Shown here: piece after piece, positions 1-64,000 of the stretch
How the letters are laid out: each line of letters opens with the position of its first letter
Numbering within the stretch: the stretch's first letter is position 1
Source of the DNA: Candidatus Krumholzibacteriia bacterium
Lineage (GTDB): Bacteria; Krumholzibacteriota; Krumholzibacteriia; JAJRXK01
DNA: 64,000 bases
Direction: 5' to 3'
Assembly: GCA_041484665.1 (NCBI GenBank)
Contig: JBGPIA010000007.1
Location: 132,003 to 196,002, forward strand
Translations under genes and position numbers: made by a program
Notes under the pieces: model-generated
What the model was told of the DNA's origin: nothing
Seen by the model: the letters and a program-made list of their open reading frames with translations, nothing else
Databases searched by the model: none

Positions 1-298
1 GCTCCGCCAGCTCCACCTCTCGCCGCGTCGGCGCGCCGAACGTGGTGCCATCTCGCGCGGCCTGCGCGATGGCCGCGAGCACGGCCGGGTGGGCGTGACC
101 GAGGATCAGCGGGCCCCAGCTGCCAACGTAGTCGACGTAGCGGTGGCCGTCCTCGTCGTGCAGGTAGGCACCCTCTCCCCGCACGATGAATGGTGGCAGG
201 ACGTGGGCGCCGCGGAAGGCCCGCACCGGGCTGTTCACACCCCCCGGGATCACCCGGCGTGCGCGCTCGAACAGCTCCTTGCTGATGGACTGGTCCAT
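1..298 (-). CDS. hemL: Glutamate-1-semialdehyde 2,1-aminomutase, 5' part (runs off the window edge)
   Basis: Manual translation: [28 protein letters not shown]...[31 protein letters not shown]...GTTFGAPT, the hallmark HemL N-terminus. Not in the supplied ORF track. Confidence 0.93.
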
Positions 299-544
299 GG
301 GAATCGAAGCGAAGGCTAGCGTCTGGTGCGCGCCTTTCCAACCAGGAACTGGTCTGCGGGCCGGCAGGACCCAGGCTCCACCGCCGGTCGATGCGGAGTT
401 CGCATCACGTCGATGGGGGCGGCTGCCTGCTTCCAATCCGGCGGTGCAACGGCTAGAATCGATGGCATCGGCCCCCAGGGTCGGCTGCACGGCGCCCCCG
501 GCACGCGCCGGCTCGCAGCGCTCCCCCCCACGACGGATCCGCCG

Positions 545-1129
545 ATGACGCCTTTCGCTCCCGCACTCAACGGTCACGCCCAAGACCTGATTCGGCGTCT
601 CGACGGCGCGGTCGCGGCCGCGGACACCGCCTTGGCTTGCCAGAACGTGAAGCGCGTGCTCGAGGATGTGGTCTGTAGCGAAACCCAGATCCTCGGCGAT
701 CCCTTCCTGGAGCCCGCGCCCGGAACCTACGCGCGGAGGCTTCTTCATCGTGACCCGGGCGGTCGCTACACGGTGGTCGTGATGGTCTGGGATCGCGGCC
801 AGGGGACCCCGCTGCACGATCACTCGGGCATCTGGTGCGTGGAGTGCGTGTACCGTGGCCGCATCGAGGTGAGCTCCTTCGACATCAAGGGCGATCCGTC
901 TGCTGCGGTCGTCGACTTCGTCTGCCGCTCGGATATCGTGGCGGGGGTGGGCGAGGCCGGAGCGCTCATCCCGCCGTTCGAGTACCACTGGATCCGCAAC
1001 CCCGACCCCACTGCGGCCGTCACCGTGCATGTCTACGGCGGCGAGATGAACCGGGCCAATACCTTCCTCCCACTCCCGGGCGGAGGGTATCGGCGCGAGA
1101 CGCACGAGCTCAGCTACACCACGGGCTGA
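545..1129 (+). CDS. Cysteine/thiol dioxygenase family cupin
   Basis: [27 protein letters not shown] and TVHVYGG give the 3-His facial triad. Start moved from 326 to ATG 545. Confidence 0.85.
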
Positions 1130-1165
1130 GCGGACCGCGTCCCGGATGAACGTCTCCCCTGGTCG

Positions 1166-2335
1166 ATGATCTCCTCTCGCGACGCCTCTCCCGACGCCTC
1201 CGCCAGCGCCCCGCTGGCTGCACGGGCCTGCGGGCCGTCGCCGTCTGGCGCCGCGGCGGCCTTGGGGCGGTCCAGCGACACGCAGCGCTCCACCACGCCC
1301 GGCGACTCGTCGAATGCCGGCCCATCCGGCGCCACGCCGCGCCGTTGGAGCGCCATCGTGCCGGGGCTCTTGCTGTGCGTGGCGCTCGCCGCGGCCTCGC
1401 TGCTGCTGGCGGGGCACCCGTGGATCAAGGACACGCTGCATGTCAGCGCGCTCCTCTTGGTGATCCTGCTGGGGATGGCCTGGACTGCGGTGCTGGGCGT
1501 TCCCGCGCCTGCCCGCCCGGGCGTCTTGCTGGCGCAGCGCCCAGTGCTGCGCTGGGCCGTGGCCGGGCTGGGATGGCGGCTCAGCATCGCCGAGCTCTGG
1601 AAAATTGGCGGGCCGGGGCTGGCCGTGGTGCTGGTGTCGACGCTCGCGGCGCTCGTGTTCGGCTGGTGGATCGCGCGCCGCCTGGGCGTGGACGAGAAAC
1701 TGGCCCTGCTGCTGGGGGTCGGCGGGGCGATCTGCGGAGCCTCGGCGGTGGTGGCGGCCGATAGCGTCGTGCAGGGTGAGAAGCGCGACTCGGCGCTGGC
1801 GCTCGCCATCATCACGCTGCTGGGTACGATCGGCATCGTGCTCTATCCGCTGCTGCAGCGCGCGCTGGGCATGAGCGACTTCGTCTACGGCGTGTGGGAC
1901 GGCGCAAGCCTCCACGAGATGGCGCAGGTCGTGGCGGCGGGGTTTGGAGTGAGCGAAGAGGCGGCGCGTGTGGCGACCGTGGTCAAATTGGCGCGCATCT
2001 GCCTGCTGGCCCCCGTCGTGGTGGGTCTGGGTTGGTGGATGCGCCGGCGCCACGCCCACACCGGCCAGGCACACGTTGCGCCGGTACCGTGGTTCCTGGT
2101 GCTGTTCGTGGTGTTCGCGGCAGCCAGCTCTAGCGCGCTGTTGCCGCCGCGGTGGCTGGCCGCAGCGCGCCAGGCCGACCTGTGGCTCTTGTGCGTGGGA
2201 ATGGCCGGCGTGGGTCTGCAAACCGGTTTCGCGCAGCTGCGCGCGGCGGGGCTGCGTCCCATCGCGGCCGCAGCCTTGCAATGGGTGTTCCTCGCGCTGC
2301 TGGCCTACCTCTTGGCATGGAGGCTGTGCCGGTAG
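1166..2335 (+). CDS. YeiH-family (putative sulfate exporter) membrane protein
   Basis: About 10 TM segments with motifs [35 protein letters not shown] and VPWFLVLF. The true start may lie downstream. Confidence 0.85.
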
Positions 2336-2412
2336 CGGCGCCGTGCGCAGCCACCCGGGCCCATCGCGATCCCGCCGTACCGGGAGGAGGCTTCCGCGCA
2401 GGACAAAGGCGG

Positions 2413-3117
2413 TCAGCGGGAGGTCGCAGCGGCACCCTGCTCGGATCCTCCTGCGGGGCTCGACTTCGCGGAAACGGCCACCGACGGGCCAGCGGGATCG
2501 CCGACGGAGGCGCTCCCCGCGGCCATCTGCGCCATCGCCAGCGCGAGCCGGACCGTCTGCCCGATCCAGCGGGCCGGGGCTTCGCTGGCACGATCGGCAG
2601 CCTGCGGCAGCCAGCTCAGCAGATGGCGCTGCAGGTACTCCGCCCGCGCGCGGCCGATCTGCGCCAACGCCTCCCCCTGGCAGCCGCGGCGCAGCGTCTC
2701 GTCCTCCAGATGGAAGAGATGCGCCACAAACTCCAGCTGGTGTCGCAGGTGGTCTGCGGTCTCGTTGGCGCTGGAGCGCAGGCGCAGCCCAAACGCTTGG
2801 TAGAAGAGGATGTTCTCGTGCAGAACCTGCGGCACTGGACCGCGCCGGTTGTAATGCGACTCCAGCAGCGGCACCGGTGGGTGCGGCGCCCCCGCGTCGA
2901 AGGCCTCGATGTACTGGGCTTCGTACGCCTTGGCGCGCGTGGGGAGCCGCAGGGCTCCCTCGCGCTGCGGCCAGTCCGCCAGCTGCGCCAGACGCGCGAA
3001 CATGCTGCGCGTGGAGCGAGCGCTCAGCCATTCCCACTGCTGCGCGCTCGGGGCGCGGAAGAGATCGTGCATGAAGAGGAAGGCGGCCTTCAGATCGGAC
3101 GGTGCGACCGTGGTCAT
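2413..3117 (-). CDS. TorD/DmsD/NarJ-like private chaperone of a type II DMSO-reductase-family enzyme
   Basis: [34 protein letters not shown] and [11 protein letters not shown] motifs. TAATG overlap with the gamma subunit stop. Confidence 0.85.
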
Positions 3118-3878
3118 TATGGCCCCACCTCGTACCAAGTGCTGAAGTACTTCAGCCCAGCGCGCTGCTGGCGTTCGCCGTCCCAGAAGGCGAAGGCCAG
3201 CGGCGTGCGCGGCGCCGGCGCAGGCAGCTCGAGCACGACCTCCCAGCCGCCCGCCGTGCGCCGCGCCGCGCCCGGAAACGACTCGCCGGTCGGCTCCGTC
3301 GATCCGCGCCCCGCGGCGCGCAGTCGCTCGAAGCCCCGCGCGGCGTCCCAGTAGTAGAGGCTCACCGGAGCGTCCTTGTCACCCATCATGAGCGCCGGGT
3401 ACGTGGCACGCTCGCCGTCGGTCGCGGGCACCATCACGCACGCGGCGTCTGCGAAGCGCTCGATATCCATGGAGTGCTCCTTGTAGATGCGCTCGTCGCC
3501 GCCATCCGGGACGCGTTGTGGCGCGCGGGCGCGACTCTCGGTGGGATCCTGCCAGCGCAAGCGCACGAGCAGCTTGTCCTGCACCCTGGCCAGCGTCACC
3601 CAGGCGACCGGCCGCGCGCCGTCGTCGACGGGATCGCCCTCGTAGATCGGCGGGGTGAGATTCAGATGGAGCGGCGCCTCCTCCAAGCCTGTCCAGCCAT
3701 CCGCGGCATTGCGCAGCTCGTCCGCGCTGCGACCGGACGACGTCACGGACAGCACGACCGCCCCATCCTCGACCGCGGGCGTCGCCTTGGCCGCGGCGAC
3801 CGCCGCCATGGGTACGACCGCGACCAGAAGCCCAGACAGCCGGAGGATCCAGGCTGCTCGCACCTCAATGACAGCCAT
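3117..3878 (-). CDS. Heme-b gamma subunit (EbdC/SerC/ClrC-like) of the periplasmic molybdoenzyme
   Basis: Sec-type signal peptide. [26 protein letters not shown] (Met ligand), [16 protein letters not shown] (Lys ligand). Confidence 0.85.
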
Positions 3879-5082
3879 CGATGGCCTCCTTCGCTGGCGC
3901 GGGCGCGCAGCCACTCGCGCCCAGACCGCACGACGCGCATGCTCCCAGGGACGCTCTGCCGCCGCCTGCGCCCCCGCCACCTTGGCCGCTCCCGCCGCCT
4001 GCAGGAACGGGCAGCGTCCAAGGCGTCAGCGCATCGGGACCCGGCACATGGCGCCGCACCGCTCCCTGCACCTCGGCCGGCGCTGCGGTGAGCACGTCGT
4101 GGGGCACGATCCGGTAGCGCACCTGGTCGTCGCGGCCGATCAACAGTTGCAGCGCCTCGCTGCGCTCGCCGCGCTGCGCGCGCGCCAGCTCGGCCTCCAG
4201 CCGCAGGATCACGTCTGTGACCTGCGGTCCGAACAGGTATTGCAGGTATTCGAGCGGCAGACGCGGGTCGTCCAGAATGCTCTTGCCGGCGTTTCCGGTC
4301 TTGGGCGGGCTGAACGGCGGAACGTAGTAGACGTTGGGCACGGTTCCCTTCCCGGGAAACAGGCCCAAGGCCACCTTGTGCTCCAGCACCAGCTTGTGCA
4401 CCGGCGACTGCGGGTCGTCGAGCAGCCCCACGAAGCGGATGCGCCCGGGGCACTGCGCCGCGCAAGCGTTGACCTTGCCCTTCTCCAGGCGCGGGTAGCA
4501 GAAGATGCACTTCTCGCTGCGCTGCGTGACTTCGTTGTAATAGATCTTCTTGTAGGGGCACGCCTTGATGCAGTACCGATAGCCGCGGCAGCGCTCCTGG
4601 TCGATCAGGACGATCCCATCCTCCTGCCGCTTGTAGATGGCCTTGCGCGGGCACGCCTCCAGGCAGGCCGGGTGCGTGCAGTGGTTGCAGATGCGCGGCA
4701 GGTAGAAGAAGTACGGGTTGCTCGGGTCCCAGCCGCCGACATCCTCGTCCCAGTTGGGGCCCCACTGCGGGTCGACGTGGGGCATGACCGGCTTGTTCTT
4801 CCCGTCGAACAGGCGCTGGGCGTAGTCGTACTCGAACGCCTCGCCGTAGTCGGCCTTGGCCGGCAGGGGCGACGGCCGCAGGTGGCGCTGCGCGTCGAAG
4901 CCGCCGCCCAGCGTGTGCCAGCCCCGCGGGTAGCCGGCGCCCGGGTGGGTCTCGACGTTGTTCCAGTACATGTAGTCCATGCCGTCGCCGTCGGTCCATT
5001 GCTTCTTGCACGCGAGCGTGCAGGTCTGGCACCCGATGCACTTGTTCAGGTCCATGACCATCGCGTACTGGTGCGCGGACAT
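3865..5082 (-). CDS. narH: Fe-S beta subunit of type II DMSO-reductase-family enzyme (NarH-like)
   Basis: MDLNKCIGCQTCTLACK, WNNVETHPG, GPNWDED, YLPRICNHCTHPACLEACP, CRGYRYCIKACPYKKIY and EKCIFCYPR: 3x[4Fe-4S] plus [3Fe-4S]. Confidence 0.9.
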   Translation of the reverse strand: MSAHQYAMVMDLNKCIGCQTCTLACKKQWTDGDGMDYMYWNNVETHPGAGYPRGWHTLGGGFDAQRHLRPSPLPAKADYGEAFEYDYAQRLFDGKNKPVMPHVDPQWGPNWDEDVGGWDPSNPYFFYLPRICNHCTHPACLEACPRKAIYKRQEDGIVLIDQERCRGYRYCIKACPYKKIYYNEVTQRSEKCIFCYPRLEKGKVNACAAQCPGRIRFVGLLDDPQSPVHKLVLEHKVALGLFPGKGTVPNVYYVPPFSPPKTGNAGKSILDDPRLPLEYLQYLFGPQVTDVILRLEAELARAQRGERSEALQLLIGRDDQVRYRIVPHDVLTAAPAEVQGAVRRHVPGPDALTPWTLPVPAGGGSGQGGGGAGGGRASLGACASCGLGASGCAPAPAKEAIDGCH

Positions 5083-5084
5083 GC

Positions 5085-8000
5085 TCAGCTCCTCGCGGCG
5101 GGCCGCTCGTACGCGGCGACGGGTCCGGTGTAGCGCGCGACGTCGACCTTGATATCGCGGTTGTTCCCGGTGGGGCCCCAATAGTTGAGCTTGAAGTTCA
5201 GGTGCCCGTAGCCGCCCACCAGCTGGGTCGGCTTGATCTTGATATAGGTGAGCGACTGCCAGCCGCCCTGCTGGAAGCCCAGGTACTTCTCCCAGCCGTG
5301 GTACATGGTCAGGCGCCCCTTCTTCTCGCCGGGGAGCAGTTTTGCCCGGACGATGGCGTCGCCCTGGTCGTTGTGCACGCGCACCCAGTCGTTGTCGCCG
5401 ATCCCGCGCGAGCGGGCGTCGTCGGGATGGATGTAGACGATGGGCAGCCCGCGCTGCAGGCGAAGCATGTAGCGGTTGTCGCGCCAGGTGCTGTGGATCG
5501 ACCAGCGGCTATGGGGTGTGTTCCAGTAGAGCGGGTACTTGGGGTCGTCGACGGGGTCCTTGTGCACGGGGAGCTGCTCGCCGAGCTGCAGATACCAGTC
5601 ATGATCTACGTAGAACTGCTGGCGGCCCGTGAGCGTGCGCCAGGGCCGCTTGTGCTCCGTCTGGTGCGTGAAAGGCGTGTAGGCACGTCCGGGCTCGATT
5701 TCGCTGTTCCACGCCTCGGCGTCGATGGCACGGAAGCGCTGCGGGGCTTGCTGCAGCCCCTGGTAGCTCATTCCGCGCGTCTCGTCGGAGTTGGCCAGGA
5801 TGAAATTGGCGAAGGCTTCATCGGAGTCCAGCGTGCCCTCCGCCGTCCACTCCGCCGTGAGCTTCGTGAAGTCGCGTGTCCAGCCCAGGTCGTTGTCCTG
5901 GAACGGTGTCAGGCCCCGCCGCTTCGCCAACTCCTCGATCTTCTGCGCCAGCCCGTGGAAAATCTCCCAGTCCGTCCTCGACTCGAAGAGCGGATCGAGC
6001 ACCTTGCTGAACGGGTGCATGTATGAGTGGCAGTCGGTGCTGTTGAGGTCGGCCTTCTCGTAGTAGCTCGCAGCGGGCAGTACCACATCGCTGTAGAGCG
6101 CGGTCGTGTCCATGCGGAAGTTGACGTCGACGATCAGGTCGAGGTCGCGCCAAAGCGAACGCAGGATCGCCTCGTTGCCCTTCGCCTGGTTGAGGTAGTT
6201 GGCGCGCCACACGATCAGCGCACGTGGCTTGCGCGGCAGATCGTGCATCTGCGTGGGCTGGATCGCGGCCCAATCCTGCTTCGGCCACAGCGGCATCCAC
6301 TGATTGCGGACGGCCTCGAGGATCCAGTGCTCGATGGGCTTGCCGGCTACGGAGTGGGGATCCTGCATCTTGCTGTGGCAGTAGGTCCACAGCGTCGTGT
6401 TCTGGAACCGCTGCTTCTTGGGTCCCTGCGGGAAGGACAACCGCTTGAAACCGCGCTCGGGCCAGACGCGCTCCTGCCCCACGTAATGGTTGAAGCCGCC
6501 GCCGTTGCGCCCGACGTTTCCCGTGAGCGCTGCGATCAGGATCAGCGCGCGGTTGAGCAGATCGTTGTGGTACCAATGGTTGACACCGGCGCCGTGGATG
6601 ATCATGGCCGGCGCCCGCGTGAAGCCCTCGGCGAAGCTCAGCAGATCCTGCTCCGACAGCCCGCACGCCTGCGCCGCCCGCGCCGGCTCGTACAGCGGAT
6701 TGGCGAGCGTCTGCTTCAGCAGGCTGAACACGGTGGTGACCTCGACCTGGCGCTCGCCGTCCAGCGTGACGGACCAGCTGCCCGACAGCGCGGGGTCGAT
6801 CCCAGACAAGCGCAGCGACTTGCGCGCGGAGCCCATGCTGCCGGGCACAGGGGCCGGGGCCCCCTTGGCTGCGTCCCAGACGTAGAAGACGGCCTGCGGA
6901 TCTCCGGGTGGCGGTCCTTTTTCCCCCTCTGGCTTGCTGGTGCCCTCGCGCGCGCCCGCCGTCTCGCCTTTGCGCTGGGCGGCGCTTGCGCCCTTGGCAC
7001 CGCTGTTCGTCGCGCCGCCGGTCGTGGCGGCCTTTGTCACGCCCAAGCCAGCCGGCGGCTGGACGCGGCCGGCGTCCCAGTCGGCCACCGCGGGCTCCAC
7101 ACCGCGCCGGTCCGCAGGCAGATCGGCAGCGCGCAGGTACTTGCCCGTGTCCTTTCGCACCAGGAGCGGCAGATCCGTCTGCTCTTTGATGTAGGGGACA
7201 TCGATTTTGTCCTGCTCGATCAGCCAGCGCGAGACTGCGTTCGCCAGGATGGTGTCCATGCCCGGCGTGATGTGCAGGTACTGGTCGCAGTGGATGGCGC
7301 TGGCGTTGTAGTCGGGCGACACGCAGGCGACCTTTGCGCCGTTGTAGCGAGCCTCCCAGGCGAAGTGCGCGTCGGGAATGCGCGTCGCGTTGATATTGCT
7401 GCCCCACAGTACGATGTACTTGGCGTTGAACCAATCGGCGCACTCGCAGGCCTCGGTCTGTACGCCCCACGTGATGGGCTCGCCTGGGGGAAGATCGCAA
7501 TACCAGTCGTAGAAAGAGCAGACCACCCCGCCGAGGTAGTGCGCCAGCCGCACACCCGCGGAGAACGACACGGGCGACATGGCCGGAATCACCGAGAAGA
7601 ACGTATTCGTGTCCGGACCATGGCTGTAGATGTTGTCCAGGAGCTTGCCCGCGATGTGCTCCAGCGCCTCGTCCCAGCTCGCCCGCCGCCACTTGCCCTC
7701 TCCGCGTTTGCCGGCGCGGATCAGCGGATACTTCACCCGTTGCGCGCCGTAGACGTATTCGACGAAGCAGGCGCCCTTCTGGCAGCCGCGTGGGTTGTAG
7801 TCGGGCAGGTCCGCGTTGATGCGCGGGTAGTCGGCGGCCTGCTCCTCGCGCAGCATGATCCCGTCCTTGACGTAGACCTTCCAGGAGCAGGAGCCGGTAC
7901 AGTTGGCCGAGTGCGTCGAGCGGACGACTTTGTCCCAGCTGAAGTGCCGCCGGTAGAGCTCCTCCCAGCCGCGATACGGGTACGTGCGCAACGGATCGAC

Positions 8001-8291
8001 GTCGAGGATCTCGAACTCCTCCAGCGCCGCGTTCGTGGGCCGCGCCAGCAGGGCGGCGAGACCCAACCCCGCGCCCGCGCCGACCTTCAGGAAGCGGCGG
8101 CGACTCACCCCGGTGGCGGCGGTCGGCGGCCGCTCGCCCCCGCCTGCTTGCATCGTGGGATGCCCGGTCAAAGTGGGAGCGTCCGGCAGCCTGAAATGCC
8201 CTGACAGCCCGGGATCATCCGGCAGTGCAGCATCCACCGGCCTCGGGCTCGCGGCAGCGTGGGATGGGTCATGGTCGTCCATGGCGGTCAC
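5085..8291 (-). CDS. narG: Tat-exported molybdopterin alpha subunit, type II DMSO reductase family; most like periplasmic NarG-type nitrate reductase (pNar)
   Basis: Tat motif SRRRFLK. FS0 motif THSANCTGSCSW...NPRGCQKG. Asp Mo-ligand region SFYDWYCDLPPG, NarG-type HYVGQE, and C-terminal TPHSRWSIHSTW. Family is secure; substrate is inferred. Confidence 0.85.
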   Translation of the reverse strand: MTAMDDHDPSHAAASPRPVDAALPDDPGLSGHFRLPDAPTLTGHPTMQAGGGERPPTAATGVSRRRFLKVGAGAGLGLAALLARPTNAALEEFEILDVDPLRTYPYRGWEELYRRHFSWDKVVRSTHSANCTGSCSWKVYVKDGIMLREEQAADYPRINADLPDYNPRGCQKGACFVEYVYGAQRVKYPLIRAGKRGEGKWRRASWDEALEHIAGKLLDNIYSHGPDTNTFFSVIPAMSPVSFSAGVRLAHYLGGVVCSFYDWYCDLPPGEPITWGVQTEACECADWFNAKYIVLWGSNINATRIPDAHFAWEARYNGAKVACVSPDYNASAIHCDQYLHITPGMDTILANAVSRWLIEQDKIDVPYIKEQTDLPLLVRKDTGKYLRAADLPADRRGVEPAVADWDAGRVQPPAGLGVTKAATTGGATNSGAKGASAAQRKGETAGAREGTSKPEGEKGPPPGDPQAVFYVWDAAKGAPAPVPGSMGSARKSLRLSGIDPALSGSWSVTLDGERQVEVTTVFSLLKQTLANPLYEPARAAQACGLSEQDLLSFAEGFTRAPAMIIHGAGVNHWYHNDLLNRALILIAALTGNVGRNGGGFNHYVGQERVWPERGFKRLSFPQGPKKQRFQNTTLWTYCHSKMQDPHSVAGKPIEHWILEAVRNQWMPLWPKQDWAAIQPTQMHDLPRKPRALIVWRANYLNQAKGNEAILRSLWRDLDLIVDVNFRMDTTALYSDVVLPAASYYEKADLNSTDCHSYMHPFSKVLDPLFESRTDWEIFHGLAQKIEELAKRRGLTPFQDNDLGWTRDFTKLTAEWTAEGTLDSDEAFANFILANSDETRGMSYQGLQQAPQRFRAIDAEAWNSEIEPGRAYTPFTHQTEHKRPWRTLTGRQQFYVDHDWYLQLGEQLPVHKDPVDDPKYPLYWNTPHSRWSIHSTWRDNRYMLRLQRGLPIVYIHPDDARSRGIGDNDWVRVHNDQGDAIVRAKLLPGEKKGRLTMYHGWEKYLGFQQGGWQSLTYIKIKPTQLVGGYGHLNFKLNYWGPTGNNRDIKVDVARYTGPVAAYERPAARS

Positions 8292-8294
8292 TTT

Positions 8295-9920
8295 CTATCG
8301 GGTCTGCGCGCCGGCCGGCGCTGCCGCCGTGATGTCGGGTGCACTGGGCGCCGCGGCGGGCGCCCTGGGAGCGACCGAGGGCGTGGTCGAGAGCGCCGTC
8401 ATGTCCTGACCGGCGGGCGCTCCGATCCGGCGCAGGAAGGCGATCAGGTCGTCGAGTTGCGGTTCCTGGAAGCCGCCCTCCGCAGGCGCCACAGCGAGGA
8501 ATGCGGGCATGGCCGTGTTCCGCCGGCCGAAGGCGATGGTGGCGTACAGGAAGTCGTCGCTGGCGTAACGCTGGAGCGCAGGCGCGACCAGCGACGGGCC
8601 CAGCCTCCCCTCGGCCGACAGTCCGTGGCAGCCCGAGCACTGCTTGGCGAACAGGGATGTGCCCCGCCGCGCGTCGCCACGCGCCGCGCGCGGATGGCTG
8701 CGGATGGGCGCCGTGGCCGCGGTCTGCGTCGCGTCCAGCTCGCGCCCCAGCAGGGTGCTGGCCAGGCGCAGGATCTCCTCCTCGCTCAACCCTCCGGCGG
8801 CCGCTCCCCACGCCGGCATGATCGTCCCGGCGCGCCCCTCGCGGATGTTGGCGGCCACGTACGCGGGCTCGGCGATCCGTTGGTAGGTCTCGCCGCGGAT
8901 CGCGGGGATGAACCGCGCGAAGAACTTGTCGTAGCGTCCGTAGATCCCCGTGTCGTGGCAGCTCTGGCACAGATCGGCGTAGAGCTGGTCGCCGCTGCGC
9001 GGCTCCGGGTGTTGGACGCGATAGAGGGCCAGGTGCTTGAGCGGGCTCAGGTACGATTTCGGGAGGTCACGCTGCTGCAGCGACAGCAGGAACGCGGTCA
9101 GCGCCGTTCGCTCGTCGCGGCTCAGGCCCGGGGTGGGCATCTGGCTGCCGGCGACGACCTGACGCGGATCGTCGAAGTGCTCGATCAGCCATTGGGCCAG
9201 GGTGTGCGGGCCCTGCACGTGGCCAAAGGGGAGCTGCCCGCGGACCTTGAGCCCCTCGTTGTCGAGAGCGGGCCCCAGACTCCCGCCCAGGCCGTCGAGC
9301 TTGTGGCAGCTGCGGCACCCCTTGGACACGAACAGCGCCGCGCCACGGGCGTATACCTCGCCTCCGCGTTGGGCCACCTCGGCGGGCGTGTGGCAGATGC
9401 CGCAGGAGGACTGCGTCAAGTCCAGCGGAAGCAGCGGGTAGTCCCAGTGCCGGTCCTCGGCCTTGGCATCGGCGAAGTTGGTGGCCGCTCCCTGCCCGCG
9501 GTGGCAGATCGTGCAGCCGAACCGCGCGTCTTCGTGCCACTGCAGATAGGCGCCGGGGTGCGTGCGGTATGGATTGGGGACGTCGGTCATGCGCGGATCG
9601 TCGTAGCCGGTGTGGCAGCTGACGCAGCGGTCCATCACACCCAGGTCCGCAACGACGATCTGGCGCAGCTCGACGACGTACTGGTCGGCGAGCTTGCGCC
9701 CCCAGTCGTCGCCGGCCTTCTGTCGCAGGATCTGCCCGTACTCGAGCTGGTGCCGCCGCCAGGTCGGCCGCAGGTTTTCCTCGACTGCGGCGTAGATCAG
9801 CACGCCCACCGTGGCCAGGCTCACGGCCAAGAGCCAGAGCTTCACCGCGCGGTCCCGCCGCAGCGCCTCCGCACGTACCGCCTCGGCGATCCCCAGGATG
9901 TCCTTGCCGTTTGCGCTCAT
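8295..9920 (-). CDS. Membrane-anchored hexaheme cytochrome c
   Basis: N-terminal TM helix and six CxxCH motifs (CVSCH, CTICH, CGICH, CRSCH, CQSCH, CSGCH). The last three are each followed by an MP distal-Met motif. Confidence 0.9.
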   Translation of the reverse strand: MSANGKDILGIAEAVRAEALRRDRAVKLWLLAVSLATVGVLIYAAVEENLRPTWRRHQLEYGQILRQKAGDDWGRKLADQYVVELRQIVVADLGVMDRCVSCHTGYDDPRMTDVPNPYRTHPGAYLQWHEDARFGCTICHRGQGAATNFADAKAEDRHWDYPLLPLDLTQSSCGICHTPAEVAQRGGEVYARGAALFVSKGCRSCHKLDGLGGSLGPALDNEGLKVRGQLPFGHVQGPHTLAQWLIEHFDDPRQVVAGSQMPTPGLSRDERTALTAFLLSLQQRDLPKSYLSPLKHLALYRVQHPEPRSGDQLYADLCQSCHDTGIYGRYDKFFARFIPAIRGETYQRIAEPAYVAANIREGRAGTIMPAWGAAAGGLSEEEILRLASTLLGRELDATQTAATAPIRSHPRAARGDARRGTSLFAKQCSGCHGLSAEGRLGPSLVAPALQRYASDDFLYATIAFGRRNTAMPAFLAVAPAEGGFQEPQLDDLIAFLRRIGAPAGQDMTALSTTPSVAPRAPAAAPSAPDITAAAPAGAQTR

Positions 9921-9929
9921 GGCGACACC

Positions 9930-11486
9930 TCAGTGGACGGGCCAGCGCGAGCTGCTCCAGTAGAAATCCCAATTGGGGCCGCGCAGCTGCGAGCCCACGT
10001 ACGTCAGCACGACGAATCCGGCCAAGAAACACGAGAACAGCGCGATCGCGGACATACGTGTCGAGCCGGTGCGCCGCAGCGCGCCCAGCGACCACAGCGC
10101 GTACGCCAGCGTGAGCAGCGTGCCGGGATTGACGAAGATGATCAGGAGCTGCGGCGCGTGGGGGAACCAGCTGCGAATCCAGCCGAACTCCACCGGGACG
10201 GCCACCGCGAGCGCGGCCGCAGCCAGGCCGAAGATCAAGCTCTGCACCGCCATGCGCCGGCCGCGCGGGCCGCTGAACCAGATTCCCGGCTCCTCCCGCT
10301 CACGGTCGAGATACGGGATCAGCGCCAGCCCGAGCACCACGATGGCGGGGATGACCAGCCCGCCCATGAACGCCGAGTAGGAGACCATCTCCTGCAGGCC
10401 CAGGAAATACCACGGCGCCTTCGCCGGGTTTTCCGGGATGCTGGGGTTGGCCAGCTCCTTGAGCGGCGCGTCGAACCGGATGCCAAGCACCGTGACCAGC
10501 AGCATGGTGCCCATGAAGACCAGCAACTCGGCGCGCAGCAGGAACGGCCAGCTGGGCAATGTGTCGGCGGGATCGAGGTTGGTGGCGGGCGTGCGGTCGC
10601 GCACGATGCACATGAGACCGTAGGTCTTGCGCGGCGATTGCTCCGGGGCGGCCGGGGGCGTCCCCGCCACGGCGGCGCCCTTGCCCGCCGTGGTGACCGC
10701 CACGCCTGGGCGCGCCAGGCCTCCATCCTTGCGCAGGCGCCAGAAGTGCACGCCCAGAAGCGCCACGACCGAGAGCGGCAGGATCATCACGTGGAGCAGG
10801 TAGAAACGGATCAAGGCCTCCTGTCCGATCTCGCTCGCGCCCAACAGCAGCTGTTTGATGAAACCGCCCGGATCGAGCACGGACGTGATCCCCACGGCGT
10901 CGGTCAGCTCGCGCGGTGAGGCGGCGATGTTGCTGCCGATGGTGATGGCCCAGTAGGCAAGCTGGTCCCAGGGCAGCAGGTAGCCAGTGAACGACAGCCC
11001 CAGCGTGAGCACGAACAGCCCCATCCCCACCAGCCAGTTGAACTCGCGGGGGGCTTTGTAGGCGGCCGTGTAGAACACACGCACCATGTGCAGGATCACC
11101 GCGATCACCATCAAGTGCGCCGCCCAGCGGTGAATGTTGCGGATGAAGCGTCCGGTGGGCACGACGTAGTGGATGTCCTTCATGCTCTGGTAGGCCGCGT
11201 CGGTCGCGGGTTTGTAATAGACCATGAGCAGGATCCCGGTCGCGACGAGGATGGCGAACAGCGAGGCGGTGGCCACCCCCAGCGCCATGGTCGTGGAGAA
11301 GCGCAGCGTGCGGATGTGCACGCGAGTGGCGTGCAGGTGCAGGAATACGTTTCCGAACACCGCCTGGCTGCGGCTGCGATCGCTCACGGGCGGTCCCTGC
11401 CGCACCAGCGACTCCTTGAACGTGCGCGGCAGCGCCCGCAGGTTCGCGCGGAAGAGGGCCAGCCCGGCCGGGCCGATGGCGGTCAT
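9930..11486 (-). CDS. Cytochrome b of a Rieske/cytochrome b complex (b6-like plus subunit IV-like in one chain)
   Basis: RNIHRWAAHLMVIAVILH, PREFNWLVG, FTGYLLPWDQLAYWA, RFYLLHV...GVH; Qo-loop NPAKAPWYFLGLQE. Confidence 0.92.
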   Translation of the reverse strand: MTAIGPAGLALFRANLRALPRTFKESLVRQGPPVSDRSRSQAVFGNVFLHLHATRVHIRTLRFSTTMALGVATASLFAILVATGILLMVYYKPATDAAYQSMKDIHYVVPTGRFIRNIHRWAAHLMVIAVILHMVRVFYTAAYKAPREFNWLVGMGLFVLTLGLSFTGYLLPWDQLAYWAITIGSNIAASPRELTDAVGITSVLDPGGFIKQLLLGASEIGQEALIRFYLLHVMILPLSVVALLGVHFWRLRKDGGLARPGVAVTTAGKGAAVAGTPPAAPEQSPRKTYGLMCIVRDRTPATNLDPADTLPSWPFLLRAELLVFMGTMLLVTVLGIRFDAPLKELANPSIPENPAKAPWYFLGLQEMVSYSAFMGGLVIPAIVVLGLALIPYLDREREEPGIWFSGPRGRRMAVQSLIFGLAAAALAVAVPVEFGWIRSWFPHAPQLLIIFVNPGTLLTLAYALWSLGALRRTGSTRMSAIALFSCFLAGFVVLTYVGSQLRGPNWDFYWSSSRWPVH

Positions 11487-11504
11487 GATCGCGTCCTCAT
11501 CTCG

Positions 11505-11972
11505 CTAGCCCGCAAAGAAGGTTTCGGGGGCGACCTCGCGCTTCGCGTCCACCAGCAGGCTCCCATCGGCCGCGCGCGATACCTCCAGCCAGCGCAGCCC
11601 GCGCGGCGCCGGGCCGCCTACCACCGCGCCCTGCGCGTCGAAGCGCGAGCCGTGGCACGGGCAGCGGAAGCCGTCGGGGGTCTCGCCCACGATGCATCCC
11701 AGGTGGGTGCAGACCAGCGACATGGCCGCGACACCTTTGGCCGTCGAGACGATCCGCACGTTGCGCTCGGGCAGGACGCGCACCGTGCCGGCCGCGTACT
11801 GCTCCAGGCGGCCGATGCGGAAGCGTGAGCCGGCCTCGGGCAACAGCCGCGGCCTTGGCAGTCGCGCCATGCCGTGCAGCGATCCCAGGACCGCCGCGGC
11901 GGCGCTCAGCAGACCCGCCAGGCTCAGGAAATCACGGCGCGGAATCGGCGCGGGCTCTAGGCGACCTGACAT
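11505..11972 (-). CDS. Rieske [2Fe-2S] protein
   Basis: Tat signal/anchor PRRDFL; boxes CTHLGC and CPCHGS. Start moved to ATG 11972. Confidence 0.93.
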   Translation of the reverse strand: MSGRLEPAPIPRRDFLSLAGLLSAAAAVLGSLHGMARLPRPRLLPEAGSRFRIGRLEQYAAGTVRVLPERNVRIVSTAKGVAAMSLVCTHLGCIVGETPDGFRCPCHGSRFDAQGAVVGGPAPRGLRWLEVSRAADGSLLVDAKREVAPETFFAG

Positions 11973-14014
11973 ACGAGCCTCTCCTGGAAGAGGAAGCGTT
12001 CCATGGTGATGGCCCCCGTGGGGCAGCGTTGCGCGCACAACGCGCAGCGGATGCAAATGGTCTCGTCCTTCACGATGGCCGAGGCCTGCCCGGGGGGGAC
12101 GCCGGCCAGCTGTGTGGCGAGCACGTCGGACAGGCGGTCTCGGCCGTGGCTCGCGCTGCCGGCAGCGCTGTCCTTTGCAGTGCCGGCCGCGCTGGCAGCC
12201 GCGATGCTGGCTGCGCTGGCAGCCGGGGTCGGGACTGCACTGGCAGCTGGGCCGCCCACTGCGGCACCGTCCGCGGCACCGTTCGCGGCGGGGACCAGCC
12301 GGTCGACCGACACGATGCGTAAGCACAGCTGCGGGCAGACGTCCACGCAGCCGCCGCAAAGGATGCACTTGTCGCCGTCGAAAATGGTGTTGACGCCGCA
12401 GTCCAGGCAGCGTGACGCCTCGCGGTGCGCCTGCGCGTGCGTGTAGACCATCTCCACGGGAGAGCTTTGGGAGGCCAGCCGCGCCTTCGGAGTTGCGGTC
12501 GGCACCGCGACGCGTCGCGTCGTCTCGTAGCTGGCCTCCCGCAGGTAACCGGGAAGCGCCAGGTGCAGCTCCACATCGCGCGGGGCGAGTGTCCGGCCGG
12601 TGACGGCCCGGTAGATCTCCCGGGCCACCTGCTTGCCCGAGGCCACGGCGTGGATTAGGAGCTTGGGCCCATAGGCGAGGTCGCCAGCGACGTAGAGCCC
12701 CGGTGTGCGCGTGGCGCCGGTGACCGGGTCGCACGCGATTGTCCCGCGCGGCGTCAGCTCGACGGCGTCGCGCTGCGCGTCGACGAAGCGCAGGTCGACC
12801 TCCTGGCCGATCGCCAGCAGTACCGTGTCGCAGGGGATCGTCTCGCGCACGCTGTCGTCGAAGAGGGGCGCGAAGCGGTGGCGCTCGTCGTACACCCGCG
12901 TGCACGGCCGGAACACGACCCCGGTCACGCGTCCTTGCGCATCCTGCTCGAGCTCGACGGGGCCGAGGCCGTTGCGCCGGACGATCCCCTCCTCGTCACC
13001 CTCGAGGATCTCCACGTCGTCGGCGGGCATCTCGGCAAGCGACTCCAGCGAGCAGAGCGTCACGGTGCTGACCCCGGCCTCGCGCAGGGCCGTGCGTGCC
13101 GCGTCGAGGGAGATCTGACGCAGCACCGTGCGGCCGACGTCGTAGGCCACGTTGCCGCCGCCGATCACCACGACGCGCCGGCCGAGGGGTACTTGGCGGC
13201 CCAGGGCAATGTCGCGCAGGAACTCCACGCCACCCAGCACTTCCGCGGCACCGGCGCCAGGGATGGGCACGCGGCGGGAGCGTTTGGCGCCCACCGCGAC
13301 GATCACCGCATCGTGGCGCTGGCGCAGCTGCGCCAGCGAGATGTCCTTACCTACCTCGCAGCTGGTGACCGCCCTCACGCCCAGCGCCTCGATCACGGCC
13401 ACCTCGGCCCGGATCAGGTCGCGCGGCAGGCGGTACTCCGGCACTCCGATCGAGAGCATGCCGGCCAGCACCGGCTCCATCTCGTAGATCGTGACGTCGA
13501 TGCCCAGCAGCGTCAGGTCGTGCGCCGCGGCGAGCCCGGCGGGCCCGCTGCCGATGATCCCCACCGACTTGCCCGTGGCGAGCGGGACGTCGCCCGCCAG
13601 CAGCGACTGCAGGAGCGGCAGCAGCTCCTCGGCACCCGTGCACGGCTGCGCGTCGGGTCGCCGCTGCGCGGCGCGGCGCGCGGAATCCTTGAGGAAGTCG
13701 ATCAGGCCGCGGCTGACGTCGGGATGCGCCTCGGGACCATACCGCTCGCAGACGAAGCGCTTCAGCGCTCGGATGGCGATTGGTCGGTCGAGCTCGCCGC
13801 GCCGGCACGCGAGCTCGCACGGCGCGCCGCAGATGCGGCCGCAGATGGACGCCAGCGGGTTCGGACCGCGGGCGATCAGATATGCCAGCTCGAGGTCGCC
13901 CTCGGCGATGGCGCGCACGTAGCCGCGCGCATCGGTGTGCACGGGGCAGGCCGCCTGGCATTTGATCTGGCTCTTCCAGTAATCGAGGTCGGGGATGCGT
14001 ACCGGCACCGTCAT
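11957..14014 (-). CDS. GltD/NfnL/SudA-like FAD-dependent NAD(P)H oxidoreductase with C-terminal 2x[4Fe-4S] ferredoxin
   Basis: CQAACPVH...ICGRICGAPCELACRR, IIGSGPAGL, GVPEYRLPR, VIGGGNVAYD, EASRCLDC, CILCGGCVDVCP and CIRCALCAQRCP. No signal peptide. Start could be as far up as 14221. Confidence 0.88.
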   Translation of the reverse strand: MTVPVRIPDLDYWKSQIKCQAACPVHTDARGYVRAIAEGDLELAYLIARGPNPLASICGRICGAPCELACRRGELDRPIAIRALKRFVCERYGPEAHPDVSRGLIDFLKDSARRAAQRRPDAQPCTGAEELLPLLQSLLAGDVPLATGKSVGIIGSGPAGLAAAHDLTLLGIDVTIYEMEPVLAGMLSIGVPEYRLPRDLIRAEVAVIEALGVRAVTSCEVGKDISLAQLRQRHDAVIVAVGAKRSRRVPIPGAGAAEVLGGVEFLRDIALGRQVPLGRRVVVIGGGNVAYDVGRTVLRQISLDAARTALREAGVSTVTLCSLESLAEMPADDVEILEGDEEGIVRRNGLGPVELEQDAQGRVTGVVFRPCTRVYDERHRFAPLFDDSVRETIPCDTVLLAIGQEVDLRFVDAQRDAVELTPRGTIACDPVTGATRTPGLYVAGDLAYGPKLLIHAVASGKQVAREIYRAVTGRTLAPRDVELHLALPGYLREASYETTRRVAVPTATPKARLASQSSPVEMVYTHAQAHREASRCLDCGVNTIFDGDKCILCGGCVDVCPQLCLRIVSVDRLVPAANGAADGAAVGGPAASAVPTPAASAASIAAASAAGTAKDSAAGSASHGRDRLSDVLATQLAGVPPGQASAIVKDETICIRCALCAQRCPTGAITMERFLFQERLVCQVA

Positions 14015-14046
14015 CGCCGCGGCGGCGTGGGACGGCGGAGCGGAGC

Positions 14047-14114
14047 CTGGTGGCAGTCCGCCGGCGTGGGGCGGCAGAGCGCACTCTGGTGGCAGTCCGC
14101 CAGCGTGTGGCGGC
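14047..14114. repeat. Direct repeat, 2 x ~29 bp at 39-bp spacing
   Basis: ctggtggcagtccgccggcgtggggcggc at 14047 and ctggtggcagtccgccagcgtgtggcggc at 14086. Confidence 0.8.
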
Positions 14115-14272
14115 GTCCCCCGCGCCGCTCCCGAATCGCCGGACGCGCCCGCACGATCTGGCCGGCCGGCCGGCCGGGGCGCGCCTCCCCCTGCAGATGG
14201 AGCTGGCTCTCGAAGGGCCAAGGCTCCTCCTCGCCGCCCCCGGCCGCGCCGGCAGCCGAGCCGCGGGCGGCG

Positions 14273-15463
14273 CTACCGGGTTACCGCGGGCGGCGCTTGC
14301 GTGCGCGGCCCAACGGCGCCGCCCGCGCTCTGCGCCCCGCCGCCGGGCGACTCGCCGCGCCCGCTGTGGTCGTTGCCACCCCGGCCATTCACGGCGGGGT
14401 GGCCGTACTGCGCGCCGTGGATGTCCTGGATGCGCTCCACGTACTCGCGGTCGCCGATCCCGTTGCGCCACAGCCCTGCGGCGCGCGCGCCCGCGTAGCC
14501 GGCCACGAACAACAACACCACGGCCGTGGCGTAGGTCAGCACACCGATGCGCCGCCCGCCCGCGTGGATCGTGAGCGTGTCGCTCACCGGGCAGACCGCG
14601 ACGCAGTCGAGGCACCCGGTGCACTCGGCACTCAGCAAGGCGCCCGCGGTGGAGACCGGCAGACGCGCCATACAGACCTTGTCACACAGCTTGCAGTCGA
14701 TGCAGCTGGCCGGCGCGCGGCGCACGCGCACGGGCGAAAGCCGCGAGAGCAGACCCAAGAGCGCGCCGTAGGGGCACAGATACCGGCACCACAATCCCTG
14801 CACGAAGACCGACGCGACGACCAGCACCAGAAGTGTGATGCCCGCCGTCCTGCCCAGTTGGGCGAAGAACAGCGCCATCTTCACGTCGGCGACCCGGTTG
14901 TAGGGTGACTCGAGGAAGAAGCGCAACTCGACTTGGTGCATGGCCGCGATCGAGTAGGCGAAGAAGGCGAGCAACAGGTACTTCAGCCCGCGCAGCGGCA
15001 CGTCCAGAGAGCGCCAGATGCGGAAGTTGCGCCCGAACAGCCTGCGGCCCACCCGCGCCAACGCCTCGGACAGGAAGCCCACCGGGCAGATCCACGCGCA
15101 GAACGACTTGCGCAGCAGGAGCGCCAGCGCAGCGGCGATCAGCAGCAGGATCGTGGCCGCCGGGTGGATGCGGTTGAGCGTCCCCTGGTGGACCCAGTCG
15201 ACCAGCCCCATGAGGCCACTGATGGGCAGGAAGCCCTCGACGCCGGGAGGCCGCACGGGCAGCGGCAGGGCTCCCTGCTGGGCGGCGCGGTAGAACTGGG
15301 CGAACTGGACTCCCAGCAGCACGCACGTCGCGGCGAACGCCGACTGCACGAGCAGGCGCGCGCGCCACGAGCGGTCGGCTTTGCGGCCCGTGCGGCCGCC
15401 GAGCCACGCGCGCAGGGGGAGGTGGGGGATCGAGGCGGGCAACGTCTGGAGCAGGTGTCTCAT
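14273..15463 (-). CDS. yccM: YccM-like (NapH/MauN family) membrane polyferredoxin
   Basis: RPPGVEGFLPISGLM, KSFCAWICPVG, DVKMALFF, WCRYLCPYGAL, CIDCKLCDKVC and ECTGCLDCVAVCP, colinear with E. coli YccM motifs as I recall them. Confidence 0.85.
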   Translation of the reverse strand: MRHLLQTLPASIPHLPLRAWLGGRTGRKADRSWRARLLVQSAFAATCVLLGVQFAQFYRAAQQGALPLPVRPPGVEGFLPISGLMGLVDWVHQGTLNRIHPAATILLLIAAALALLLRKSFCAWICPVGFLSEALARVGRRLFGRNFRIWRSLDVPLRGLKYLLLAFFAYSIAAMHQVELRFFLESPYNRVADVKMALFFAQLGRTAGITLLVLVVASVFVQGLWCRYLCPYGALLGLLSRLSPVRVRRAPASCIDCKLCDKVCMARLPVSTAGALLSAECTGCLDCVAVCPVSDTLTIHAGGRRIGVLTYATAVVLLFVAGYAGARAAGLWRNGIGDREYVERIQDIHGAQYGHPAVNGRGGNDHSGRGESPGGGAQSAGGAVGPRTQAPPAVTR

Positions 15464-15526
15464 GGCGCTCCCTGCGGCGGCGGTCCGCGCGGGGTCGCGC
15501 TGCGCCAACCGGTCGAGAGCAAAAAT

Positions 15527-15548
15527 AGGATATCACGGTCCAGATATC
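15527..15548 (-). promoter_or_regulatory. Candidate Rrf2 operator upstream of the respiratory operon
   Basis: AGGATATC-ACGG-TCCAG in an AT-rich patch 64 bp upstream of the yccM start; the same motif occurs at 16454. Confidence 0.55.
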
Positions 15549-15756
15549 AAAAGAAACTTGGCGCAGCCTTGCCGGCTCGGTGCGCGGGCCTCGCCGGACG
15601 GCGGACCGCCGGCGCACAGATGTCCGGAATCGATTGCCGTGGATAGACTTCAACGCTGGTGTCGGCCAGCCCTCCCGCTGGAAACCCAGGCTCGTCGTCT
15701 AGACCTTGACTGTTTACCCGGGGAAACCGCGGCGCGGGGGCGGCGGAGGGGAGACC

Positions 15757-16311
15757 CTAGCTCCCCGAGCCGTGCGGCTTCCGGCGCGGCGACCGCGAGC
15801 CGCCCCGGGAGCGATCCAGCGCGCGGGACCTAGGCGGCGGCGCGGGGGCATGGCGTGCCGCTTTGGGTGGCGCGTCTGGAGTCCCGCTCTCGCACAACGG
15901 AGAGCTGGCACCGGGGCCTCGATCGCGCAGGACGTCGGCGACGGTCGAGGTGGCGAAGACGCGCTCGACCTCGGCAATCGCGCGGTCGAGGCGCTGATGC
16001 AGCAGGCACAGGTTCGCTCCGTGCATCTCGATCCCCAGGGGGCACTCGCGGATCCGCTGCAAGGGATCGACCACATTGATGACGTCCAGGATCGACAGTT
16101 CGCGCGGCTCGACCGCCAGCACGAAACCCCCGTGCAGTCCACGCTGGGAGCTGACGTAACCGGCTCGGCCGAGGGACTGGAGGACTTTCGAGAGATAGTC
16201 CGCCGGGACCTTCGTGCCGCGGGCGATCTGCCGCGTGGTGTGCGCCGCTTCGCGATGGGCGGCAAGCCATACGATCGCGCGCAGCGCGTACTCGGCGGTC
16301 TGGGAGAACAC
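15757..16311 (-). CDS. Rrf2-family transcriptional regulator
   Basis: FSQTAEYALRA, YLSKVLQSL, SQRGLHGGF, CPLG..HG.NLCLLH. GTG start at 16311. Confidence 0.92.
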   Translation of the reverse strand: MFSQTAEYALRAIVWLAAHREAAHTTRQIARGTKVPADYLSKVLQSLGRAGYVSSQRGLHGGFVLAVEPRELSILDVINVVDPLQRIRECPLGIEMHGANLCLLHQRLDRAIAEVERVFATSTVADVLRDRGPGASSPLCESGTPDAPPKAARHAPAPPPRSRALDRSRGGSRSPRRKPHGSGS

Positions 16312-16453
16312 CAAGGCTGGATCGGCCTCCGGGCCCGACGTTGTGGGACGACCTTGGGGGAGGGCGTTGCGCGGGCCGCGTTTCTGGGGCGGCGTTGGAG
16401 TTGCTCGACGGCGCTCCAGCGGGGCCAGGGGGATCCGGGCCCGCGCTGCAATC

Positions 16454-16470
16454 AGGATATCTTCCTCCAG
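16454..16470 (-). promoter_or_regulatory. Candidate Rrf2 autoregulatory operator
   Basis: AGGATATC-TTCC-TCCAG, matching the site at 15527-15543 in the same orientation. Confidence 0.55.
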
Positions 16471-16768
16471 TTTATGCCGAGCACCGTGGAGGGCAAGCGG
16501 CAAGTCCGGCGCCGCAGCATGGGGCGGCAGTCGAGGGCGGCGAGCGATCCGCGCTGCAAAGAGCGAGCGATGCAGGTGGTGACCGGCGCGAGGAGCATGG
16601 ACCCAGCCGGGGCCGCTACCAAAAAAAGCCAACGATTGGCATGCGGCCGGAATGCGGGTATGGTGGCGGTCGTTGGCCGTGCCTCGCTGCCTGCCCCGCC
16701 GCGGCCGCCGTCACTGCCCTCCCCGGCCCTTCGGCCCGCCCGCCCTCTGGTCGCCGCAGGAGGCGACA

Positions 16769-18571
16769 TTGCAACGTCTAAAAATCGGGATCCTCGATCT
16801 CGTCACGCAGAGTCCCACGCGTGGTCTCTACGCGCGCGTGATGAATGCCAACCTGGCCAGCATCATGCCCCAGGCGATCGCGGTCTGGTGCGAGGAGGCG
16901 GGCCACGAGGTCCGCTTCATCTGCTATACCGGCTTCGAGAACCTCATCGAGGAGCTGCCCGACGACATGGACGTGCTGTTCATCGGCGCGTTCACCCAGG
17001 CGGCTCAGCTCTCCTACGCGGTGAGCAGTCTCTTCCGCGGCCGCGGCGCACTGACGGTGCTGGGCGGCCCCCACGCCCGCTGCTATCCCGACGACGCGTG
17101 CAAGTACTTCGACTACGTCCTCGGTTTCACCGACAAGACGGTCGTGACCGAGCTGCTGCGCGACTGCAGCCAACACCGTCCGTTGGGCAGGCACATGTTC
17201 GCCAGCAAGCAGCCCGAGGAGATTCCCGGAGTGCGCCAGCGCTGGAAGTTCATCCAGCCCACCCTCGCCAAGGCGCAGACCAGCTTCAAGCTGGTGCCAA
17301 TGCTGGGCAGCCTGGGCTGCCCCTATACCTGCAGCTTCTGCATCGACTCGGTCGTCGACTACCAGCCGCTGGGATTCGACCAGATCCGCGAAGACCTGCG
17401 TTTCCTCGTGGCGAACATGCGCAGCCCGATCGTGGCCTGGCACGACCCCAACTTCGGCATCCGCTTCGACGACTACCTGTCGCTGATCGAGGACGCGGTC
17501 CCGCAGGGCAGCATCCGCTTCGTCGCCGAAACCAGCCTGGCGCTGCTGGGCGAGCGCAATCTGCAGCGTCTCAGCCGCGCCGGCTTCCAGGGGATGCTCC
17601 CTGGCGTGGAGTCGTGGTTCACGCTGGGCAACAAGTCGCGCACCGGCAACAGCCAGGGGATGGAGAAGGTCAACCGCGTGGCCGACCAGCTGAATCTGGT
17701 GCTCAAGTACATCCCCTACGTCCAAGCGAACTTCGTGCTGGGCCTGGACGATGACGAGGGCGATGAGCCCTTCGAGCTCACCAAGCGTTTCCTCGATGCC
17801 TGCCCGGGCGCGTTCCCGGGCTACTCGCTGTTCTCCGCCTTCGGCGAGGCCGCTCCGCTCAACCTGGAGCTGCAGCGGGCCGGGCGCGTCCTGCCCAGCC
17901 CCTTCCATTTCCTCAACAACAACCAGGCCGCCAACGTCAAGCTCAAGCACTACAGCTGGCCCGAGTTCTTCGACCGCGTGATCGATCTCACCGAATACTC
18001 GTTCTCGTGGCGGTCGATCGCGCGGCGATTCCGCGCCAACCAGGGGGCGATTCCGCGCCTGATGAACGCGGTGCGGGCCGTCTCGTCGGAGGGGTTCGGG
18101 CGCATCCGCTACTACAAAAAGCTGCGCCGGCTCCTCGACACCGACGGGTCGTTGCGCAGTTTCCTGGACGGCGAGACCACAACCGTGCCGTCGTTCTACG
18201 TCAACCGCGTGCGGCACGACCTGGGCGCCTTCTGGGACTTCCTGCCGCCCGGAGCTCTCGAGTACGACGCGAACGCGTACCTACGCAAGGCAGGAGGGAC
18301 GCCCCCCCCGGCGCCCAGCCCCCCGCGGCGGCGGCCGCTGGCCGGCTCGGCCCTGACGACCGCGCAGGCCATCGGTGGGCACGCGGTGGACGCGCAGGTC
18401 GCGCGCGCTCAGATCGCGGGGGCGCATGCCATGGATTCGCACGTTGCACGTGGGAACGTCGTGGGTGCCCACGCCGTGGACGCCGCGATCCCACGTGCGC
18501 ACGCCGCGAGCGGGCACGGCGTGAGCCCGCCCTCGGCTCAGCCGCGCGGCAGCGACAGTACCGGGCTGTAG
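16769..18571 (+). CDS. B12-binding-domain radical SAM protein
   Basis: VLGGPHA, GCPYTCSFC (CxxxCxxC), GVES and ANFVLGLD. TTG start after AGGAGG. Confidence 0.82.
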   Translation: MQRLKIGILDLVTQSPTRGLYARVMNANLASIMPQAIAVWCEEAGHEVRFICYTGFENLIEELPDDMDVLFIGAFTQAAQLSYAVSSLFRGRGALTVLGGPHARCYPDDACKYFDYVLGFTDKTVVTELLRDCSQHRPLGRHMFASKQPEEIPGVRQRWKFIQPTLAKAQTSFKLVPMLGSLGCPYTCSFCIDSVVDYQPLGFDQIREDLRFLVANMRSPIVAWHDPNFGIRFDDYLSLIEDAVPQGSIRFVAETSLALLGERNLQRLSRAGFQGMLPGVESWFTLGNKSRTGNSQGMEKVNRVADQLNLVLKYIPYVQANFVLGLDDDEGDEPFELTKRFLDACPGAFPGYSLFSAFGEAAPLNLELQRAGRVLPSPFHFLNNNQAANVKLKHYSWPEFFDRVIDLTEYSFSWRSIARRFRANQGAIPRLMNAVRAVSSEGFGRIRYYKKLRRLLDTDGSLRSFLDGETTTVPSFYVNRVRHDLGAFWDFLPPGALEYDANAYLRKAGGTPPPAPSPPRRRPLAGSALTTAQAIGGHAVDAQVARAQIAGAHAMDSHVARGNVVGAHAVDAAIPRAHAASGHGVSPPSAQPRGSDSTGL

Positions 18572-20082
18572 GGCCCCAGCAGCTCCCTGCGCCACCACTG
18601 CCCCGTCGCGCGCCGCGTCTGCGCGTCCGTGAAGCGGTAATCGTAGAGTTGCGCCCGCACGTAGCGCGGCGGTGTGCCCTGGAAGGGATCGCGCGCCAGC
18701 AGCCGCAGCACCTGCGGCTCGCCTTCCAGCAGCCGGCGCAGGAGTCCCGCAAGCCACGGCTCGCGCCGGAAGGTTGACAGCGCCGCGAACCACATCTGCC
18801 AGTCCAGGCGCGGCTGGTGCGGCGCGACCAGGCGCGGGCGGCGCGTCAGATCACCGGGCTTCCAGCGGAACTCGTAGGGCTTCCAGGTCTGCCCGTCATT
18901 GCTGCCCTCGATGACGATTTCGGGCCGCTGGGTGGTCATCACCGCGAACAGCCCATAGCCGTTGATCGTTCGCAGCGGCGCCACGGCCGCGAGCATCCCG
19001 TCCACGGGAGAGGACAGCGCGTCCGCGAGCCCGAGCGTGCGCGCGGTCTGTAGCCCGCTCAGCAACAGCAGCACGGCCGCTCCCGCCAGCACCACGCCCT
19101 GCCGCGGGGAGGCGAGGACCGCAGCCGGCGCGGGCGCCCGCTCCGACACCCGCTGGCGCCAGCGCTTCGGTACGCGCCGCACCAGCAGCTCATCATCCAG
19201 CAGCAGCACGCACAGCGCGATCGTGAGCAGGTTGAAAAACGTGTAGCTGCCCGTAGCCGCGATCAGCAGCTGCAGCCCGACCAGCAGCGCGCAGGCCAAG
19301 TGCCGCAGCCGCCGCCGCGCGAAGATCAACAGCGGCGCGGCCAGCTCGATGACGAACATCCCAGCGCAGGACAGCTTGTGGAACCAGACGGGGAGCTGGT
19401 GCGCGTACCAACTCGTCCAGACCGGCAACGGCTGCGTCTGGTAGTGGAAGGTGAGCGCGGTCAGGTTGTGCCACGCGGCGTCGCCGCTGATCAGCTTCAC
19501 GCCGCCGGACATGATCATGAAACGCAGCAATAGCCAGCGCAGCAGGCCGTGGGCGAGGCGCGATACCGGCGGCTCGCGTGAGAGGCCGGGCAAGAGCGGC
19601 CGCTTGGGGGCGAGGAAGATCGCCAGGAATCCCGCCTCCAGCAACAGGAGATCCCACTGGAACGAGAGGAAGTCCTGCCCCAGCACGACCAGCGACAGGT
19701 AGAGCGCCCACAGCAACGCGAGCGCGATGGCCGGCGCGATGCCCACGACCAGCAGCACCGACGCGGCCGTGCCGGCGGCGCACAGCCGCGTCAGCGCAGC
19801 GTCCCCTGCGCCGAGCCAGCCTACAGTCGGCAGGAGCCACAAGCGTTCCGGACCCAGCTGGGCGGCCGCTCGCTGCAGGTAGTCTGCGGCGGGCAAGATC
19901 CCGCGCTCCCCGATCAGCCCATGCACCTGCGTCCACAGCGACACGAACGCGATCAGGTAGACGATCCCCAGCAGGCGCAGGAAGAGCCAGCGCGAGAGGA
20001 GCCAGGACGGCTGGCCCCCGGCGCTTTGGCGGGTGGGCGGCGCCTTTGGCGCGGGGTCCTGGGGTAAGGCGTCGGCGGTCAC
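18538..20082 (-). CDS. Lipase maturation factor (LMF1) family membrane protein
   Basis: FLSFQWDLLLLEAGF, HYQTQPLP, NGYGLFAVMT..RPEIVIEGS, YEFRWKPG and APHQPRLDWQMWFAAL. Confidence 0.93.
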   Translation of the reverse strand: MTADALPQDPAPKAPPTRQSAGGQPSWLLSRWLFLRLLGIVYLIAFVSLWTQVHGLIGERGILPAADYLQRAAAQLGPERLWLLPTVGWLGAGDAALTRLCAAGTAASVLLVVGIAPAIALALLWALYLSLVVLGQDFLSFQWDLLLLEAGFLAIFLAPKRPLLPGLSREPPVSRLAHGLLRWLLLRFMIMSGGVKLISGDAAWHNLTALTFHYQTQPLPVWTSWYAHQLPVWFHKLSCAGMFVIELAAPLLIFARRRLRHLACALLVGLQLLIAATGSYTFFNLLTIALCVLLLDDELLVRRVPKRWRQRVSERAPAPAAVLASPRQGVVLAGAAVLLLLSGLQTARTLGLADALSSPVDGMLAAVAPLRTINGYGLFAVMTTQRPEIVIEGSNDGQTWKPYEFRWKPGDLTRRPRLVAPHQPRLDWQMWFAALSTFRREPWLAGLLRRLLEGEPQVLRLLARDPFQGTPPRYVRAQLYDYRFTDAQTRRATGQWWRRELLGPYSPVLSLPRG

Positions 20083-20204
20083 CGTGGGCGCAGTCTACGC
20101 CCTGGTCTCGCCGGGAGGCAATTCGTGGGGCCTCGCTTCAATGCGTGCGTCAACCCCCGGCTCCGACGCTCGCGTCAACCCCCGGGTTCGATCCGCCGGA
20201 GCCT

Positions 20205-21188
20205 CTATCCGTTCCATCCGCCCCGCAGCAGCTTGGCCGCGTCGACGGCGCTATACGTGAGGATCATGTCGGCCCCCGCGCGCCGGAATGCCGTGAGGGT
20301 CTCCATGAGGATCCGGTCGTAGTCGATCCAGCCGTTGGCAGCAGCGGCCTTGAGCATCGCGTACTCGCCGCTGACGTGGTAGACGGCAGTCGGCATCCCG
20401 AAACGGTCCTTCACCCGGCGCAGCACGTCGAGGTACGGCAGGCCTGGCTTCACCATGACGATGTCGGCGCCCTCTTCGATGTCGAGCGCCACTTCGCGCA
20501 GCGCCTCGTCTCCATTGGCCGGATCCATCTGGTAGCTCTTGCGATCGCCGAACTGCGGGGGCGACTGGGCCGCGTCGCGGAACGGCCCGTAGAAGGCGCT
20601 GGCGTACTTGGCGGCGTAGCTCATGATCGGCAGATGGGTGAAGCCGTCGTCATCCAGGCGCTCGCGGATGGCCGCCACGCGGCCGTCCATCATGTCGCTG
20701 GGGGCCACGATGTCCGCTCCCGCCCGCGCGTGGGCGAGCGACTCGCGCGCCAGCAGGTCCAGGGTCCGGTCGTTGTCGACGTCGCCGCCCTCGATCACGC
20801 CGCAGTGCCCGTGGTCGGTGTACTCGCACAGGCACACGTCGGTGATCACCAGCATGTCCGGCACGTGCTCCTTCAGCGCGCGCACCGCGTTGGGGATGAT
20901 CCCCTCGTCGTCGTAGGCCTCGCTGCCCTGGGGATCCTTGCGTGTGGGGATCCCGAACAGGATCGTGGCGGTGACCCCGACCTCCACGGCCTCGCTCAGC
21001 ATGTCGATCAGGCGGTCGATCGACAGCTGGTGCTGGCCCGGCATGCTGGGGATCTCGCTCCTGATGCCCTTTCCGGGAACGACGAACGTCGGATAGATGA
21101 GCTGCTCCGCAGCCAGGCGCGTCTCGCGCACCAGCGCCCGCAGCCGCGGAGTGCGGCGCAGGCGACGCATGCGGTGATCGGGGAACAT
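20205..21188 (-). CDS. hemB: Porphobilinogen synthase (Zn-type)
   Basis: [33 protein letters not shown] and MVKPG. Confidence 0.98.
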
Positions 21189-21406
21189 CGGGTCCTCCTC
21201 CTTCGGAGCACAGCGCCGGACGTGCGCCCGGGTGCCGAGAGCTCGCGTGGGGAGATCTCGGGTGCCGAAATCTCAACGGACGGATTCAAGATGCAGGAAT
21301 CCCGATCGCGACGGTCGACCCGGGAGCCGCCCGCCCTGCTCTCCCAGGGGGCTGCCATGTGACGCGGGATGGCGGTTTTATGGCTGGGCCCGCCGCAGCG
21401 GCCCCG

Positions 21407-22066
21407 CTAGCCCCGATAGAGCGCTTTCACCATCCCCCAGCTCTGGTCGCCGGAGGGCGCGTTGGGGACGAACTCGATCGGCCTGGGTGTAATGCGCGGG
21501 TCTCCGCTGGACGTGGACGGTGCGGCGTTGATCACGAGCGCGATGTCCCGGCAGAAGAGGTTGTTCATCGAAATCGTGACGGCGATGCCGGGGAAGTCGA
21601 CGCGGGTCGCCACCAGTCCGCTGTCGAAGTGCACGAGTCCCCGACCGGGAAAGCGTACGTCCAGCTGCAGCTGCTGCAGACCGGCCGCGCGGTCGATCCG
21701 ATAGATCCCGGCTCCGGTGATCAGCACGGGATCCGTGCTGGTGAGTGTGCGGGGCACGATGAACTTCACATTGCGCACGGTGAAGACCTCGAAGGTCGCC
21801 TCGCGCGTGGAGGGCCAGCGCTCGAAGCTGCCCCGCAGGCCCTCGTTGAGCATGATCGGGCACATGCACGGGGCGAAGCAGCCTTCTTCGTAGACGCTGC
21901 CGCGGCCGAGCTGATAGGAGACCGGACCGCGGCGGTCGACGGGCGCGGCGCTGCCGGCCGCACCGGCAGTGCCCGGCGTGACAGGCACGGTCGCGCCGAA
22001 CTCGAGGATGACCAACCCCAGCAGGAGCAGGATTGTTGAACCATGGATCCGGGGGAGTCTGGACAT
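21407..22066 (-). CDS. Secreted hypothetical protein with C-terminal SWGxVKALYR tail
   Basis: N-terminal hydrophobic signal, GCFAPCMCP motif, ends QSWGMVKALYRG. GGAGG RBS upstream. Confidence 0.75.
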   Translation of the reverse strand: MSRLPRIHGSTILLLLGLVILEFGATVPVTPGTAGAAGSAAPVDRRGPVSYQLGRGSVYEEGCFAPCMCPIMLNEGLRGSFERWPSTREATFEVFTVRNVKFIVPRTLTSTDPVLITGAGIYRIDRAAGLQQLQLDVRFPGRGLVHFDSGLVATRVDFPGIAVTISMNNLFCRDIALVINAAPSTSSGDPRITPRPIEFVPNAPSGDQSWGMVKALYRG

Positions 22067-22219
22067 GGCAGCCTCCTTCTCGATGGCGCCGGCCGATGGG
22101 TCGCGCCGTCCGGGCAGGACGGGCCGCGATCCCCCCCACCCTATTTCCGCGCTTCGCGGTCGAGGCTAGCACCAATGGGGGGGAAGGTCCAGGCGCCCCG
22201 GGATGTGGCGGTCGCTGCG

Positions 22220-22290
22220 CAGGGCGCGGGCCGGGGCGCGATGCGGGGCACGGGCCGGGGGCGCGACGCGGGGCACGGGCCGGGGCCGGC
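22220..22290. repeat. GC-rich degenerate tandem repeat (ggggcgcgaYgcggggcacgggcc x2 plus partial copies)
   Basis: Visible directly in the intergenic sequence. Confidence 0.65.
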
Positions 22291-22313
22291 ACGCACCCAG
22301 GTCTCCGGCCCGT

Positions 22314-22337
22314 CCGTAAGCACATTGTGCTTACCGC
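22314..22337 (-). promoter_or_regulatory. 24-bp palindromic element, copy 1 (core GTAAGCACA-W-TGTGCTTAC)
   Basis: Perfect 9-1-9 inverted repeat at 22316-22334; 23/24 identical to 30815-30838. Function unknown. Confidence 0.55.
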
Positions 22338-22358
22338 CGCGGCGGACAAACCACGGCA

Positions 22359-23354
22359 TCAAACCTGGCCGCCGGCGCCGCCATTGCGGGCCCTCTCCGC
22401 CGCCCGCGCGCCGGCCGCCTCGGCGGCCGCTGCCTTCGTCTCCGCCACAATCTCAGCACCGCCCTGCCCCAGGATCTGCTCGGCAACGCGCCTGCCCAAT
22501 CCCTCAAGATCTGCCGGCGCGCCGCGCGCCTCGGCGCGAAGCAGGACCGTGCCGTCGGGGCGCCCCAGGCGTGCCCGCAACCACAACTCGCTGCCGTCGA
22601 TCAGGCAATAGCCGGCGAGCGGCACGACGCAGCCGCCGGCGACCGCCGCAAGCAGCGCGCGCTCGGCGCGCGCGCAAATTGAAGCGTCGTGGTCGTCAAT
22701 CGACGCGACGAGCGCCGCGGCCGGATCGTCCGCGCGGGTCTCCAGGCCGATGATCCCCTGCCCCACTGCCGGCAGCAGTGTCTCCGGCTCCAGGAAGGCG
22801 GTGATCCGGTCGCGCCAACCCAGACGCAGCACACCGGCCGCCGCCAGGATCATCGCATCGAACTGCCCCTCCTCGAACTTGCGCCAGCGCGTGTTCACGT
22901 TGCCGCGCAGGCCCACCAGATTCAGGTCGCGGCGCATGGCCAGGAGCTGGCAGCGCCGTCGCAGGCTGCCGGTGGCGACCTTCGCCGCCTTGCGCAGTTG
23001 CGCGAGCGGCACACCGTCGCGGTGGAACCACACGTCCCGCACGTCCTCACGCGGGGAGTGCGCGGCGATCGTCATGCCGCCCGCGAGCTTCGCCGGCACG
23101 TCCTTGAGGCTGTGCACGGCGACGTCGATGCGGCCGGCGGCGAGCTCGCGCTCCAGCGCCTGGGTGAAGACGCCGACCTCGCCCAGGGCGAAGAGCGGCG
23201 TGACCAGGTCGACGTCCCCAGCGCTGTGCACTTCGATGATCTCGACCGCAAGGCCCGGGTACGCCGCGGCCAGGCGGTCGCGTGCCCAGCGCGCCTGCCA
23301 CAGGGCGAGCTCGCTGCCGCGCGTGCCCAGTCGCAGCGTGCGCAGGGCGCTCAT
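22359..23354 (-). CDS. hemC: Hydroxymethylbilane synthase (porphobilinogen deaminase)
   Basis: LGTRGSELALWQA, AVHSLKDVP, TGSLRR, LRGNVNTR, PAVGQG and GGCVVP. ATGA overlap with hemY. Confidence 0.97.
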   Translation of the reverse strand: MSALRTLRLGTRGSELALWQARWARDRLAAAYPGLAVEIIEVHSAGDVDLVTPLFALGEVGVFTQALERELAAGRIDVAVHSLKDVPAKLAGGMTIAAHSPREDVRDVWFHRDGVPLAQLRKAAKVATGSLRRRCQLLAMRRDLNLVGLRGNVNTRWRKFEEGQFDAMILAAAGVLRLGWRDRITAFLEPETLLPAVGQGIIGLETRADDPAAALVASIDDHDASICARAERALLAAVAGGCVVPLAGYCLIDGSELWLRARLGRPDGTVLLRAEARGAPADLEGLGRRVAEQILGQGGAEIVAETKAAAAEAAGARAAERARNGGAGGQV

Positions 23355-25009
23355 CGCGCTGCCACTCCCGCCGCCCCCGCCGGCGCCGCCCCTGCCAGCG
23401 CTGGCCGCGCGGCGGAGGCCGCCTGGGCGGGCGCGAGGAACTCGACGACCTGCTCGGCCACCACCTCGGCATGGGCGACGCAATTGTTGAAGCTGATGCC
23501 GCAGACGCTGTTGCCGGTCAGGAACAGCCCCGGGTGGCGCGCACACTCCTGTCGAGCGCGCGCGACCCGCTGCAAGTGCCCGACCTCATACTGGGGGATC
23601 CCCAGCGGCCAGCGGAAGACGCGCACGTACGAGGGCTCGCCGCGCACGCCGTAGAGCGGCTCGGTCTCGCGGCGGACCAGCTCGACCAGTTGCGCGTCGG
23701 ACAGCGTGCTGGCCTGCGGATCGTGGGTGCCGCCCACCAGCGTGCGCAACAAAACCTGATCCTGCGGCGCCTGCCCCACAAAGGTCGAGCTGCTCCAGAT
23801 GGTGCCCAGCACGCGCACGCCCTCGCGGCGCGGGATGAGCACGCCGAAGCCGTGCAGCGGGTGCGACACCTGCTCGCGGCGGTAGCCGAGGCAGGCCACG
23901 TGAACTCCAGCGATCCCGATCTCCGCGAGCGCTTCCGCTGCAGGTGCGGCGTAGTCCCGCAGGACCTGGGCGGCGGCATCGGCGGGCATGGCCAGGACTA
24001 GGGCGTCGCAGTCGAATGTCTCACCGCGCCCCTGGCCACCCAGGCCCTCGAGAGTCACGCGAAAGCCGCCCCGCGGTCCGTAGTCGGAGATCGTGCGCAG
24101 CTGCTGCGCGGTACGGACAGCGCGCCCGCCCAGTTGGCGCACCAGCGCTTCGATCGGTGCGGCCATGCCGCTGCGAAAGGTGTGCAGCACGCCGCCGGGG
24201 CCGGCCTCGACCGCGTTCGCCCGGTTCTCCGCACCGCCTCCGGCCTCGCTTCCGGCCTCGCCTGCGGTTCGGCAGCCAGCTTCGCCTGCGCGCCCCGCGG
24301 CGTCCCGACGTCGGCTCTTCCGCCGCTGCTTCTTGAGCGCCTGCATGCCGCGCAGCAGCCCGCCGTGCTTGCGCTCCAGCTCGACCACTTTGGGGAAGGC
24401 GGCGGCGAGGCTCAGGCGATCGACGTCGCCGGCGTAGATGCCGCTCACCATCGGATCGAGCAACACCGCTGTGAACTCGGGACCGAGGCGGCGGCGGCCG
24501 AAGGCACCGACGGTCTCGTCCTGTTCGAGCGGAATCGCCGGTGGGACGCCGCCGATTGCCGAGAGCGCGGGCAACCCCGCGGCCAGGAGGTCCGGGTAGC
24601 GTCGCGGCGGCTGCCACAGCTCGGCGACCACGCGCAGGCGGCCGCGCCACGAGAGCAGCGGCGAGCGCAGGAATGTCAGTGGGCGCATCGCCAGCGCGTG
24701 CATGCGGCCGCCGCGCAGGATGAAACGCTCGCGCGAGGCGTCGCTGCTGCGAACGAGCTCCCCGCGCAATCCCAGATCGTCCACCAGGCGCAGCGTGGCG
24801 GGCTCGTTGTCCAGGAAACCGGCGGGTCCGGCCTCGCAGAGGAAACCCTGCTCGCGGAGGGTAGCGACCTTGCCGCCGGCCACCTGCTCGCGCTCGAGCA
24901 CGATGACCTCGACCTGGATGCCGCGCCGGGACGCCGCCTGACGGAGGCGGAAGGCGGTCGCCAGTCCGGCGATGCCGCCGCCCGCCACCACGACGCGCCG
25001 GGTGGCCAC
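23351..25009 (-). CDS. hemY: HemY-type proto/coproporphyrinogen oxidase
   Basis: VAGGGIAGLA, GGKV.T...GFLCEAGP, SGIYAGD..LSL.AAFP, GFGVLIP and IPQYEVGH. Confidence 0.93.
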   Translation of the reverse strand: MATRRVVVAGGGIAGLATAFRLRQAASRRGIQVEVIVLEREQVAGGKVATLREQGFLCEAGPAGFLDNEPATLRLVDDLGLRGELVRSSDASRERFILRGGRMHALAMRPLTFLRSPLLSWRGRLRVVAELWQPPRRYPDLLAAGLPALSAIGGVPPAIPLEQDETVGAFGRRRLGPEFTAVLLDPMVSGIYAGDVDRLSLAAAFPKVVELERKHGGLLRGMQALKKQRRKSRRRDAAGRAGEAGCRTAGEAGSEAGGGAENRANAVEAGPGGVLHTFRSGMAAPIEALVRQLGGRAVRTAQQLRTISDYGPRGGFRVTLEGLGGQGRGETFDCDALVLAMPADAAAQVLRDYAAPAAEALAEIGIAGVHVACLGYRREQVSHPLHGFGVLIPRREGVRVLGTIWSSSTFVGQAPQDQVLLRTLVGGTHDPQASTLSDAQLVELVRRETEPLYGVRGEPSYVRVFRWPLGIPQYEVGHLQRVARARQECARHPGLFLTGNSVCGISFNNCVAHAEVVAEQVVEFLAPAQAASAARPALAGAAPAGAAGVAAR

Positions 25010-25011
25010 GG

Positions 25012-26442
25012 CTAGACCGTCCGGGAGTAGACCGGTGTTGTGGCGTCCTCGCGCGGTTTCTCCAGATACGCGTCGAACACCATGGCCACGTTGCGCACGA
25101 GCAGCTGCCCGCGCGCGGTGACCTCCAGCCGTCCGGGGAGCAGGCGCACCAGGCCGTCGCCCGCGTGGTCCTGGAGCTTGCCGAGCTCCACGGCGAAGTA
25201 GCGCCCGAAGTCGACGCCGTAGCGGCGCTCCAACGGGGCGTAATCCAGGGCGAGGTTGCACATGATGCCCATGATCACGTCGCGGCGGATGCGGTCGTCC
25301 TGGGTCATGCGCACGCCACGGTGAGTGGCGAGCTCCTTGGCGTCGACGGCACGGTAGTAGTCCATGAGCTTGGGCGTGTTCTGCGCGTAGAGGCCACCGA
25401 CCTCGCTGATGCTGCTCACGCCGAAGGCCAGCACGTCGGTCTCGGGCTTGGTGGTGTAGCCCATGAAGTTGCGCCGCAGCCGCTCGGCGCGGCGCGCCTG
25501 CGCCAGCTCGTCGCCGGGCAGGGCGAAGTGATCCATGCCGATCGGCTCGTAACCCCCTTCGCGGAAGCGGCGCAGCGTGAGGTTGTACAGCGCGAACTTC
25601 AAAGCCGGTGCGGGCATGGCCTCGACGGGGAGCTGCTTCTGGTGCGGCTTGATCCACGGCACGTGGGCATAGTTGAACACGGCCACCCGGTCGGGCGCCC
25701 ATTCGATCACGCGGGCCAGCGTGCGGTCAAAGGTCTGCTCGGTCTGGTACGGCAAGCCGTAGATCAGGTCCATGTTGATGGAGGCGAATCCCGCGTCGCG
25801 GCACAGCTGATAGAAACGCCCGGTGAGATCCTCGGGCTGCACGCGGTGGACGGTCTCCTGCACCTGGGGATCGAGGTCCTGCACGCCCATTGAGATGCGG
25901 TTGAAGCCGAGCTGGCGCAGGCGGTGGACGTGCTCGTCCGTCGTGACGCAGGGATCGACCTCCAGGGCGATCTCCGCGCCGGCGCTCACCTTGAAGCTGG
26001 CGTGCACGTAGTCCATGAGACGCGCGAGCTGGTCCGGCGTGAAATAGGTCGGCGTCCCACCACCCAGGTGGATCTGGATCACCTCGCGCACGTCGCCGAG
26101 GTGCGCGGTGAATAGCTCCATCTCACTCTTGAGGCGCTCCAGATAGGGATCGGACACCCAGTCCTTGCGGCTGATCACCACGTTGCAACCGCAGAAAAGG
26201 CAGCGCTCGCGGCAGAACGGTATGTGGAAGTAGAGCGACAGCGGCCGCGGCATGCCGGCCGCCGCGCAGTCGCGCAGGTCGTCGAGGCGCTCGCTCAGCT
26301 CGGCCGGGCCGAAGTTGTCGCGCCAGACCGGGGCCGTCGGGTAGCTGGTGTAGCGCGGCCCCGGACGGTCGTACTTCTTCAACAGCGGCGCGACGTCGCC
26401 TTGGCCAAGCGTCGCGTCGGCAGCGGAGGTGTCCTCGCTCAT
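25012..26442 (-). CDS. hemN: Oxygen-independent coproporphyrinogen III dehydrogenase
   Basis: GPRYTSYPTA, HIPFC..RCLFCGC, GGGTP, IGMDHFA and LRRNFMGY (true HemN, not HemW). Confidence 0.96.
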   Translation of the reverse strand: MSEDTSAADATLGQGDVAPLLKKYDRPGPRYTSYPTAPVWRDNFGPAELSERLDDLRDCAAAGMPRPLSLYFHIPFCRERCLFCGCNVVISRKDWVSDPYLERLKSEMELFTAHLGDVREVIQIHLGGGTPTYFTPDQLARLMDYVHASFKVSAGAEIALEVDPCVTTDEHVHRLRQLGFNRISMGVQDLDPQVQETVHRVQPEDLTGRFYQLCRDAGFASINMDLIYGLPYQTEQTFDRTLARVIEWAPDRVAVFNYAHVPWIKPHQKQLPVEAMPAPALKFALYNLTLRRFREGGYEPIGMDHFALPGDELAQARRAERLRRNFMGYTTKPETDVLAFGVSSISEVGGLYAQNTPKLMDYYRAVDAKELATHRGVRMTQDDRIRRDVIMGIMCNLALDYAPLERRYGVDFGRYFAVELGKLQDHAGDGLVRLLPGRLEVTARGQLLVRNVAMVFDAYLEKPREDATTPVYSRTV

Positions 26443-26472
26443 GCGCTCTCCTTGGCCGTGTTGCTCTCGTAT

Positions 26473-26535
26473 ACAGTCAGCCCCGGTCAACCACAGTCAG
26501 CCCCGGTCAACCACGGTCAGCCGTGGTCAGCCGTG
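26473..26535. repeat. Tandem repeat: acagtcagccccggtcaacc x2 plus 10-bp subunits
   Basis: Exact 20-bp duplication at 26473 and 26493, between hemE and hemN. Confidence 0.85.
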
Positions 26536-26551
26536 CCGCGCACGGCTGGGG

Positions 26552-27622
26552 TCAGGCCGTCGCGGGCGCGCTCTGCTTCACCGCGGCGACGAATGCCTCG
26601 ACGCACTCCAGCGGTGTCTGGGGGACCACGCCGTGCCCGAGATTGACGATGTAGCCGGCACGGCCGGCCATCTCGTCGAGCATCGCCTGCGTCCGCCGGC
26701 GGACTTGATCGGGCGTTCCCAAGAGCACCACTGGATCGAGGTTCCCCTGGATACCCACGTTGGCCGGGACGCGCCGTCGCACGTCGCGCAGGCGCATCCG
26801 CCAGTCGACGCCGATCACCGTGCTGCCCGCCGCCGATTGGGCCTCCACCAGGGCCGCACCGCCGTTGACGTAATAGATAGAAGGAGCCCCGGTCTGCACC
26901 ACCCGGTCGAAGACCTGGCGGGCGTACGGCAGGGCAAACTGCTCGAAGTCGTCGGGATGCAAGAGCCCTGCCCAAGTGTCAAACAGCTGGACGGCGTCCG
27001 CGCCTGCCTCCACCTGCGCGGCCAGGTACTCGCCGATCTGGTCGGCCAACAGCTGCAGGACCTGCTCGGCCAGGCGCGGCTCGCGGAGCAGAAGCTGCTT
27101 GGTGCGTGGGAAGAGTCGGCTCGTCTCACCCTCGACCAGATAGGCCAGCAACGTGAAGGGCGCGCCGGCGAACCCTAGCAGCGCCTTGTCGAAGGAAAGC
27201 TCCGCACGCGTGCGGCGCAGCGCCTCGTGCACCCACGGCAGCTGCAACCGCGCATCGACGTGCTGCAGATGCGCCAGCGCCGCGGCGCTGTCCATGGGCG
27301 CGGCGAGCTTGGGCCCACCCTGGTCGTCGAAGCGGAACTCGGCACCCATACCGATCAAGGGCAGCAGGATGTCGCTGAAGATGATCGCAGCGTCGAAGTC
27401 GAACCGCCGGACCGGTTGGAGCGTGACCTCCGTGGCCAGGTCGGCGCGCTTGCATAGATCGAGGAAACTCACGCTCTCGCGCACCGCGCGGTACTCGGGC
27501 AGGTAGCGCCCCGCCTGGCGCATCATCCAGACCGGCGGCCGCGGTACGCGCTCGCGGCGGCAGGCGCGCAGGAACAGACTGTCGGTTCGGACGGGCGCCG
27601 GTGGCGATGCTGGGCGGGTCAT
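26552..27622 (-). CDS. hemE: Uroporphyrinogen decarboxylase
   Basis: PVWMMRQAGRYLPEYR, DAAIIFSDIL, GFAGAPFTL, QGNLDP and NLGHG. Confidence 0.97.
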   Translation of the reverse strand: MTRPASPPAPVRTDSLFLRACRRERVPRPPVWMMRQAGRYLPEYRAVRESVSFLDLCKRADLATEVTLQPVRRFDFDAAIIFSDILLPLIGMGAEFRFDDQGGPKLAAPMDSAAALAHLQHVDARLQLPWVHEALRRTRAELSFDKALLGFAGAPFTLLAYLVEGETSRLFPRTKQLLLREPRLAEQVLQLLADQIGEYLAAQVEAGADAVQLFDTWAGLLHPDDFEQFALPYARQVFDRVVQTGAPSIYYVNGGAALVEAQSAAGSTVIGVDWRMRLRDVRRRVPANVGIQGNLDPVVLLGTPDQVRRRTQAMLDEMAGRAGYIVNLGHGVVPQTPLECVEAFVAAVKQSAPATA

Positions 27623-27910
27623 CTGTGGGCGGCTCCCAGGGGGGTGTCCTGCGGCGCCGATGGGTCTGTTGGGGCTGGAGACTCGGGGCCTTCCGACCAA
27701 GTAGTAGGTACGAGCTGGTGCAGGGTCAAGGCTGGCCTGTCGCGGAACGTGCGGACCAAGCGCACGGCGCTTCCTTGCGGTCGCCCGCGGGCAGAACGTA
27801 GAATGCGCCTCCCTTCCAGGGTTTCCGGCTCCCTCCCGCGGGGGCTCCGTCCAGCGAAGGCTCCCTCCCACAGCGGAGACTTCCTCCCGCCAGCGCAGGA
27901 GCGTGACGCA

Positions 27911-29827
27911 TTGAAGAACGGGCGATCGAAGACTACGCGTGGCAACCGTGACGACCGCGGCAGCCGTGCCGGCCACCGTGACCGTGACGACCGCAAGCGC
28001 CCGCCCAAGCGCTGGCAGCCTGGCACGTTTCCGGGGAAGCCGGCCGGGGGGCGGGGAGGCGCCCGGCCGGGGACAGCCTCCCCATCCGCCGCGGGCACGG
28101 ACTTGCCCGATCCCACGATCGTGTTCGAGGACGATGACGTGCTGGTGATCGACAAACCGGCGGGCGTGCTCAGCGCCACGCCGCCCAGCTCCGACGAGCC
28201 TAGCGCGTTCAACTTCGTGAAGCGCCACACAGGCCCGCGGCCGCGCAAGGGGCCGGCGCGTGCGTTCATCATCCACCGCCTCGACCGCGACGCATCGGGC
28301 CTGCTGGTGTTTGCCAAGAACGAGCGGGCCTTCCGCTGGCTCAAGGAGGACTTCCGCGCCAAGCGCGTGCATCGGTTGTACCTGGCACTGGTCGAGGGAG
28401 AGCTGCGCGATCCAGCCGGCCGACTGGCCGAGGGCGCCATGCAAGGTTTCCTGCACGAGCGGCCCGATGGCCGCGTGGTGAGCCTCCCGAAGCAGGAGTT
28501 CCGCGAGTCCACGCGGGGCCAGAAGCCCGACGAGGCCCGGCTGGCGGTGACCTATTACACGACGCTGGCCGTGAGCGAAGGGCGCAGCCTCGTGCAGCTA
28601 CGCATGGAGACCGGCCGCAAGCACCAGATCCGCGTCCAGCTGCGCGCTCTGGGAAATCCCGTGGCCGGCGACCAGCTCTACCACGCGCAGACCGACCCGC
28701 TGCGACGGCTTTGCCTGCACGCGGCCGAGCTGGGCTTCCGCCATCCCCGCACGGGGCAGTCCTGTGAGTTCGTGAGCCCGGCGCCGCCGGAGTTCTGGAC
28801 CCTGGCCGGCACGCAGCCGCCGCCCGGCGGCACCGGCGCTCCGTACGTGCGCAGCGAGCCGCACGGGCAGGCGCGCGAACCCGGGCTGGGGCCAGCGAGA
28901 GCGCTCGCCAGTGCTGCGGCTCCCGCCGCAGGCCCGCGGCGCCCGGCGGGCGCCGACCATCCTTCCCACGGACCCGCACGCCCGCTGACACCACCCTCCA
29001 CGCTCGACACCTCATGGGACCACGTCGCCCAGTGGTACGACGAGCTGGTCGGCGACCAGCCCAGCGACCACTATCGTGACGTGATCCTGCCGGGCGCGGT
29101 CCGCCTGCTGGGCGACGTGCGCGGCGCGCGCATCCTCGACGTGGCGTGCGGGCAGGGAATCCTGTCCCGGCACCTGGCGGAGCTCGGCGCCCGCGTGACC
29201 GGCGTCGACGCCTCGGAATCCCTGATCGCGGCAGCGCGCGCCCACGCCGGTCCGCAGGTCGAATATGTCATCGCCGACGCGCGTGCGATCGGCACGCTGC
29301 GCCACCCGAAGTTCGACGCCGCGACTTCGGTCATGGCTCTCATGAACATCGATCCGCTCGATCCGGTGCTCGCGGGCTGCGCACAGGCGCTGCGCCCGGG
29401 CGGAGCCCTCGTGATCGTGATCCTGCACCCGGCGTTCCGCGCGCCGCGGCAAACGGCATGGGGGTTCGAGACGACCAGGCGGACGGTCATCCCGGGCACG
29501 CGCCCGGGACACGGTGGCACGAAAGGGCATGCAAAGGTCCGCCAGTACCGCCGCGTCGACGGCTATCTCTCGGCGGGCCAGTTCGAGATCGTCATGAACC
29601 CGGGAGAGGCAGCCCGCGGCAAGCCCAAGGTCACGACCTGGACCTTCCACCGTCCGCTGCAGACGTACGTGAAGACTCTGCACGCGGCGGGGTTCGTGAT
29701 CGAGGCGCTGGAGGAGTGGCCGAGCCTGCGCCGCAGCGCGCCGGGCCCGCGGGCCACCGAGGAGAACCGTGCGCGCCGGGAGATCCCGCTGTTCCTGGGG
29801 ATGCGCGCGGTGTTGGTGGCGGGGTAG
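27911..29827 (+). CDS. RluA-family pseudouridine synthase fused to a class I SAM methyltransferase
   Basis: VIDKPAG, HRLDRDASG, ETGRKHQIRVQL and LCLHAAEL, then a Pro/Ala linker, then ILDVACGQG and GVDAS. Start uncertain (TTG 27911 after AGGAG). Confidence 0.85.
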   Translation: MKNGRSKTTRGNRDDRGSRAGHRDRDDRKRPPKRWQPGTFPGKPAGGRGGARPGTASPSAAGTDLPDPTIVFEDDDVLVIDKPAGVLSATPPSSDEPSAFNFVKRHTGPRPRKGPARAFIIHRLDRDASGLLVFAKNERAFRWLKEDFRAKRVHRLYLALVEGELRDPAGRLAEGAMQGFLHERPDGRVVSLPKQEFRESTRGQKPDEARLAVTYYTTLAVSEGRSLVQLRMETGRKHQIRVQLRALGNPVAGDQLYHAQTDPLRRLCLHAAELGFRHPRTGQSCEFVSPAPPEFWTLAGTQPPPGGTGAPYVRSEPHGQAREPGLGPARALASAAAPAAGPRRPAGADHPSHGPARPLTPPSTLDTSWDHVAQWYDELVGDQPSDHYRDVILPGAVRLLGDVRGARILDVACGQGILSRHLAELGARVTGVDASESLIAAARAHAGPQVEYVIADARAIGTLRHPKFDAATSVMALMNIDPLDPVLAGCAQALRPGGALVIVILHPAFRAPRQTAWGFETTRRTVIPGTRPGHGGTKGHAKVRQYRRVDGYLSAGQFEIVMNPGEAARGKPKVTTWTFHRPLQTYVKTLHAAGFVIEALEEWPSLRRSAPGPRATEENRARREIPLFLGMRAVLVAG

Positions 29828-29828
29828 C

Positions 29829-29905
29829 CGCGCCCGGTCGCCCGCGGTCGCCCCCGGTCGCCCCCGGTCGCGCCGGTCGCGCCGGTCGTGCCGGTGGTGC
29901 CGATC
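29829..29905. repeat. 9-10 bp degenerate tandem repeat (cccggtcgc-like units)
   Basis: About 7 successive cggtcg-containing units between convergent genes. Confidence 0.75.
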
Positions 29906-29969
29906 GCGTCCGTCGCGCTGTCCGCACCGTCCGCAGCGGCGGTGCCGACCGCTTTCGCCACACCAGCGA

Positions 29970-30353
29970 TCACAGCGCCGTCAGCGCCCGGTGCCCCACC
30001 CACACCGCCGCGAGGCCCAAGGCGTTGGTCAGAAGCACGTAGCCCACCGCATGCGTCCACTGCGCGCCCTGCAAGAGTCGCAGCGTCTCCAGCCCGAACG
30101 ACGAAAACGTGGTGAACCCGCCGAGCACGCCGACCATCAGAACCACGCGCAGCGTCGGTGACAGCAGTCCGCCGCGATCGAGATAGCCGGTCAGCGCACC
30201 GATCACCAGGCAGCCGCTGACGTTGATCAGCAGCGTCTCCCACGGAAACGTGCTCCCCGTAGCGCGCGCGAGCCAGCCTCCCAGCGTGTACCGCAAGAGT
30301 GTTCCCACCGCGCCGCCCGCGGCAAGCCACAGCCAACCCGACGGCCCACTCAT
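29970..30353 (-). CDS. crcB: Fluoride efflux channel Fluc/CrcB
   Basis: GGAVGTLLRY, FPWETLLINVSG and GGFTTFSSF. Confidence 0.95.
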   Translation of the reverse strand: MSGPSGWLWLAAGGAVGTLLRYTLGGWLARATGSTFPWETLLINVSGCLVIGALTGYLDRGGLLSPTLRVVLMVGVLGGFTTFSSFGLETLRLLQGAQWTHAVGYVLLTNALGLAAVWVGHRALTAL

Positions 30354-30736
30354 GACGCAGTCCCCTGCCCGCCCGGCCGGGCACCCCAGTTGCCGGCTGG
30401 CCCCCTGTCGCCCACGTAGCGGATCACGCGCGCGCGCTCCAGCGTCACCAGCCCACCGGTCACGACCGATTCGAGCCACGGCAACAGGGTCTGGATCTTC
30501 TCCTCGCTGTCCACGATCTCCACCACCACGGGCAGGTCCTCCGAGAGCCGTAGGATCTTCGCCGTGTGCAGGCGCGAGTTGCGGCCGTAGCTCATGACTC
30601 CACGCACGACCGTCGCGCCGGCCAGGTGGAGCTCGCGCGCCTTGAGCACGATCGCCTCGTAGAGCGGATGCCCGCCGAGACGGTCGCTCTCGCCAACGAA
30701 GATGCGCAGGAGGGTTCCCTCCTCGGGGATCTGCAT
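30350..30736 (-). CDS. DUF190 (PII-like) protein
   Basis: LLRIFVGESD, AGATVVRG and LRLSEDLPVVVEIVD; usual crcB neighbour, ATGA overlap. Confidence 0.92.
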   Translation of the reverse strand: MQIPEEGTLLRIFVGESDRLGGHPLYEAIVLKARELHLAGATVVRGVMSYGRNSRLHTAKILRLSEDLPVVVEIVDSEEKIQTLLPWLESVVTGGLVTLERARVIRYVGDRGPAGNWGARPGGQGTAS

Positions 30737-30814
30737 GATGACCTCCCATACGATCGGTCTAGGCGTCTCGGCCAGCGCGGCCGTGGGCGCGGTGGTCGTG
30801 GGGCTGCTCCCGGC

Positions 30815-30838
30815 GCGGTAAGCACAATGTGATTACGG
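30815..30838 (+). promoter_or_regulatory. 24-bp palindromic element, copy 2
   Basis: GCGGTAAGCACAATGTGATTACGG; one mismatch to the reverse complement of 22314-22337. Confidence 0.55.
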
Positions 30839-31054
30839 CCCGGGGCGAGATGATAGCGATGGAGGCCGCCGGCGGCGATGACTGCCCTGCGGCGACCCGC
30901 GGCGACGCGTAGCGGCCCGCGGCGACCCGCAGCGCGCCCAAGGCCAGCGGCTGCCGTGCTTCGCCAGAGTCTGCTAAACTGGGCCCAGCGCCTCCCTCCT
31001 CGGCGCCCCCGCAGCAGCGGTTCGACAGCCCGCGCCATCCACGAGGTCCAGACC

Positions 31055-33025
31055 GTGCCCGACAGCCTCCCCGCTCCCGACAGCCCCCGGCGGGCCTGCT
31101 CGGCGATTCCTCCCCTTGCTTCCAGATCCGCTTCCAGATCGGCCAGGCGTCCCACTCGCCTGACCCGTCTGGGTCGGACGCGCCTGGGGCTGACGCGCTC
31201 GGCAGCGGCGCTCGGCCTGGTCGCCGCCGCGTGCGGCGCGGCGCAGGCGATCAGTCTGCCCATCCAGCTCGACGGTGACTTCGACGACTGGACGCCCGCC
31301 GCCCAGGTCGCCAGCGACCCGGCGGGTGACGCGGGCGCTTCGGTGGTCGACTTCACCAGTCTCTTCATCGCCAATGACGAGAATCTGGTCTTCCTGCGCT
31401 TCAACACCACCGCCGAGGTCCAGCCCGACGAGAACCAATCCATCACCCTCTACCTGGACACCGATATGAACGCCGCCACTGGGCTGGCCTTCAATGGCGT
31501 CGGCGCCGACCTGGTCTGGAACCTCGGCGCGCGCAACGGGACCTTCTATACGCCCGCGGCGACGTCGGTGGGACAGGCCGCCGTCGGATTGCTGATCCAC
31601 CCCACCGTGAGCGCGACGGAGTTCGAGCTGGGCTTTCCACGCAACGCCGTGCCCGCCGCTGGCAAGGCGTTGTTCCCCGGGGCGTCCTTCCGGCTGATCC
31701 TGCGCGGCACCGCCACCGGCGGCGACCTCTTCCCCAACAGTGGGAGCATCACGTACACGTTCGCTCTCGGCACGCAGACGCCGCCCAGCCTGGCGCTCTC
31801 CAGGCAGGACCCCACCCACGTGCGCGTGGCGTCGTACAACGTCCAGAACGACGGGCTGTTCGATAGCGCGGGGCAGGCGGCGCTTGGCCGCCTCTTCAAC
31901 GCGATCGACGCCGACGTCTGGGTGATCTGCGAGGTGTGGAACCACACCGCTGCCGACGTGGCCGCCAAGCTCGAGCAGCTCCATCCCCCTGGGTCCGGGC
32001 GCAGCTGGGCCACCGTGAAACAGGACGACGGCAACGTGATCGCGAGCCGCTTCCCCATCCTGCAGTCGTGGGCGATCTTCCCCCAGCACCGCTTGAGTGC
32101 GGCACTGATCGACCTCTACCCGGCGCAGGAGCGCGACCTGCTGGTGGTTGCCAACCACTGGCGCTGCTGCACCGCGGACGCCGAGCGTCAGGACGAGGCC
32201 GACGCGCTGGTAGCGTTCCTGCGCGATGCGCGCACGCCAGGCGGCGTGATCACCCTGCCCCAGGACACTCCCATGGTCGCCTGCGGCGACTTCAACCTGG
32301 TGGGGCTGCGCCAGCAGCTGATGACGGCGCTCACCGGTGACATCGCGGACAACGTGAGCTGGGGACCGGACTCCCCGCCCGATTGGGACGGCTCGAGCTT
32401 CGATGTGGCGCGCTCGCGCCACCCCGACGCGCGGCTGACCTACACGTGGCGGAACGACTCGGGCACCTTCTACCCCGGACGCTTGGACTGGATGCTCTAC
32501 ACGGGCAGCGTCGCCGGCCTCGGGACGCACTTCGTGCTCGAGACGCTCACCATGGCGCCCGCGACCCTGGCCGCCTATGGCCTTGCGGCCAGCGACCGGC
32601 CCACCGCCAGTGACCACTCGCCCAACGTGGCCGACTTCGGTCCGCCGGTGCAGGTCGCCGCGCCGCCCGTGCGGCTGGCCACGGCCGTGGCGCGGCTGCT
32701 GCCCAACGTGCCCAATCCATTCAATCCGAGCACGGAGATCCGGTTCGCGACGACGGCGCGCGCGCGCGTGCAGGTCGCCGTCTACGATGTGCGAGGCCGC
32801 CCTGTGCGCGCGCTGCTCGACATGGCCGTGGAGGAGGGCGAGCACGCGGTCCGCTGGGACGGCCGCGACGGGGCTGGCCAGCGCCTGCCGTCGGGGGTGT
32901 ACGAGACGCGCCTGCGGTGGCAGCGGATGGACCGGGCCGACGCCGCCCGGGACGCAGCGGACACAACGGCGGGGGCCCCTCGCATGACCGGAACCGCAAC
33001 GCGCTCGATCGTGCTGGTGCAGTAG
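31055..33025 (+). CDS. Secreted endonuclease/exonuclease/phosphatase-family protein with C-terminal FlgD-Ig/T9SS-like domain
   Basis: Signal peptide ending AQA. LDGDFDDW N-domain, RVASYNV, ACGDFN, GRLDWMLY, ASDHSP, then PNPFNPSTEIRF...VYDVRGR...WDGRD...PSGVY. Confidence 0.85.
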   Translation: MPDSLPAPDSPRRACSAIPPLASRSASRSARRPTRLTRLGRTRLGLTRSAAALGLVAAACGAAQAISLPIQLDGDFDDWTPAAQVASDPAGDAGASVVDFTSLFIANDENLVFLRFNTTAEVQPDENQSITLYLDTDMNAATGLAFNGVGADLVWNLGARNGTFYTPAATSVGQAAVGLLIHPTVSATEFELGFPRNAVPAAGKALFPGASFRLILRGTATGGDLFPNSGSITYTFALGTQTPPSLALSRQDPTHVRVASYNVQNDGLFDSAGQAALGRLFNAIDADVWVICEVWNHTAADVAAKLEQLHPPGSGRSWATVKQDDGNVIASRFPILQSWAIFPQHRLSAALIDLYPAQERDLLVVANHWRCCTADAERQDEADALVAFLRDARTPGGVITLPQDTPMVACGDFNLVGLRQQLMTALTGDIADNVSWGPDSPPDWDGSSFDVARSRHPDARLTYTWRNDSGTFYPGRLDWMLYTGSVAGLGTHFVLETLTMAPATLAAYGLAASDRPTASDHSPNVADFGPPVQVAAPPVRLATAVARLLPNVPNPFNPSTEIRFATTARARVQVAVYDVRGRPVRALLDMAVEEGEHAVRWDGRDGAGQRLPSGVYETRLRWQRMDRADAARDAADTTAGAPRMTGTATRSIVLVQ

Positions 33026-33086
33026 TGCGGGCGGCCTGGCGTGGGTCCGCGAGCGTCGGAACCCAAGCGTCGGCCAGGCCGGATGC

Positions 33087-33122
33087 GAAGAGGCCCGCCC
33101 CCATTTGGGAGCGGGCCTCTTC
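33087..33122. terminator. Hairpin between convergent genes (likely intrinsic terminator)
   Basis: Perfect 12-bp inverted repeat GAAGAGGCCCGC...GCGGGCCTCTTC; U-tail is weak. Confidence 0.6.
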
Positions 33123-33179
33123 CCTTGGAGCTCCGGAAGCTCCGTCGGTCGTTGCGGCGTTGAGGAACCCTCCGCTGGG

Positions 33180-33821
33180 CTACTCCGACTTGGTCGCGGG
33201 CGCCTCGCTGGGCGTCGTATTCATCGCGACCTCGATCTTCTTGGCATAGCCGTCGAGCACCTGCGAGTCGTCGCTCTGCACCAGCACGAGCACGCCGTTG
33301 CTGACGGCGGCCATCTGGACCTTGCAGTGCTCGTTGGCGGCCATCTCACGGGTGATCGGGCAGCCGAAGCTGGCACAGCCGTTCTGCGCCTGGATCGCCA
33401 GATACTTGGCTGCAGCCTCGGTCTTGCCCGTGTACAGCACGGCCATCATGCCCGAGGGCATCCGGACGGCCTCGATGTCGATGTCGGAGGGGGAGATGTT
33501 GGCGGCCATGGCGGCAGCCGCCGCGGGGCAGCCGGCGCCTGCGGTCATTGCGGCGCCGTGACTGCAACCCACGCCGCCCACGGACGCCGTCGTCGCGGTG
33601 GCGTGGGGGCAGACCGTGCCGGTAACGCTGGCGGTCGTCACCGTCGCGCTGGTCGTGACGGCGGCGGTCGCGGTGGCACCCTTGGCGCAACAGCCCACGC
33701 CGGCCGCAGCGGTGGAAGCGGTCTTGTTCTTGTCGCAGTTCACGCCCGCGTAGGCGACGGTCAGGCCCGCGAGCAGGCCTAGACACAGGGCGCTCACGGC
33801 CAGGATCTTGAGGGTCTTCAT
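33180..33821 (-). CDS. Secreted Cys/Ala/Thr-rich hypothetical protein
   Basis: Signal peptide (AYA), GAGGAG RBS, and spaced GCC, CPH, CSH and GCP motifs. Confidence 0.75.
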   Translation of the reverse strand: MKTLKILAVSALCLGLLAGLTVAYAGVNCDKNKTASTAAAGVGCCAKGATATAAVTTSATVTTASVTGTVCPHATATTASVGGVGCSHGAAMTAGAGCPAAAAAMAANISPSDIDIEAVRMPSGMMAVLYTGKTEAAAKYLAIQAQNGCASFGCPITREMAANEHCKVQMAAVSNGVLVLVQSDDSQVLDGYAKKIEVAMNTTPSEAPATKSE

Positions 33822-33964
33822 CGAGCGGTCCTCCTCGTGGTTCGGATGCAGGATAGGGTCGGTCCAAGCAGGGGGGCCATAGGACTGCCCGGGCCCACCG
33901 AGGAGGGCAAACTCGCCCCTCGCCTCGGGCTCGGCACATAATCTACCGGTGGGGGCGCCGGCGA

Positions 33965-33994
33965 GTTGTCACAAGAGTGCAAGAATAGTGTCAA
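33965..33994 (-). promoter_or_regulatory. Possible sigma70 promoter for the Cys-rich gene
   Basis: Perfect TTGACA (33989-33994, minus strand) in an AT-rich patch; -10 element is poor. Confidence 0.3.
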
Positions 33995-34156
33995 CCCGAG
34001 CAAGGACTTCCAGCGTTGGCCGCCTGCGTCCGGCGATGGAGCGGACGCGGGCGAGCTGCTACAGCGGCTTGGCAGCGGTGAGGCAGCCCGCCGCAACGGC
34101 GTGGCGGCGGCGCCCGCAGCGGGTCGGCAGCGCCGCAACCCACCGCACTCCCCCCC

Positions 34157-34876
34157 TCAGCTACGCCGCGCGACCACGAGCTGGGCCACGCCGAAGGTCT
34201 GCGGCCGCGTCGACATATCAGATCCTAAACCGTTTTTTTGCAATGAGTTACAGAACTCTTCCAGGCTGAGGAACCGACGCATGGAACACGACAGGTACCC
34301 GTAGGCTCCCCCGTCGCCGCCGGCCAACTTGCCCAAGAGCGGCACACCTCGCCGCAGGTACAGCTCAAGGGGTACTGCCACCCAGCGGCGTCTGGCCCGG
34401 AAGAACTCCAGCACGAGCAGCTGCCCGCCAGGGCGCAGCACGCGCCGCAGCTCGCTCAGGCCACAGTCGAGGTCCCCCAGATTGCGCAGACCGAAGGCGA
34501 CCATCGCCGCATCGAAGCTGGCGTCGCAGAACGGCAGGCGCTGCGTGTCGGCGGCCACGACCGCTGCCTGCGCTCCCAATGCGTGGTCGCGAGCGCCCGC
34601 CTGCAACATGGGCAGGCAAAAGTCAGCCGCCACGTGACGCGTGCCCCGGCCCATGGCCCGGGCCGTGAGGATCAGCTCGCCCGTTCCACAGCAGGCGTCC
34701 AGCAGGTCGCGCGCGGACGGGTCGATGGCGCGCGCGAGGCTGCGCCGCCAGGCCGCGTCACGGCCCAAACTAAGGAGCCCGTTGAGCCGGTCGTAGACTC
34801 CGGCAATCCCGGCGAACATGTCCCGGATCGCGCGGTCGTGCTCGGGCGGGGGTTGCAGCGTCGTGTTGCGCGCCAT
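34157..34876 (-). CDS. menG: UbiE/MenG-family (demethylmenaquinone) methyltransferase
   Basis: MFAGIAGVYDRLNGLLSLGRD..WR, LLDACCGTG, AFGLRN and VLEF. Confidence 0.88.
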   Translation of the reverse strand: MARNTTLQPPPEHDRAIRDMFAGIAGVYDRLNGLLSLGRDAAWRRSLARAIDPSARDLLDACCGTGELILTARAMGRGTRHVAADFCLPMLQAGARDHALGAQAAVVAADTQRLPFCDASFDAAMVAFGLRNLGDLDCGLSELRRVLRPGGQLLVLEFFRARRRWVAVPLELYLRRGVPLLGKLAGGDGGAYGYLSCSMRRFLSLEEFCNSLQKNGLGSDMSTRPQTFGVAQLVVARRS

Positions 34877-35284
34877 GCGTCATGCATAGCAGCGGCGCGC
34901 CCCGCGCTCAAGGCAACCGATCGGACGGGGCGCGGTGAGCGCGGGCGGAGGAGGCGAGTGGAGCCATGGCAGGGATGGAAAAGGAACGGCGGGGATCCCC
35001 CCAGTCGGGACCCCCGCCGGTAGCCGTCTGTCGCGGATCGCAGCAGGCATTTGCCGGGGCGTGGATTCTCCCGTGCGAGGGCCCCGGCGGACGCCCCTGC
35101 GACGGCCACGGCAGCCCGCCGTCGGAGAGCTGCGCCGGGGGTGGCTGCGCCTGCGCACTGGCACCGGGGTTCCGCCCTGCCGTACCATCGTACGGATGAG
35201 GTCGACGCTTGCTGCGGGGGCCCACGCCAAACAAGCCCCGCTTCGCCCGGGCCCTGCGCCCGGGGCATCGCCGTCTCCGCCGCC

Positions 35285-38200
35285 ATGTCGCCCACGCTGC
35301 CGCCACGTTTCCTGGTGCTCGCGAGCCTGCTCGCGCTCGCCGCGGCGTGCACACCCGCCGCCGTAGTGCGTGCCCAATCCAGCCTGCCGCTCGCGCGCAC
35401 TCCCGCCACCGGGCAACCCCAGCCGGCGCCGACGACGGCGCCCACCACAGCGCCCACCCCAGCGCCCGTTCCCGCGCCCGCGCTGGAGCTTGCGCCAGCC
35501 GCGCAGCAGGCCGAGCCGCCCGCTTCGCTGGACACCGTGCGCAGCCTGATCAAGGCGGGGCGCTACGCCGACGCGGAGGCCATCGCTCGCCAGCTGCTGC
35601 AGCAGGCGGAGGCGGATCAGGGCCCACAGTCGCTGCCGGTAGCGCGCGCGCTGGACCTGCTCAGCGAGGCGCTCTGGCGCGCGGGCAAAGCGGCCGACTC
35701 GGGCGCGCGCACGATGGCCGAGCGTGCCGTCCGCATCAAGGAGCAGACGCTCGGTCAAGGCGATCCCGAGCTGGCGCGCAGCCTCACCAACCTGGGAGGC
35801 TTGCTGCGGCAGCTCGGCGAGTACCCGGCGGCCCGGCAGGCCTACGAGCGCGCCGTGCAGATCCAGGAGAGCGCTCTGGGGCCCCAGCATCTCGATCTCG
35901 CCACCACGCTCAACGCGCTCTCGATCCTGACGCGCGACATGGGCGAGTACGCGGCCGCGCGGCAGCTGACGGAGCGGGCGCTGCAGATCCGCGTGCGCGC
36001 TCTGGGGCCCAACCATCCCGACGTGGCCGCGAGCCTGAACTCGCTGGGCTCCGTGCTGGTCGAAGCCCACGAGCACCAGGCGGCGCGCACAGCGTACGAG
36101 CGCGCGCTGGCGATCCGGCTGCAGGCCCTGGGGCCCGACCATCCGCTCGTGGCGGTGACCCACACGGGCCTCGGCCGGGTGCTCTTCGAGCTGGGTGACT
36201 ACGCGCAGGCCATCGATCACTTCCAGCGCGCCATCGAGATCCGCGAGAAGGCCCTGGGGCCTTCGAACCCGGACCTGGCCGCGACTCTGAGCAACCTGGC
36301 GGCCATGTTGTGGATCGCCGGCGATTACGCCCGGGCCCGCCCGCTCTACGAGCGCGCGCTGGCCATCCAGGAGAAGGCGCTGGGCCCCGAGCATCCCGGC
36401 GTCACGCTGACGCTGCACAACTACGGCTCGCTGTTGCGCAGCATGGGCGACTACGCCACGGCGCGGGCGACGTTGGAGCGCGGCCTCGAGATCGAGCAGC
36501 GGACGCTCGGTGCCGCGCACCGCCAGGTGGGCGAGAGCCTCGCAAACCTCGCCGACCTGCTACTGGACATGGGCGCCCGCGACGAGGCCCGGCCGCTGCT
36601 GACGCGCGCCGTGCAGGTCTTGGAGGCTGCGGTCGGTCAGGACGATCCGCGCCTCGCCCGCGCGCTGGGCAGCATGGCGCGCTTGGAGCGCGAGGACGGG
36701 GCGCTGGCCGCCGCGCGGCCGCTGCTGGAGCGCAGCCTCCGCATCCAGCAGCGGGCCTTGGGCGGTTCCCACCCGGATGTCGCGAACACGCTGCGCCAGC
36801 TCGCGGACGTGGAGCGCGCAAGCAATGACCTCGCGGCGGCCCGGCGCGACTACGAGCGTGCCCTGGCGATCCAGGAGATCACGCTGGGTGCCAACCACCC
36901 CGCGCTCGGCAGCACGCTCGACGGCTGCGCGCTCGCCTTGGCCGGTGCCGGCGAGTTCGACACCGCGATCGCCGTCGCGCTGCGGGCCGATCAGATCGGC
37001 CGCGATCACCTCCGGCTGACGGTACGGACGCTGGCCGAGCGCGAGGCCCTGCGCTACGCGGCCGTCCGCGGCTGCGGCCTGGACCTGGCGCTGTCGCTGT
37101 GCTCGAGCGGACGCGCCGTTGCGGCGAGCCCCTCCGTGCTCGACGCGTTGATCCGCTCGCGAGCCCTGGTGCTCGACGAGATGGCGAGCCGTCACCGCAC
37201 CGTAGCCGCAACCGGCGCAGCCGACGTGGTACAGCTGGCCGAGGATCTGGCCGGCGCGCGCCAACGGCTCGCCAACCTCGCCGTGCGCGATCTGAGCACG
37301 CAGGACCCCACGAGCTACCGCAAGCTGCTCGACCTGGCCCGCGCGGAAGAGGAGCGGGCCGAACATGCCCTGGCGCAGCGCAGCGCGACGTTCCGCCAGC
37401 GGCTGGAGCAGGACCAGGTGGGGCTGCCGGAGATCATGGCCGCCCTGCCGGCCGGCAGCGCGCTCGTCTCGTACGCCCGCTACCAGCGGCAGACCCTCGA
37501 CGGCGGACCGGCTGTACCCGCCTACGCCGCGATCGTGTTGCGCGCAGACGAGAGACAACCGCAGATCGTGCCCCTCTCCGACGCCGCGACCGTGGAGGGC
37601 TTGGTGCAGCGCTGGCGCGATGAGATCGCCCGCGGCGTGGCCAGCCAGGGCGCGGCGGCCGCGTCCCTGGAGGCCGGCTGCCGCCGCGCGGGAGCGCAGC
37701 TGCGCGCTGCCATCTGGGATCCCATGGCGCCGCTGCTGGAAGGCGTCGCGCAAGTGTTCGCCGTGCCCGATGGGGCGTTGAACCTGGTCAGCCTCGCGGC
37801 GCTGCCGACTCCCGACGACAGCTCCCAACGGTATCTGGTCGACTCCGGGCCGCTCCTGCATTACCTGTCCGCCGAGCGCGACCTGGCCCGGGCAGACGCG
37901 GGGGCGGTCTCGGGCAAGGGATTGCTCGCCGTCGGCGGCCCCGAGTTCGACAGCGCCCGGCCGTTCGCAGGCCGCGTCACCGTGGCGCAGCGCCTGGGGG
38001 CGCAGGTCGCCACGGGGATCACCGCGGCCGTCTATCGCGGGCCGACCTCCTCGTGCGGGGACTTCGCGTCGCTGCGGTTCGTTCCGCTGGCGGCATCTGC
38101 GCGCGAAACAAAGGAGGTCGCAGGGCTGTGGAAGAAAGGGGCTGGCGCCGGCGCACCTGGCACGGATGACCGGCGTGAGGTCCTGCGGCTGACGGGGAGC

Positions 38201-38809
38201 GAAGCCACCGAGGCGGCGTTCAAGCGCGAGGCGCCCGGGCGGCGCATGCTCCACCTGGCGACGCACAGCTTCTTCCTGGGCGGGGAGGCGTGCGGCTCGG
38301 CTATTGCGACGGAGGGCAGCGCAACGGGTGAGCGGGGTCCCACTTCCGCGCCGGGGCCGGCAACGATCCGCGAGAATCCTCTGCTGAGGGCGGGGCTGGC
38401 GCTGGCCGGTGCCAACCGGCGTGCACTGGCGGGGCCCGACGAGGAGGACGGCGTGCTGACCGCCGAGGAGATCGCCGCCCTCGACCTCTCGGGCGTCGAG
38501 TGGGCCGTGCTCTCGGCCTGCGCGACGGGCGTCGGCGAAGTGGTGCAAGGGGAGGGAGTGCTGGGGCTGTGCCGCGCCTTCCGGGTCGCCGGCGCCGGCA
38601 CGCTGATCATGAGCCTGTGGGCCGTCGAAGACGAGGCGACGCGCGCCTGGATGGACGCGCTGTACGCCGCCCGACTGCAGGATCGACTGGGCACCGCGCA
38701 GGCCGTGCGCAGCGCCAGCCTGGCGATCCTGCGGGAGCGTCGCGCTCACGGGGAGAGCACGCATCCCTTCTACTGGGGCGGCTTCGTGGCTGCCGGCAAC
38801 TGGCGTTAG
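35285..38809 (+). CDS. TPR-repeat CHAT-domain (caspase-like) protein
   Basis: About 10 42-aa repeats ALGPxHPxVA..L.NL. CHAT motifs VPDGAL, LHLATHS, NPLLRAGLALAGAN, VLSACATG, MSLWAVED and HPFYWGGF. Confidence 0.92.
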   Translation: MSPTLPPRFLVLASLLALAAACTPAAVVRAQSSLPLARTPATGQPQPAPTTAPTTAPTPAPVPAPALELAPAAQQAEPPASLDTVRSLIKAGRYADAEAIARQLLQQAEADQGPQSLPVARALDLLSEALWRAGKAADSGARTMAERAVRIKEQTLGQGDPELARSLTNLGGLLRQLGEYPAARQAYERAVQIQESALGPQHLDLATTLNALSILTRDMGEYAAARQLTERALQIRVRALGPNHPDVAASLNSLGSVLVEAHEHQAARTAYERALAIRLQALGPDHPLVAVTHTGLGRVLFELGDYAQAIDHFQRAIEIREKALGPSNPDLAATLSNLAAMLWIAGDYARARPLYERALAIQEKALGPEHPGVTLTLHNYGSLLRSMGDYATARATLERGLEIEQRTLGAAHRQVGESLANLADLLLDMGARDEARPLLTRAVQVLEAAVGQDDPRLARALGSMARLEREDGALAAARPLLERSLRIQQRALGGSHPDVANTLRQLADVERASNDLAAARRDYERALAIQEITLGANHPALGSTLDGCALALAGAGEFDTAIAVALRADQIGRDHLRLTVRTLAEREALRYAAVRGCGLDLALSLCSSGRAVAASPSVLDALIRSRALVLDEMASRHRTVAATGAADVVQLAEDLAGARQRLANLAVRDLSTQDPTSYRKLLDLARAEEERAEHALAQRSATFRQRLEQDQVGLPEIMAALPAGSALVSYARYQRQTLDGGPAVPAYAAIVLRADERQPQIVPLSDAATVEGLVQRWRDEIARGVASQGAAAASLEAGCRRAGAQLRAAIWDPMAPLLEGVAQVFAVPDGALNLVSLAALPTPDDSSQRYLVDSGPLLHYLSAERDLARADAGAVSGKGLLAVGGPEFDSARPFAGRVTVAQRLGAQVATGITAAVYRGPTSSCGDFASLRFVPLAASARETKEVAGLWKKGAGAGAPGTDDRREVLRLTGSEATEAAFKREAPGRRMLHLATHSFFLGGEACGSAIATEGSATGERGPTSAPGPATIRENPLLRAGLALAGANRRALAGPDEEDGVLTAEEIAALDLSGVEWAVLSACATGVGEVVQGEGVLGLCRAFRVAGAGTLIMSLWAVEDEATRAWMDALYAARLQDRLGTAQAVRSASLAILRERRAHGESTHPFYWGGFVAAGNWR

Positions 38810-38826
38810 CCGGGCGGGCGGGGTCG

Positions 38827-39753
38827 ATGGCCTGGGAAGTCGAGGTCCTCTGTCCGCGGCGCACCAGCAACGGCCTCCTCCACCTCGCGGGGCTTGCGAT
38901 CCTGGGCGCCAACAGCGTGCGCCACCGCGTCCGCGGCTACCGCACGCCGCGCCCGCAGCCCGTTACATCGGCGGACGACGCGTTTCGCTACGACTTCGCC
39001 GTCGTGAGCAACTGGCTCGAGCACCTGCGGCGCCACTTGCAGCGTGACCCGCAGCTGGTCGGCCGTCACGCGCTGGAGATCGGTCCTGGGCCCGACCTGG
39101 GCACTGGTCTGCTGTTGCTGGCCATGGGGGCGACCAGCTACACAGCGATCGACGTCAACCCCCTGCTGACCCGCGCGCCGGCCGGTCTGCACGACGGCCT
39201 GGCGGAGCGGATCGCCGCGCGCACCGGCGGGTCGGCGGCGGAGCTGTCGGCCCAGTTCCGCGCGCTGCAGGCGGGGCGGCCGGACCGGCTGCGCTACGAG
39301 GCGAGGGGTGGCCTCGATCTGTCCATCTTCCCCCCGGGCTGCTTCGACCTGGTGCTCAGCCACGCCGTGCTCGAGCATCTGCAGGACGTGGGGGGAACCT
39401 GCGTGCAACTGGCGCGCGTGTGCCGTCCCAAGGCCCTGTTCGCGGCGGAGATCGACCTGCAGACGCATTCGCGCTGGATCCGCGACGCCGATCCCCTGAA
39501 CATTTACCGGTATCCGGATCCGCTCTATGCGGCCATGCGCTTCGCTGGCTCCCCCAACCGCCTGCGCCCCAGCGACTACGAGAAGCTGCTTGCGGCGCAC
39601 GGGTGGAGTGAAGTGCATCTGTACCCGCGGCGCGTGCTCGATCCCTCCTACGTGGGGCGGGTGGAGCCGACGCTGGCGGCCCGCTTCCGGGGTGACCTCG
39701 AGCGGCTCGGCTGGCTGAGCGTGGTGGCCTGCGCCACATTCGAGGGGGACTGA
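38827..39753 (+). CDS. Class I SAM-dependent methyltransferase
   Basis: LEIGPG, FDLVLSHAVLEH and PNRLR. Confidence 0.85.
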   Translation: MAWEVEVLCPRRTSNGLLHLAGLAILGANSVRHRVRGYRTPRPQPVTSADDAFRYDFAVVSNWLEHLRRHLQRDPQLVGRHALEIGPGPDLGTGLLLLAMGATSYTAIDVNPLLTRAPAGLHDGLAERIAARTGGSAAELSAQFRALQAGRPDRLRYEARGGLDLSIFPPGCFDLVLSHAVLEHLQDVGGTCVQLARVCRPKALFAAEIDLQTHSRWIRDADPLNIYRYPDPLYAAMRFAGSPNRLRPSDYEKLLAAHGWSEVHLYPRRVLDPSYVGRVEPTLAARFRGDLERLGWLSVVACATFEGD

Positions 39754-39765
39754 GGGGGACTGACG

Positions 39766-41034
39766 ATGAAGCAGCACGGGCTCATCTTGCTGGCGCTGGT
39801 GGCGCTATCGCTCATGTTCTACGCCCAGACCATCAACAATCCGTTCTGGGACGCCGAAGACTTCAACTTCCTCGAAAAGGCGATGCAGATCGGCCATCAA
39901 GGCGTCAGCCCCTGGTCCTCACAGTTCTTCGAGCGGCATCACCCAGTGCCGCTCCTGCTCTTCTGGCTCGAATACGAGGCGTTCGCACTGAAGCCCGCGG
40001 GATACTACGTGGTCAACCTCGTGCTGAACGGCCTGAACGCATTCCTGGTCTATTGGCTGGTCACAGTCTTGATCCCCGACCGGCGCATCGCGCTGTTGTC
40101 CGGGGCGTTGTTCGCCGTGGGCGTGGGCAGCTACGGCAAAGCCGTGATGAACGTGGCCGGCGTGGAGAACCTGCTCATCACGGCCCTCTACCTGCTGATC
40201 CTCAATCTCTACATCCGCAACGACCTGCAGGAGCGCGGCCGCATCCTCACCTGGCGGTACGCGCTGGTGCTGCTCTTGTTCCTCACCGCCAGCTTCGCCA
40301 AGCCGACGGCGTTCTCCTTGGTGGGATGCCTGCTGGCCTACAAGTTCTTCTTCCGTGGCGAGCGCGGCCGCGAGCGGCGAGTGCTCGAGCCGAACCTGCT
40401 CATTCTGGTTGTGGGAGCGGTCGTGTTCTGGGTGGTGCGCGAGCTCGCCGGAATGGTGGATCTGACCCACACCCTGGCCGGCACGCGGCCGTTGGACTTC
40501 ATGGTGAACGTCGTGAAGAACATGGGGAACTACCTCATCCACATGTTCTTCCCGATCCACGCCAGCCGGCTGGTCAACACCGCCAACCCGGTGGTGCAGG
40601 CGATCTACAAGGCAGCGCCGGTGCTTCGCTGGGTGATCGGGCTGGGCGTGGTGAGCTACAGCCTGTTCGGATTCGTGTTCGGCAACCGCACGCTGCGCTT
40701 CTTCCTGGTGTGGACGCTCATCACGCTGATCCCGTACTCGGTGCTGAGTTTTCCGGCCGACTGGGCCAACATCGGCTACCTGTATTCGGTGGCCATCGGC
40801 TTCGTGTTCATCATGGCCGCGGGGACGGTCCTCTCCATCGATCTGCTCCACCGCCGGCGTTGGCGCCGGCTCGTCCCGCTGGTGTTTCCCGCGCTGTTCG
40901 TGCTGCTGTCGGGCTACATCACCGACAAGCTCGATACCAAGTACGAGGCCGACGGCCAGAGCGCCGGGGCGCACGAGAGCCTGCAACGGCTGACGGACAT
41001 GCGCGCCCAAGCGGGAGCGCGCGGGCGGGGCTAG
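39766..41034 (+). CDS. Multi-pass membrane protein, GT-C-like glycosyltransferase
   Basis: About 10 TM; acidic DAED after TM1; P.GYYVVNLVL and FAK motifs. Confidence 0.6.
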   Translation: MKQHGLILLALVALSLMFYAQTINNPFWDAEDFNFLEKAMQIGHQGVSPWSSQFFERHHPVPLLLFWLEYEAFALKPAGYYVVNLVLNGLNAFLVYWLVTVLIPDRRIALLSGALFAVGVGSYGKAVMNVAGVENLLITALYLLILNLYIRNDLQERGRILTWRYALVLLLFLTASFAKPTAFSLVGCLLAYKFFFRGERGRERRVLEPNLLILVVGAVVFWVVRELAGMVDLTHTLAGTRPLDFMVNVVKNMGNYLIHMFFPIHASRLVNTANPVVQAIYKAAPVLRWVIGLGVVSYSLFGFVFGNRTLRFFLVWTLITLIPYSVLSFPADWANIGYLYSVAIGFVFIMAAGTVLSIDLLHRRRWRRLVPLVFPALFVLLSGYITDKLDTKYEADGQSAGAHESLQRLTDMRAQAGARGRG

Positions 41035-41369
41035 GACGTCTCGATCTTCGCTTCGAAGAAATCGGTCTGGCCGGGCGTGAGGCCGGTGGTGAACTCGTCG
41101 AACTTCCGCAGCCAGGGAAACCCGTTCTGCTCGAGGCTCGGGAACCCGGGGTGGGTATAGACGACGGTCACTTTCCTGGGATGGCGGGCGATGGAGGTCT
41201 TGAGATTCTCCCGCTCGATCTCACTTCGCTGCGGCGAAATCTCGACGCCGATCACGGCCTTGAACGGGTGGCTAACTGCGACGATGACGCCCCGACCCAT
41301 GCCCGCCCCGAAGTCGAGGACCACGTCCTCGCCTTTGCGGATCGGGAGCCGCTTCCAGACTTCCCGCAA
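41031..41369 (-). pseudogene. Truncated, internally deleted class I methyltransferase
   Basis: VLDFGAGMGR...PFKAVIGVEIS joins directly to a C-terminal-like segment; only 112 aa. Confidence 0.55.
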
Positions 41370-41465
41370 GAGTGGATCTCATCCAGCAACCATGACTGGA
41401 GCGCTCTCCCGACGTGGACGGACCCGGCGGAAGGAACCGGGCGACGAACCGTCCGGCGACGGCCG

Positions 41466-43025
41466 TCACATGCGCTGATCGGTTGCGGGCGCCGTCCGCT
41501 TGCGGGTCAGCATCGCCAGCTTGCCTCGCAGGGCATCCCGCTCCTCGCGCGTCAGCCCCAAGCGCACCCCGATTGCCGCATAGGGAACCAGGCTCAGGCC
41601 GGCTCCCACGCAGATCGCAGCGTAGTTCCGCGCGCCCAGCTTGGCCGCCAGCAGTTCGGCCACCCCCAACATCACCACTGCGGCCAGCAGTGGACGCAGA
41701 TGCACGCGCTTGAACAGGGAGGCGGGCGACACTTCCAGATAGCGGCAGGCCTCCCGGACCCACAGCGACTGCGCGACGACCGTCCCGAGCATTCCCGCCA
41801 AGGCGACCCCCGCGATCCCCAGAGGCTTCACCAGCAGTACGCTCAGGACGACCGCGAGGCCCGCCGTCGCGGCCGACACCGTGACGAGGACGTTCAACTG
41901 CCCGACGCCCATGAAGAACCGCCAGAGCAATGGCTGGAAGCTCTCGACCAGGAGGGCTCCCGTCGTGAGCAACAGCACCATGCGTCCCTTGATCGCGTAC
42001 TCGGGCCCGATCCACAAATGGATGAAGGCAGTCCCGTAGATGAACAGCAGCACGACGACCGGCAACAGGATGAGGAAGATGTAGCGCGAGTAATCCAGGT
42101 AGATCCGGGAGAGCGCCGATCGTTCGTTGCGGCTCTTCAGATCGCTGAACATCGGCATGAAGCTGGTCGTGAGCGCCCATGCGATCTGCCGCGCGTACTC
42201 CACGAGCCTGCCCGGAATCGAGAAGAAGGTGGTTGCCGACGACGAAATGGCCGTGCTGATGATGACCGGCTGTGCGTTGGTCGCGATGCGCGTGGCTGTG
42301 GCCGAGACGAAGACCCGCCCACCGAACCCCACCAGCTCCTTGAACGAGCCGCGGCGCAGCTCGCCGAATCTCAAGCGCAGACCGGGAAACAGCCGCCGTG
42401 CGGCGATGGCGCTGGCGACCACGATGCCCACGTCGGTGATGAGCTTGCAGGCGACGAGGGCCAACAGGCCTCCGGCCCTCAGGAAGGTCACGACGAGGAT
42501 GGTATTCAGGATCCATCCTGCGATTTCGATGAGGTTCCTCAGGTGGTAGCGCTGCCAACCATAGAGGATGCCCGAGACGAGGTAGTCCAGGTACATGAAC
42601 AGCGCGTCGAGCGCGATCGCCGCGAACAGCAGCCTGGAATGCGGCAGGTCGTGCAGATCCTTCACGTAGCGCTGGACGATGACGGGCCCAAGCGTCGCGG
42701 ACACCAGCGCAACCAGCCCACCCACAGCGAGGAAGTACGCCAGTCCTGCCGTGATGAGCTCCTGGAGCTTCTCAACGTCGCCCCCCCCTTTGTACTGGCC
42801 CACCAGCTTGACGACGGCGGGCTGAACCCCCATCTCGAGGATGCCGGCGTACCCGATGAACGACATGAGCAAGACCCAGAATCCGAACGAAGCGTCTCCC
42901 AGGGTCCTCACGATGAAGGGCGTGAGGAAGAACGCGACCGCCATCGACGCGATGTAGCGCAGCAGATTCGACGCGGAGTTGACGGTCAGGCGCTCGTGGA
43001 GACGCCGGTCGACGCTCTTGGACAT
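41466..43025 (-). CDS. wzx: Wzx-type polysaccharide flippase
   Basis: FFLTPFIVRTLG...FG.W, FMPMFS and LWIGPEY; about 12-14 TM. Confidence 0.88.
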   Translation of the reverse strand: MSKSVDRRLHERLTVNSASNLLRYIASMAVAFFLTPFIVRTLGDASFGFWVLLMSFIGYAGILEMGVQPAVVKLVGQYKGGGDVEKLQELITAGLAYFLAVGGLVALVSATLGPVIVQRYVKDLHDLPHSRLLFAAIALDALFMYLDYLVSGILYGWQRYHLRNLIEIAGWILNTILVVTFLRAGGLLALVACKLITDVGIVVASAIAARRLFPGLRLRFGELRRGSFKELVGFGGRVFVSATATRIATNAQPVIISTAISSSATTFFSIPGRLVEYARQIAWALTTSFMPMFSDLKSRNERSALSRIYLDYSRYIFLILLPVVVLLFIYGTAFIHLWIGPEYAIKGRMVLLLTTGALLVESFQPLLWRFFMGVGQLNVLVTVSAATAGLAVVLSVLLVKPLGIAGVALAGMLGTVVAQSLWVREACRYLEVSPASLFKRVHLRPLLAAVVMLGVAELLAAKLGARNYAAICVGAGLSLVPYAAIGVRLGLTREERDALRGKLAMLTRKRTAPATDQRM

Positions 43026-43483
43026 GAAAGCCTGCTAGGGTTGCCGAACCAGCGTCCAGGCTGCGGGCGGTAGGATTCCAATCGTCAGATTGACAGATCT
43101 CTCGGCCAATGCCAATCCACGATGTGCGCGTGCCCGCGTCGCCGGGCCGCCGGGCGCTCCTGCGGGCTCCCCATTCCCTGGGAGCGACGTCTGTGCGATA
43201 CTCCGACTCTTGGGGTCCACTGCGGGGCGCGTCCCGTGGTGGGCGGTGCCGTGCCGATCCTGGCCCCGGAGGATCCGGCGCCAGCCGGCGACGGTGGCCG
43301 AGTGCGGCTCCCGTTCTCCGCAGCTTGGCCGTGCCGATCGGCTGGGCTCATTTTCCACGATTCACGGAGACATCGCGTGCGCGACGGTCGTACGCTGCGG
43401 ACCGCCAACGCGGGACTTCGGGCAACGTCGCAGCGAGCGCCACGCGCCCGCAGAGCAGCCCGACGACCGACCTGGTGATCGAG

Positions 43484-44734
43484 ATGCAGGCAGACCGGGT
43501 GGACGTGGAGAGCGACGCGCGATTCGCTGACGACCCGTACGGGTCGGTGATGACCGTGGTCCTGAGCGGGTCCGGGTACGAGGGCTACGTGGTCATCGAT
43601 TCCATCGTCGAAAACACAAGCGCCGGAGGAGTGCGGATCACCGCGGACCTGCCCTTGGACGAAGTCCGCGAGCTCGCCCGCGAGATGACGCTGAAGTTCG
43701 CCCTCTTTCATCTCCCGCGGGGCGGGGCCAAGGCGGGGCTGCGGATGTCCCCGGATCTCGCAGGTCCGGCCCGGCTGCGGGCGCTCAGCGAGTTCGGAAG
43801 CAAGCTCGCCCCCCTCATCATCAACGGAATCTACAGTCCGGGAATGGACATGAACTGCGGACCCGAGGAGCTGCGGGCGATCTACCGTGGAGCGGGCATC
43901 GAGCTGGGCGGGATCACCGACACGTCGTGGTTCACTGCATTGAGCGTGTTCCACTGCCTGCGGGCGTGCGCCTCCCTGCTGAAGGTTTCCGGGCGCCCGT
44001 TGACGCTCGCGATCGACGGGTTCGGAAGCGTGGCCCGCCATCTGGCCGATCGGCTGCCGCCCGACCAGTTCCAAATCGCGGCCGTATCCACGATCGAGGG
44101 CGCGGTGAAGGCGGACCACCCCTACGATCCCGCCGATCTCGCACGGCGCAAGGACGCCTCCGGCGATCGATTCGTCAGGGAGCTTGCGGGCGAGACCATC
44201 GAGCGAGGCGCGGTCCTCGCCACGGATGTCGACATCGTGCTTCCCTCTGCGCGCACGAGGGTCATCACGCCCGAGCTGGCCCAGGCTATGAAGGCGCGCG
44301 CCGTGGTTCCCATCGCCAACGCTCCGTATGGGAACGGCACGGTTGGGATCCTCGCAGCGAAGGGCTTGATCTGCTTGCCGGGCTATCTGAGCAACGCGGG
44401 CGGGGTCCTGGCGTCTTCGCTCTATGATCAGGGCATTCCCAGGGACGAGGTCGAGGCCCTGTTCTCGGCCGAGTACCGCCCGGTCGTCGACGGCATCCTG
44501 CACGTGGCCTCACGCCATGGACTGCCGGCCGTCGAGGTCGCAGCATCCCTGGCGAGGATGCACATGACGGCACGAGGGCCCCGCCCGACCCGCCCAGTGG
44601 CCCGCCGGATCCACAACCGTTTCGTGCGGCCGCGGCTCCCCCGCTGGTGGCGCGCCCGGTCTGCCCGGCACACCTTCGTCGCCAACTCCCGTGCGGTCCG
44701 CGAGGAGATCGCGCGGTGGGAACGCACGGGATGA
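43484..44734 (+). CDS. Glu/Leu/Phe/Val dehydrogenase family protein
   Basis: GGVRI...LAREMTLK...GGAKAG, GMDMN, IDGFGSVA, PIANAP and PGYLSNAGGV. Start uncertain. Confidence 0.82.
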   Translation: MQADRVDVESDARFADDPYGSVMTVVLSGSGYEGYVVIDSIVENTSAGGVRITADLPLDEVRELAREMTLKFALFHLPRGGAKAGLRMSPDLAGPARLRALSEFGSKLAPLIINGIYSPGMDMNCGPEELRAIYRGAGIELGGITDTSWFTALSVFHCLRACASLLKVSGRPLTLAIDGFGSVARHLADRLPPDQFQIAAVSTIEGAVKADHPYDPADLARRKDASGDRFVRELAGETIERGAVLATDVDIVLPSARTRVITPELAQAMKARAVVPIANAPYGNGTVGILAAKGLICLPGYLSNAGGVLASSLYDQGIPRDEVEALFSAEYRPVVDGILHVASRHGLPAVEVAASLARMHMTARGPRPTRPVARRIHNRFVRPRLPRWWRARSARHTFVANSRAVREEIARWERTG

Positions 44735-45711
44735 TCCACACGAAGCGGCTCGATTCCGTGGAACCGGTCGAGCTGGAATCAATGATCGCGCGCTGCGGGG
44801 GCAACGCGCTCCATCTCCCTGCGGTCCATCTGGTCGACCGGGCTGCGAGCGATCTGCACCTCTTGACGTTCGAGCAAGGCGGGCGCGTCGTCGCCTTGGC
44901 CCTCGGGTTCGAGGAGAGAGTGCGCCGTCTCCCCTGGCCGCTGCGGCGGCCCCGCGTCCTCGACCTGCCGACGGGACCGGCGATTGCCGACGCCGCCCAC
45001 GCCCCGGAGGTCCGCGTGGCCCTTCTTGACTACGCTCGGAGCGCCGGGTTCGACCGCCTCATGGTGCAGCCAGCGTACAGCACGTGGCTCACCGCGGACG
45101 AAGATCTCGCCCGGTACCGATCCACGTCGATCACGGAGTTCGTGGTCGATTTGCGTCGCGGGGAGGAGGCGGTCCTGGCCGCGATGCACAAGACCCATCG
45201 GAAGAACGTCCGGCGAGCGGCGAAGGAGGGCCTGCGGGTCGAGGAGGACAATCGCTTCGAGGCGCTGCTTTGTCTGCGCGACATGCAGCTCGCCTCCTCC
45301 GAGCGCGCGAGCCAGCGCGCGGAGGGGTTCGGCGTCCGCGATGAGAGCTCGTTTCGGCAGTTGCACGAGCACGTCTACTCGAAGGGGTATGGACACGTCC
45401 TGTTCGCCTTCCAGGGCGACCAGCCCATCGCGGCTCTGGCGTGGCTGGCAGCGGCGAACCGGGTGCTCACGGTGCGTTCGGGATCCTTGCCCGCCGGTTA
45501 CGAGATGCGAGCGATGTACCTGCTGTACGATGAGCTCATCCGGCGGGCGATCCGCGAGGGAATGGTCGAATTGAATGCCGGGGGTGTGCCCGCAGAGGCA
45601 TCCGCGCCGGAACACCCGCAGGCGGGTCTGTACGAGTTCAAGAACGGATTCGGGGGCGAGGCGGTGGTGCGCCATGGTCTGGATGTACCCCTCAAGGAGA
45701 CCGGCGCATGA
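44731..45711 (+). CDS. GNAT/FemAB-like acyltransferase
   Basis: VVDLR..EE.VL..M...HRKNVRRA.KEGL and GLYEFKNGFGG. ATGA-coupled on both sides. Confidence 0.82.
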   Translation: MIHTKRLDSVEPVELESMIARCGGNALHLPAVHLVDRAASDLHLLTFEQGGRVVALALGFEERVRRLPWPLRRPRVLDLPTGPAIADAAHAPEVRVALLDYARSAGFDRLMVQPAYSTWLTADEDLARYRSTSITEFVVDLRRGEEAVLAAMHKTHRKNVRRAAKEGLRVEEDNRFEALLCLRDMQLASSERASQRAEGFGVRDESSFRQLHEHVYSKGYGHVLFAFQGDQPIAALAWLAAANRVLTVRSGSLPAGYEMRAMYLLYDELIRRAIREGMVELNAGGVPAEASAPEHPQAGLYEFKNGFGGEAVVRHGLDVPLKETGA

Positions 45712-46859
45712 TCCTGGAGCGTGGCGTGGAGCTACTGCGCGAGCGATGGCGGAGATTGGGGCCAGCAGACACACCCGAGATCCACGCGCGTGCCGCCGTC
45801 CGGTGGCTCTTCGCCGCCCAGGACTCCTCCAGCGACCACGGGGTCAGTCACAGCTATCTGATCGGCCGGGGTTGGATGCGCTCCTATCCGGAGACGACCG
45901 GCTACATCATCCCCACGTTGTTGAACTGGAGCCGGGTGACGGGCGACGCCGAGGCGGAGCGTCGCGCGCTCGCAATGGCCGATTGGGAGCTCGACTGCCA
46001 GCTGCCGGGCGGCGCGATCCCGGAGCTGACGAGCGGTCAGCCAACCGTCTTCGACACGGGCCAGGTGATCTTCGGGTGGGTCGCCGCGCACCGGCACACT
46101 TTGGCCAGCAAGTACCTGGAGGCAGCCCAACGCGGGGCGGAGTGGCTCCTCTCGCAGCTGGACGCGGACGGGGTCTGGCGGCACGCCAGCGATGCGGGTG
46201 GACCCGGTCGGGTCTACAACGCACGTGTCGCATGGGCGCTGCTGGAACTGGCGGCCGTCACGCGGGACAGCCGCTACGCGGGCCCCGTCCGTCGCTTCCT
46301 CGAATGGACGCTCGAGCAGGAGCGCACCCCCGGCTGGTACGATCGCAATTGCCTGACCGACGACCGCGCTCCGCTGTTGCACACGATCGCCTACACGGCG
46401 CGCGGTCAGCTCGAGAGCGGGCTGCTCTTGAACGAGGACCGATTCGTCGAGGCGGCCCGCGCCACCGCCAGAAGGCTGCTTTCCAAGGTCAGATCCGACG
46501 GTCATCTGGCCGGACGCTTCGACCGCGATTGGAATCCAGCCGCCCCATGGGCGTGCCTCACGGGCATGGCGCAGACCTCGATCGTCTGGCGGCGGCTCGC
46601 GGCGGTCGCCAGCGCGCGTGATCCGGGGTCCGTCGCGGAGGCCGAGCAATTCGCGGGCGCTGCGCGGAGCGTCTCGGCGTTCCTGATGCGGACCCAGGAC
46701 CGCACGTCCCAGAACCCCGGGCTGTGCGGCGGTATCCGCGGATCCTATCCCGTCAACGGCGCATACGGCCGCTGGAGAGTCCTCAATTGGGCTACGAAGT
46801 TCTTCGTCGACGCCCTCATGGTCGACATGAACCGCGACGTCTTCATCTACCGGGGATGA
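45708..46859 (+). CDS. (alpha/alpha)6-barrel protein (six-hairpin glycosidase/terpene-cyclase-like) of polysaccharide loci
   Basis: SYPETTGYIIPT, FDTGQVIFG, HTIAY, CLTGMAQ and NWATKFF. Confidence 0.65.
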   Translation: MILERGVELLRERWRRLGPADTPEIHARAAVRWLFAAQDSSSDHGVSHSYLIGRGWMRSYPETTGYIIPTLLNWSRVTGDAEAERRALAMADWELDCQLPGGAIPELTSGQPTVFDTGQVIFGWVAAHRHTLASKYLEAAQRGAEWLLSQLDADGVWRHASDAGGPGRVYNARVAWALLELAAVTRDSRYAGPVRRFLEWTLEQERTPGWYDRNCLTDDRAPLLHTIAYTARGQLESGLLLNEDRFVEAARATARRLLSKVRSDGHLAGRFDRDWNPAAPWACLTGMAQTSIVWRRLAAVASARDPGSVAEAEQFAGAARSVSAFLMRTQDRTSQNPGLCGGIRGSYPVNGAYGRWRVLNWATKFFVDALMVDMNRDVFIYRG

Positions 46860-48136
46860 CTCCTGACGTGAAGGTCCTTGCCGTCCTGTACTGCTACCCG
46901 CCGATGCTGGTGCCGGCCGCCGTGTGCTACGCAAAGCTGATGCTAGGGTTGCGCAGGAATGGCGCGGACGTGGAAATCGTCACGATCGCGCCCGACTCCT
47001 TCGTCAGTCCTGGGGGGCCACTTTACCTCGACCACGCGCTGGCAGCCGTCGTGCAGGACGAAGCCACGCAGCACGTGATCTGGTCGCCCGAGGGATCGCT
47101 CTGGGTGAGGGCCGCGAAGCTGCTCGATCCCTCCCGGCGCCTCACCTACCGCTGGCTCGAGCCCAAGAAGCGGGAGTGGACGTACTCCGCGTTGCGATAC
47201 CTGCGACGGAAGGACCTGAGTCGATACGACGTGCTGCTCACGTGCAGCCAGCCCCACGCGAATCACCTCCTGGGCCTCGAGTTGAAGAAGCGCACGGGTC
47301 TCCCCTGGATCGCGTACTTCAGCGATCCCTGGACGGAGAACCCCTACGCGGGCTTCCGGTCAAAGCGCGTCCGGGCCTATAACCGCGCTCTCGAGAACCG
47401 CGTGCTAAGCGAAGCCGATCTGGTGCTGTTCACCTGCGAGGAGATGCGGGAGCTGGTCGCGCGGAATCACCCGGCGCTCGACGCGGAGCGCTCGGGCCTG
47501 TTGCCTCATGCATTCGTTCCCGACTGGTACGCGCCCGACCCGGAAAGCAGAGCGACGCGTGCCCAAGGCGAAGTGCGCATCCTGCAGACCGGAAGCTTCT
47601 ACGGACTGCGCACGCCTCTGCCGCTGATTGCGGCCCTGCAGCGGGTCGCAAGCAAGCTGCCGCTGGAGGGCCACCTGCGGATCGACTCCTATGGAGGAAT
47701 GGACGACAAGTACCGGGAGCAGATCGGGCGGGAAGGCCTCGCCGGGATTCTCGGCGTTCATGGTTTCGTGTCGTATCTCAAGGCCTTGTCCATGATGAAG
47801 GAGCACGATGCCCTGCTGCTGATCGACGCCCCCCTGACCACGACGGCGGAGAGCGTCTTTCTTCCTTCCAAGCTGATCGACTACCTGGGCTCGTCCACAC
47901 CGATCGTCGCCGTTACGCCGGACCACGGCGCCACGGCGCGCGTGGTGAGGGAGGTTGGGGGAGTCGTCTGTCCGCTCGAGAGGCCGGGCGAGCTCGATGA
48001 TTTCCTCCTACGTGTCGTACGGGGTGGAACGATCCACACACACCCACGGGCGGACGAGGTTGCCCGCTACGACTACCGGGAGGTCGGGCGGTCCCTGCTG
48101 GCGATGATGGAGCGCTGTACCCGGCGCGCCGGTTGA
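46856..48136 (+). CDS. Glycosyltransferase family 4
   Basis: YCYPP, PWIAY.SDPW, TGSFYG.R and PSKLIDYL. Confidence 0.88.
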   Translation: MTPDVKVLAVLYCYPPMLVPAAVCYAKLMLGLRRNGADVEIVTIAPDSFVSPGGPLYLDHALAAVVQDEATQHVIWSPEGSLWVRAAKLLDPSRRLTYRWLEPKKREWTYSALRYLRRKDLSRYDVLLTCSQPHANHLLGLELKKRTGLPWIAYFSDPWTENPYAGFRSKRVRAYNRALENRVLSEADLVLFTCEEMRELVARNHPALDAERSGLLPHAFVPDWYAPDPESRATRAQGEVRILQTGSFYGLRTPLPLIAALQRVASKLPLEGHLRIDSYGGMDDKYREQIGREGLAGILGVHGFVSYLKALSMMKEHDALLLIDAPLTTTAESVFLPSKLIDYLGSSTPIVAVTPDHGATARVVREVGGVVCPLERPGELDDFLLRVVRGGTIHTHPRADEVARYDYREVGRSLLAMMERCTRRAG

Positions 48137-48259
48137 GGGCCTGCTGCCGGGGGGGAACTGGACATTCGGGCGGGGTTCGCCTAGACTCTATGGTTGCTCC
48201 CCCGAGGGGCAGGGGCGACGACCCCGGGGAGCCCCGGACGTGAACGGAATCCTCCCAGC

Positions 48260-49735
48260 ATGAACGCTCCCGAAACCGGCGGCGAGGGTCGCCGGCCGAC
48301 CATTGGGCGCCCCAGTCTCCGACTGGACGCGGATGCGCAGAGTGCGGCGCTCGGCCGTCGCATCGCCCTCTTCATCGTCGCACTCCTGGTCAGCGTCGCA
48401 GCCGGCGCGGCCATGGCGCGTGTGAACCCGCTGCTGGTCTTCGGAGTGGTGTTCTGCGGCATCTTCGTCTTGGCCGTGATGCGGTGGCCGTTCGTGGGGT
48501 TGCTGGTCTACGTGATCGTGTACGTGCTGCGGCTTGGAGAGCTGTACCCCGCCCTGGCTCCGCTGCGTATCGAGCGAGTCATCGGTCTCTTGACGCTGGT
48601 CAGCCTGATTCTCGCGCAGCTGATGTCGCGCGGCGAGATCGCCTTCGACCACTCCAGGCAGACGCGCCGCTTCCTTGCCTTGATCCTGGCCGCGGCCGCG
48701 TCGATCCCACTCGCGTACTGGCGAATGAAGGCCATCAACGGAGTCGTCGAGATCCTGAAGATCTCCCTCTTCTACCTCCTCGTGGTCCAGCTCCTGGACA
48801 CGCGAAAGAAGCTGCGCACTTTCGTTTTCCTGTACGGGGCGTTGATCTCCTACATCGCGCTGACGTCGGTGGCGGACTACGCCCGGGGATCGTTGATGGT
48901 CGCCCAGGGGATCGACCGGGCCGTCGGCGCGACGAGCGCGGGTGGGGGGCCAAACGAGATGGGTGCCACCATGGCATCGATGGTCCCCGTCTTCCTGCTG
49001 CTCGGCACGTACAAGCCCTTGCGTGCGTGGCGGATCGTATTCCTCGCCGGGCTTACGCTTCTGCTCGTCACGATGGCGATCACCGGATCCCGTTCGGCCC
49101 TGCTTGGCTTCCTGGCCGGGATGGTCTACCTGTGGTGGAACTCCAAGCGTAGGGTGCTGTTGGGCGCCCTGGGAGTGATCGCGCTCGTGGCAGGGTTCGC
49201 TGCGCTTCCCGACCAGTACAAGGGCCGGTATGAGACGATTGCCAGCAAAAAGCTCGATGGCTCGTCTTCGGACCGATTGAAGGTCTGGAGAGAGGGCTTC
49301 AGGATGGTGGCCCATCGGCCGCTCACGGGGGTCGGGATCGGGTGTTTTGGAAACGCGAATACCACGTCCTACAGGACCTGGCACGGGTCCCGGAAGAGCT
49401 ACCTCGAGTCGCACAATCTCTACGTCCAGGTGCCGGCGGAGATGGGGTTGATCGGAGCCATAGCCTTTTTCTCGTTCGTGTTCGAGTTCATGCGGCTGAA
49501 CCGCAGAGCGTCGCAGGCGCTGCAATCCAGCACACAGGACTGGGGGCTCGAGTGGACGATTTTGAAGGCCTTGTTCACGGGGTTTATCGTGCTGTTGGTC
49601 ACCAGTATCTTCGGGCACAGTCTCATGCGGCATACTTGGTACCTGTATGCTGCTCTGGGGTTGAGCACGGCAAGGATCTACCTTGATCACGCCACGAGCC
49701 CCTCGCTCCAAGCACGCCATGCGCTCATCGGTTAG
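48260..49735 (+). CDS. O-antigen ligase/Wzy polymerase family protein
   Basis: PNEMG, TGSRSALL, PLTGVGIG.F and HNLYVQV.AEMGLIG. Confidence 0.88.
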   Translation: MNAPETGGEGRRPTIGRPSLRLDADAQSAALGRRIALFIVALLVSVAAGAAMARVNPLLVFGVVFCGIFVLAVMRWPFVGLLVYVIVYVLRLGELYPALAPLRIERVIGLLTLVSLILAQLMSRGEIAFDHSRQTRRFLALILAAAASIPLAYWRMKAINGVVEILKISLFYLLVVQLLDTRKKLRTFVFLYGALISYIALTSVADYARGSLMVAQGIDRAVGATSAGGGPNEMGATMASMVPVFLLLGTYKPLRAWRIVFLAGLTLLLVTMAITGSRSALLGFLAGMVYLWWNSKRRVLLGALGVIALVAGFAALPDQYKGRYETIASKKLDGSSSDRLKVWREGFRMVAHRPLTGVGIGCFGNANTTSYRTWHGSRKSYLESHNLYVQVPAEMGLIGAIAFFSFVFEFMRLNRRASQALQSSTQDWGLEWTILKALFTGFIVLLVTSIFGHSLMRHTWYLYAALGLSTARIYLDHATSPSLQARHALIG

Positions 49736-49994
49736 GGTCGGGTCGGACCTGACGCGACGGCGATCGAGCGGAGCAAAGGTGGATCCAGACTGTCCAGCGC
49801 GGGCGATCTCCGGCGCCTCCCGAGCCAACGGAGAATCCCGAAGGGCTGGGGATCGGGCGCGCTGGTACGATTCTTTCTTAGAAGGAAACGTCGCCATGGG
49901 GAATCCGAGCATAGGGTCCCGAACCGGACGGGGTCGGCTCGCAGCGGGGTGGGCAAGCTCGGAATCCAACTCGAGATACGAAGGGCTCGCCCAC

Positions 49995-50960
49995 GTGCAC
50001 CGTGCCATCCTGATTGCGGCCGTCGCCGCCTGTCTTGCAGCGCCCGTGGTGGGCCAGGCCCAGAAGCGGGAACCTGCGCCTGCGGTCTCAGGAGACTCCG
50101 ACTACCGGCTCGGACCCGAGGACGTGCTCGACATCCAGGTCTGGGGGAGACCCGACCTCAAGGGATCGGTGACGGTGGACTCCGCGGGCCGGATCCAGGT
50201 TCCGCTGCTGGGCGAGATGCGAGTGGAGGGGCGATCGCCGGCGGAGCTGGCGCGGGATCTGACGGAGCGCTATCAACTGCTCGACCCGAGCGTCCCGGAG
50301 GTCCTGGTCTCGGTCACTGCCTACAACAGCCACAAAGTCACCGTCCTGGGCGAGGTCCGCACCCCGGGTCAGTACGGATTCCGTGTGATGCCCGATCTGT
50401 GGGGGGCGATCTACGCGGCCGGAGGCCCCGGTCCTGCGGCCGATCTCAGTCGGGTCCAGTTGATTCGGGACAATCCGGAGCATGGTGCGAGCCGGACTGC
50501 ATTGGTGGATCTGTCCCGCGGGATCGAGGGAACCGCGGCGGAGTCGCTGCCCGCGCTTCACGCCAAGGACAAGATCATCGTGCCCTCCACGGCCGGTGCT
50601 TCCGTCGGGCCAGGCACGTTCCACGTCCTGGGAGCGGTGAGGACGCCGGGGCCCTACCGCATCACGGCCGCCAGCACGGTCGTGGAGGCTCTGTCGATCT
50701 CGGGAGGAGCCCTGTCCGGCGCGGAGCTTCGCAAGGTACATCTGACGCGTACCACCCCGAACGGGGTCGTCTCCTACCAACTCGACATCGAGGGGTATCT
50801 CACGGCCGGGAAGCCCCTGGCGAACCTAGGACTCCAGCCCGGCGACACCATCACGGTTCCGGAAGGGCAGTCGGGGCGTGGGCTCTTGTCGAGATTGGAG
50901 CGCCTGCTTCCGTTGGTATCGCTCGCCGTGACGGTGGTCATCGCCACGCGCACGCACTAG
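49995..50960 (+). CDS. wza: Wza/SLBB polysaccharide export protein
   Basis: YRLGPEDVLDIQVW, V..GRIQVPLLG and VLGEV..PG.Y; two SLBB domains. Confidence 0.9.
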   Translation: MHRAILIAAVAACLAAPVVGQAQKREPAPAVSGDSDYRLGPEDVLDIQVWGRPDLKGSVTVDSAGRIQVPLLGEMRVEGRSPAELARDLTERYQLLDPSVPEVLVSVTAYNSHKVTVLGEVRTPGQYGFRVMPDLWGAIYAAGGPGPAADLSRVQLIRDNPEHGASRTALVDLSRGIEGTAAESLPALHAKDKIIVPSTAGASVGPGTFHVLGAVRTPGPYRITAASTVVEALSISGGALSGAELRKVHLTRTTPNGVVSYQLDIEGYLTAGKPLANLGLQPGDTITVPEGQSGRGLLSRLERLLPLVSLAVTVVIATRTH

Positions 50961-50982
50961 CCGACATACCCTTGGGTGAAGC

Positions 50983-52647
50983 ATGACCGCCTCGCTCGAT
51001 CACACCATCCAGGTCAAGCAGTACTTCAGGATGTTCTGGAGGCGGCGGGGGTTGATCCTGCTGTGCTCGGTCACGGTGTTCTGCACCGCACTGATCAGCC
51101 TCGAGTTCGTTCCCGTGGAATACAGGTCCACCGCGACGCTGACGGTTGAATCACGGCAGCGGCTCGCCAGTGAGCTCCAGAAGCTCATGGGCGGCATGAT
51201 GGACCCCGACCAGGGCTATGGCTACGATGACAGACAGATGGCCGAGATCATCGCCCGGGTGCGCAGCCAGCCCTTCTTGGAGCGAGTCGTCCGACTGCTG
51301 AAGATGAACGAAGATCCCCTCGTCCTCAAGCAGGCCCGAGCGGCTCTAGCGACCCGGAACGATGTCTCTCTCGAGCAGCTGGCAACGCGGATCGTGGTGG
51401 GGAGGCTGCGGTCCAAGATCAGCTTCGAGACCCAGGGGGCGGGTAACTACAAGATCATCGTCTCGGACAGCAACCCAGTGAACGCTCGGCTCCTGGCCAG
51501 GTGGATCAGCGAGCTGTTCGTGGACATCTCCACGCAGAATTCCGTGGACCAGCTCAAGCGGGTCCACGAGTTCGGCGCCGAGCAGCTCAAGATCTACGAG
51601 CAGCAGCTCGTGCGGTCCGAGCAGGCGCTGGAGCAGTACAAGCAGACCCAGATCGAGCAGAACCTCGACCGGAGCGTCGTCCATGCCAACAACGCTGCGG
51701 TCGCCGAGGCTCTCTACCAGCGGGCGCTCGACGAGGCGGAGCGGTCCCGGCTCCGCATGCTCCCGTTTGCCCGCTCCCTCTCCGACGCCGACGTCGCGAA
51801 GACGAAGGACCAGCTGCTGGCCGATCCGCAGATCCAGAGCCAGGGCCGCGGTCTCGTGGCTGCGCTCAAGGATGCCATCACAGACCGGCTGCTGGGGGAC
51901 CACCCAGGCGTGGGGGACTGGCCACCGACGGGCACCTATGTTTCGCTCCGCCGCGGTCTGATGCAGTCGATCGAGAGCAGGACCAACGGTGTGCCCCCCA
52001 ATCAGAGCAATGAACCCCGGGATTCCCTGGCGCGCCTGGTGTTCGCAACGCTCGACCGCGAGGCCCTCACGGGAGCTGCGGAGTTCCTCGGCAATGCGAT
52101 CTCGGACTTCAAGCGGCAAGCCCAGTCGGTGCCCCGCGGAGAGATGGAGCTCGCGCGACTCCAGGCCGAGGTCGCGACGAACCGGGAGCTACTCAGCTCG
52201 TTCCGGTCCCAGCTCATTGCCACCGACGTCAGCCAAGCCGTGGAAACGACCAATCTGAACCCGCGGATCGAGATCCTCGATCCGCCACAGGTCCCGCTGG
52301 TCCCCAGCTCGCCCAATCGGATGATGGTCCTGCTCGCCGCCCTCGGCATGGGACCGATCCTGGGCCTGGGCGTCGCGCTGGCTACGGAAGTCGTGGATTC
52401 GACCCTGCGTTCGCTCTCCGATTTCGAGCGGGTCTTCAAGGGACCCGTGCTCGGAACGACACCGCTGCTGTCGCGCGTTCCCCAACAGCCCGCCCGCCTC
52501 CGCAGGTACTGGGTGCCCGCAACGCTCACGGCCGTCGTGCTCGTGACAGCCCTGTTGTTCGTGACCCGCGCGACAATCCTCCGCAACTTCGTCACCGTGG
52601 GAGATACCGTCAAGGGCATCGACCCCGAGGAATCGGTAACACGGTGA
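50983..52647 (+). CDS. wzc: Wzc/GumC-type polysaccharide co-polymerase
   Basis: N-terminal TM followed by YRSTATL, coiled coil, ILDPP.VP..PSSPNR and a C-terminal TM. Confidence 0.88.
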   Translation: MTASLDHTIQVKQYFRMFWRRRGLILLCSVTVFCTALISLEFVPVEYRSTATLTVESRQRLASELQKLMGGMMDPDQGYGYDDRQMAEIIARVRSQPFLERVVRLLKMNEDPLVLKQARAALATRNDVSLEQLATRIVVGRLRSKISFETQGAGNYKIIVSDSNPVNARLLARWISELFVDISTQNSVDQLKRVHEFGAEQLKIYEQQLVRSEQALEQYKQTQIEQNLDRSVVHANNAAVAEALYQRALDEAERSRLRMLPFARSLSDADVAKTKDQLLADPQIQSQGRGLVAALKDAITDRLLGDHPGVGDWPPTGTYVSLRRGLMQSIESRTNGVPPNQSNEPRDSLARLVFATLDREALTGAAEFLGNAISDFKRQAQSVPRGEMELARLQAEVATNRELLSSFRSQLIATDVSQAVETTNLNPRIEILDPPQVPLVPSSPNRMMVLLAALGMGPILGLGVALATEVVDSTLRSLSDFERVFKGPVLGTTPLLSRVPQQPARLRRYWVPATLTAVVLVTALLFVTRATILRNFVTVGDTVKGIDPEESVTR

Positions 52648-53369
52648 AAACGCTCGAACGACTGCGCAGCGATTGGCTGCTGGCGACCGAGATCAGCAAA
52701 CTCGAGGCCCGCCTCTGGCATCTCACACAGAGCGACAACGTCAAGACGGTGCTGGTCACCAGCGCCGTGCGCGGTGAAGGCAAGAGCACGACCGTCGCAT
52801 ACCTTGCAACCTCGCTGGGGCTCTTTCCAAACCGCCGGATCCTCGCCGTGGACTTCGACTTCCGGATCCCATCGCTGAACTCGCACTTCGCGGTCGAATA
52901 CACTGTCGGGCTGGAGCGGGCGCTACTGCGGGAAGTGCCGGTACTCGACGCAATTATCAAGACGGAGCTCCCCAGCCTCCACCTTGCTCTCCCGCTACCG
53001 GGTGGCGCCGATCCCACTCTGCTGCTTCGCACCCGGGAGCTGCTGCTGGTGATGGGCACGTTTCGCGAGCACTATGACCTGGTCCTGATCGACACGCCGG
53101 CGCTGATCCCGGTCGCCGACGCCACCATCCTGATGCCACTCGTGGACGGCGTGATCCTCACAGGCATGGCCGGGAAGACGACGCATCCCCAGCTGCGACG
53201 TGCTCAGGAGATCTGCAACGGGATGGGTGCAAAGATCCTTGGGCTTGTCGTTGGGAACGTGCGGGAGGCGGCGCCCGAATACCTGGCGGACAACTACGAC
53301 TACTACGCCTACTCCGGCGATGGGAAGAAACGGAAGGGGCGGGGCCGCGCTTCTTCAGGCAGAGTCTGA
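52644..53369 (+). CDS. CpsD/CapB BY-kinase
   Basis: VTSA..GEGKST, VDFDFR.P, VLIDTP and a C-terminal Tyr cluster YLADNYDYYAY. Confidence 0.92.
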   Translation: MKTLERLRSDWLLATEISKLEARLWHLTQSDNVKTVLVTSAVRGEGKSTTVAYLATSLGLFPNRRILAVDFDFRIPSLNSHFAVEYTVGLERALLREVPVLDAIIKTELPSLHLALPLPGGADPTLLLRTRELLLVMGTFREHYDLVLIDTPALIPVADATILMPLVDGVILTGMAGKTTHPQLRRAQEICNGMGAKILGLVVGNVREAAPEYLADNYDYYAYSGDGKKRKGRGRASSGRV

Positions 53370-53486
53370 GCACCCGATCTGATTCACCTTCAGAACGTGC
53401 GTTGCGCGGAATCCGATTCCATTTCAGCCTGCGTCGTGCGGTCGAAGAGCCACAGCGTATGGCATTGAGGGAATCCAGGAGTTTCG

Positions 53487-54842
53487 ATGGACCTCCATAC
53501 GCCCCTTGCCCAGAACGTCATTATCCCGTGGTATGAGCGCCGATGGGGCCTCGAGACCGGCGGGCTGCTCCGCTCCTTGCAGCAAAGCCAGTACGACACG
53601 CCCGAGCGGATCCACCAACGCCAATGGGACGCGCTGCGTAAGCTCCTCGAGTTCGTCTCCACCTCCAACCCCTTCTACCGCGAGCGTTTCCGATCCGCTG
53701 GATTCCGGCCGTCCGAACTCCGCGGACCCGACGACCTCGCGGCGATTCCCGTCCTCAGCAAGGACGACATCCGGAGCCGCGGCGCCGATCTGATCAGCGA
53801 TGGCTACTCGCCCGAGGGGATGTTCCACAAGCGGACTGGAGGCTCCACAGGGGTTCCTGTTCACCTGTACTGGGATCGGGACGCGTACCGGTTCAAGGGT
53901 GCGGTCGTCAAGCGCCATGACGCGTGGGCTGGCTACCGGTTTGGAGACAAGCATGCCACTCTCTGGGGCGACACCGAGAAACGCTATCCGCTCAGAGAGC
54001 GCATCTTCCACGCGCTTTGCGCGCGGACCATCTTCCTCGACACGCTCCTGATGGACGAGGCTCATCTGCGCAACTTCGTGCAGAGGCTCCGTCGCTTTCG
54101 TCCCCCCGTGCTCTATGGCCACGCGCACTCGGTCTATTTCTTCACCCGCTACCTGATCGACGAAGGCATCGACGATATCCGGTTCACGGCGCTGATCTCC
54201 ACCGCCGAAACCTTGCTGCCGGCGGAGCGCCAGGTCATCGAATCCCGCTTTGGGCGCGTGCTGTTTGATCGGTACGGGTGCGAGGAGTTATCGCTGATCG
54301 CCTCGGAGTGTGAGAGCCACGACGGGCTCCACATCGCCGCCGAGGGGCTGTACGTCGAGGTCCTCGGTGGAGACGAGCAGTCCCCGGGCCGAGTCGTCGT
54401 GACGGACCTGATGAACCGTGGCATGCCCCTGGTCCGCTACGAGGTCGGCGACCTTGCCACAATCGCACCTGGACGCTGTTCCTGCGGGCGCGGGCTACCC
54501 AGACTCGGGAGGGTGTTCGGACGGACCACCGATATCCTCTACGCTCCCGACGGGAGGAAGATCTCGGGTGTGTCGATCCTCGACACTTTCGTCATCCACG
54601 TGCCAGGCGTCCACCAGGCCCAGATCGTCCAGGACGCGCTTGACCACGTGATCCTTCGTATCGTGCGGGACAGTGGGTTTGGGCCGGCCAGCGTCGCTCA
54701 CCTTGGCCAGACCGTCTCGCGCGTGTTCGGCCCCGCGATGCGTCACCACATCGAGTACGTCGAAGCGATCGCGCCGACCCCCCGCGGGAAGTACCAGTTC
54801 ACGATCTGCCAGGTAAGTCCACCGCAATCGGCCAGCTCGTAA
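53487..54842 (+). CDS. Phenylacetate-CoA ligase/CapK-like adenylate-forming enzyme
   Basis: TGGSTGVP, DRYGCEE, MPLVRYEVGD and GRTTD. Confidence 0.88.
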   Translation: MDLHTPLAQNVIIPWYERRWGLETGGLLRSLQQSQYDTPERIHQRQWDALRKLLEFVSTSNPFYRERFRSAGFRPSELRGPDDLAAIPVLSKDDIRSRGADLISDGYSPEGMFHKRTGGSTGVPVHLYWDRDAYRFKGAVVKRHDAWAGYRFGDKHATLWGDTEKRYPLRERIFHALCARTIFLDTLLMDEAHLRNFVQRLRRFRPPVLYGHAHSVYFFTRYLIDEGIDDIRFTALISTAETLLPAERQVIESRFGRVLFDRYGCEELSLIASECESHDGLHIAAEGLYVEVLGGDEQSPGRVVVTDLMNRGMPLVRYEVGDLATIAPGRCSCGRGLPRLGRVFGRTTDILYAPDGRKISGVSILDTFVIHVPGVHQAQIVQDALDHVILRIVRDSGFGPASVAHLGQTVSRVFGPAMRHHIEYVEAIAPTPRGKYQFTICQVSPPQSASS

Positions 54843-54953
54843 TCGCGCCGTCCACGAGCCCCGCCATCCCGCCACCCCAGCTCATCAACCACCGACGGTA
54901 TGCCGCTCTCGGTAGGGACTTACCCTTTGCGGCCATTCCAATGGAGCACAGCA

Positions 54954-55739
54954 ATGAGCGACAACGATCAAGAGGACGCCAGAGACTACAGCAAGGCAAT
55001 GGCGCTTGACTACTACGGGGACGATACAGTCTACAAAGCCTATACGACCGGATTCGACTTCGGCGCGGGTGAAGAGTACGTCTACAACATGTACTTCGCC
55101 AAACACAAGAACCTCCTCGATCTTGGATGCGGCGGAGGACGAACGACGTTTCTGATCCACAGCCTCTTCAGCCAGGTATTGGGCCTTGACATCAACGAAC
55201 GACTAATCCGGTTCGCCGAAAGAAAGGCTACACAGGAATCTGTCCCTGTGTGCTTCATTGTAGGCGACGCCACCGCACTACCGCTCCGGAGCGCAAGTTA
55301 TGACAACGCACTCTTCTCCTATAATGGGATAGAGGGCATTCCGGCTTCCAACAAGCGCATCAACTGTCTGCAAGAGGTGCATAGAGTCCTGCAGTCAGGA
55401 GGCATCTTCATTTTCACCACTCACACGTTCTTCTCCATGGTCTATCAGGGCTTTCACGCAAAGAAGATCATCAGATTGGTGACCAAGAAGCTCCCATTGT
55501 GTCCGCCACTCTTTCCGGAATCCGATCGACTCCGGTTTGGCGATGTTGCTTTCCCTTCAGGCTCGGGAGAGATACCCTGGAACATCACAAATCCGTTTGC
55601 TATGCTCCACCGACTGCGCAAGGCCGGCTTTAGAATCCTCTACGTGAATAGCGCGGAAAGGGTCACGAGGGGATTGAAGCCGTCGCTGCTTTCTTTCTTC
55701 GGCGCCCAGACGATCTTCTACGTGGCTCAAAAACCTTGA
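54954..55739 (+). CDS. Class I SAM-dependent methyltransferase (visibly lower GC)
   Basis: LLDLGCGGGRTT, GDAT.LP and EVHRVL..GG.FIF. Confidence 0.85.
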   Translation: MSDNDQEDARDYSKAMALDYYGDDTVYKAYTTGFDFGAGEEYVYNMYFAKHKNLLDLGCGGGRTTFLIHSLFSQVLGLDINERLIRFAERKATQESVPVCFIVGDATALPLRSASYDNALFSYNGIEGIPASNKRINCLQEVHRVLQSGGIFIFTTHTFFSMVYQGFHAKKIIRLVTKKLPLCPPLFPESDRLRFGDVAFPSGSGEIPWNITNPFAMLHRLRKAGFRILYVNSAERVTRGLKPSLLSFFGAQTIFYVAQKP

Positions 55740-55892
55740 GTGTCTGCGAAGACCACGTCCTGTAATGTCATGCGCCATTTGATCCGCCCCCCGCTTTGCT
55801 GATGCCTTGGTGAAGGCACGCTGGACCCCGTGATGTCACGGTACGCCCGCTCCTACGCGCAATCCGTTGCAGCGCCCAGGGCGCAAGCTCAG

Positions 55893-55916
55893 TAGCCGCG
55901 GGACGCCCCGCGGCTA
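55893..55916. terminator. Hairpin between convergent genes (terminator or REP-like)
   Basis: TAGCCGCGGG-ACGC-CCCGCGGCTA, a perfect 10-bp stem. Confidence 0.4.
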
Positions 55917-56015
55917 TCGGTCAAGTCCAATGCGTCGAACTGTCGGAAACCAGTGGCACAGAATCGGACCAGCAGAGCGCACAGCCATCGACCCCTCATG
56001 ACACATACTGACCCC

Positions 56016-58148
56016 CTACTGGCTCGGGTCGGAGCTTACGGCGAGAAGATAGGCGCCGCGGCTATCGAACTCTCTCCTCAGGCCATCGGGGAAGCGCTTC
56101 AGAAGCGCCAGGCCATTGGATTCCCCAAAACCATACCCGCCGTTACTCGGTCGGTCCACTAGAGGACGAAAGCACACGATGTAGGTCGCCTTTCGGGAGA
56201 TGGCATAGGAGAACACCTCGGCGGGCGTTGCTCTCCAACTTGATGAGGCCTCCTCCGGTCCCGCGGCCTTTACCGAGAGGACCTCATTCTCGAACGACTC
56301 CCCGTACAGGGGAAAGATACGCCAGTCTCCGTCCACAACGATCCGCTGACCGCGGAGATATCTATGCACGTAGCTGCACACTGGACCCCAGCCCTGCATG
56401 GACTCGAGATCCCGATACCCGTACTCCGAGGAGTACTGAAGCTCGGACCTCATGCGAGAGGCGACGGCCGCGAACACCAATAGGCAGGCCAGCCCGCTGG
56501 CGCCGGCAACGCGCCCGAGGAACCGCGGCGGGGGGACCCACGATGCGATCCTGGATGAATGCCAAAGTGGCCTACATGCCACTACGCTGCCCACTGAAAC
56601 CACGGCGACATGAGGCCAGTAGCGTGTCCAAAGTGCCACGTTGATGATACTGGCGGGAATACCCAGGCCAATGGCGCCAGCAAGCGCCCATCGACTGTCG
56701 CCCAGGACGGCAGCGTAGCCCCCGGCACATGCGACAAAAAAGGGAATAGCATAACGGAGGTCCCAGTAGGGAGCCTTGCTATAAGGTTGATGTAGGTACG
56801 CGATGGCACAAAGAGGGGGCAGCACAATCCACAGCGAATCGCTAATCGGCCTCCGTCGCAACAATACGAGCCCTGCGAGGCAAAGGAACGCTACACTCAG
56901 GATGGGAAACAGAACTCCAAAGGCGCGGAAGAACACGCCCGGGTTCTGGAAGATCGGCGCTGCATCCCACCCTGCTGTCTGCGCCTTGAGGGACTCGACC
57001 CCGAGGGGTCCGTCGAACAGAATCGCGGATCGCAACGCGATGCGAGCTGGGTATAGAGGATTGTGGAACGCAATGACATTGCGAGCATACCATGGCCACG
57101 CCACAAATATGGACGATCCGCAGACGATACTGACCATCCGGAGACCAGGACGGAGCGGTTCCCGCGCCGACCCGCAGCGCCGCAAAATGCTGACAACACC
57201 GTAGCTCAGCAGGATAATGCCTCCATATATCACCCCCGAGTACTTTGTGCTGACAAGGCTCCCGAGCGCCAGACCCGCCACGATAGCCCCCCTCGCGTTG
57301 CGTGCCCTGAGGAGAAATAGGAGCGCAAGCGCGAACATGATGGCCAACCAAAGGTCATTTCCGCTGGGATCCGCTATCGGGAGGGTCGCTGCGTAAGCTC
57401 CTATCGCAGCAGCCGGGATGGAACCTGCGTTGACGCAGCGAGCTAGCGCATAGAGCGTCAGCCCGAAGAGCGGTCTTTCCATGATTCCGCTTAGAGCGAG
57501 ATGCTCGTTGTGCAATGCAGTCGCCAGGAACGTCAGGACGGCTTCTCGGGCGCCCGGGTACGCCCTTTGGATCAGGGGAATGGACTCCGAGGGCCAAATG
57601 GAGCCGGTGCGGACCCACTCGGCCACGAACGGCAAATGATAGAACATGTTGTCGGCGTCGATTGCGACGTAGCGAATTGAGTTCAGGGCGCTGATGCCAC
57701 ATGCTATTAGCGAGAAGACGAGAAGCGGTAGCAGAACCAAGGTGTGTGACCGCTGCGAAAGCGACACCGACATAGCGCCCGAGTTGGCGTCTGCAAGGCG
57801 GTTGTTACTGGGTACTAGCGCTGAAAGCAAGCACGCGGCACCTGTCGCAAGCAGCTGCGAGGGCAACGATAACACTCGGAAGAACCCGAGATAGGAGACA
57901 ATAGAGGAGGCTATGACCGCCCAGAGCAGGCAGGTTGCAAGCAGTAGCTCGACGATCCTCTCCGCTGGCAGGAGCGCGCGCGCCAGGCGCGCTCCGAGCC
58001 AGGCGAGCGCCCAGACGAGGAGGCACCAGACCACAAGGCGGCCAGAGTGGGAGAAAACAAGTCCTGGAAAAGTCCAAGACAGAGTGGCTACAAGGAAGCA
58101 GCTTAGTCCCGCGAGGAGGCCGGGGCGCGAGGAGAAACGGGGCTTCAT
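56016..58148 (-). CDS. Multi-pass membrane protein, GT-C (ArnT/PMT)-like
   Basis: D...YHLP, ND, STKYSG, PWYARN....NPLYP and RYAIP; lower GC. Confidence 0.65.
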   Translation of the reverse strand: MKPRFSSRPGLLAGLSCFLVATLSWTFPGLVFSHSGRLVVWCLLVWALAWLGARLARALLPAERIVELLLATCLLWAVIASSIVSYLGFFRVLSLPSQLLATGAACLLSALVPSNNRLADANSGAMSVSLSQRSHTLVLLPLLVFSLIACGISALNSIRYVAIDADNMFYHLPFVAEWVRTGSIWPSESIPLIQRAYPGAREAVLTFLATALHNEHLALSGIMERPLFGLTLYALARCVNAGSIPAAAIGAYAATLPIADPSGNDLWLAIMFALALLFLLRARNARGAIVAGLALGSLVSTKYSGVIYGGIILLSYGVVSILRRCGSAREPLRPGLRMVSIVCGSSIFVAWPWYARNVIAFHNPLYPARIALRSAILFDGPLGVESLKAQTAGWDAAPIFQNPGVFFRAFGVLFPILSVAFLCLAGLVLLRRRPISDSLWIVLPPLCAIAYLHQPYSKAPYWDLRYAIPFFVACAGGYAAVLGDSRWALAGAIGLGIPASIINVALWTRYWPHVAVVSVGSVVACRPLWHSSRIASWVPPPRFLGRVAGASGLACLLVFAAVASRMRSELQYSSEYGYRDLESMQGWGPVCSYVHRYLRGQRIVVDGDWRIFPLYGESFENEVLSVKAAGPEEASSSWRATPAEVFSYAISRKATYIVCFRPLVDRPSNGGYGFGESNGLALLKRFPDGLRREFDSRGAYLLAVSSDPSQ

Positions 58149-58437
58149 GGGGAGTGCCCTTGTTCCTCGAGAATCCAAGTGTAGCTCCCGACCCTTCGTG
58201 TGACTGTTTGCCCGGCCATGCTAGCCGTTCGCGAAGAATCTGGTAAGGGGTCTTCCCACGGTGAGCTGTCTGCGGTCGGAACTAATTGTAGGACCGCTCC
58301 GGTTCCGCTAGCCCTTTCTGGAGGTCGACATCGCTCCGATACTGAAAGGGCCGGTAGAACTCCCGCTCGTCCGTCCGGTGAGACCGCTCGACCTCGCGGT
58401 CCCAGCTGGGGCATCTTCGGCTTGATGTAGACGTGCT

Positions 58438-58848
58438 GTATCCCTTCGGACAATCCACGTTGTGGTGAGCCTGCGGGCCTGAGACGATCGGGCACCCCTA
58501 CGAGGAGGTGTCCGATGAGCTCGAGGCAGTCGTTGCTGGCCAGGTCCCTGGCCAAGCCCAACTGGCGGGCCCCGGACGCCAGGGTCGCCCTCCGGGCGTG
58601 GGCGCGCGGCGGTCAGCCCCTGACAGCCTTCGCCCACGAGCACTCCATTCTGATCGCCAAGCTCCGCCGCTGGAGGAGTCGTCTGGGAGACGTGCCGCCT
58701 GCGGTGGTCTTCCACCGCGTTCTGGTGCGCCGTACCCAAGACCGCAAGCCGGAGCCGGCACAGGGTCCGCGCGTCGAGCTGGTCGCACGCGGTGGGCGGC
58801 GCGTCCTGGTACGCCGAGGCTTCGACAGCGAGTTGCTCCAGGAGCCGG
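58438..58848 (+). mobile_element. IS66-family left-end remnant with truncated TnpA (ATG 58515)
   Basis: W..GQPLTAFAHEH...LRRWRSRL...VELVARGGRRVLVRRGFD is TnpA-like. Possible GTA- terminal repeat at 58438. Confidence 0.6.
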
Positions 58849-59132
58849 CACGCTGTGCTGGCGGTTAGCCGGGATCTGCTGGACCAGCCGGTGGATCAGC
58901 TCCAGGGGGTCCAGCTCGAGTTCCCGTTGGCCCGTGCGCGGGTCGATAGGCGTCTCACCACCACGGCCTCCGCGGTCTGGCGCACCGCGTCCAGGCGCAG
59001 CGGAGCGCGCGTCATGGAACGCGCTAAGTGTTCCATGGTCGCCGTGTCGTCGGGCAGGAGGGCGGGACCCACGTGCACCGAGAAGCCCGCGTGCAGCCAG
59101 CTCAGCGGGTTCTGGTGGAACTCCGGCGACAG
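58849..59132 (-). mobile_element. IS91-family (Y2) transposase fragment, frameshifted
   Basis: LSWLHAGFSVH...EHLARSMTRAP and, in another frame, LDPLELIHRLVQQIP..RQHSV. Confidence 0.7.
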
Positions 59133-59450
59133 TGTCAGCGCCGGGCCTAATGTACGAAGATTGTCGGAATAGAAAATCCCTCAAACGCTGGGCATCGTGT
59201 CCCTCCGTGGTCAACCCCCTGGCCCGCAGGAATCGATGGTGTATAAGGAGGACTTCCTGATGATTCAAGCACTTGCACAACGGGGCGTCTACCTGTGCGA
59301 CATCGCGGCACAGTTGGGCGTCCACCCCAAGACCGTCAGCCGCGCCCTGCAGCGCGGAGGCGCGCCCCGGGCGCGACGACAATCGGACCGGCCGCCCGCT
59401 GAAGCCGCACCTGGTCACCGTCGATCGCGTGCTCGAAGAGGGGGTGCGGT
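59133..59450 (+). mobile_element. IS21-family left end with frameshifted IstA N-terminus (ATG 59236)
   Basis: TGTCAGCGCC terminus; MVYKEDFLMIQAL.QRGVYLCDIAAQLGVHPKTVSRAL HTH, then LKPH...DRVLEEGV in another frame. Confidence 0.75.
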
Positions 59451-59451
59451 G

Positions 59452-60099
59452 CTACGCCACCTTCACCTTGACCAGGACAGGCTCGGTGAGGGTCACCCTG
59501 AGCTGCTGGCCGGCTGGGAGAACGATCTGGTTCCCCTTCGTCACCACCGCGACGCCGGTGCCGAGGATCCCACCGGCGGCCGCTCCTTCGAGGGCGCCTT
59601 TGCCCCCGCCGAGGATGGCCCCGACGATCGCGCCGCCGACGGCCCCTCCGGAGATGAGCTCCGCACTCTGCGTCCCGTCACTCTTGCCGACCACACGGAA
59701 TGGCTCGCACGCGATCGTGTATCGCTTGCCGTCCGGTGTCACCAGCTCGGTGAATCGGAGAGTAAGCTCTGCGGCGCCCTTGATCCGGCCCGCGTCCTCG
59801 ACATGGGTAACCTGCCCGTTCACGGTGGCCCCGGCGGGAACCAGCGTCACACCGTTCACGGCGATGGGCTCTAGAGTGCGCAAGCTGATCTCGTCGCCCA
59901 CCTTGTTCCTGTCGGTCGCCACCGCGCTCTGGAGGGCCGCAACGAAATTGGTGCCGCTCACCACCGTGGCCGCCTTGATGTTGGCGGCCTTCCTCTCGGC
60001 GCTTGTGCCGGCGCAGCCCGCGATCAGTGCCACGATGCCGAGCTGAATGGTCGCGCGCTGAAGGTTATGTAGGGCGTGTGTTTTCATAGTCCAGGTCAT
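59452..60099 (-). CDS. Lipoprotein with glycine zipper (VirB10/TrbI-like beta domain)
   Basis: Lipobox IAGC; VPAGATVNG.V; GGAVGGAIVGAILGGGKGA. Confidence 0.7.
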   Translation of the reverse strand: MTWTMKTHALHNLQRATIQLGIVALIAGCAGTSAERKAANIKAATVVSGTNFVAALQSAVATDRNKVGDEISLRTLEPIAVNGVTLVPAGATVNGQVTHVEDAGRIKGAAELTLRFTELVTPDGKRYTIACEPFRVVGKSDGTQSAELISGGAVGGAIVGAILGGGKGALEGAAAGGILGTGVAVVTKGNQIVLPAGQQLRVTLTEPVLVKVKVA

Positions 60100-60212
60100 G
60101 ACAACCTTCTTTCGTGTGTATCAGACACTTGTCTTCCTTGGGGAACCCCGCGGCTCCCGCAAGGATGAGCCCGCGGTCCTCCTGGGTTGTCTGCGGCGAC
60201 GATGCCCAGCAA

Positions 60213-60434
60213 TCAGACGGGCAAGAGCTTGCGCTTCGGGAGCACCAGGATCGCCACGCCCGCGACCAGCGAGAGCGCCCCGAAAATGGGGGAAATCGGA
60301 AAGGTCTTGTGTTCCGTGGCGGTAGCTTTCATGTCACCGATCTGGAGAACCGTCCGCTGGCGGTTGTAGTTGATCCCGCCATAGAGCAGTGCGACGATCC
60401 CGAGTGCCACGAGCGCGATGCCGATGATCTTCAT
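60213..60434 (-). CDS. Small two-TM protein (DUF3185-like)
   Basis: MKIIGIALVALG..ALLYGGINY...VLQIG......EHKT.PISP; GGAAGG RBS. Confidence 0.75.
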   Translation of the reverse strand: MKIIGIALVALGIVALLYGGINYNRQRTVLQIGDMKATATEHKTFPISPIFGALSLVAGVAILVLPKRKLLPV

Positions 60435-60464
60435 TTCACGTATTCCTTCCAGCCGAAGTGATGA

Positions 60465-60614
60465 TTAGACGGGCCTTCTGCCTTGAATGATCCGGAGCAG
60501 CACGACGACAACGGCGATGACGAGCAGCACGTGGATGAACCCGTGGAGGGTGAACGCCGTCACCAGGCCGAGCAGCCAAAGAACGATGAGCACTACTGCG
60601 ACGGTCCAGAGCAT
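60465..60614 (-). CDS. lmo0937-family small membrane protein
   Basis: MLWTVAVVLIVLWLLG....LHGFIHVLLVIAVVVVLLRIIQGR; GAGG RBS. Confidence 0.85.
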   Translation of the reverse strand: MLWTVAVVLIVLWLLGLVTAFTLHGFIHVLLVIAVVVVLLRIIQGRRPV

Positions 60615-60725
60615 AGACTTCCTCTTTTCTGCAGGAATACGTATGGCGAGATCGGATCTGGGACCACCTCCGCGCAATGATGCAGAGGTGAAGCTTGCCT
60701 TGTGCGCGAGCGATGGTCCATCCGG

Positions 60726-61050
60726 CTAGTGGTAGAAGGTCCAACCCGTGGTGAGCTTCAAGTCGGGCCCATTGCGGTAGGCGGCCTCATCATTGAGAGC
60801 CACCAGCGTCATGTCGTTGCCCACTCCCACCTCCGAGGTTGGGCTGGAAGCGGACGTGCTCCGCGAAATTCCAGAAGTCCATGTGCGCCCCGAACTCAAT
60901 CTGGTCCTGATTGATCGACATCCCGATGCGCGGGCCCCATCCGCGGAAGCCCATGTCGGCGGTACCTAGGTCCGCCTGGGCGGACCCGAGCGGAATGGAG
61001 AGGACACAGGGCGCGATGGCGGCGAGCGTTGTGATCAGAACCTTTCGCAT
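60726..61050 (-). pseudogene. Outer-membrane beta-barrel protein, frameshifted and apparently internally deleted
   Basis: Signal peptide plus GWGPRIG...RFQPNL. Removing one base gives EVGVGNDMTLVALN...KLTTGWTFYH*. Confidence 0.6.
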
Positions 61051-61797
61051 CTGTTGCTCCTTGTTTGGCCCGGACCATTCCCGAGGGGTCGTCGCGAGAT
61101 GGCGATGCTGCCCGCACACGCAGAGCGGGCCAAGCCCTGCGACCCAGCCGTAGCGGGGCGCTACGTCCAGAGGGAGGGCGGTCCAAGCGAATCGCTGCCG
61201 CAGCGGGCAGAATGGCCATCGCACTGAACCCCTCGGGAATAGTCCGGCTCAGGGCAGCTTGTTTCTCAGTGGGAGGCTGCCGAACCCTTCTTCTTCACTG
61301 ACCGCGGTGTAGGGGCCAGAGCTCACCTTCCTCTGAAGGTGCCTCTCAAGCTCTTTGGTCAATCAGATGTTCATGCGCTGAATGTATCCCTGATGACAAA
61401 GTTTAGCAATACTTATTATTGATGGTGTAAAAGATAGCAAAAATGGCCATTCGCTAGACTGAATGCCCAGGCGCGGTGCTGGGCGCGAACTGAACCGAAA
61501 ACCCGCAGGCCGCACATCATGTCTGAACGCTGGCGCTCGATGCCCCTCTCTGTAGCAGGCAGTGCGAAGGTGCCACCGGCGGAACCACCGGCCACAGACG
61601 GCGGGACCTTCATCGAGATGGCGGGGGACTCGAGGCATGCGGCTTCGTCTGCCCTCATGGGGTGGCCCCCAGCTCGGGATGGGATGCCGACGCCCGGGAG
61701 CGGCAGCGGACCCCTCATCTTCAGAGTCTCCGACTCTTCACCTCGAGCCCAACTTCCGCAGTTCGCGGGGTCGATTCTCGGTTTTTCAATGACTTAG

Positions 61798-62774
61798 CCC
61801 GGATCATTCATGAAGGCCACGCGTGAGGTGCTTGTGACGGATTCTGGCGGCAGTTTCTGGGTCGGGCCCTGGCTTTCGGGCACGGTTTGGCGTGCTGACT
61901 GCGCCGAAGTGCGAGTGAGGTCGCTGAATCGGGGTAGACGCGCTGGTCTTGGACACACCCCTGCCCAGCTGGGGCCGTCGAAGTTGCTTTGCCGAACGGT
62001 GAAGAGCCGCCTACGTGCTGAGACAGCCCAGGAGCCTCGCTGCGCGCGTCCAATCGTTCGCCCAGGGATGACTCGCCGAACGGTGAAGGATGATCTTCCG
62101 GACCGATGCCTCGATCCTGCCGCCGATCTTGATCAGCCGCAGGCGCACCGTCTCGACCTGGCAATCGGCGGCCGGCGTCCGCGACAGGACATGCCGCAGC
62201 TCTTGCAGCAGCACGTAGGTGACGGCCGTCAGCAGCACGCGCAGTTGATTCGTGCGCCCAGAAGCGCGTGCAGCTGGTGCGGTCCAGATACAGCGAGCCC
62301 TTGAGCTCCTTGATCCGGTTCTCGACGTCGCCCCGCTCGCGGTAGAGCTCGTAGATCGTCGCAGGAGTGACGTCGAGCTTGGTCACTACGTACCGGCGGT
62401 TGTCCTTCGGCGCGCGCTGCTCGAAGCGGACCACCTCTGCCTTCTAGACCACCCGGCGCGAGCCCTTCCACGATTTCGCAGCGTAGTACGTCTTTCCGAA
62501 CAGCGCGACCGTCTTGTAGCGAAGCCGGCTCAGCCGGCGCGCTCGGCCGATCGGACGCCGGCTGTGCCGCTTCAGGACCGGGTTTTCCCCCAGCGCCAGG
62601 AGGTAATCCACTTCCAGCACCTCTAGCAGTTCGAACAGCTCCGGACGGGGAGAGCCCCCATCCGCGCGGACCAGGATCTGGGCGAAGGGGAAGGCGACCT
62701 TTTTCAGCAGGAGGGCGCCCCCGTCCGAGGTGAGATCGGGCTCCTCGAAGCGGACGAAAAGGGGCCTGGCGAGC
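61798..62774 (-). mobile_element. IS1380-family transposase pseudogene with one terminal repeat
   Basis: LTSDGGALLL, VRADGG, RYVVT, YRERGDVENRIKELK, DRTSCTRF and TVRLRLIKIG, broken by a stop, a frameshift and a deletion. Terminus CCCGGATCATTCA at 61798. Confidence 0.85.
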
Positions 62775-63467
62775 CTACTTGGCTCCCACACCGATCCGGG
62801 GGCGCACGGTGAACACTCGATTGGGAGAGCCGTCAGCCTCCTCGAAAACGTAGCCGAATGCCCCGAGGTACGAGGCCACATCCGTGGAGCGGCCTTCGAC
62901 GATCAGGACCGGATGATCGCGCTCAAGAATGTTCGCCATTCCCTTCAAGACCGATAACTCGTGTCCCTCCACATCGACCTTGGCGAGTTGGACACGTTGG
63001 GGGATATTCAAGCACCCGATCGCGAGGCAGAGTACCGGGAGATCTGGAGCACCCTCGTTCAATGCCGCCTGGTAGTAGTTTCTCAGCCCTGTCTCGAACC
63101 TGGGTATGCTCATTCCGAGTACGGTGGTCTTGTCGGAGGCAGCTACGTTCAGCAGCGTAACGTTTCGGATAGGCAATCGGGCGACATTCGCAGCCAGAAG
63201 TGAGAAGGTATCGGGTACGGGTTCGAAAGCGAGCACTCTGCCCGCCTTCGAAACCAGCTCGGAAAGACGCAGCGTGTAGTGGCCAACGTTCGCCCCGACG
63301 TCCAGGACCCAGTCGCCGGCCGAGACCCATTCGTGAAGTCTGTGGAATTCCCGCTCGTCCGTGCCAAACGTCCGCCTCCGGATTTGCCATCCGTAGTTTA
63401 GGCGCTTCAGCTCGTGCTGGTGCTGGAGAGGGAGGAGGCTTGCCAGCCGCTTCAGAAAGTGGATCAT
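62775..63467 (-). CDS. FkbM-family methyltransferase
   Basis: VLDVGANVG, VLAFEP and KVDVEGHELSVLKG. Confidence 0.92.
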   Translation of the reverse strand: MIHFLKRLASLLPLQHQHELKRLNYGWQIRRRTFGTDEREFHRLHEWVSAGDWVLDVGANVGHYTLRLSELVSKAGRVLAFEPVPDTFSLLAANVARLPIRNVTLLNVAASDKTTVLGMSIPRFETGLRNYYQAALNEGAPDLPVLCLAIGCLNIPQRVQLAKVDVEGHELSVLKGMANILERDHPVLIVEGRSTDVASYLGAFGYVFEEADGSPNRVFTVRPRIGVGAK

Positions 63468-63796
63468 CCGTCAGCCTCTCGCTTCTAGCCGTCGTGGCCG
63501 CGGTCGATCTGCCGTTGCCAGCGGGGATACAGATCGGTGTCGATTCTCGATCGGACGAAAACGCCCATCCTCCGCGCGGAGCGATTGGCCCCAACCGGCG
63601 ACGTCAGGCGAAGGGGGGCGGCCGTGCACGACTGTGGCGTCACCCGCTGGGCCAGCCCGGCGTCCCCATCACCTGGGCCCGGGGCGGCAAGCCGGGGCCA
63701 AGCTCGCCTCGAGGACGCGGTGGTCCTTCCTGCCACCCGGACTCAGCCTGCCAGACCGACCGGCTGCGAGCCAACCTCTTCTTCCAACTGATCAGC

Positions 63797-63859
63797 TGCG
63801 CATTTCGCCCATGGTGATCAGTCAGATCGGGCTCGTGATCGCTGGGATCGGCGGATCGT
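63797..63859. mobile_element. Probable IS21-family (IS408-like) terminal repeat array, interrupted
   Basis: TGCGCATTTCG followed by repeated GTGATC...GATCGG units. Confidence 0.45.
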
Positions 63860-64000
63860 TGTAGACGGCCACGGGTTTCCGCGTGTTTTTGACGCGGCGT
63901 AGCTGGCGAGGCAGGACGCGGTCAGTCTGTTTTGCGTTGGCGCCACGAGTCGGCCTCGATGTCGAGCACGTGGCAGTTCTCGGTGAAGCGATCCACCAGC
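63860..64000 (-). mobile_element. istB: IS21-family right end with IstB C-terminus (stop at 63922-63924)
   Basis: Minus-strand LVDRFTENCHVLDIEADSWRQRKTD*; terminus TGTAGACGGCC at 63860. Confidence 0.7.

Follow-up and report, generated by a model that had tools for sequence, protein, structure and literature searches.

Nine open reading frames lie on the minus strand of the window, the whole 64,000-nucleotide stretch of DNA analysed here, at the positions at which the initial annotation had placed them. Families were assigned with Pfam and NCBIfam profiles. Eight of the genes form a compact operon. The first encodes a cytoplasmic GltD/NfnB-like NAD(P)-FAD flavoprotein carrying Fe-S clusters (11957..14014; Fer4_20, Pyr_redox_2 and two Fer4 domains) and is followed by a Rieske [2Fe-2S] protein anchored by a twin-arginine signal (11505..11972; Pfam Rieske), a cytochrome b in which b6-like and subunit-IV-like parts are fused (9930..11486, 518 residues; Pfam Cytochrome_B) and a membrane-anchored hexahaem cytochrome c (8295..9920; three Cytochrome_CBB3 matches, one Cytochrom_C and six CxxCH motifs). 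Next come the subunits of a molybdoenzyme of the type II DMSO reductase family: alpha, Tat-exported and pNar-like (5085..8291, 1068 residues); beta, a NarH-like iron-sulfur subunit with four clusters (3865..5082; TIGR03478 and Fer4_11); and gamma, a soluble periplasmic haem b protein of the EB_dh/DMSO_red_II_gam type (3117..3878, starting at ATG 3878). A NarJ/TorD-type assembly chaperone closes the set (2413..3117; PF02613, Nitrate_red_del, 53.7 bits; TIGR03482, 93.1 bits, below its cut-off).

The packing described at the outset (overlaps of 1-16 nt, gaps of 2-18 nt) is matched by the exact junctions. The flavoprotein and Rieske genes overlap by 16 nt, beta and gamma by 14 nt and gamma and the chaperone by 1 nt; the gaps measure 18 nt (Rieske/cytochrome b), 9 nt (cytochrome b/hexahaem), 3 nt (hexahaem/alpha) and 2 nt (alpha/beta). 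Two gene starts were corrected, that of the Rieske protein to 11972 and that of beta to 5082. The open reading frame of the flavoprotein extends to 14221, but since the conserved alignment starts at its M70, translation most likely begins at ATG 14014. This gives a protein of 685 residues and leaves a 258-nt spacer to the gene in front, which encodes a YccM/NapH/NosR-like polyferredoxin membrane protein (14273..15508, minus strand; two Fer4_5 and a dicluster domain; TIGR02163, 84.6 bits, below its cut-off) with four hydrophobic segments. Further upstream, on the same strand, are a sigma-70-like promoter match just 5' of the YccM-like gene (TTGATA-17-TATTTT, 15522..15550; a consensus scan only, with two sites against 0.7 expected from shuffles) and a gene for an Rrf2-family regulator (15760..16299; PF02082, 97.4 bits).

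The complete eight-gene set occurs in identical order in 52 of 78 related loci, and the remaining 26 all end at contig edges. Gene order is kept in every locus that extends far enough, upstream (55/55) or downstream (57/57); the conservation of the flavoprotein and Rieske/cytochrome b genes beside the molybdoenzyme, a point on which the initial annotation depended, is rigid, and the arrangement is far beyond chance. The YccM-like gene is present in the window as annotated, but it falls outside the conserved unit, with one weak match, on the opposite strand, among the 78 loci. The flanks vary, the commonest flank family being found in 14 of the 53 loci that hold both core ends; an Rrf2 homologue lies upstream in 14 of the same 53. 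Recurring neighbours include Rrf2, hemerythrin-domain, NnrS-like, Crp/Fnr and MobAB proteins, genes typical of nitrogen-oxide regulons. The related loci come from metagenome-assembled genomes whose labels span about ten phyla and include Terriglobia.

A pNar-type periplasmic molybdoenzyme had been proposed for the locus and is borne out. Alpha scores 1111 bits against TIGR03479 (cut-off 985) and beta 492.5 bits against TIGR03478 (cut-off 480.7), while gamma stays under the cut-off of both PF09459 (29.2 bits) and TIGR03477 (85 bits). The closest annotated relatives found for the three subunits are those of Haloferax: NarG (47-49% identity over 86% of the length of alpha), NarH (56.6% to beta) and the Orf7 homologue (32% to gamma). 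The motifs SRRRF, HSANCTGSCSW, FYDWYCDLPP and NHYVGQE of alpha are at least 95% conserved across 65 homologues, and a low-complexity insert at about residues 392-470 is not conserved. HSANCTGSCSW and FYDWYCDLPP correspond to the FS0 and Mo-Asp region of NarG, which marks alpha as pNar-like with NarG-type active-site motifs, as judged from sequence. Gamma has a single N-terminal hydrophobic segment, which is its signal peptide, and lacks a membrane anchor.

The Rieske/cytochrome b half is, by its sequence relationships, of the flavoprotein-bearing type known from Kuenenia. The cluster box of the Rieske protein, CTHLGC...CPCHGSRF, is kept as CPCHGS.F in 66 of 66 homologues and is shared with Kuenenia Kustd1480, whose measured potential is +335 mV. 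The best solved matches are 9rk4 (Kuste4569, 70.9 bits) and 9rk3 (Kustd1480, 54.2 bits), with the b6f Rieske protein at 52 bits. Cytochrome b has nine hydrophobic segments, four b6-like and five in a subunit-IV-like part such as that reported for Kuenenia. Its best solved matches are cytochrome b6, it is 49% identical to Kustd1481, and its four haem-ligand histidines are conserved. The haem c_n cysteine of Kuenenia has no counterpart in any of the 66 rows, so the inner-side chemistry would differ from that of the modelled anammox complexes. The hexahaem cytochrome c has an N-terminal helix (a single transmembrane segment, 28-46), followed by a trihaem part and then by three cytochrome c domains of class I; its CxxCH motifs, at residues 99, 136, 173, 202, 318 and 428, are all conserved in 71 homologues.

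The flavoprotein carries two N-terminal [4Fe-4S] clusters (Fer4_20) and, at its C-terminus, a ferredoxin domain with two more, and the hydrophobicity of its sequence gave no convincing transmembrane segment. Its identity with Kuenenia Kustd1483 is 33% across 673 residues. In Hauser et al. 2025 (PMC12954380), His62 and Arg266/Lys267 of Kustd1481 and Arg550 of Kustd1483 are proposed to bind an extra haem b that links cytochrome b to the reductase. The counterparts of these putative ligands are retained at the locus: His50 and Arg252/Lys253 are conserved in cytochrome b, and Arg663 (CAQRCP) is invariant in the flavoprotein across 56 homologues, as are the cysteine motifs.

The initial annotation had seen the locus as a combination of haloarchaeal pNar and anammox designs. 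That description holds for a pNar-type enzyme joined to an anammox-type flavoprotein-Rieske/cytochrome b complex and a hexahaem cytochrome c, but not for a Rieske/cytochrome b half of NarB/NarC lineage. Cytochrome b is only 28.5% identical to NarC, the motifs differ, and so does the residue that tunes the Rieske potential: NarB has Gly, the low-potential type, where the window protein has Ser. The haloarchaeal resemblance is therefore one of layout, without common descent of this half. Our literature searches returned no paper describing a pNar-type enzyme with a flavoprotein-Rieske/cytochrome b complex and a hexahaem cytochrome c, in keeping with the earlier statement that no characterised example of the complete combination was known.

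We propose, with about as much confidence as doubt, that the eight genes work as one quinol:nitrate oxidoreductase with a predicted electron branch to NAD(P)+. Nitrate respiration is the likely function of the operon. Menaquinol would give up its electrons at the outer quinol site, the first passing from the Rieske cluster through the hexahaem cytochrome c, the haem b of gamma and the Fe-S chain of beta to Mo, where nitrate would be reduced to nitrite on the periplasmic side. The second would cross the membrane via the two b haems and, instead of or besides reaching an inner-site quinone, continue through the extra interfacial haem b, four Fe-S clusters and FAD to NAD(P)+. Bifurcation of this kind is suggested by analogy with the anammox proposal; the uphill branch and the charge separation would be paid for by the very positive nitrate/nitrite couple. 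For Kuenenia, a downhill drop of about 450 mV has been set against an uphill step of 250 mV, energetics that may be equally valid with nitrate as the sink. In the window's genome NirK and NirS were not found, and an NrfA-like multihaem protein gave only a marginal match.

The flavoprotein could instead be an input, a reading we consider possible though improbable. FAD would accept electrons from NAD(P)H, and these would run through the Fe-S chain and inner haems to an inner-site quinone, while the outer branch would still reduce nitrate. The complex, complete in itself and with its own Q cycle, would act as a proton-motive NAD(P)H:nitrate oxidoreductase. The best solved relatives of the flavoprotein, NfnABC (9bov/9bp5, 276 bits), StnC, NfnB and GltD, all exchange electrons with NAD(P)H through this module. 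GltD/NfnB-type modules normally accept electrons from NAD(P)H; the flow in GltD itself runs from NADPH inward. Heterotrophic carriers such as Terriglobia can burn NAD(P)H and need not make it. However, unless an inner quinone site works, electrons fed to the inner b haem would compete with the one delivered from the outer quinol site; the complex here lacks haem c_n, which marks the inner site in b6f-type complexes, and in the Kuenenia relatives neither Hauser et al. (PMC12954380) nor Kartal et al. saw a clear site for quinone on the inner side. The high-potential-type Rieske box also suits a complex that pushes its second electron to very low potential.

It is rather unlikely that the two halves are only co-transcribed, the Rieske/cytochrome b-flavoprotein complex and a soluble alpha-beta-gamma enzyme being separate entities with diffusible electron transfer and the flavoprotein serving a role unrelated to nitrate, such as redox sensing or repair. 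Such an arrangement would fit the unanchored gamma. In Ser, Clr and Ddh, which are soluble type II relatives, the electron donors are free cytochromes c. Orthologous modules without a molybdoenzyme also exist, one in the window's own genome (L085) and others at loci L128, L129, L130 and L132. Against it, every locus of the alpha clade that extends far enough keeps the module in synteny with the molybdoenzyme, stop and start codons overlap, and an NxrA-lineage nitrate/nitrite enzyme has been recruited by the module as well; the synteny and this recruitment point to a dedicated functional pairing. Even this reading accepts electron flow from module to enzyme. YccM-like genes occur near the orthologous modules of L129, L130 and L132.

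Respiration or detoxification of another oxyanion (chlorate, perchlorate or selenate) is improbable. The best solved match of alpha is the perchlorate reductase PcrA (892 bits), which scores as high as any nitrate reductase (NarG 528 bits; a further solved relative, EbdA, gives 383 bits), and chlorate reduction is a side activity of Nar-type enzymes according to PMC12769810. The gate of PcrA argues otherwise. We take its residues to be those named Phe164, Tyr165, Asp170 and Trp461, and structure 5e7o to be the W461E variant (both Youngblut 2016). In 65 of 65 homologues a Glu of the NarG/pNarG type stands in place of the gate Trp, Haloferax NarG likewise has GQE at the position of PcrA residue 461, and 5e7o, with Glu at chain position 461, outscores 4ydd as a match. 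In addition, a chlorite-dismutase (Cld)-family gene was not found in the window's genome (93.65% complete) or in three of four other carriers, the fourth having its single copy on a different contig from the operon; the neighbour genes are of the NO/nitrate kind, without Cld. Reverse running as a nitrite oxidase, with electrons entering through alpha-beta-gamma and the hexahaem cytochrome c and the rest serving reverse electron flow, is very unlikely despite the reversibility of nitrate/nitrite-kind type II enzymes and the NxrA-type enzyme of the sister arrangement: alpha is pNar-like and unlike NXR (Kuenenia NxrA 210 bits, far under PcrA and NarG), a flavoprotein at the low-potential side would, run in reverse, presumably consume NAD(P)H and not make it, and the carriers are labelled as groups without known nitrification, the sequencing runs that contain the 64-kb stretch being sediment metagenomes.

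In Planctomycetota, orthologous modules are joined to NxrA-type enzymes (cytochrome b 60-62% and flavoprotein 51-60% identical to those of the window) or to cytochromes only. Modules of this type are not specific to pNar, and the flavoprotein-Rieske/cytochrome b module looks like a plug-in that has repeatedly recruited nitrate/nitrite enzymes. Branching of electrons from quinol to NAD(P)+ has so far been proposed only for anammox bacteria; the operon for which it is predicted here occurs in the same form in many uncultured soil and sediment bacteria.

The core of the operon is a run of eight closely packed minus-strand genes (window 2413-14014), assigned by Pfam/NCBIfam. In order, these encode a GltD-like Fe-S flavoprotein (14014-11957), a Rieske protein (11972-11505), a cytochrome b6 fused to subunit IV (11486-9930), a hexahaem cytochrome c (9920-8295), the alpha (8291-5085) and beta (5082-3865) subunits of a molybdoenzyme, an EB_dh-type gamma subunit (3878-3117) and a NarJ/TorD-type chaperone (3117-2413). 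The first four genes are referred to as the module, the last four as the pNar half. From gene 1 to gene 8 the junctions measure -16, +18, +9, +3, +2, -14 and -1 nt, and all seven match exactly the range of overlaps and gaps reported in the initial annotation. Hydropathy analysis found no real membrane segments in the flavoprotein, alpha, beta or chaperone, a single N-terminal helix in each of Rieske, hexahaem protein and gamma, and nine segments (4+5) in cytochrome b, a pattern that fits the proposed topology. Twin-arginine-type sequences are present in alpha (SRRRFLK) and in Rieske (RRDFL).

Preceding the core are a YccM/NapH-like gene for a polyferredoxin membrane protein (14273-15508, minus; Pfam/NCBIfam) and, upstream-most of the set, an Rrf2 regulator (15760-16299, minus; PF02082). 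The YccM-like gene and the first codon of the flavoprotein are separated by a spacer of 258 nt (14015-14272), which on the minus strand contains a tandem direct repeat of ~36 nt (..GGCGGACTGCCACCAG..), perhaps a site for a regulator, perhaps a remnant. The divergent 639-aa ORF at 16652-18571 (plus) gives weak matches, below cut-off, to radical SAM and B12-binding domains.

Querying one genome per species with alpha identified 219 confirmed relatives, of which the best 80, representing 78 distinct loci with 59-78% identity, were retained. Among these best 80 of 219, flavoprotein, Rieske, cytochrome b and hexahaem cytochrome occur in identical order at every locus with at least 6.5 kb of sequence upstream of alpha (55/55); the synteny check called for by the initial annotation therefore finds the flavoprotein and Rieske/cytochrome b genes kept beside the molybdoenzyme wherever there is enough upstream sequence. 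Beta, gamma and chaperone are likewise present at all 57 loci with at least 3.2 kb downstream of alpha. The complete eight-gene set is found at 52 of the 78 loci, and the remaining 26 are all interrupted by contig ends. The YccM-like gene had been placed at the front of the operon, but a counterpart appears at only one of the 78 loci, as a weak match on the opposite strand, and we no longer regard it as part of the unit. Nor are the flanks conserved, the commonest flanking family (Rrf2 regulators) occurring at only 14 of 53 loci. Since the order of the core is kept while the flanks and the YccM-like gene vary, the eight genes behave like a cassette complete in itself. YccM/NapH-like genes, 26-31% identical to that of the window, do lie a few kb from orthologous modules in three Planctomycetota loci (L129, L130 and L132) and may represent a loose accessory association. 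The recurrent neighbours of the core belong to families typical of nitrate/NO regulons: besides Rrf2 (14/53), these are two hemerythrin-domain proteins (10 and 9 loci), an NnrS-like protein (10/53, under the Pfam cut-off), Crp/Fnr-type regulators (9/53), MobB-MobA (5/53) and a multihaem PF13447 protein (3/53).

Among the best 80 relatives the carriers are metagenome-assembled genomes (MAGs) throughout, whose labels may reflect mis-binned contigs; most are labelled Terriglobia or other Acidobacteriota, and the closest (75%) is labelled Eisenbacteria. Further labels are Ignavibacteria, Zixibacteria, Hydrogenedentota, Omnitrophota, Armatimonadota, Myxococcota/'Deltaproteobacteria', Phycisphaerae and Gemmataceae, with single bins in Dormiibacterota and Acidimicrobiaceae. 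All 24 sequencing runs listed as containing the stretch are DNA from sediment metagenomes, with no RNA run among them.

Against the curated models of the type II DMSO reductase family, alpha and beta clear their cut-offs (alpha against TIGR03479, 1111.3 with a cut-off of 984.75; beta against TIGR03478, 492.5 with 480.7); the best family matches of gamma (TIGR03477, 85, cut-off 169.85) and chaperone (TIGR03482, 93.1, cut-off 152.3) fall below theirs. Among annotated plasmid records, alpha is best matched by NarG of Haloferax volcanii and of H. mediterranei, its closest characterised relatives, which align with it across 86% of the length at 47-49% identity. Alpha possesses a twin-arginine signal at residues 63-69, its RR conserved in at least 95% of 65 homologues, as well as the NarG-type FS0 motif H-x3-C-x3-C with Asn (HSANCTGSCSW) and the Mo-ligand Asp motif YDWY.DLPP (FYDWYCDLPP), both of which are invariant in 18 aligned rows and conserved in at least 95% of 65. 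The equivalents in Haloferax NarG are HSVNCTGSC and FYDWYSDLPPG. As in pNar enzymes, an EB_dh-type gamma replaces membrane NarI and is accompanied by a TorD/NarJ chaperone. Alpha residues ~392-470 (window ~7000-7115) form a low-complexity Ala/Gly/Lys/Pro-rich insert that is missing from PcrA and unconserved in the 65 homologues.

Perchlorate reductase is the reading that the solved structures bring forward, as PcrA is the best match of alpha (892 bits to 5e7o, 888 to 4ydd), ahead of E. coli NarG (528) and EbdA (383). Alpha and PcrA are both short periplasmic type II enzymes in which Phe-Tyr...Asp is conserved around the Mo ligand. Against this, a Glu in alpha (NHYVGQE) aligns with position 461 of the PcrA chain, as does the Glu of Haloferax NarG (DHYVGQE). 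The 5e7o chain, presumably the W461E variant of PcrA, has Glu at 461, and alpha scores slightly higher against it than against 4ydd. Position 461 (4ydd numbering) is what we take to be the aromatic gate Trp of Youngblut et al. 2016, here replaced by Glu. The host genome (5.45 Mb, 93.65% complete) has no match to chlorite dismutase (Cld, PF06778), and in the one of four other carriers that does possess a Cld-family gene it sits on a contig other than that of the operon. On the Glu at the gate position and the lack of Cld in the host genome, a perchlorate reductase is rejected as unlikely, and the core also differs from PcrAB in having a gamma subunit and a dedicated Rieske/cytochrome b complex. 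Identity as a nitrite oxidoreductase (NXR) is dismissed by the bit scores (210 to Kuenenia NxrA, 7b04_B, against 892 to PcrA and 528 to NarG). Judged by its sequence, alpha-beta-gamma is most likely a periplasmic nitrate reductase.

The host genome shows neither NirK nor NirS, and its only NrfA-like protein is a marginal one, a multihaem cytochrome of 1061 aa (contig C2, L088:8602-18177, minus) whose C-terminus matches NrfA (Cytochrom_C552) at 25.6 bits with a cut-off of 24.1. NrfC-like and NrfD-like genes lie downstream of it at the same locus, with other ORFs between. This cytochrome is a candidate nitrite sink. The picture for nitrite reductases is similar in four other carriers and counts against a full denitrifying or ammonifying role.

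The pNar half has its closest described parallel in haloarchaea. The Haloferax mediterranei cluster runs Rieske (narB), cytochrome b (narC), a small ORF, narG, narH, EB_dh-like Orf7 and TorD-like narJ, and thus has in common with the core a layout of Rieske, cytochrome b, Tat-type alpha, beta, EB_dh-type gamma and chaperone. Identity is 47-49% for alpha, 56.6% for beta and 32% for gamma, and the motifs FYDWY(C/S)DLPP and HYVGQE are common to both alpha subunits. In the accepted model, a Rieske/cytochrome b complex supplies the periplasm-facing haloarchaeal Nar (Baymann 2012). The Haloferax cluster, however, lacks the flavoprotein and the c-type cytochrome, both of which the core has, and the likeness does not extend to cytochrome b: that of the core is only 28.5% identical to Haloferax NarC, which is without the His50 and WR.RKDGG motifs of the core, but 49% identical to Kustd1481 of the anammox bacterium Kuenenia and 48% identical to a paralogue in the host genome. 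The Rieske redox box differs too. CPCHGS.F is present in all 66 aligned rows (CPCHGSRF in the window) and in Kustd1480 (CPCHGSGF), whereas Haloferax NarB has Gly where the core has Ser (CPCHFGKF). That Gly has been linked to low potential (Baymann et al. 2012). From these motifs the window Rieske is predicted to be of the high-potential type and Haloferax NarB to be low. The cytochrome b identities and the differing redox box rule out a NarB/NarC lineage for the Rieske/cytochrome b half. The haloarchaeal complex is grouped with those of Actinobacteria and Thermus/Deinococcus in the same source (Baymann et al. 2012), which implies that the core and haloarchaeal Rieske/cytochrome b halves belong to different lineages. 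The proposal in the initial annotation that the locus combines two designs therefore holds for a pNar enzyme joined to an anammox-type complex; the haloarchaeal Rieske/cytochrome b part of that proposal does not.

The anammox-type set is present in one cluster: a b6-type cytochrome b, a five-helix subunit IV, a multihaem cytochrome c replacing cytochrome f and a GltD-like cytoplasmic Fe-S flavoprotein, as in the Kuenenia stuttgartiensis complexes Kuste4569-4574 and Kustd1480-1485. The second of these clusters (L127) was reached through a sample of 401 Planctomycetota genomes; its Rieske is 100% identical to PDB 9rk3. According to Hauser et al. 2025, 9rk3 is Kustd1480, the Kuenenia subunit IV proteins are five-helix, the reductases are modelled on the NfnABC template family and the Rieske potentials are +303 and +335 mV. 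The best solved matches of the window Rieske are the two Kuenenia structures (Kuste4569 and Kustd1480; 70.9 and 54.2 bits, with b6f at 52), and a Rieske box of the high-potential type is common to the window and the Kuenenia system. The window flavoprotein shares 33% identity with Kustd1483 across 673 residues, and its best solved relative is NfnABC (9bov/9bp5).

AlphaFold3 models of the Kuenenia complexes, as described by Hauser et al., place an additional haem b where the two cytochrome b subunits of the dimer meet, with Kustd1481 His62 as ligand and Arg266/Lys267 and reductase Arg550 near its propionates, and this haem provides a connection to four Fe-S clusters and FAD. The proposed ligand and its charge partners are conserved in the core family. 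His50 (His62 in Kustd1481) is found in all 66 filled rows, Arg252 and Lys253 (Arg266/Lys267) in 66/68 and 68/68 rows, and flavoprotein Arg663 (Arg550 in Kustd1483) in all 56 rows. The stand-alone and NXR-linked orthologues share these residues; Haloferax NarC lacks them. Core and Kuenenia differ in other respects. The haem c_n Cys (CxGG), which Kuenenia has, occurs in none of 66 filled rows (TMALG in the window, WCMGG in Kustd1481) and is also missing from the stand-alone paralogues. In the core the flavoprotein comes first and cytochrome b is fused to subunit IV. The high-potential partner of the core is a molybdoenzyme of the same operon, whilst in one Kuenenia complex it is an HAO-like octahaem protein; the partner of one of the two Kuenenia complexes is unknown according to Hauser et al. 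The hosts of the core are not anammox bacteria, and in a quick maximum-likelihood tree the core flavoprotein falls off the branch of Kustd1483, a placement that is not firm; Kustd1483 lies outside the pNar-containing clade, on a branch that is long and compositionally deviant. A search for a Rosetta-stone fusion of the flavoprotein to a membrane partner gave only a ~1,090-aa ORF (in locus L128) without a recognisable extra domain.

The module is not confined to the pNar half. The host genome has a second, stand-alone module (contig C12, L085:10364-17096, minus) comprising a flavoprotein 42% identical to that of the core, Rieske, split cytochrome b6 and subunit IV, a 731-aa multihaem protein and a monohaem cytochrome c, with no molybdoenzyme following. 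An ORF for a group II intron reverse transcriptase/maturase (L085:1143-2951, minus) lies a few kb downstream. Flavoprotein orthologues with at least 54% identity occur in 17 of the 401 Planctomycetota genomes, and for 11 of these 17 the partner could be read. Only one (G001) has a pNar-type alpha. In eight (G077, G144, G362, G059, G201, G294, G380 and G334) the same contig encodes an NxrA-type alpha on the same strand, 4.5-6 kb downstream, and in two (G325 and G095) the module is followed by long multihaem cytochromes only. The two NXR-linked loci that were fetched (L131:3248-15242 from G334 and L133 from G362) encode flavoprotein, Rieske, cytochrome b, multihaem c, alpha, beta and gamma, in the order of the core. 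Their modules are orthologous to that of the core (flavoprotein 51-53%, cytochrome b 60-62% and Rieske 47-49% identical) and have the same His, RKDGG and CPCHGS.F motifs. Their cytochrome, in turn, has seven CxxCH, and their alpha, only ~25% identical to core alpha, belongs to the lineage of Kuenenia NxrA (7b04_B, matched over its full length at 870.7 bits). G036 (47% GC), another genome, has two flavoprotein matches of the Rieske/cytochrome b-associated type; at L134:6842-14170, directly behind a ClC chloride-channel gene, it encodes a 910-aa alpha-like protein 49-53% identical to window alpha, with beta and chaperone. That cluster has no Rieske/cytochrome b genes, and YDWY.D was not found in it by pattern.

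In the flavoprotein tree the pNar-linked rows fall in one clade (SH-aLRT 98) that also holds NXR-linked (G334, G362) and unlinked (G325, G095) rows. A single origin of the pNar fusion was dropped on account of this mixture, and swapping of partners is preferred. The quinol-oxidising, flavoprotein-bearing module is coupled to two nitrate/nitrite molybdoenzyme lineages and, in Kuenenia, to an HAO-like protein, a pattern that suggests partner exchange. Its coupling to two molybdoenzyme lineages is an independent indication that the module prefers the nitrate/nitrite couple on its high-potential side.

The sequences themselves show a cytoplasmic NAD(P)/FAD/4x[4Fe-4S] protein, a membrane b6-type cytochrome in which ligands are conserved for two b haems and for a candidate third, a Rieske of the high-potential type, a hexahaem cytochrome anchored in the membrane and a soluble periplasmic alpha-beta-gamma. 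We rank first the reading of the initial annotation, a bifurcating path with nitrate on the outer branch and NAD(P)+ on the inner. Quinol would be oxidised at the outer site; one electron would pass from Rieske through hexahaem c, gamma, beta and alpha to nitrate, and the other would travel by way of the b haems to the flavoprotein and on to NAD(P)+, the inward electron also building membrane potential. In Kuenenia the arithmetic is ~450 mV gained against 250 mV spent, and it would carry over because nitrate/nitrite matches nitrite/NO in being so positive a couple. This mechanism is weakest where it assigns a direction to the flavoprotein branch. GltD/Nfn-type modules commonly oxidise NAD(P)H. 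A serious rival is a self-contained oxidoreductase that would pass electrons from NAD(P)H to nitrate and run a Q cycle internally; the missing haem c_n and the high-potential type of the Rieske both lean against such input. Our first-ranked reading, bifurcation from quinol, extends to a broader proposal that we advance tentatively, as a possibility short of an even chance: the operon family would be a hard-wired quinol-bifurcating machine that makes NAD(P)H inside and a membrane potential, its module having recruited pNar and NXR independently.

In the full-text literature, so far as it could be consulted, nothing was found on a bacterial pNar- or NXR-type enzyme whose operon also encodes a Rieske/cytochrome b complex with a flavoprotein, in line with the initial annotation, which knew of no characterised example of the complete combination. 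Dibrova 2017, Arshad 2015, Castelle 2013, Kublanov 2017, Baymann 2012, Lücker 2013 and Hauser 2025 were among the papers covered; Kartal 2013, de Almeida 2016, ten Brink 2013 or their supplements might mention one. Similar oxidoreductase genes are noted near cytochrome b genes 'in many other cases' by Dibrova et al. 2017. Zixibacteria RBG-1 'NXR' and the Caldithrix Nap-Rieske/cytochrome b clusters were set aside as other enzymes with other layouts, going by the published descriptions. The present analysis adds that the two halves differ in lineage, that the extra-haem residues are conserved, that haem c_n is missing and that the Rieske redox boxes contrast, together with the partner census in Planctomycetota.

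In Baymann 2012, a periplasm-facing Nar fed by Rieske/cytochrome b is described in haloarchaea and proposed for Methanoperedens, and in characterised Bacteria Nar is cytoplasm-facing and the bc complex bypassed. A bacterial pNar-type enzyme accompanied by a dedicated bc-type complex occurs commonly in MAGs labelled Terriglobia, Eisenbacteria, Ignavibacteria, Myxococcota, Planctomycetota and others, and nitrogen-cycle genome surveys limited to NarG/NapA contexts may mis-score such organisms. The operon supplies the name of a probable exergonic partner, nitrate, for a flavoprotein-bearing Rieske/cytochrome b complex, and a tractable carrier would make quinol-driven NAD(P)+ reduction testable outside slow-growing anammox cultures. 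Should the branch run the other way, the operon would encode a compact NAD(P)H:nitrate oxidoreductase coupled through a Q cycle, likewise undescribed. If bifurcation is true, a mechanism proposed for anammox bacteria and never shown would turn out to be a third way in which Rieske/cytochrome b complexes operate, widespread among soil and sediment bacteria of many phyla.
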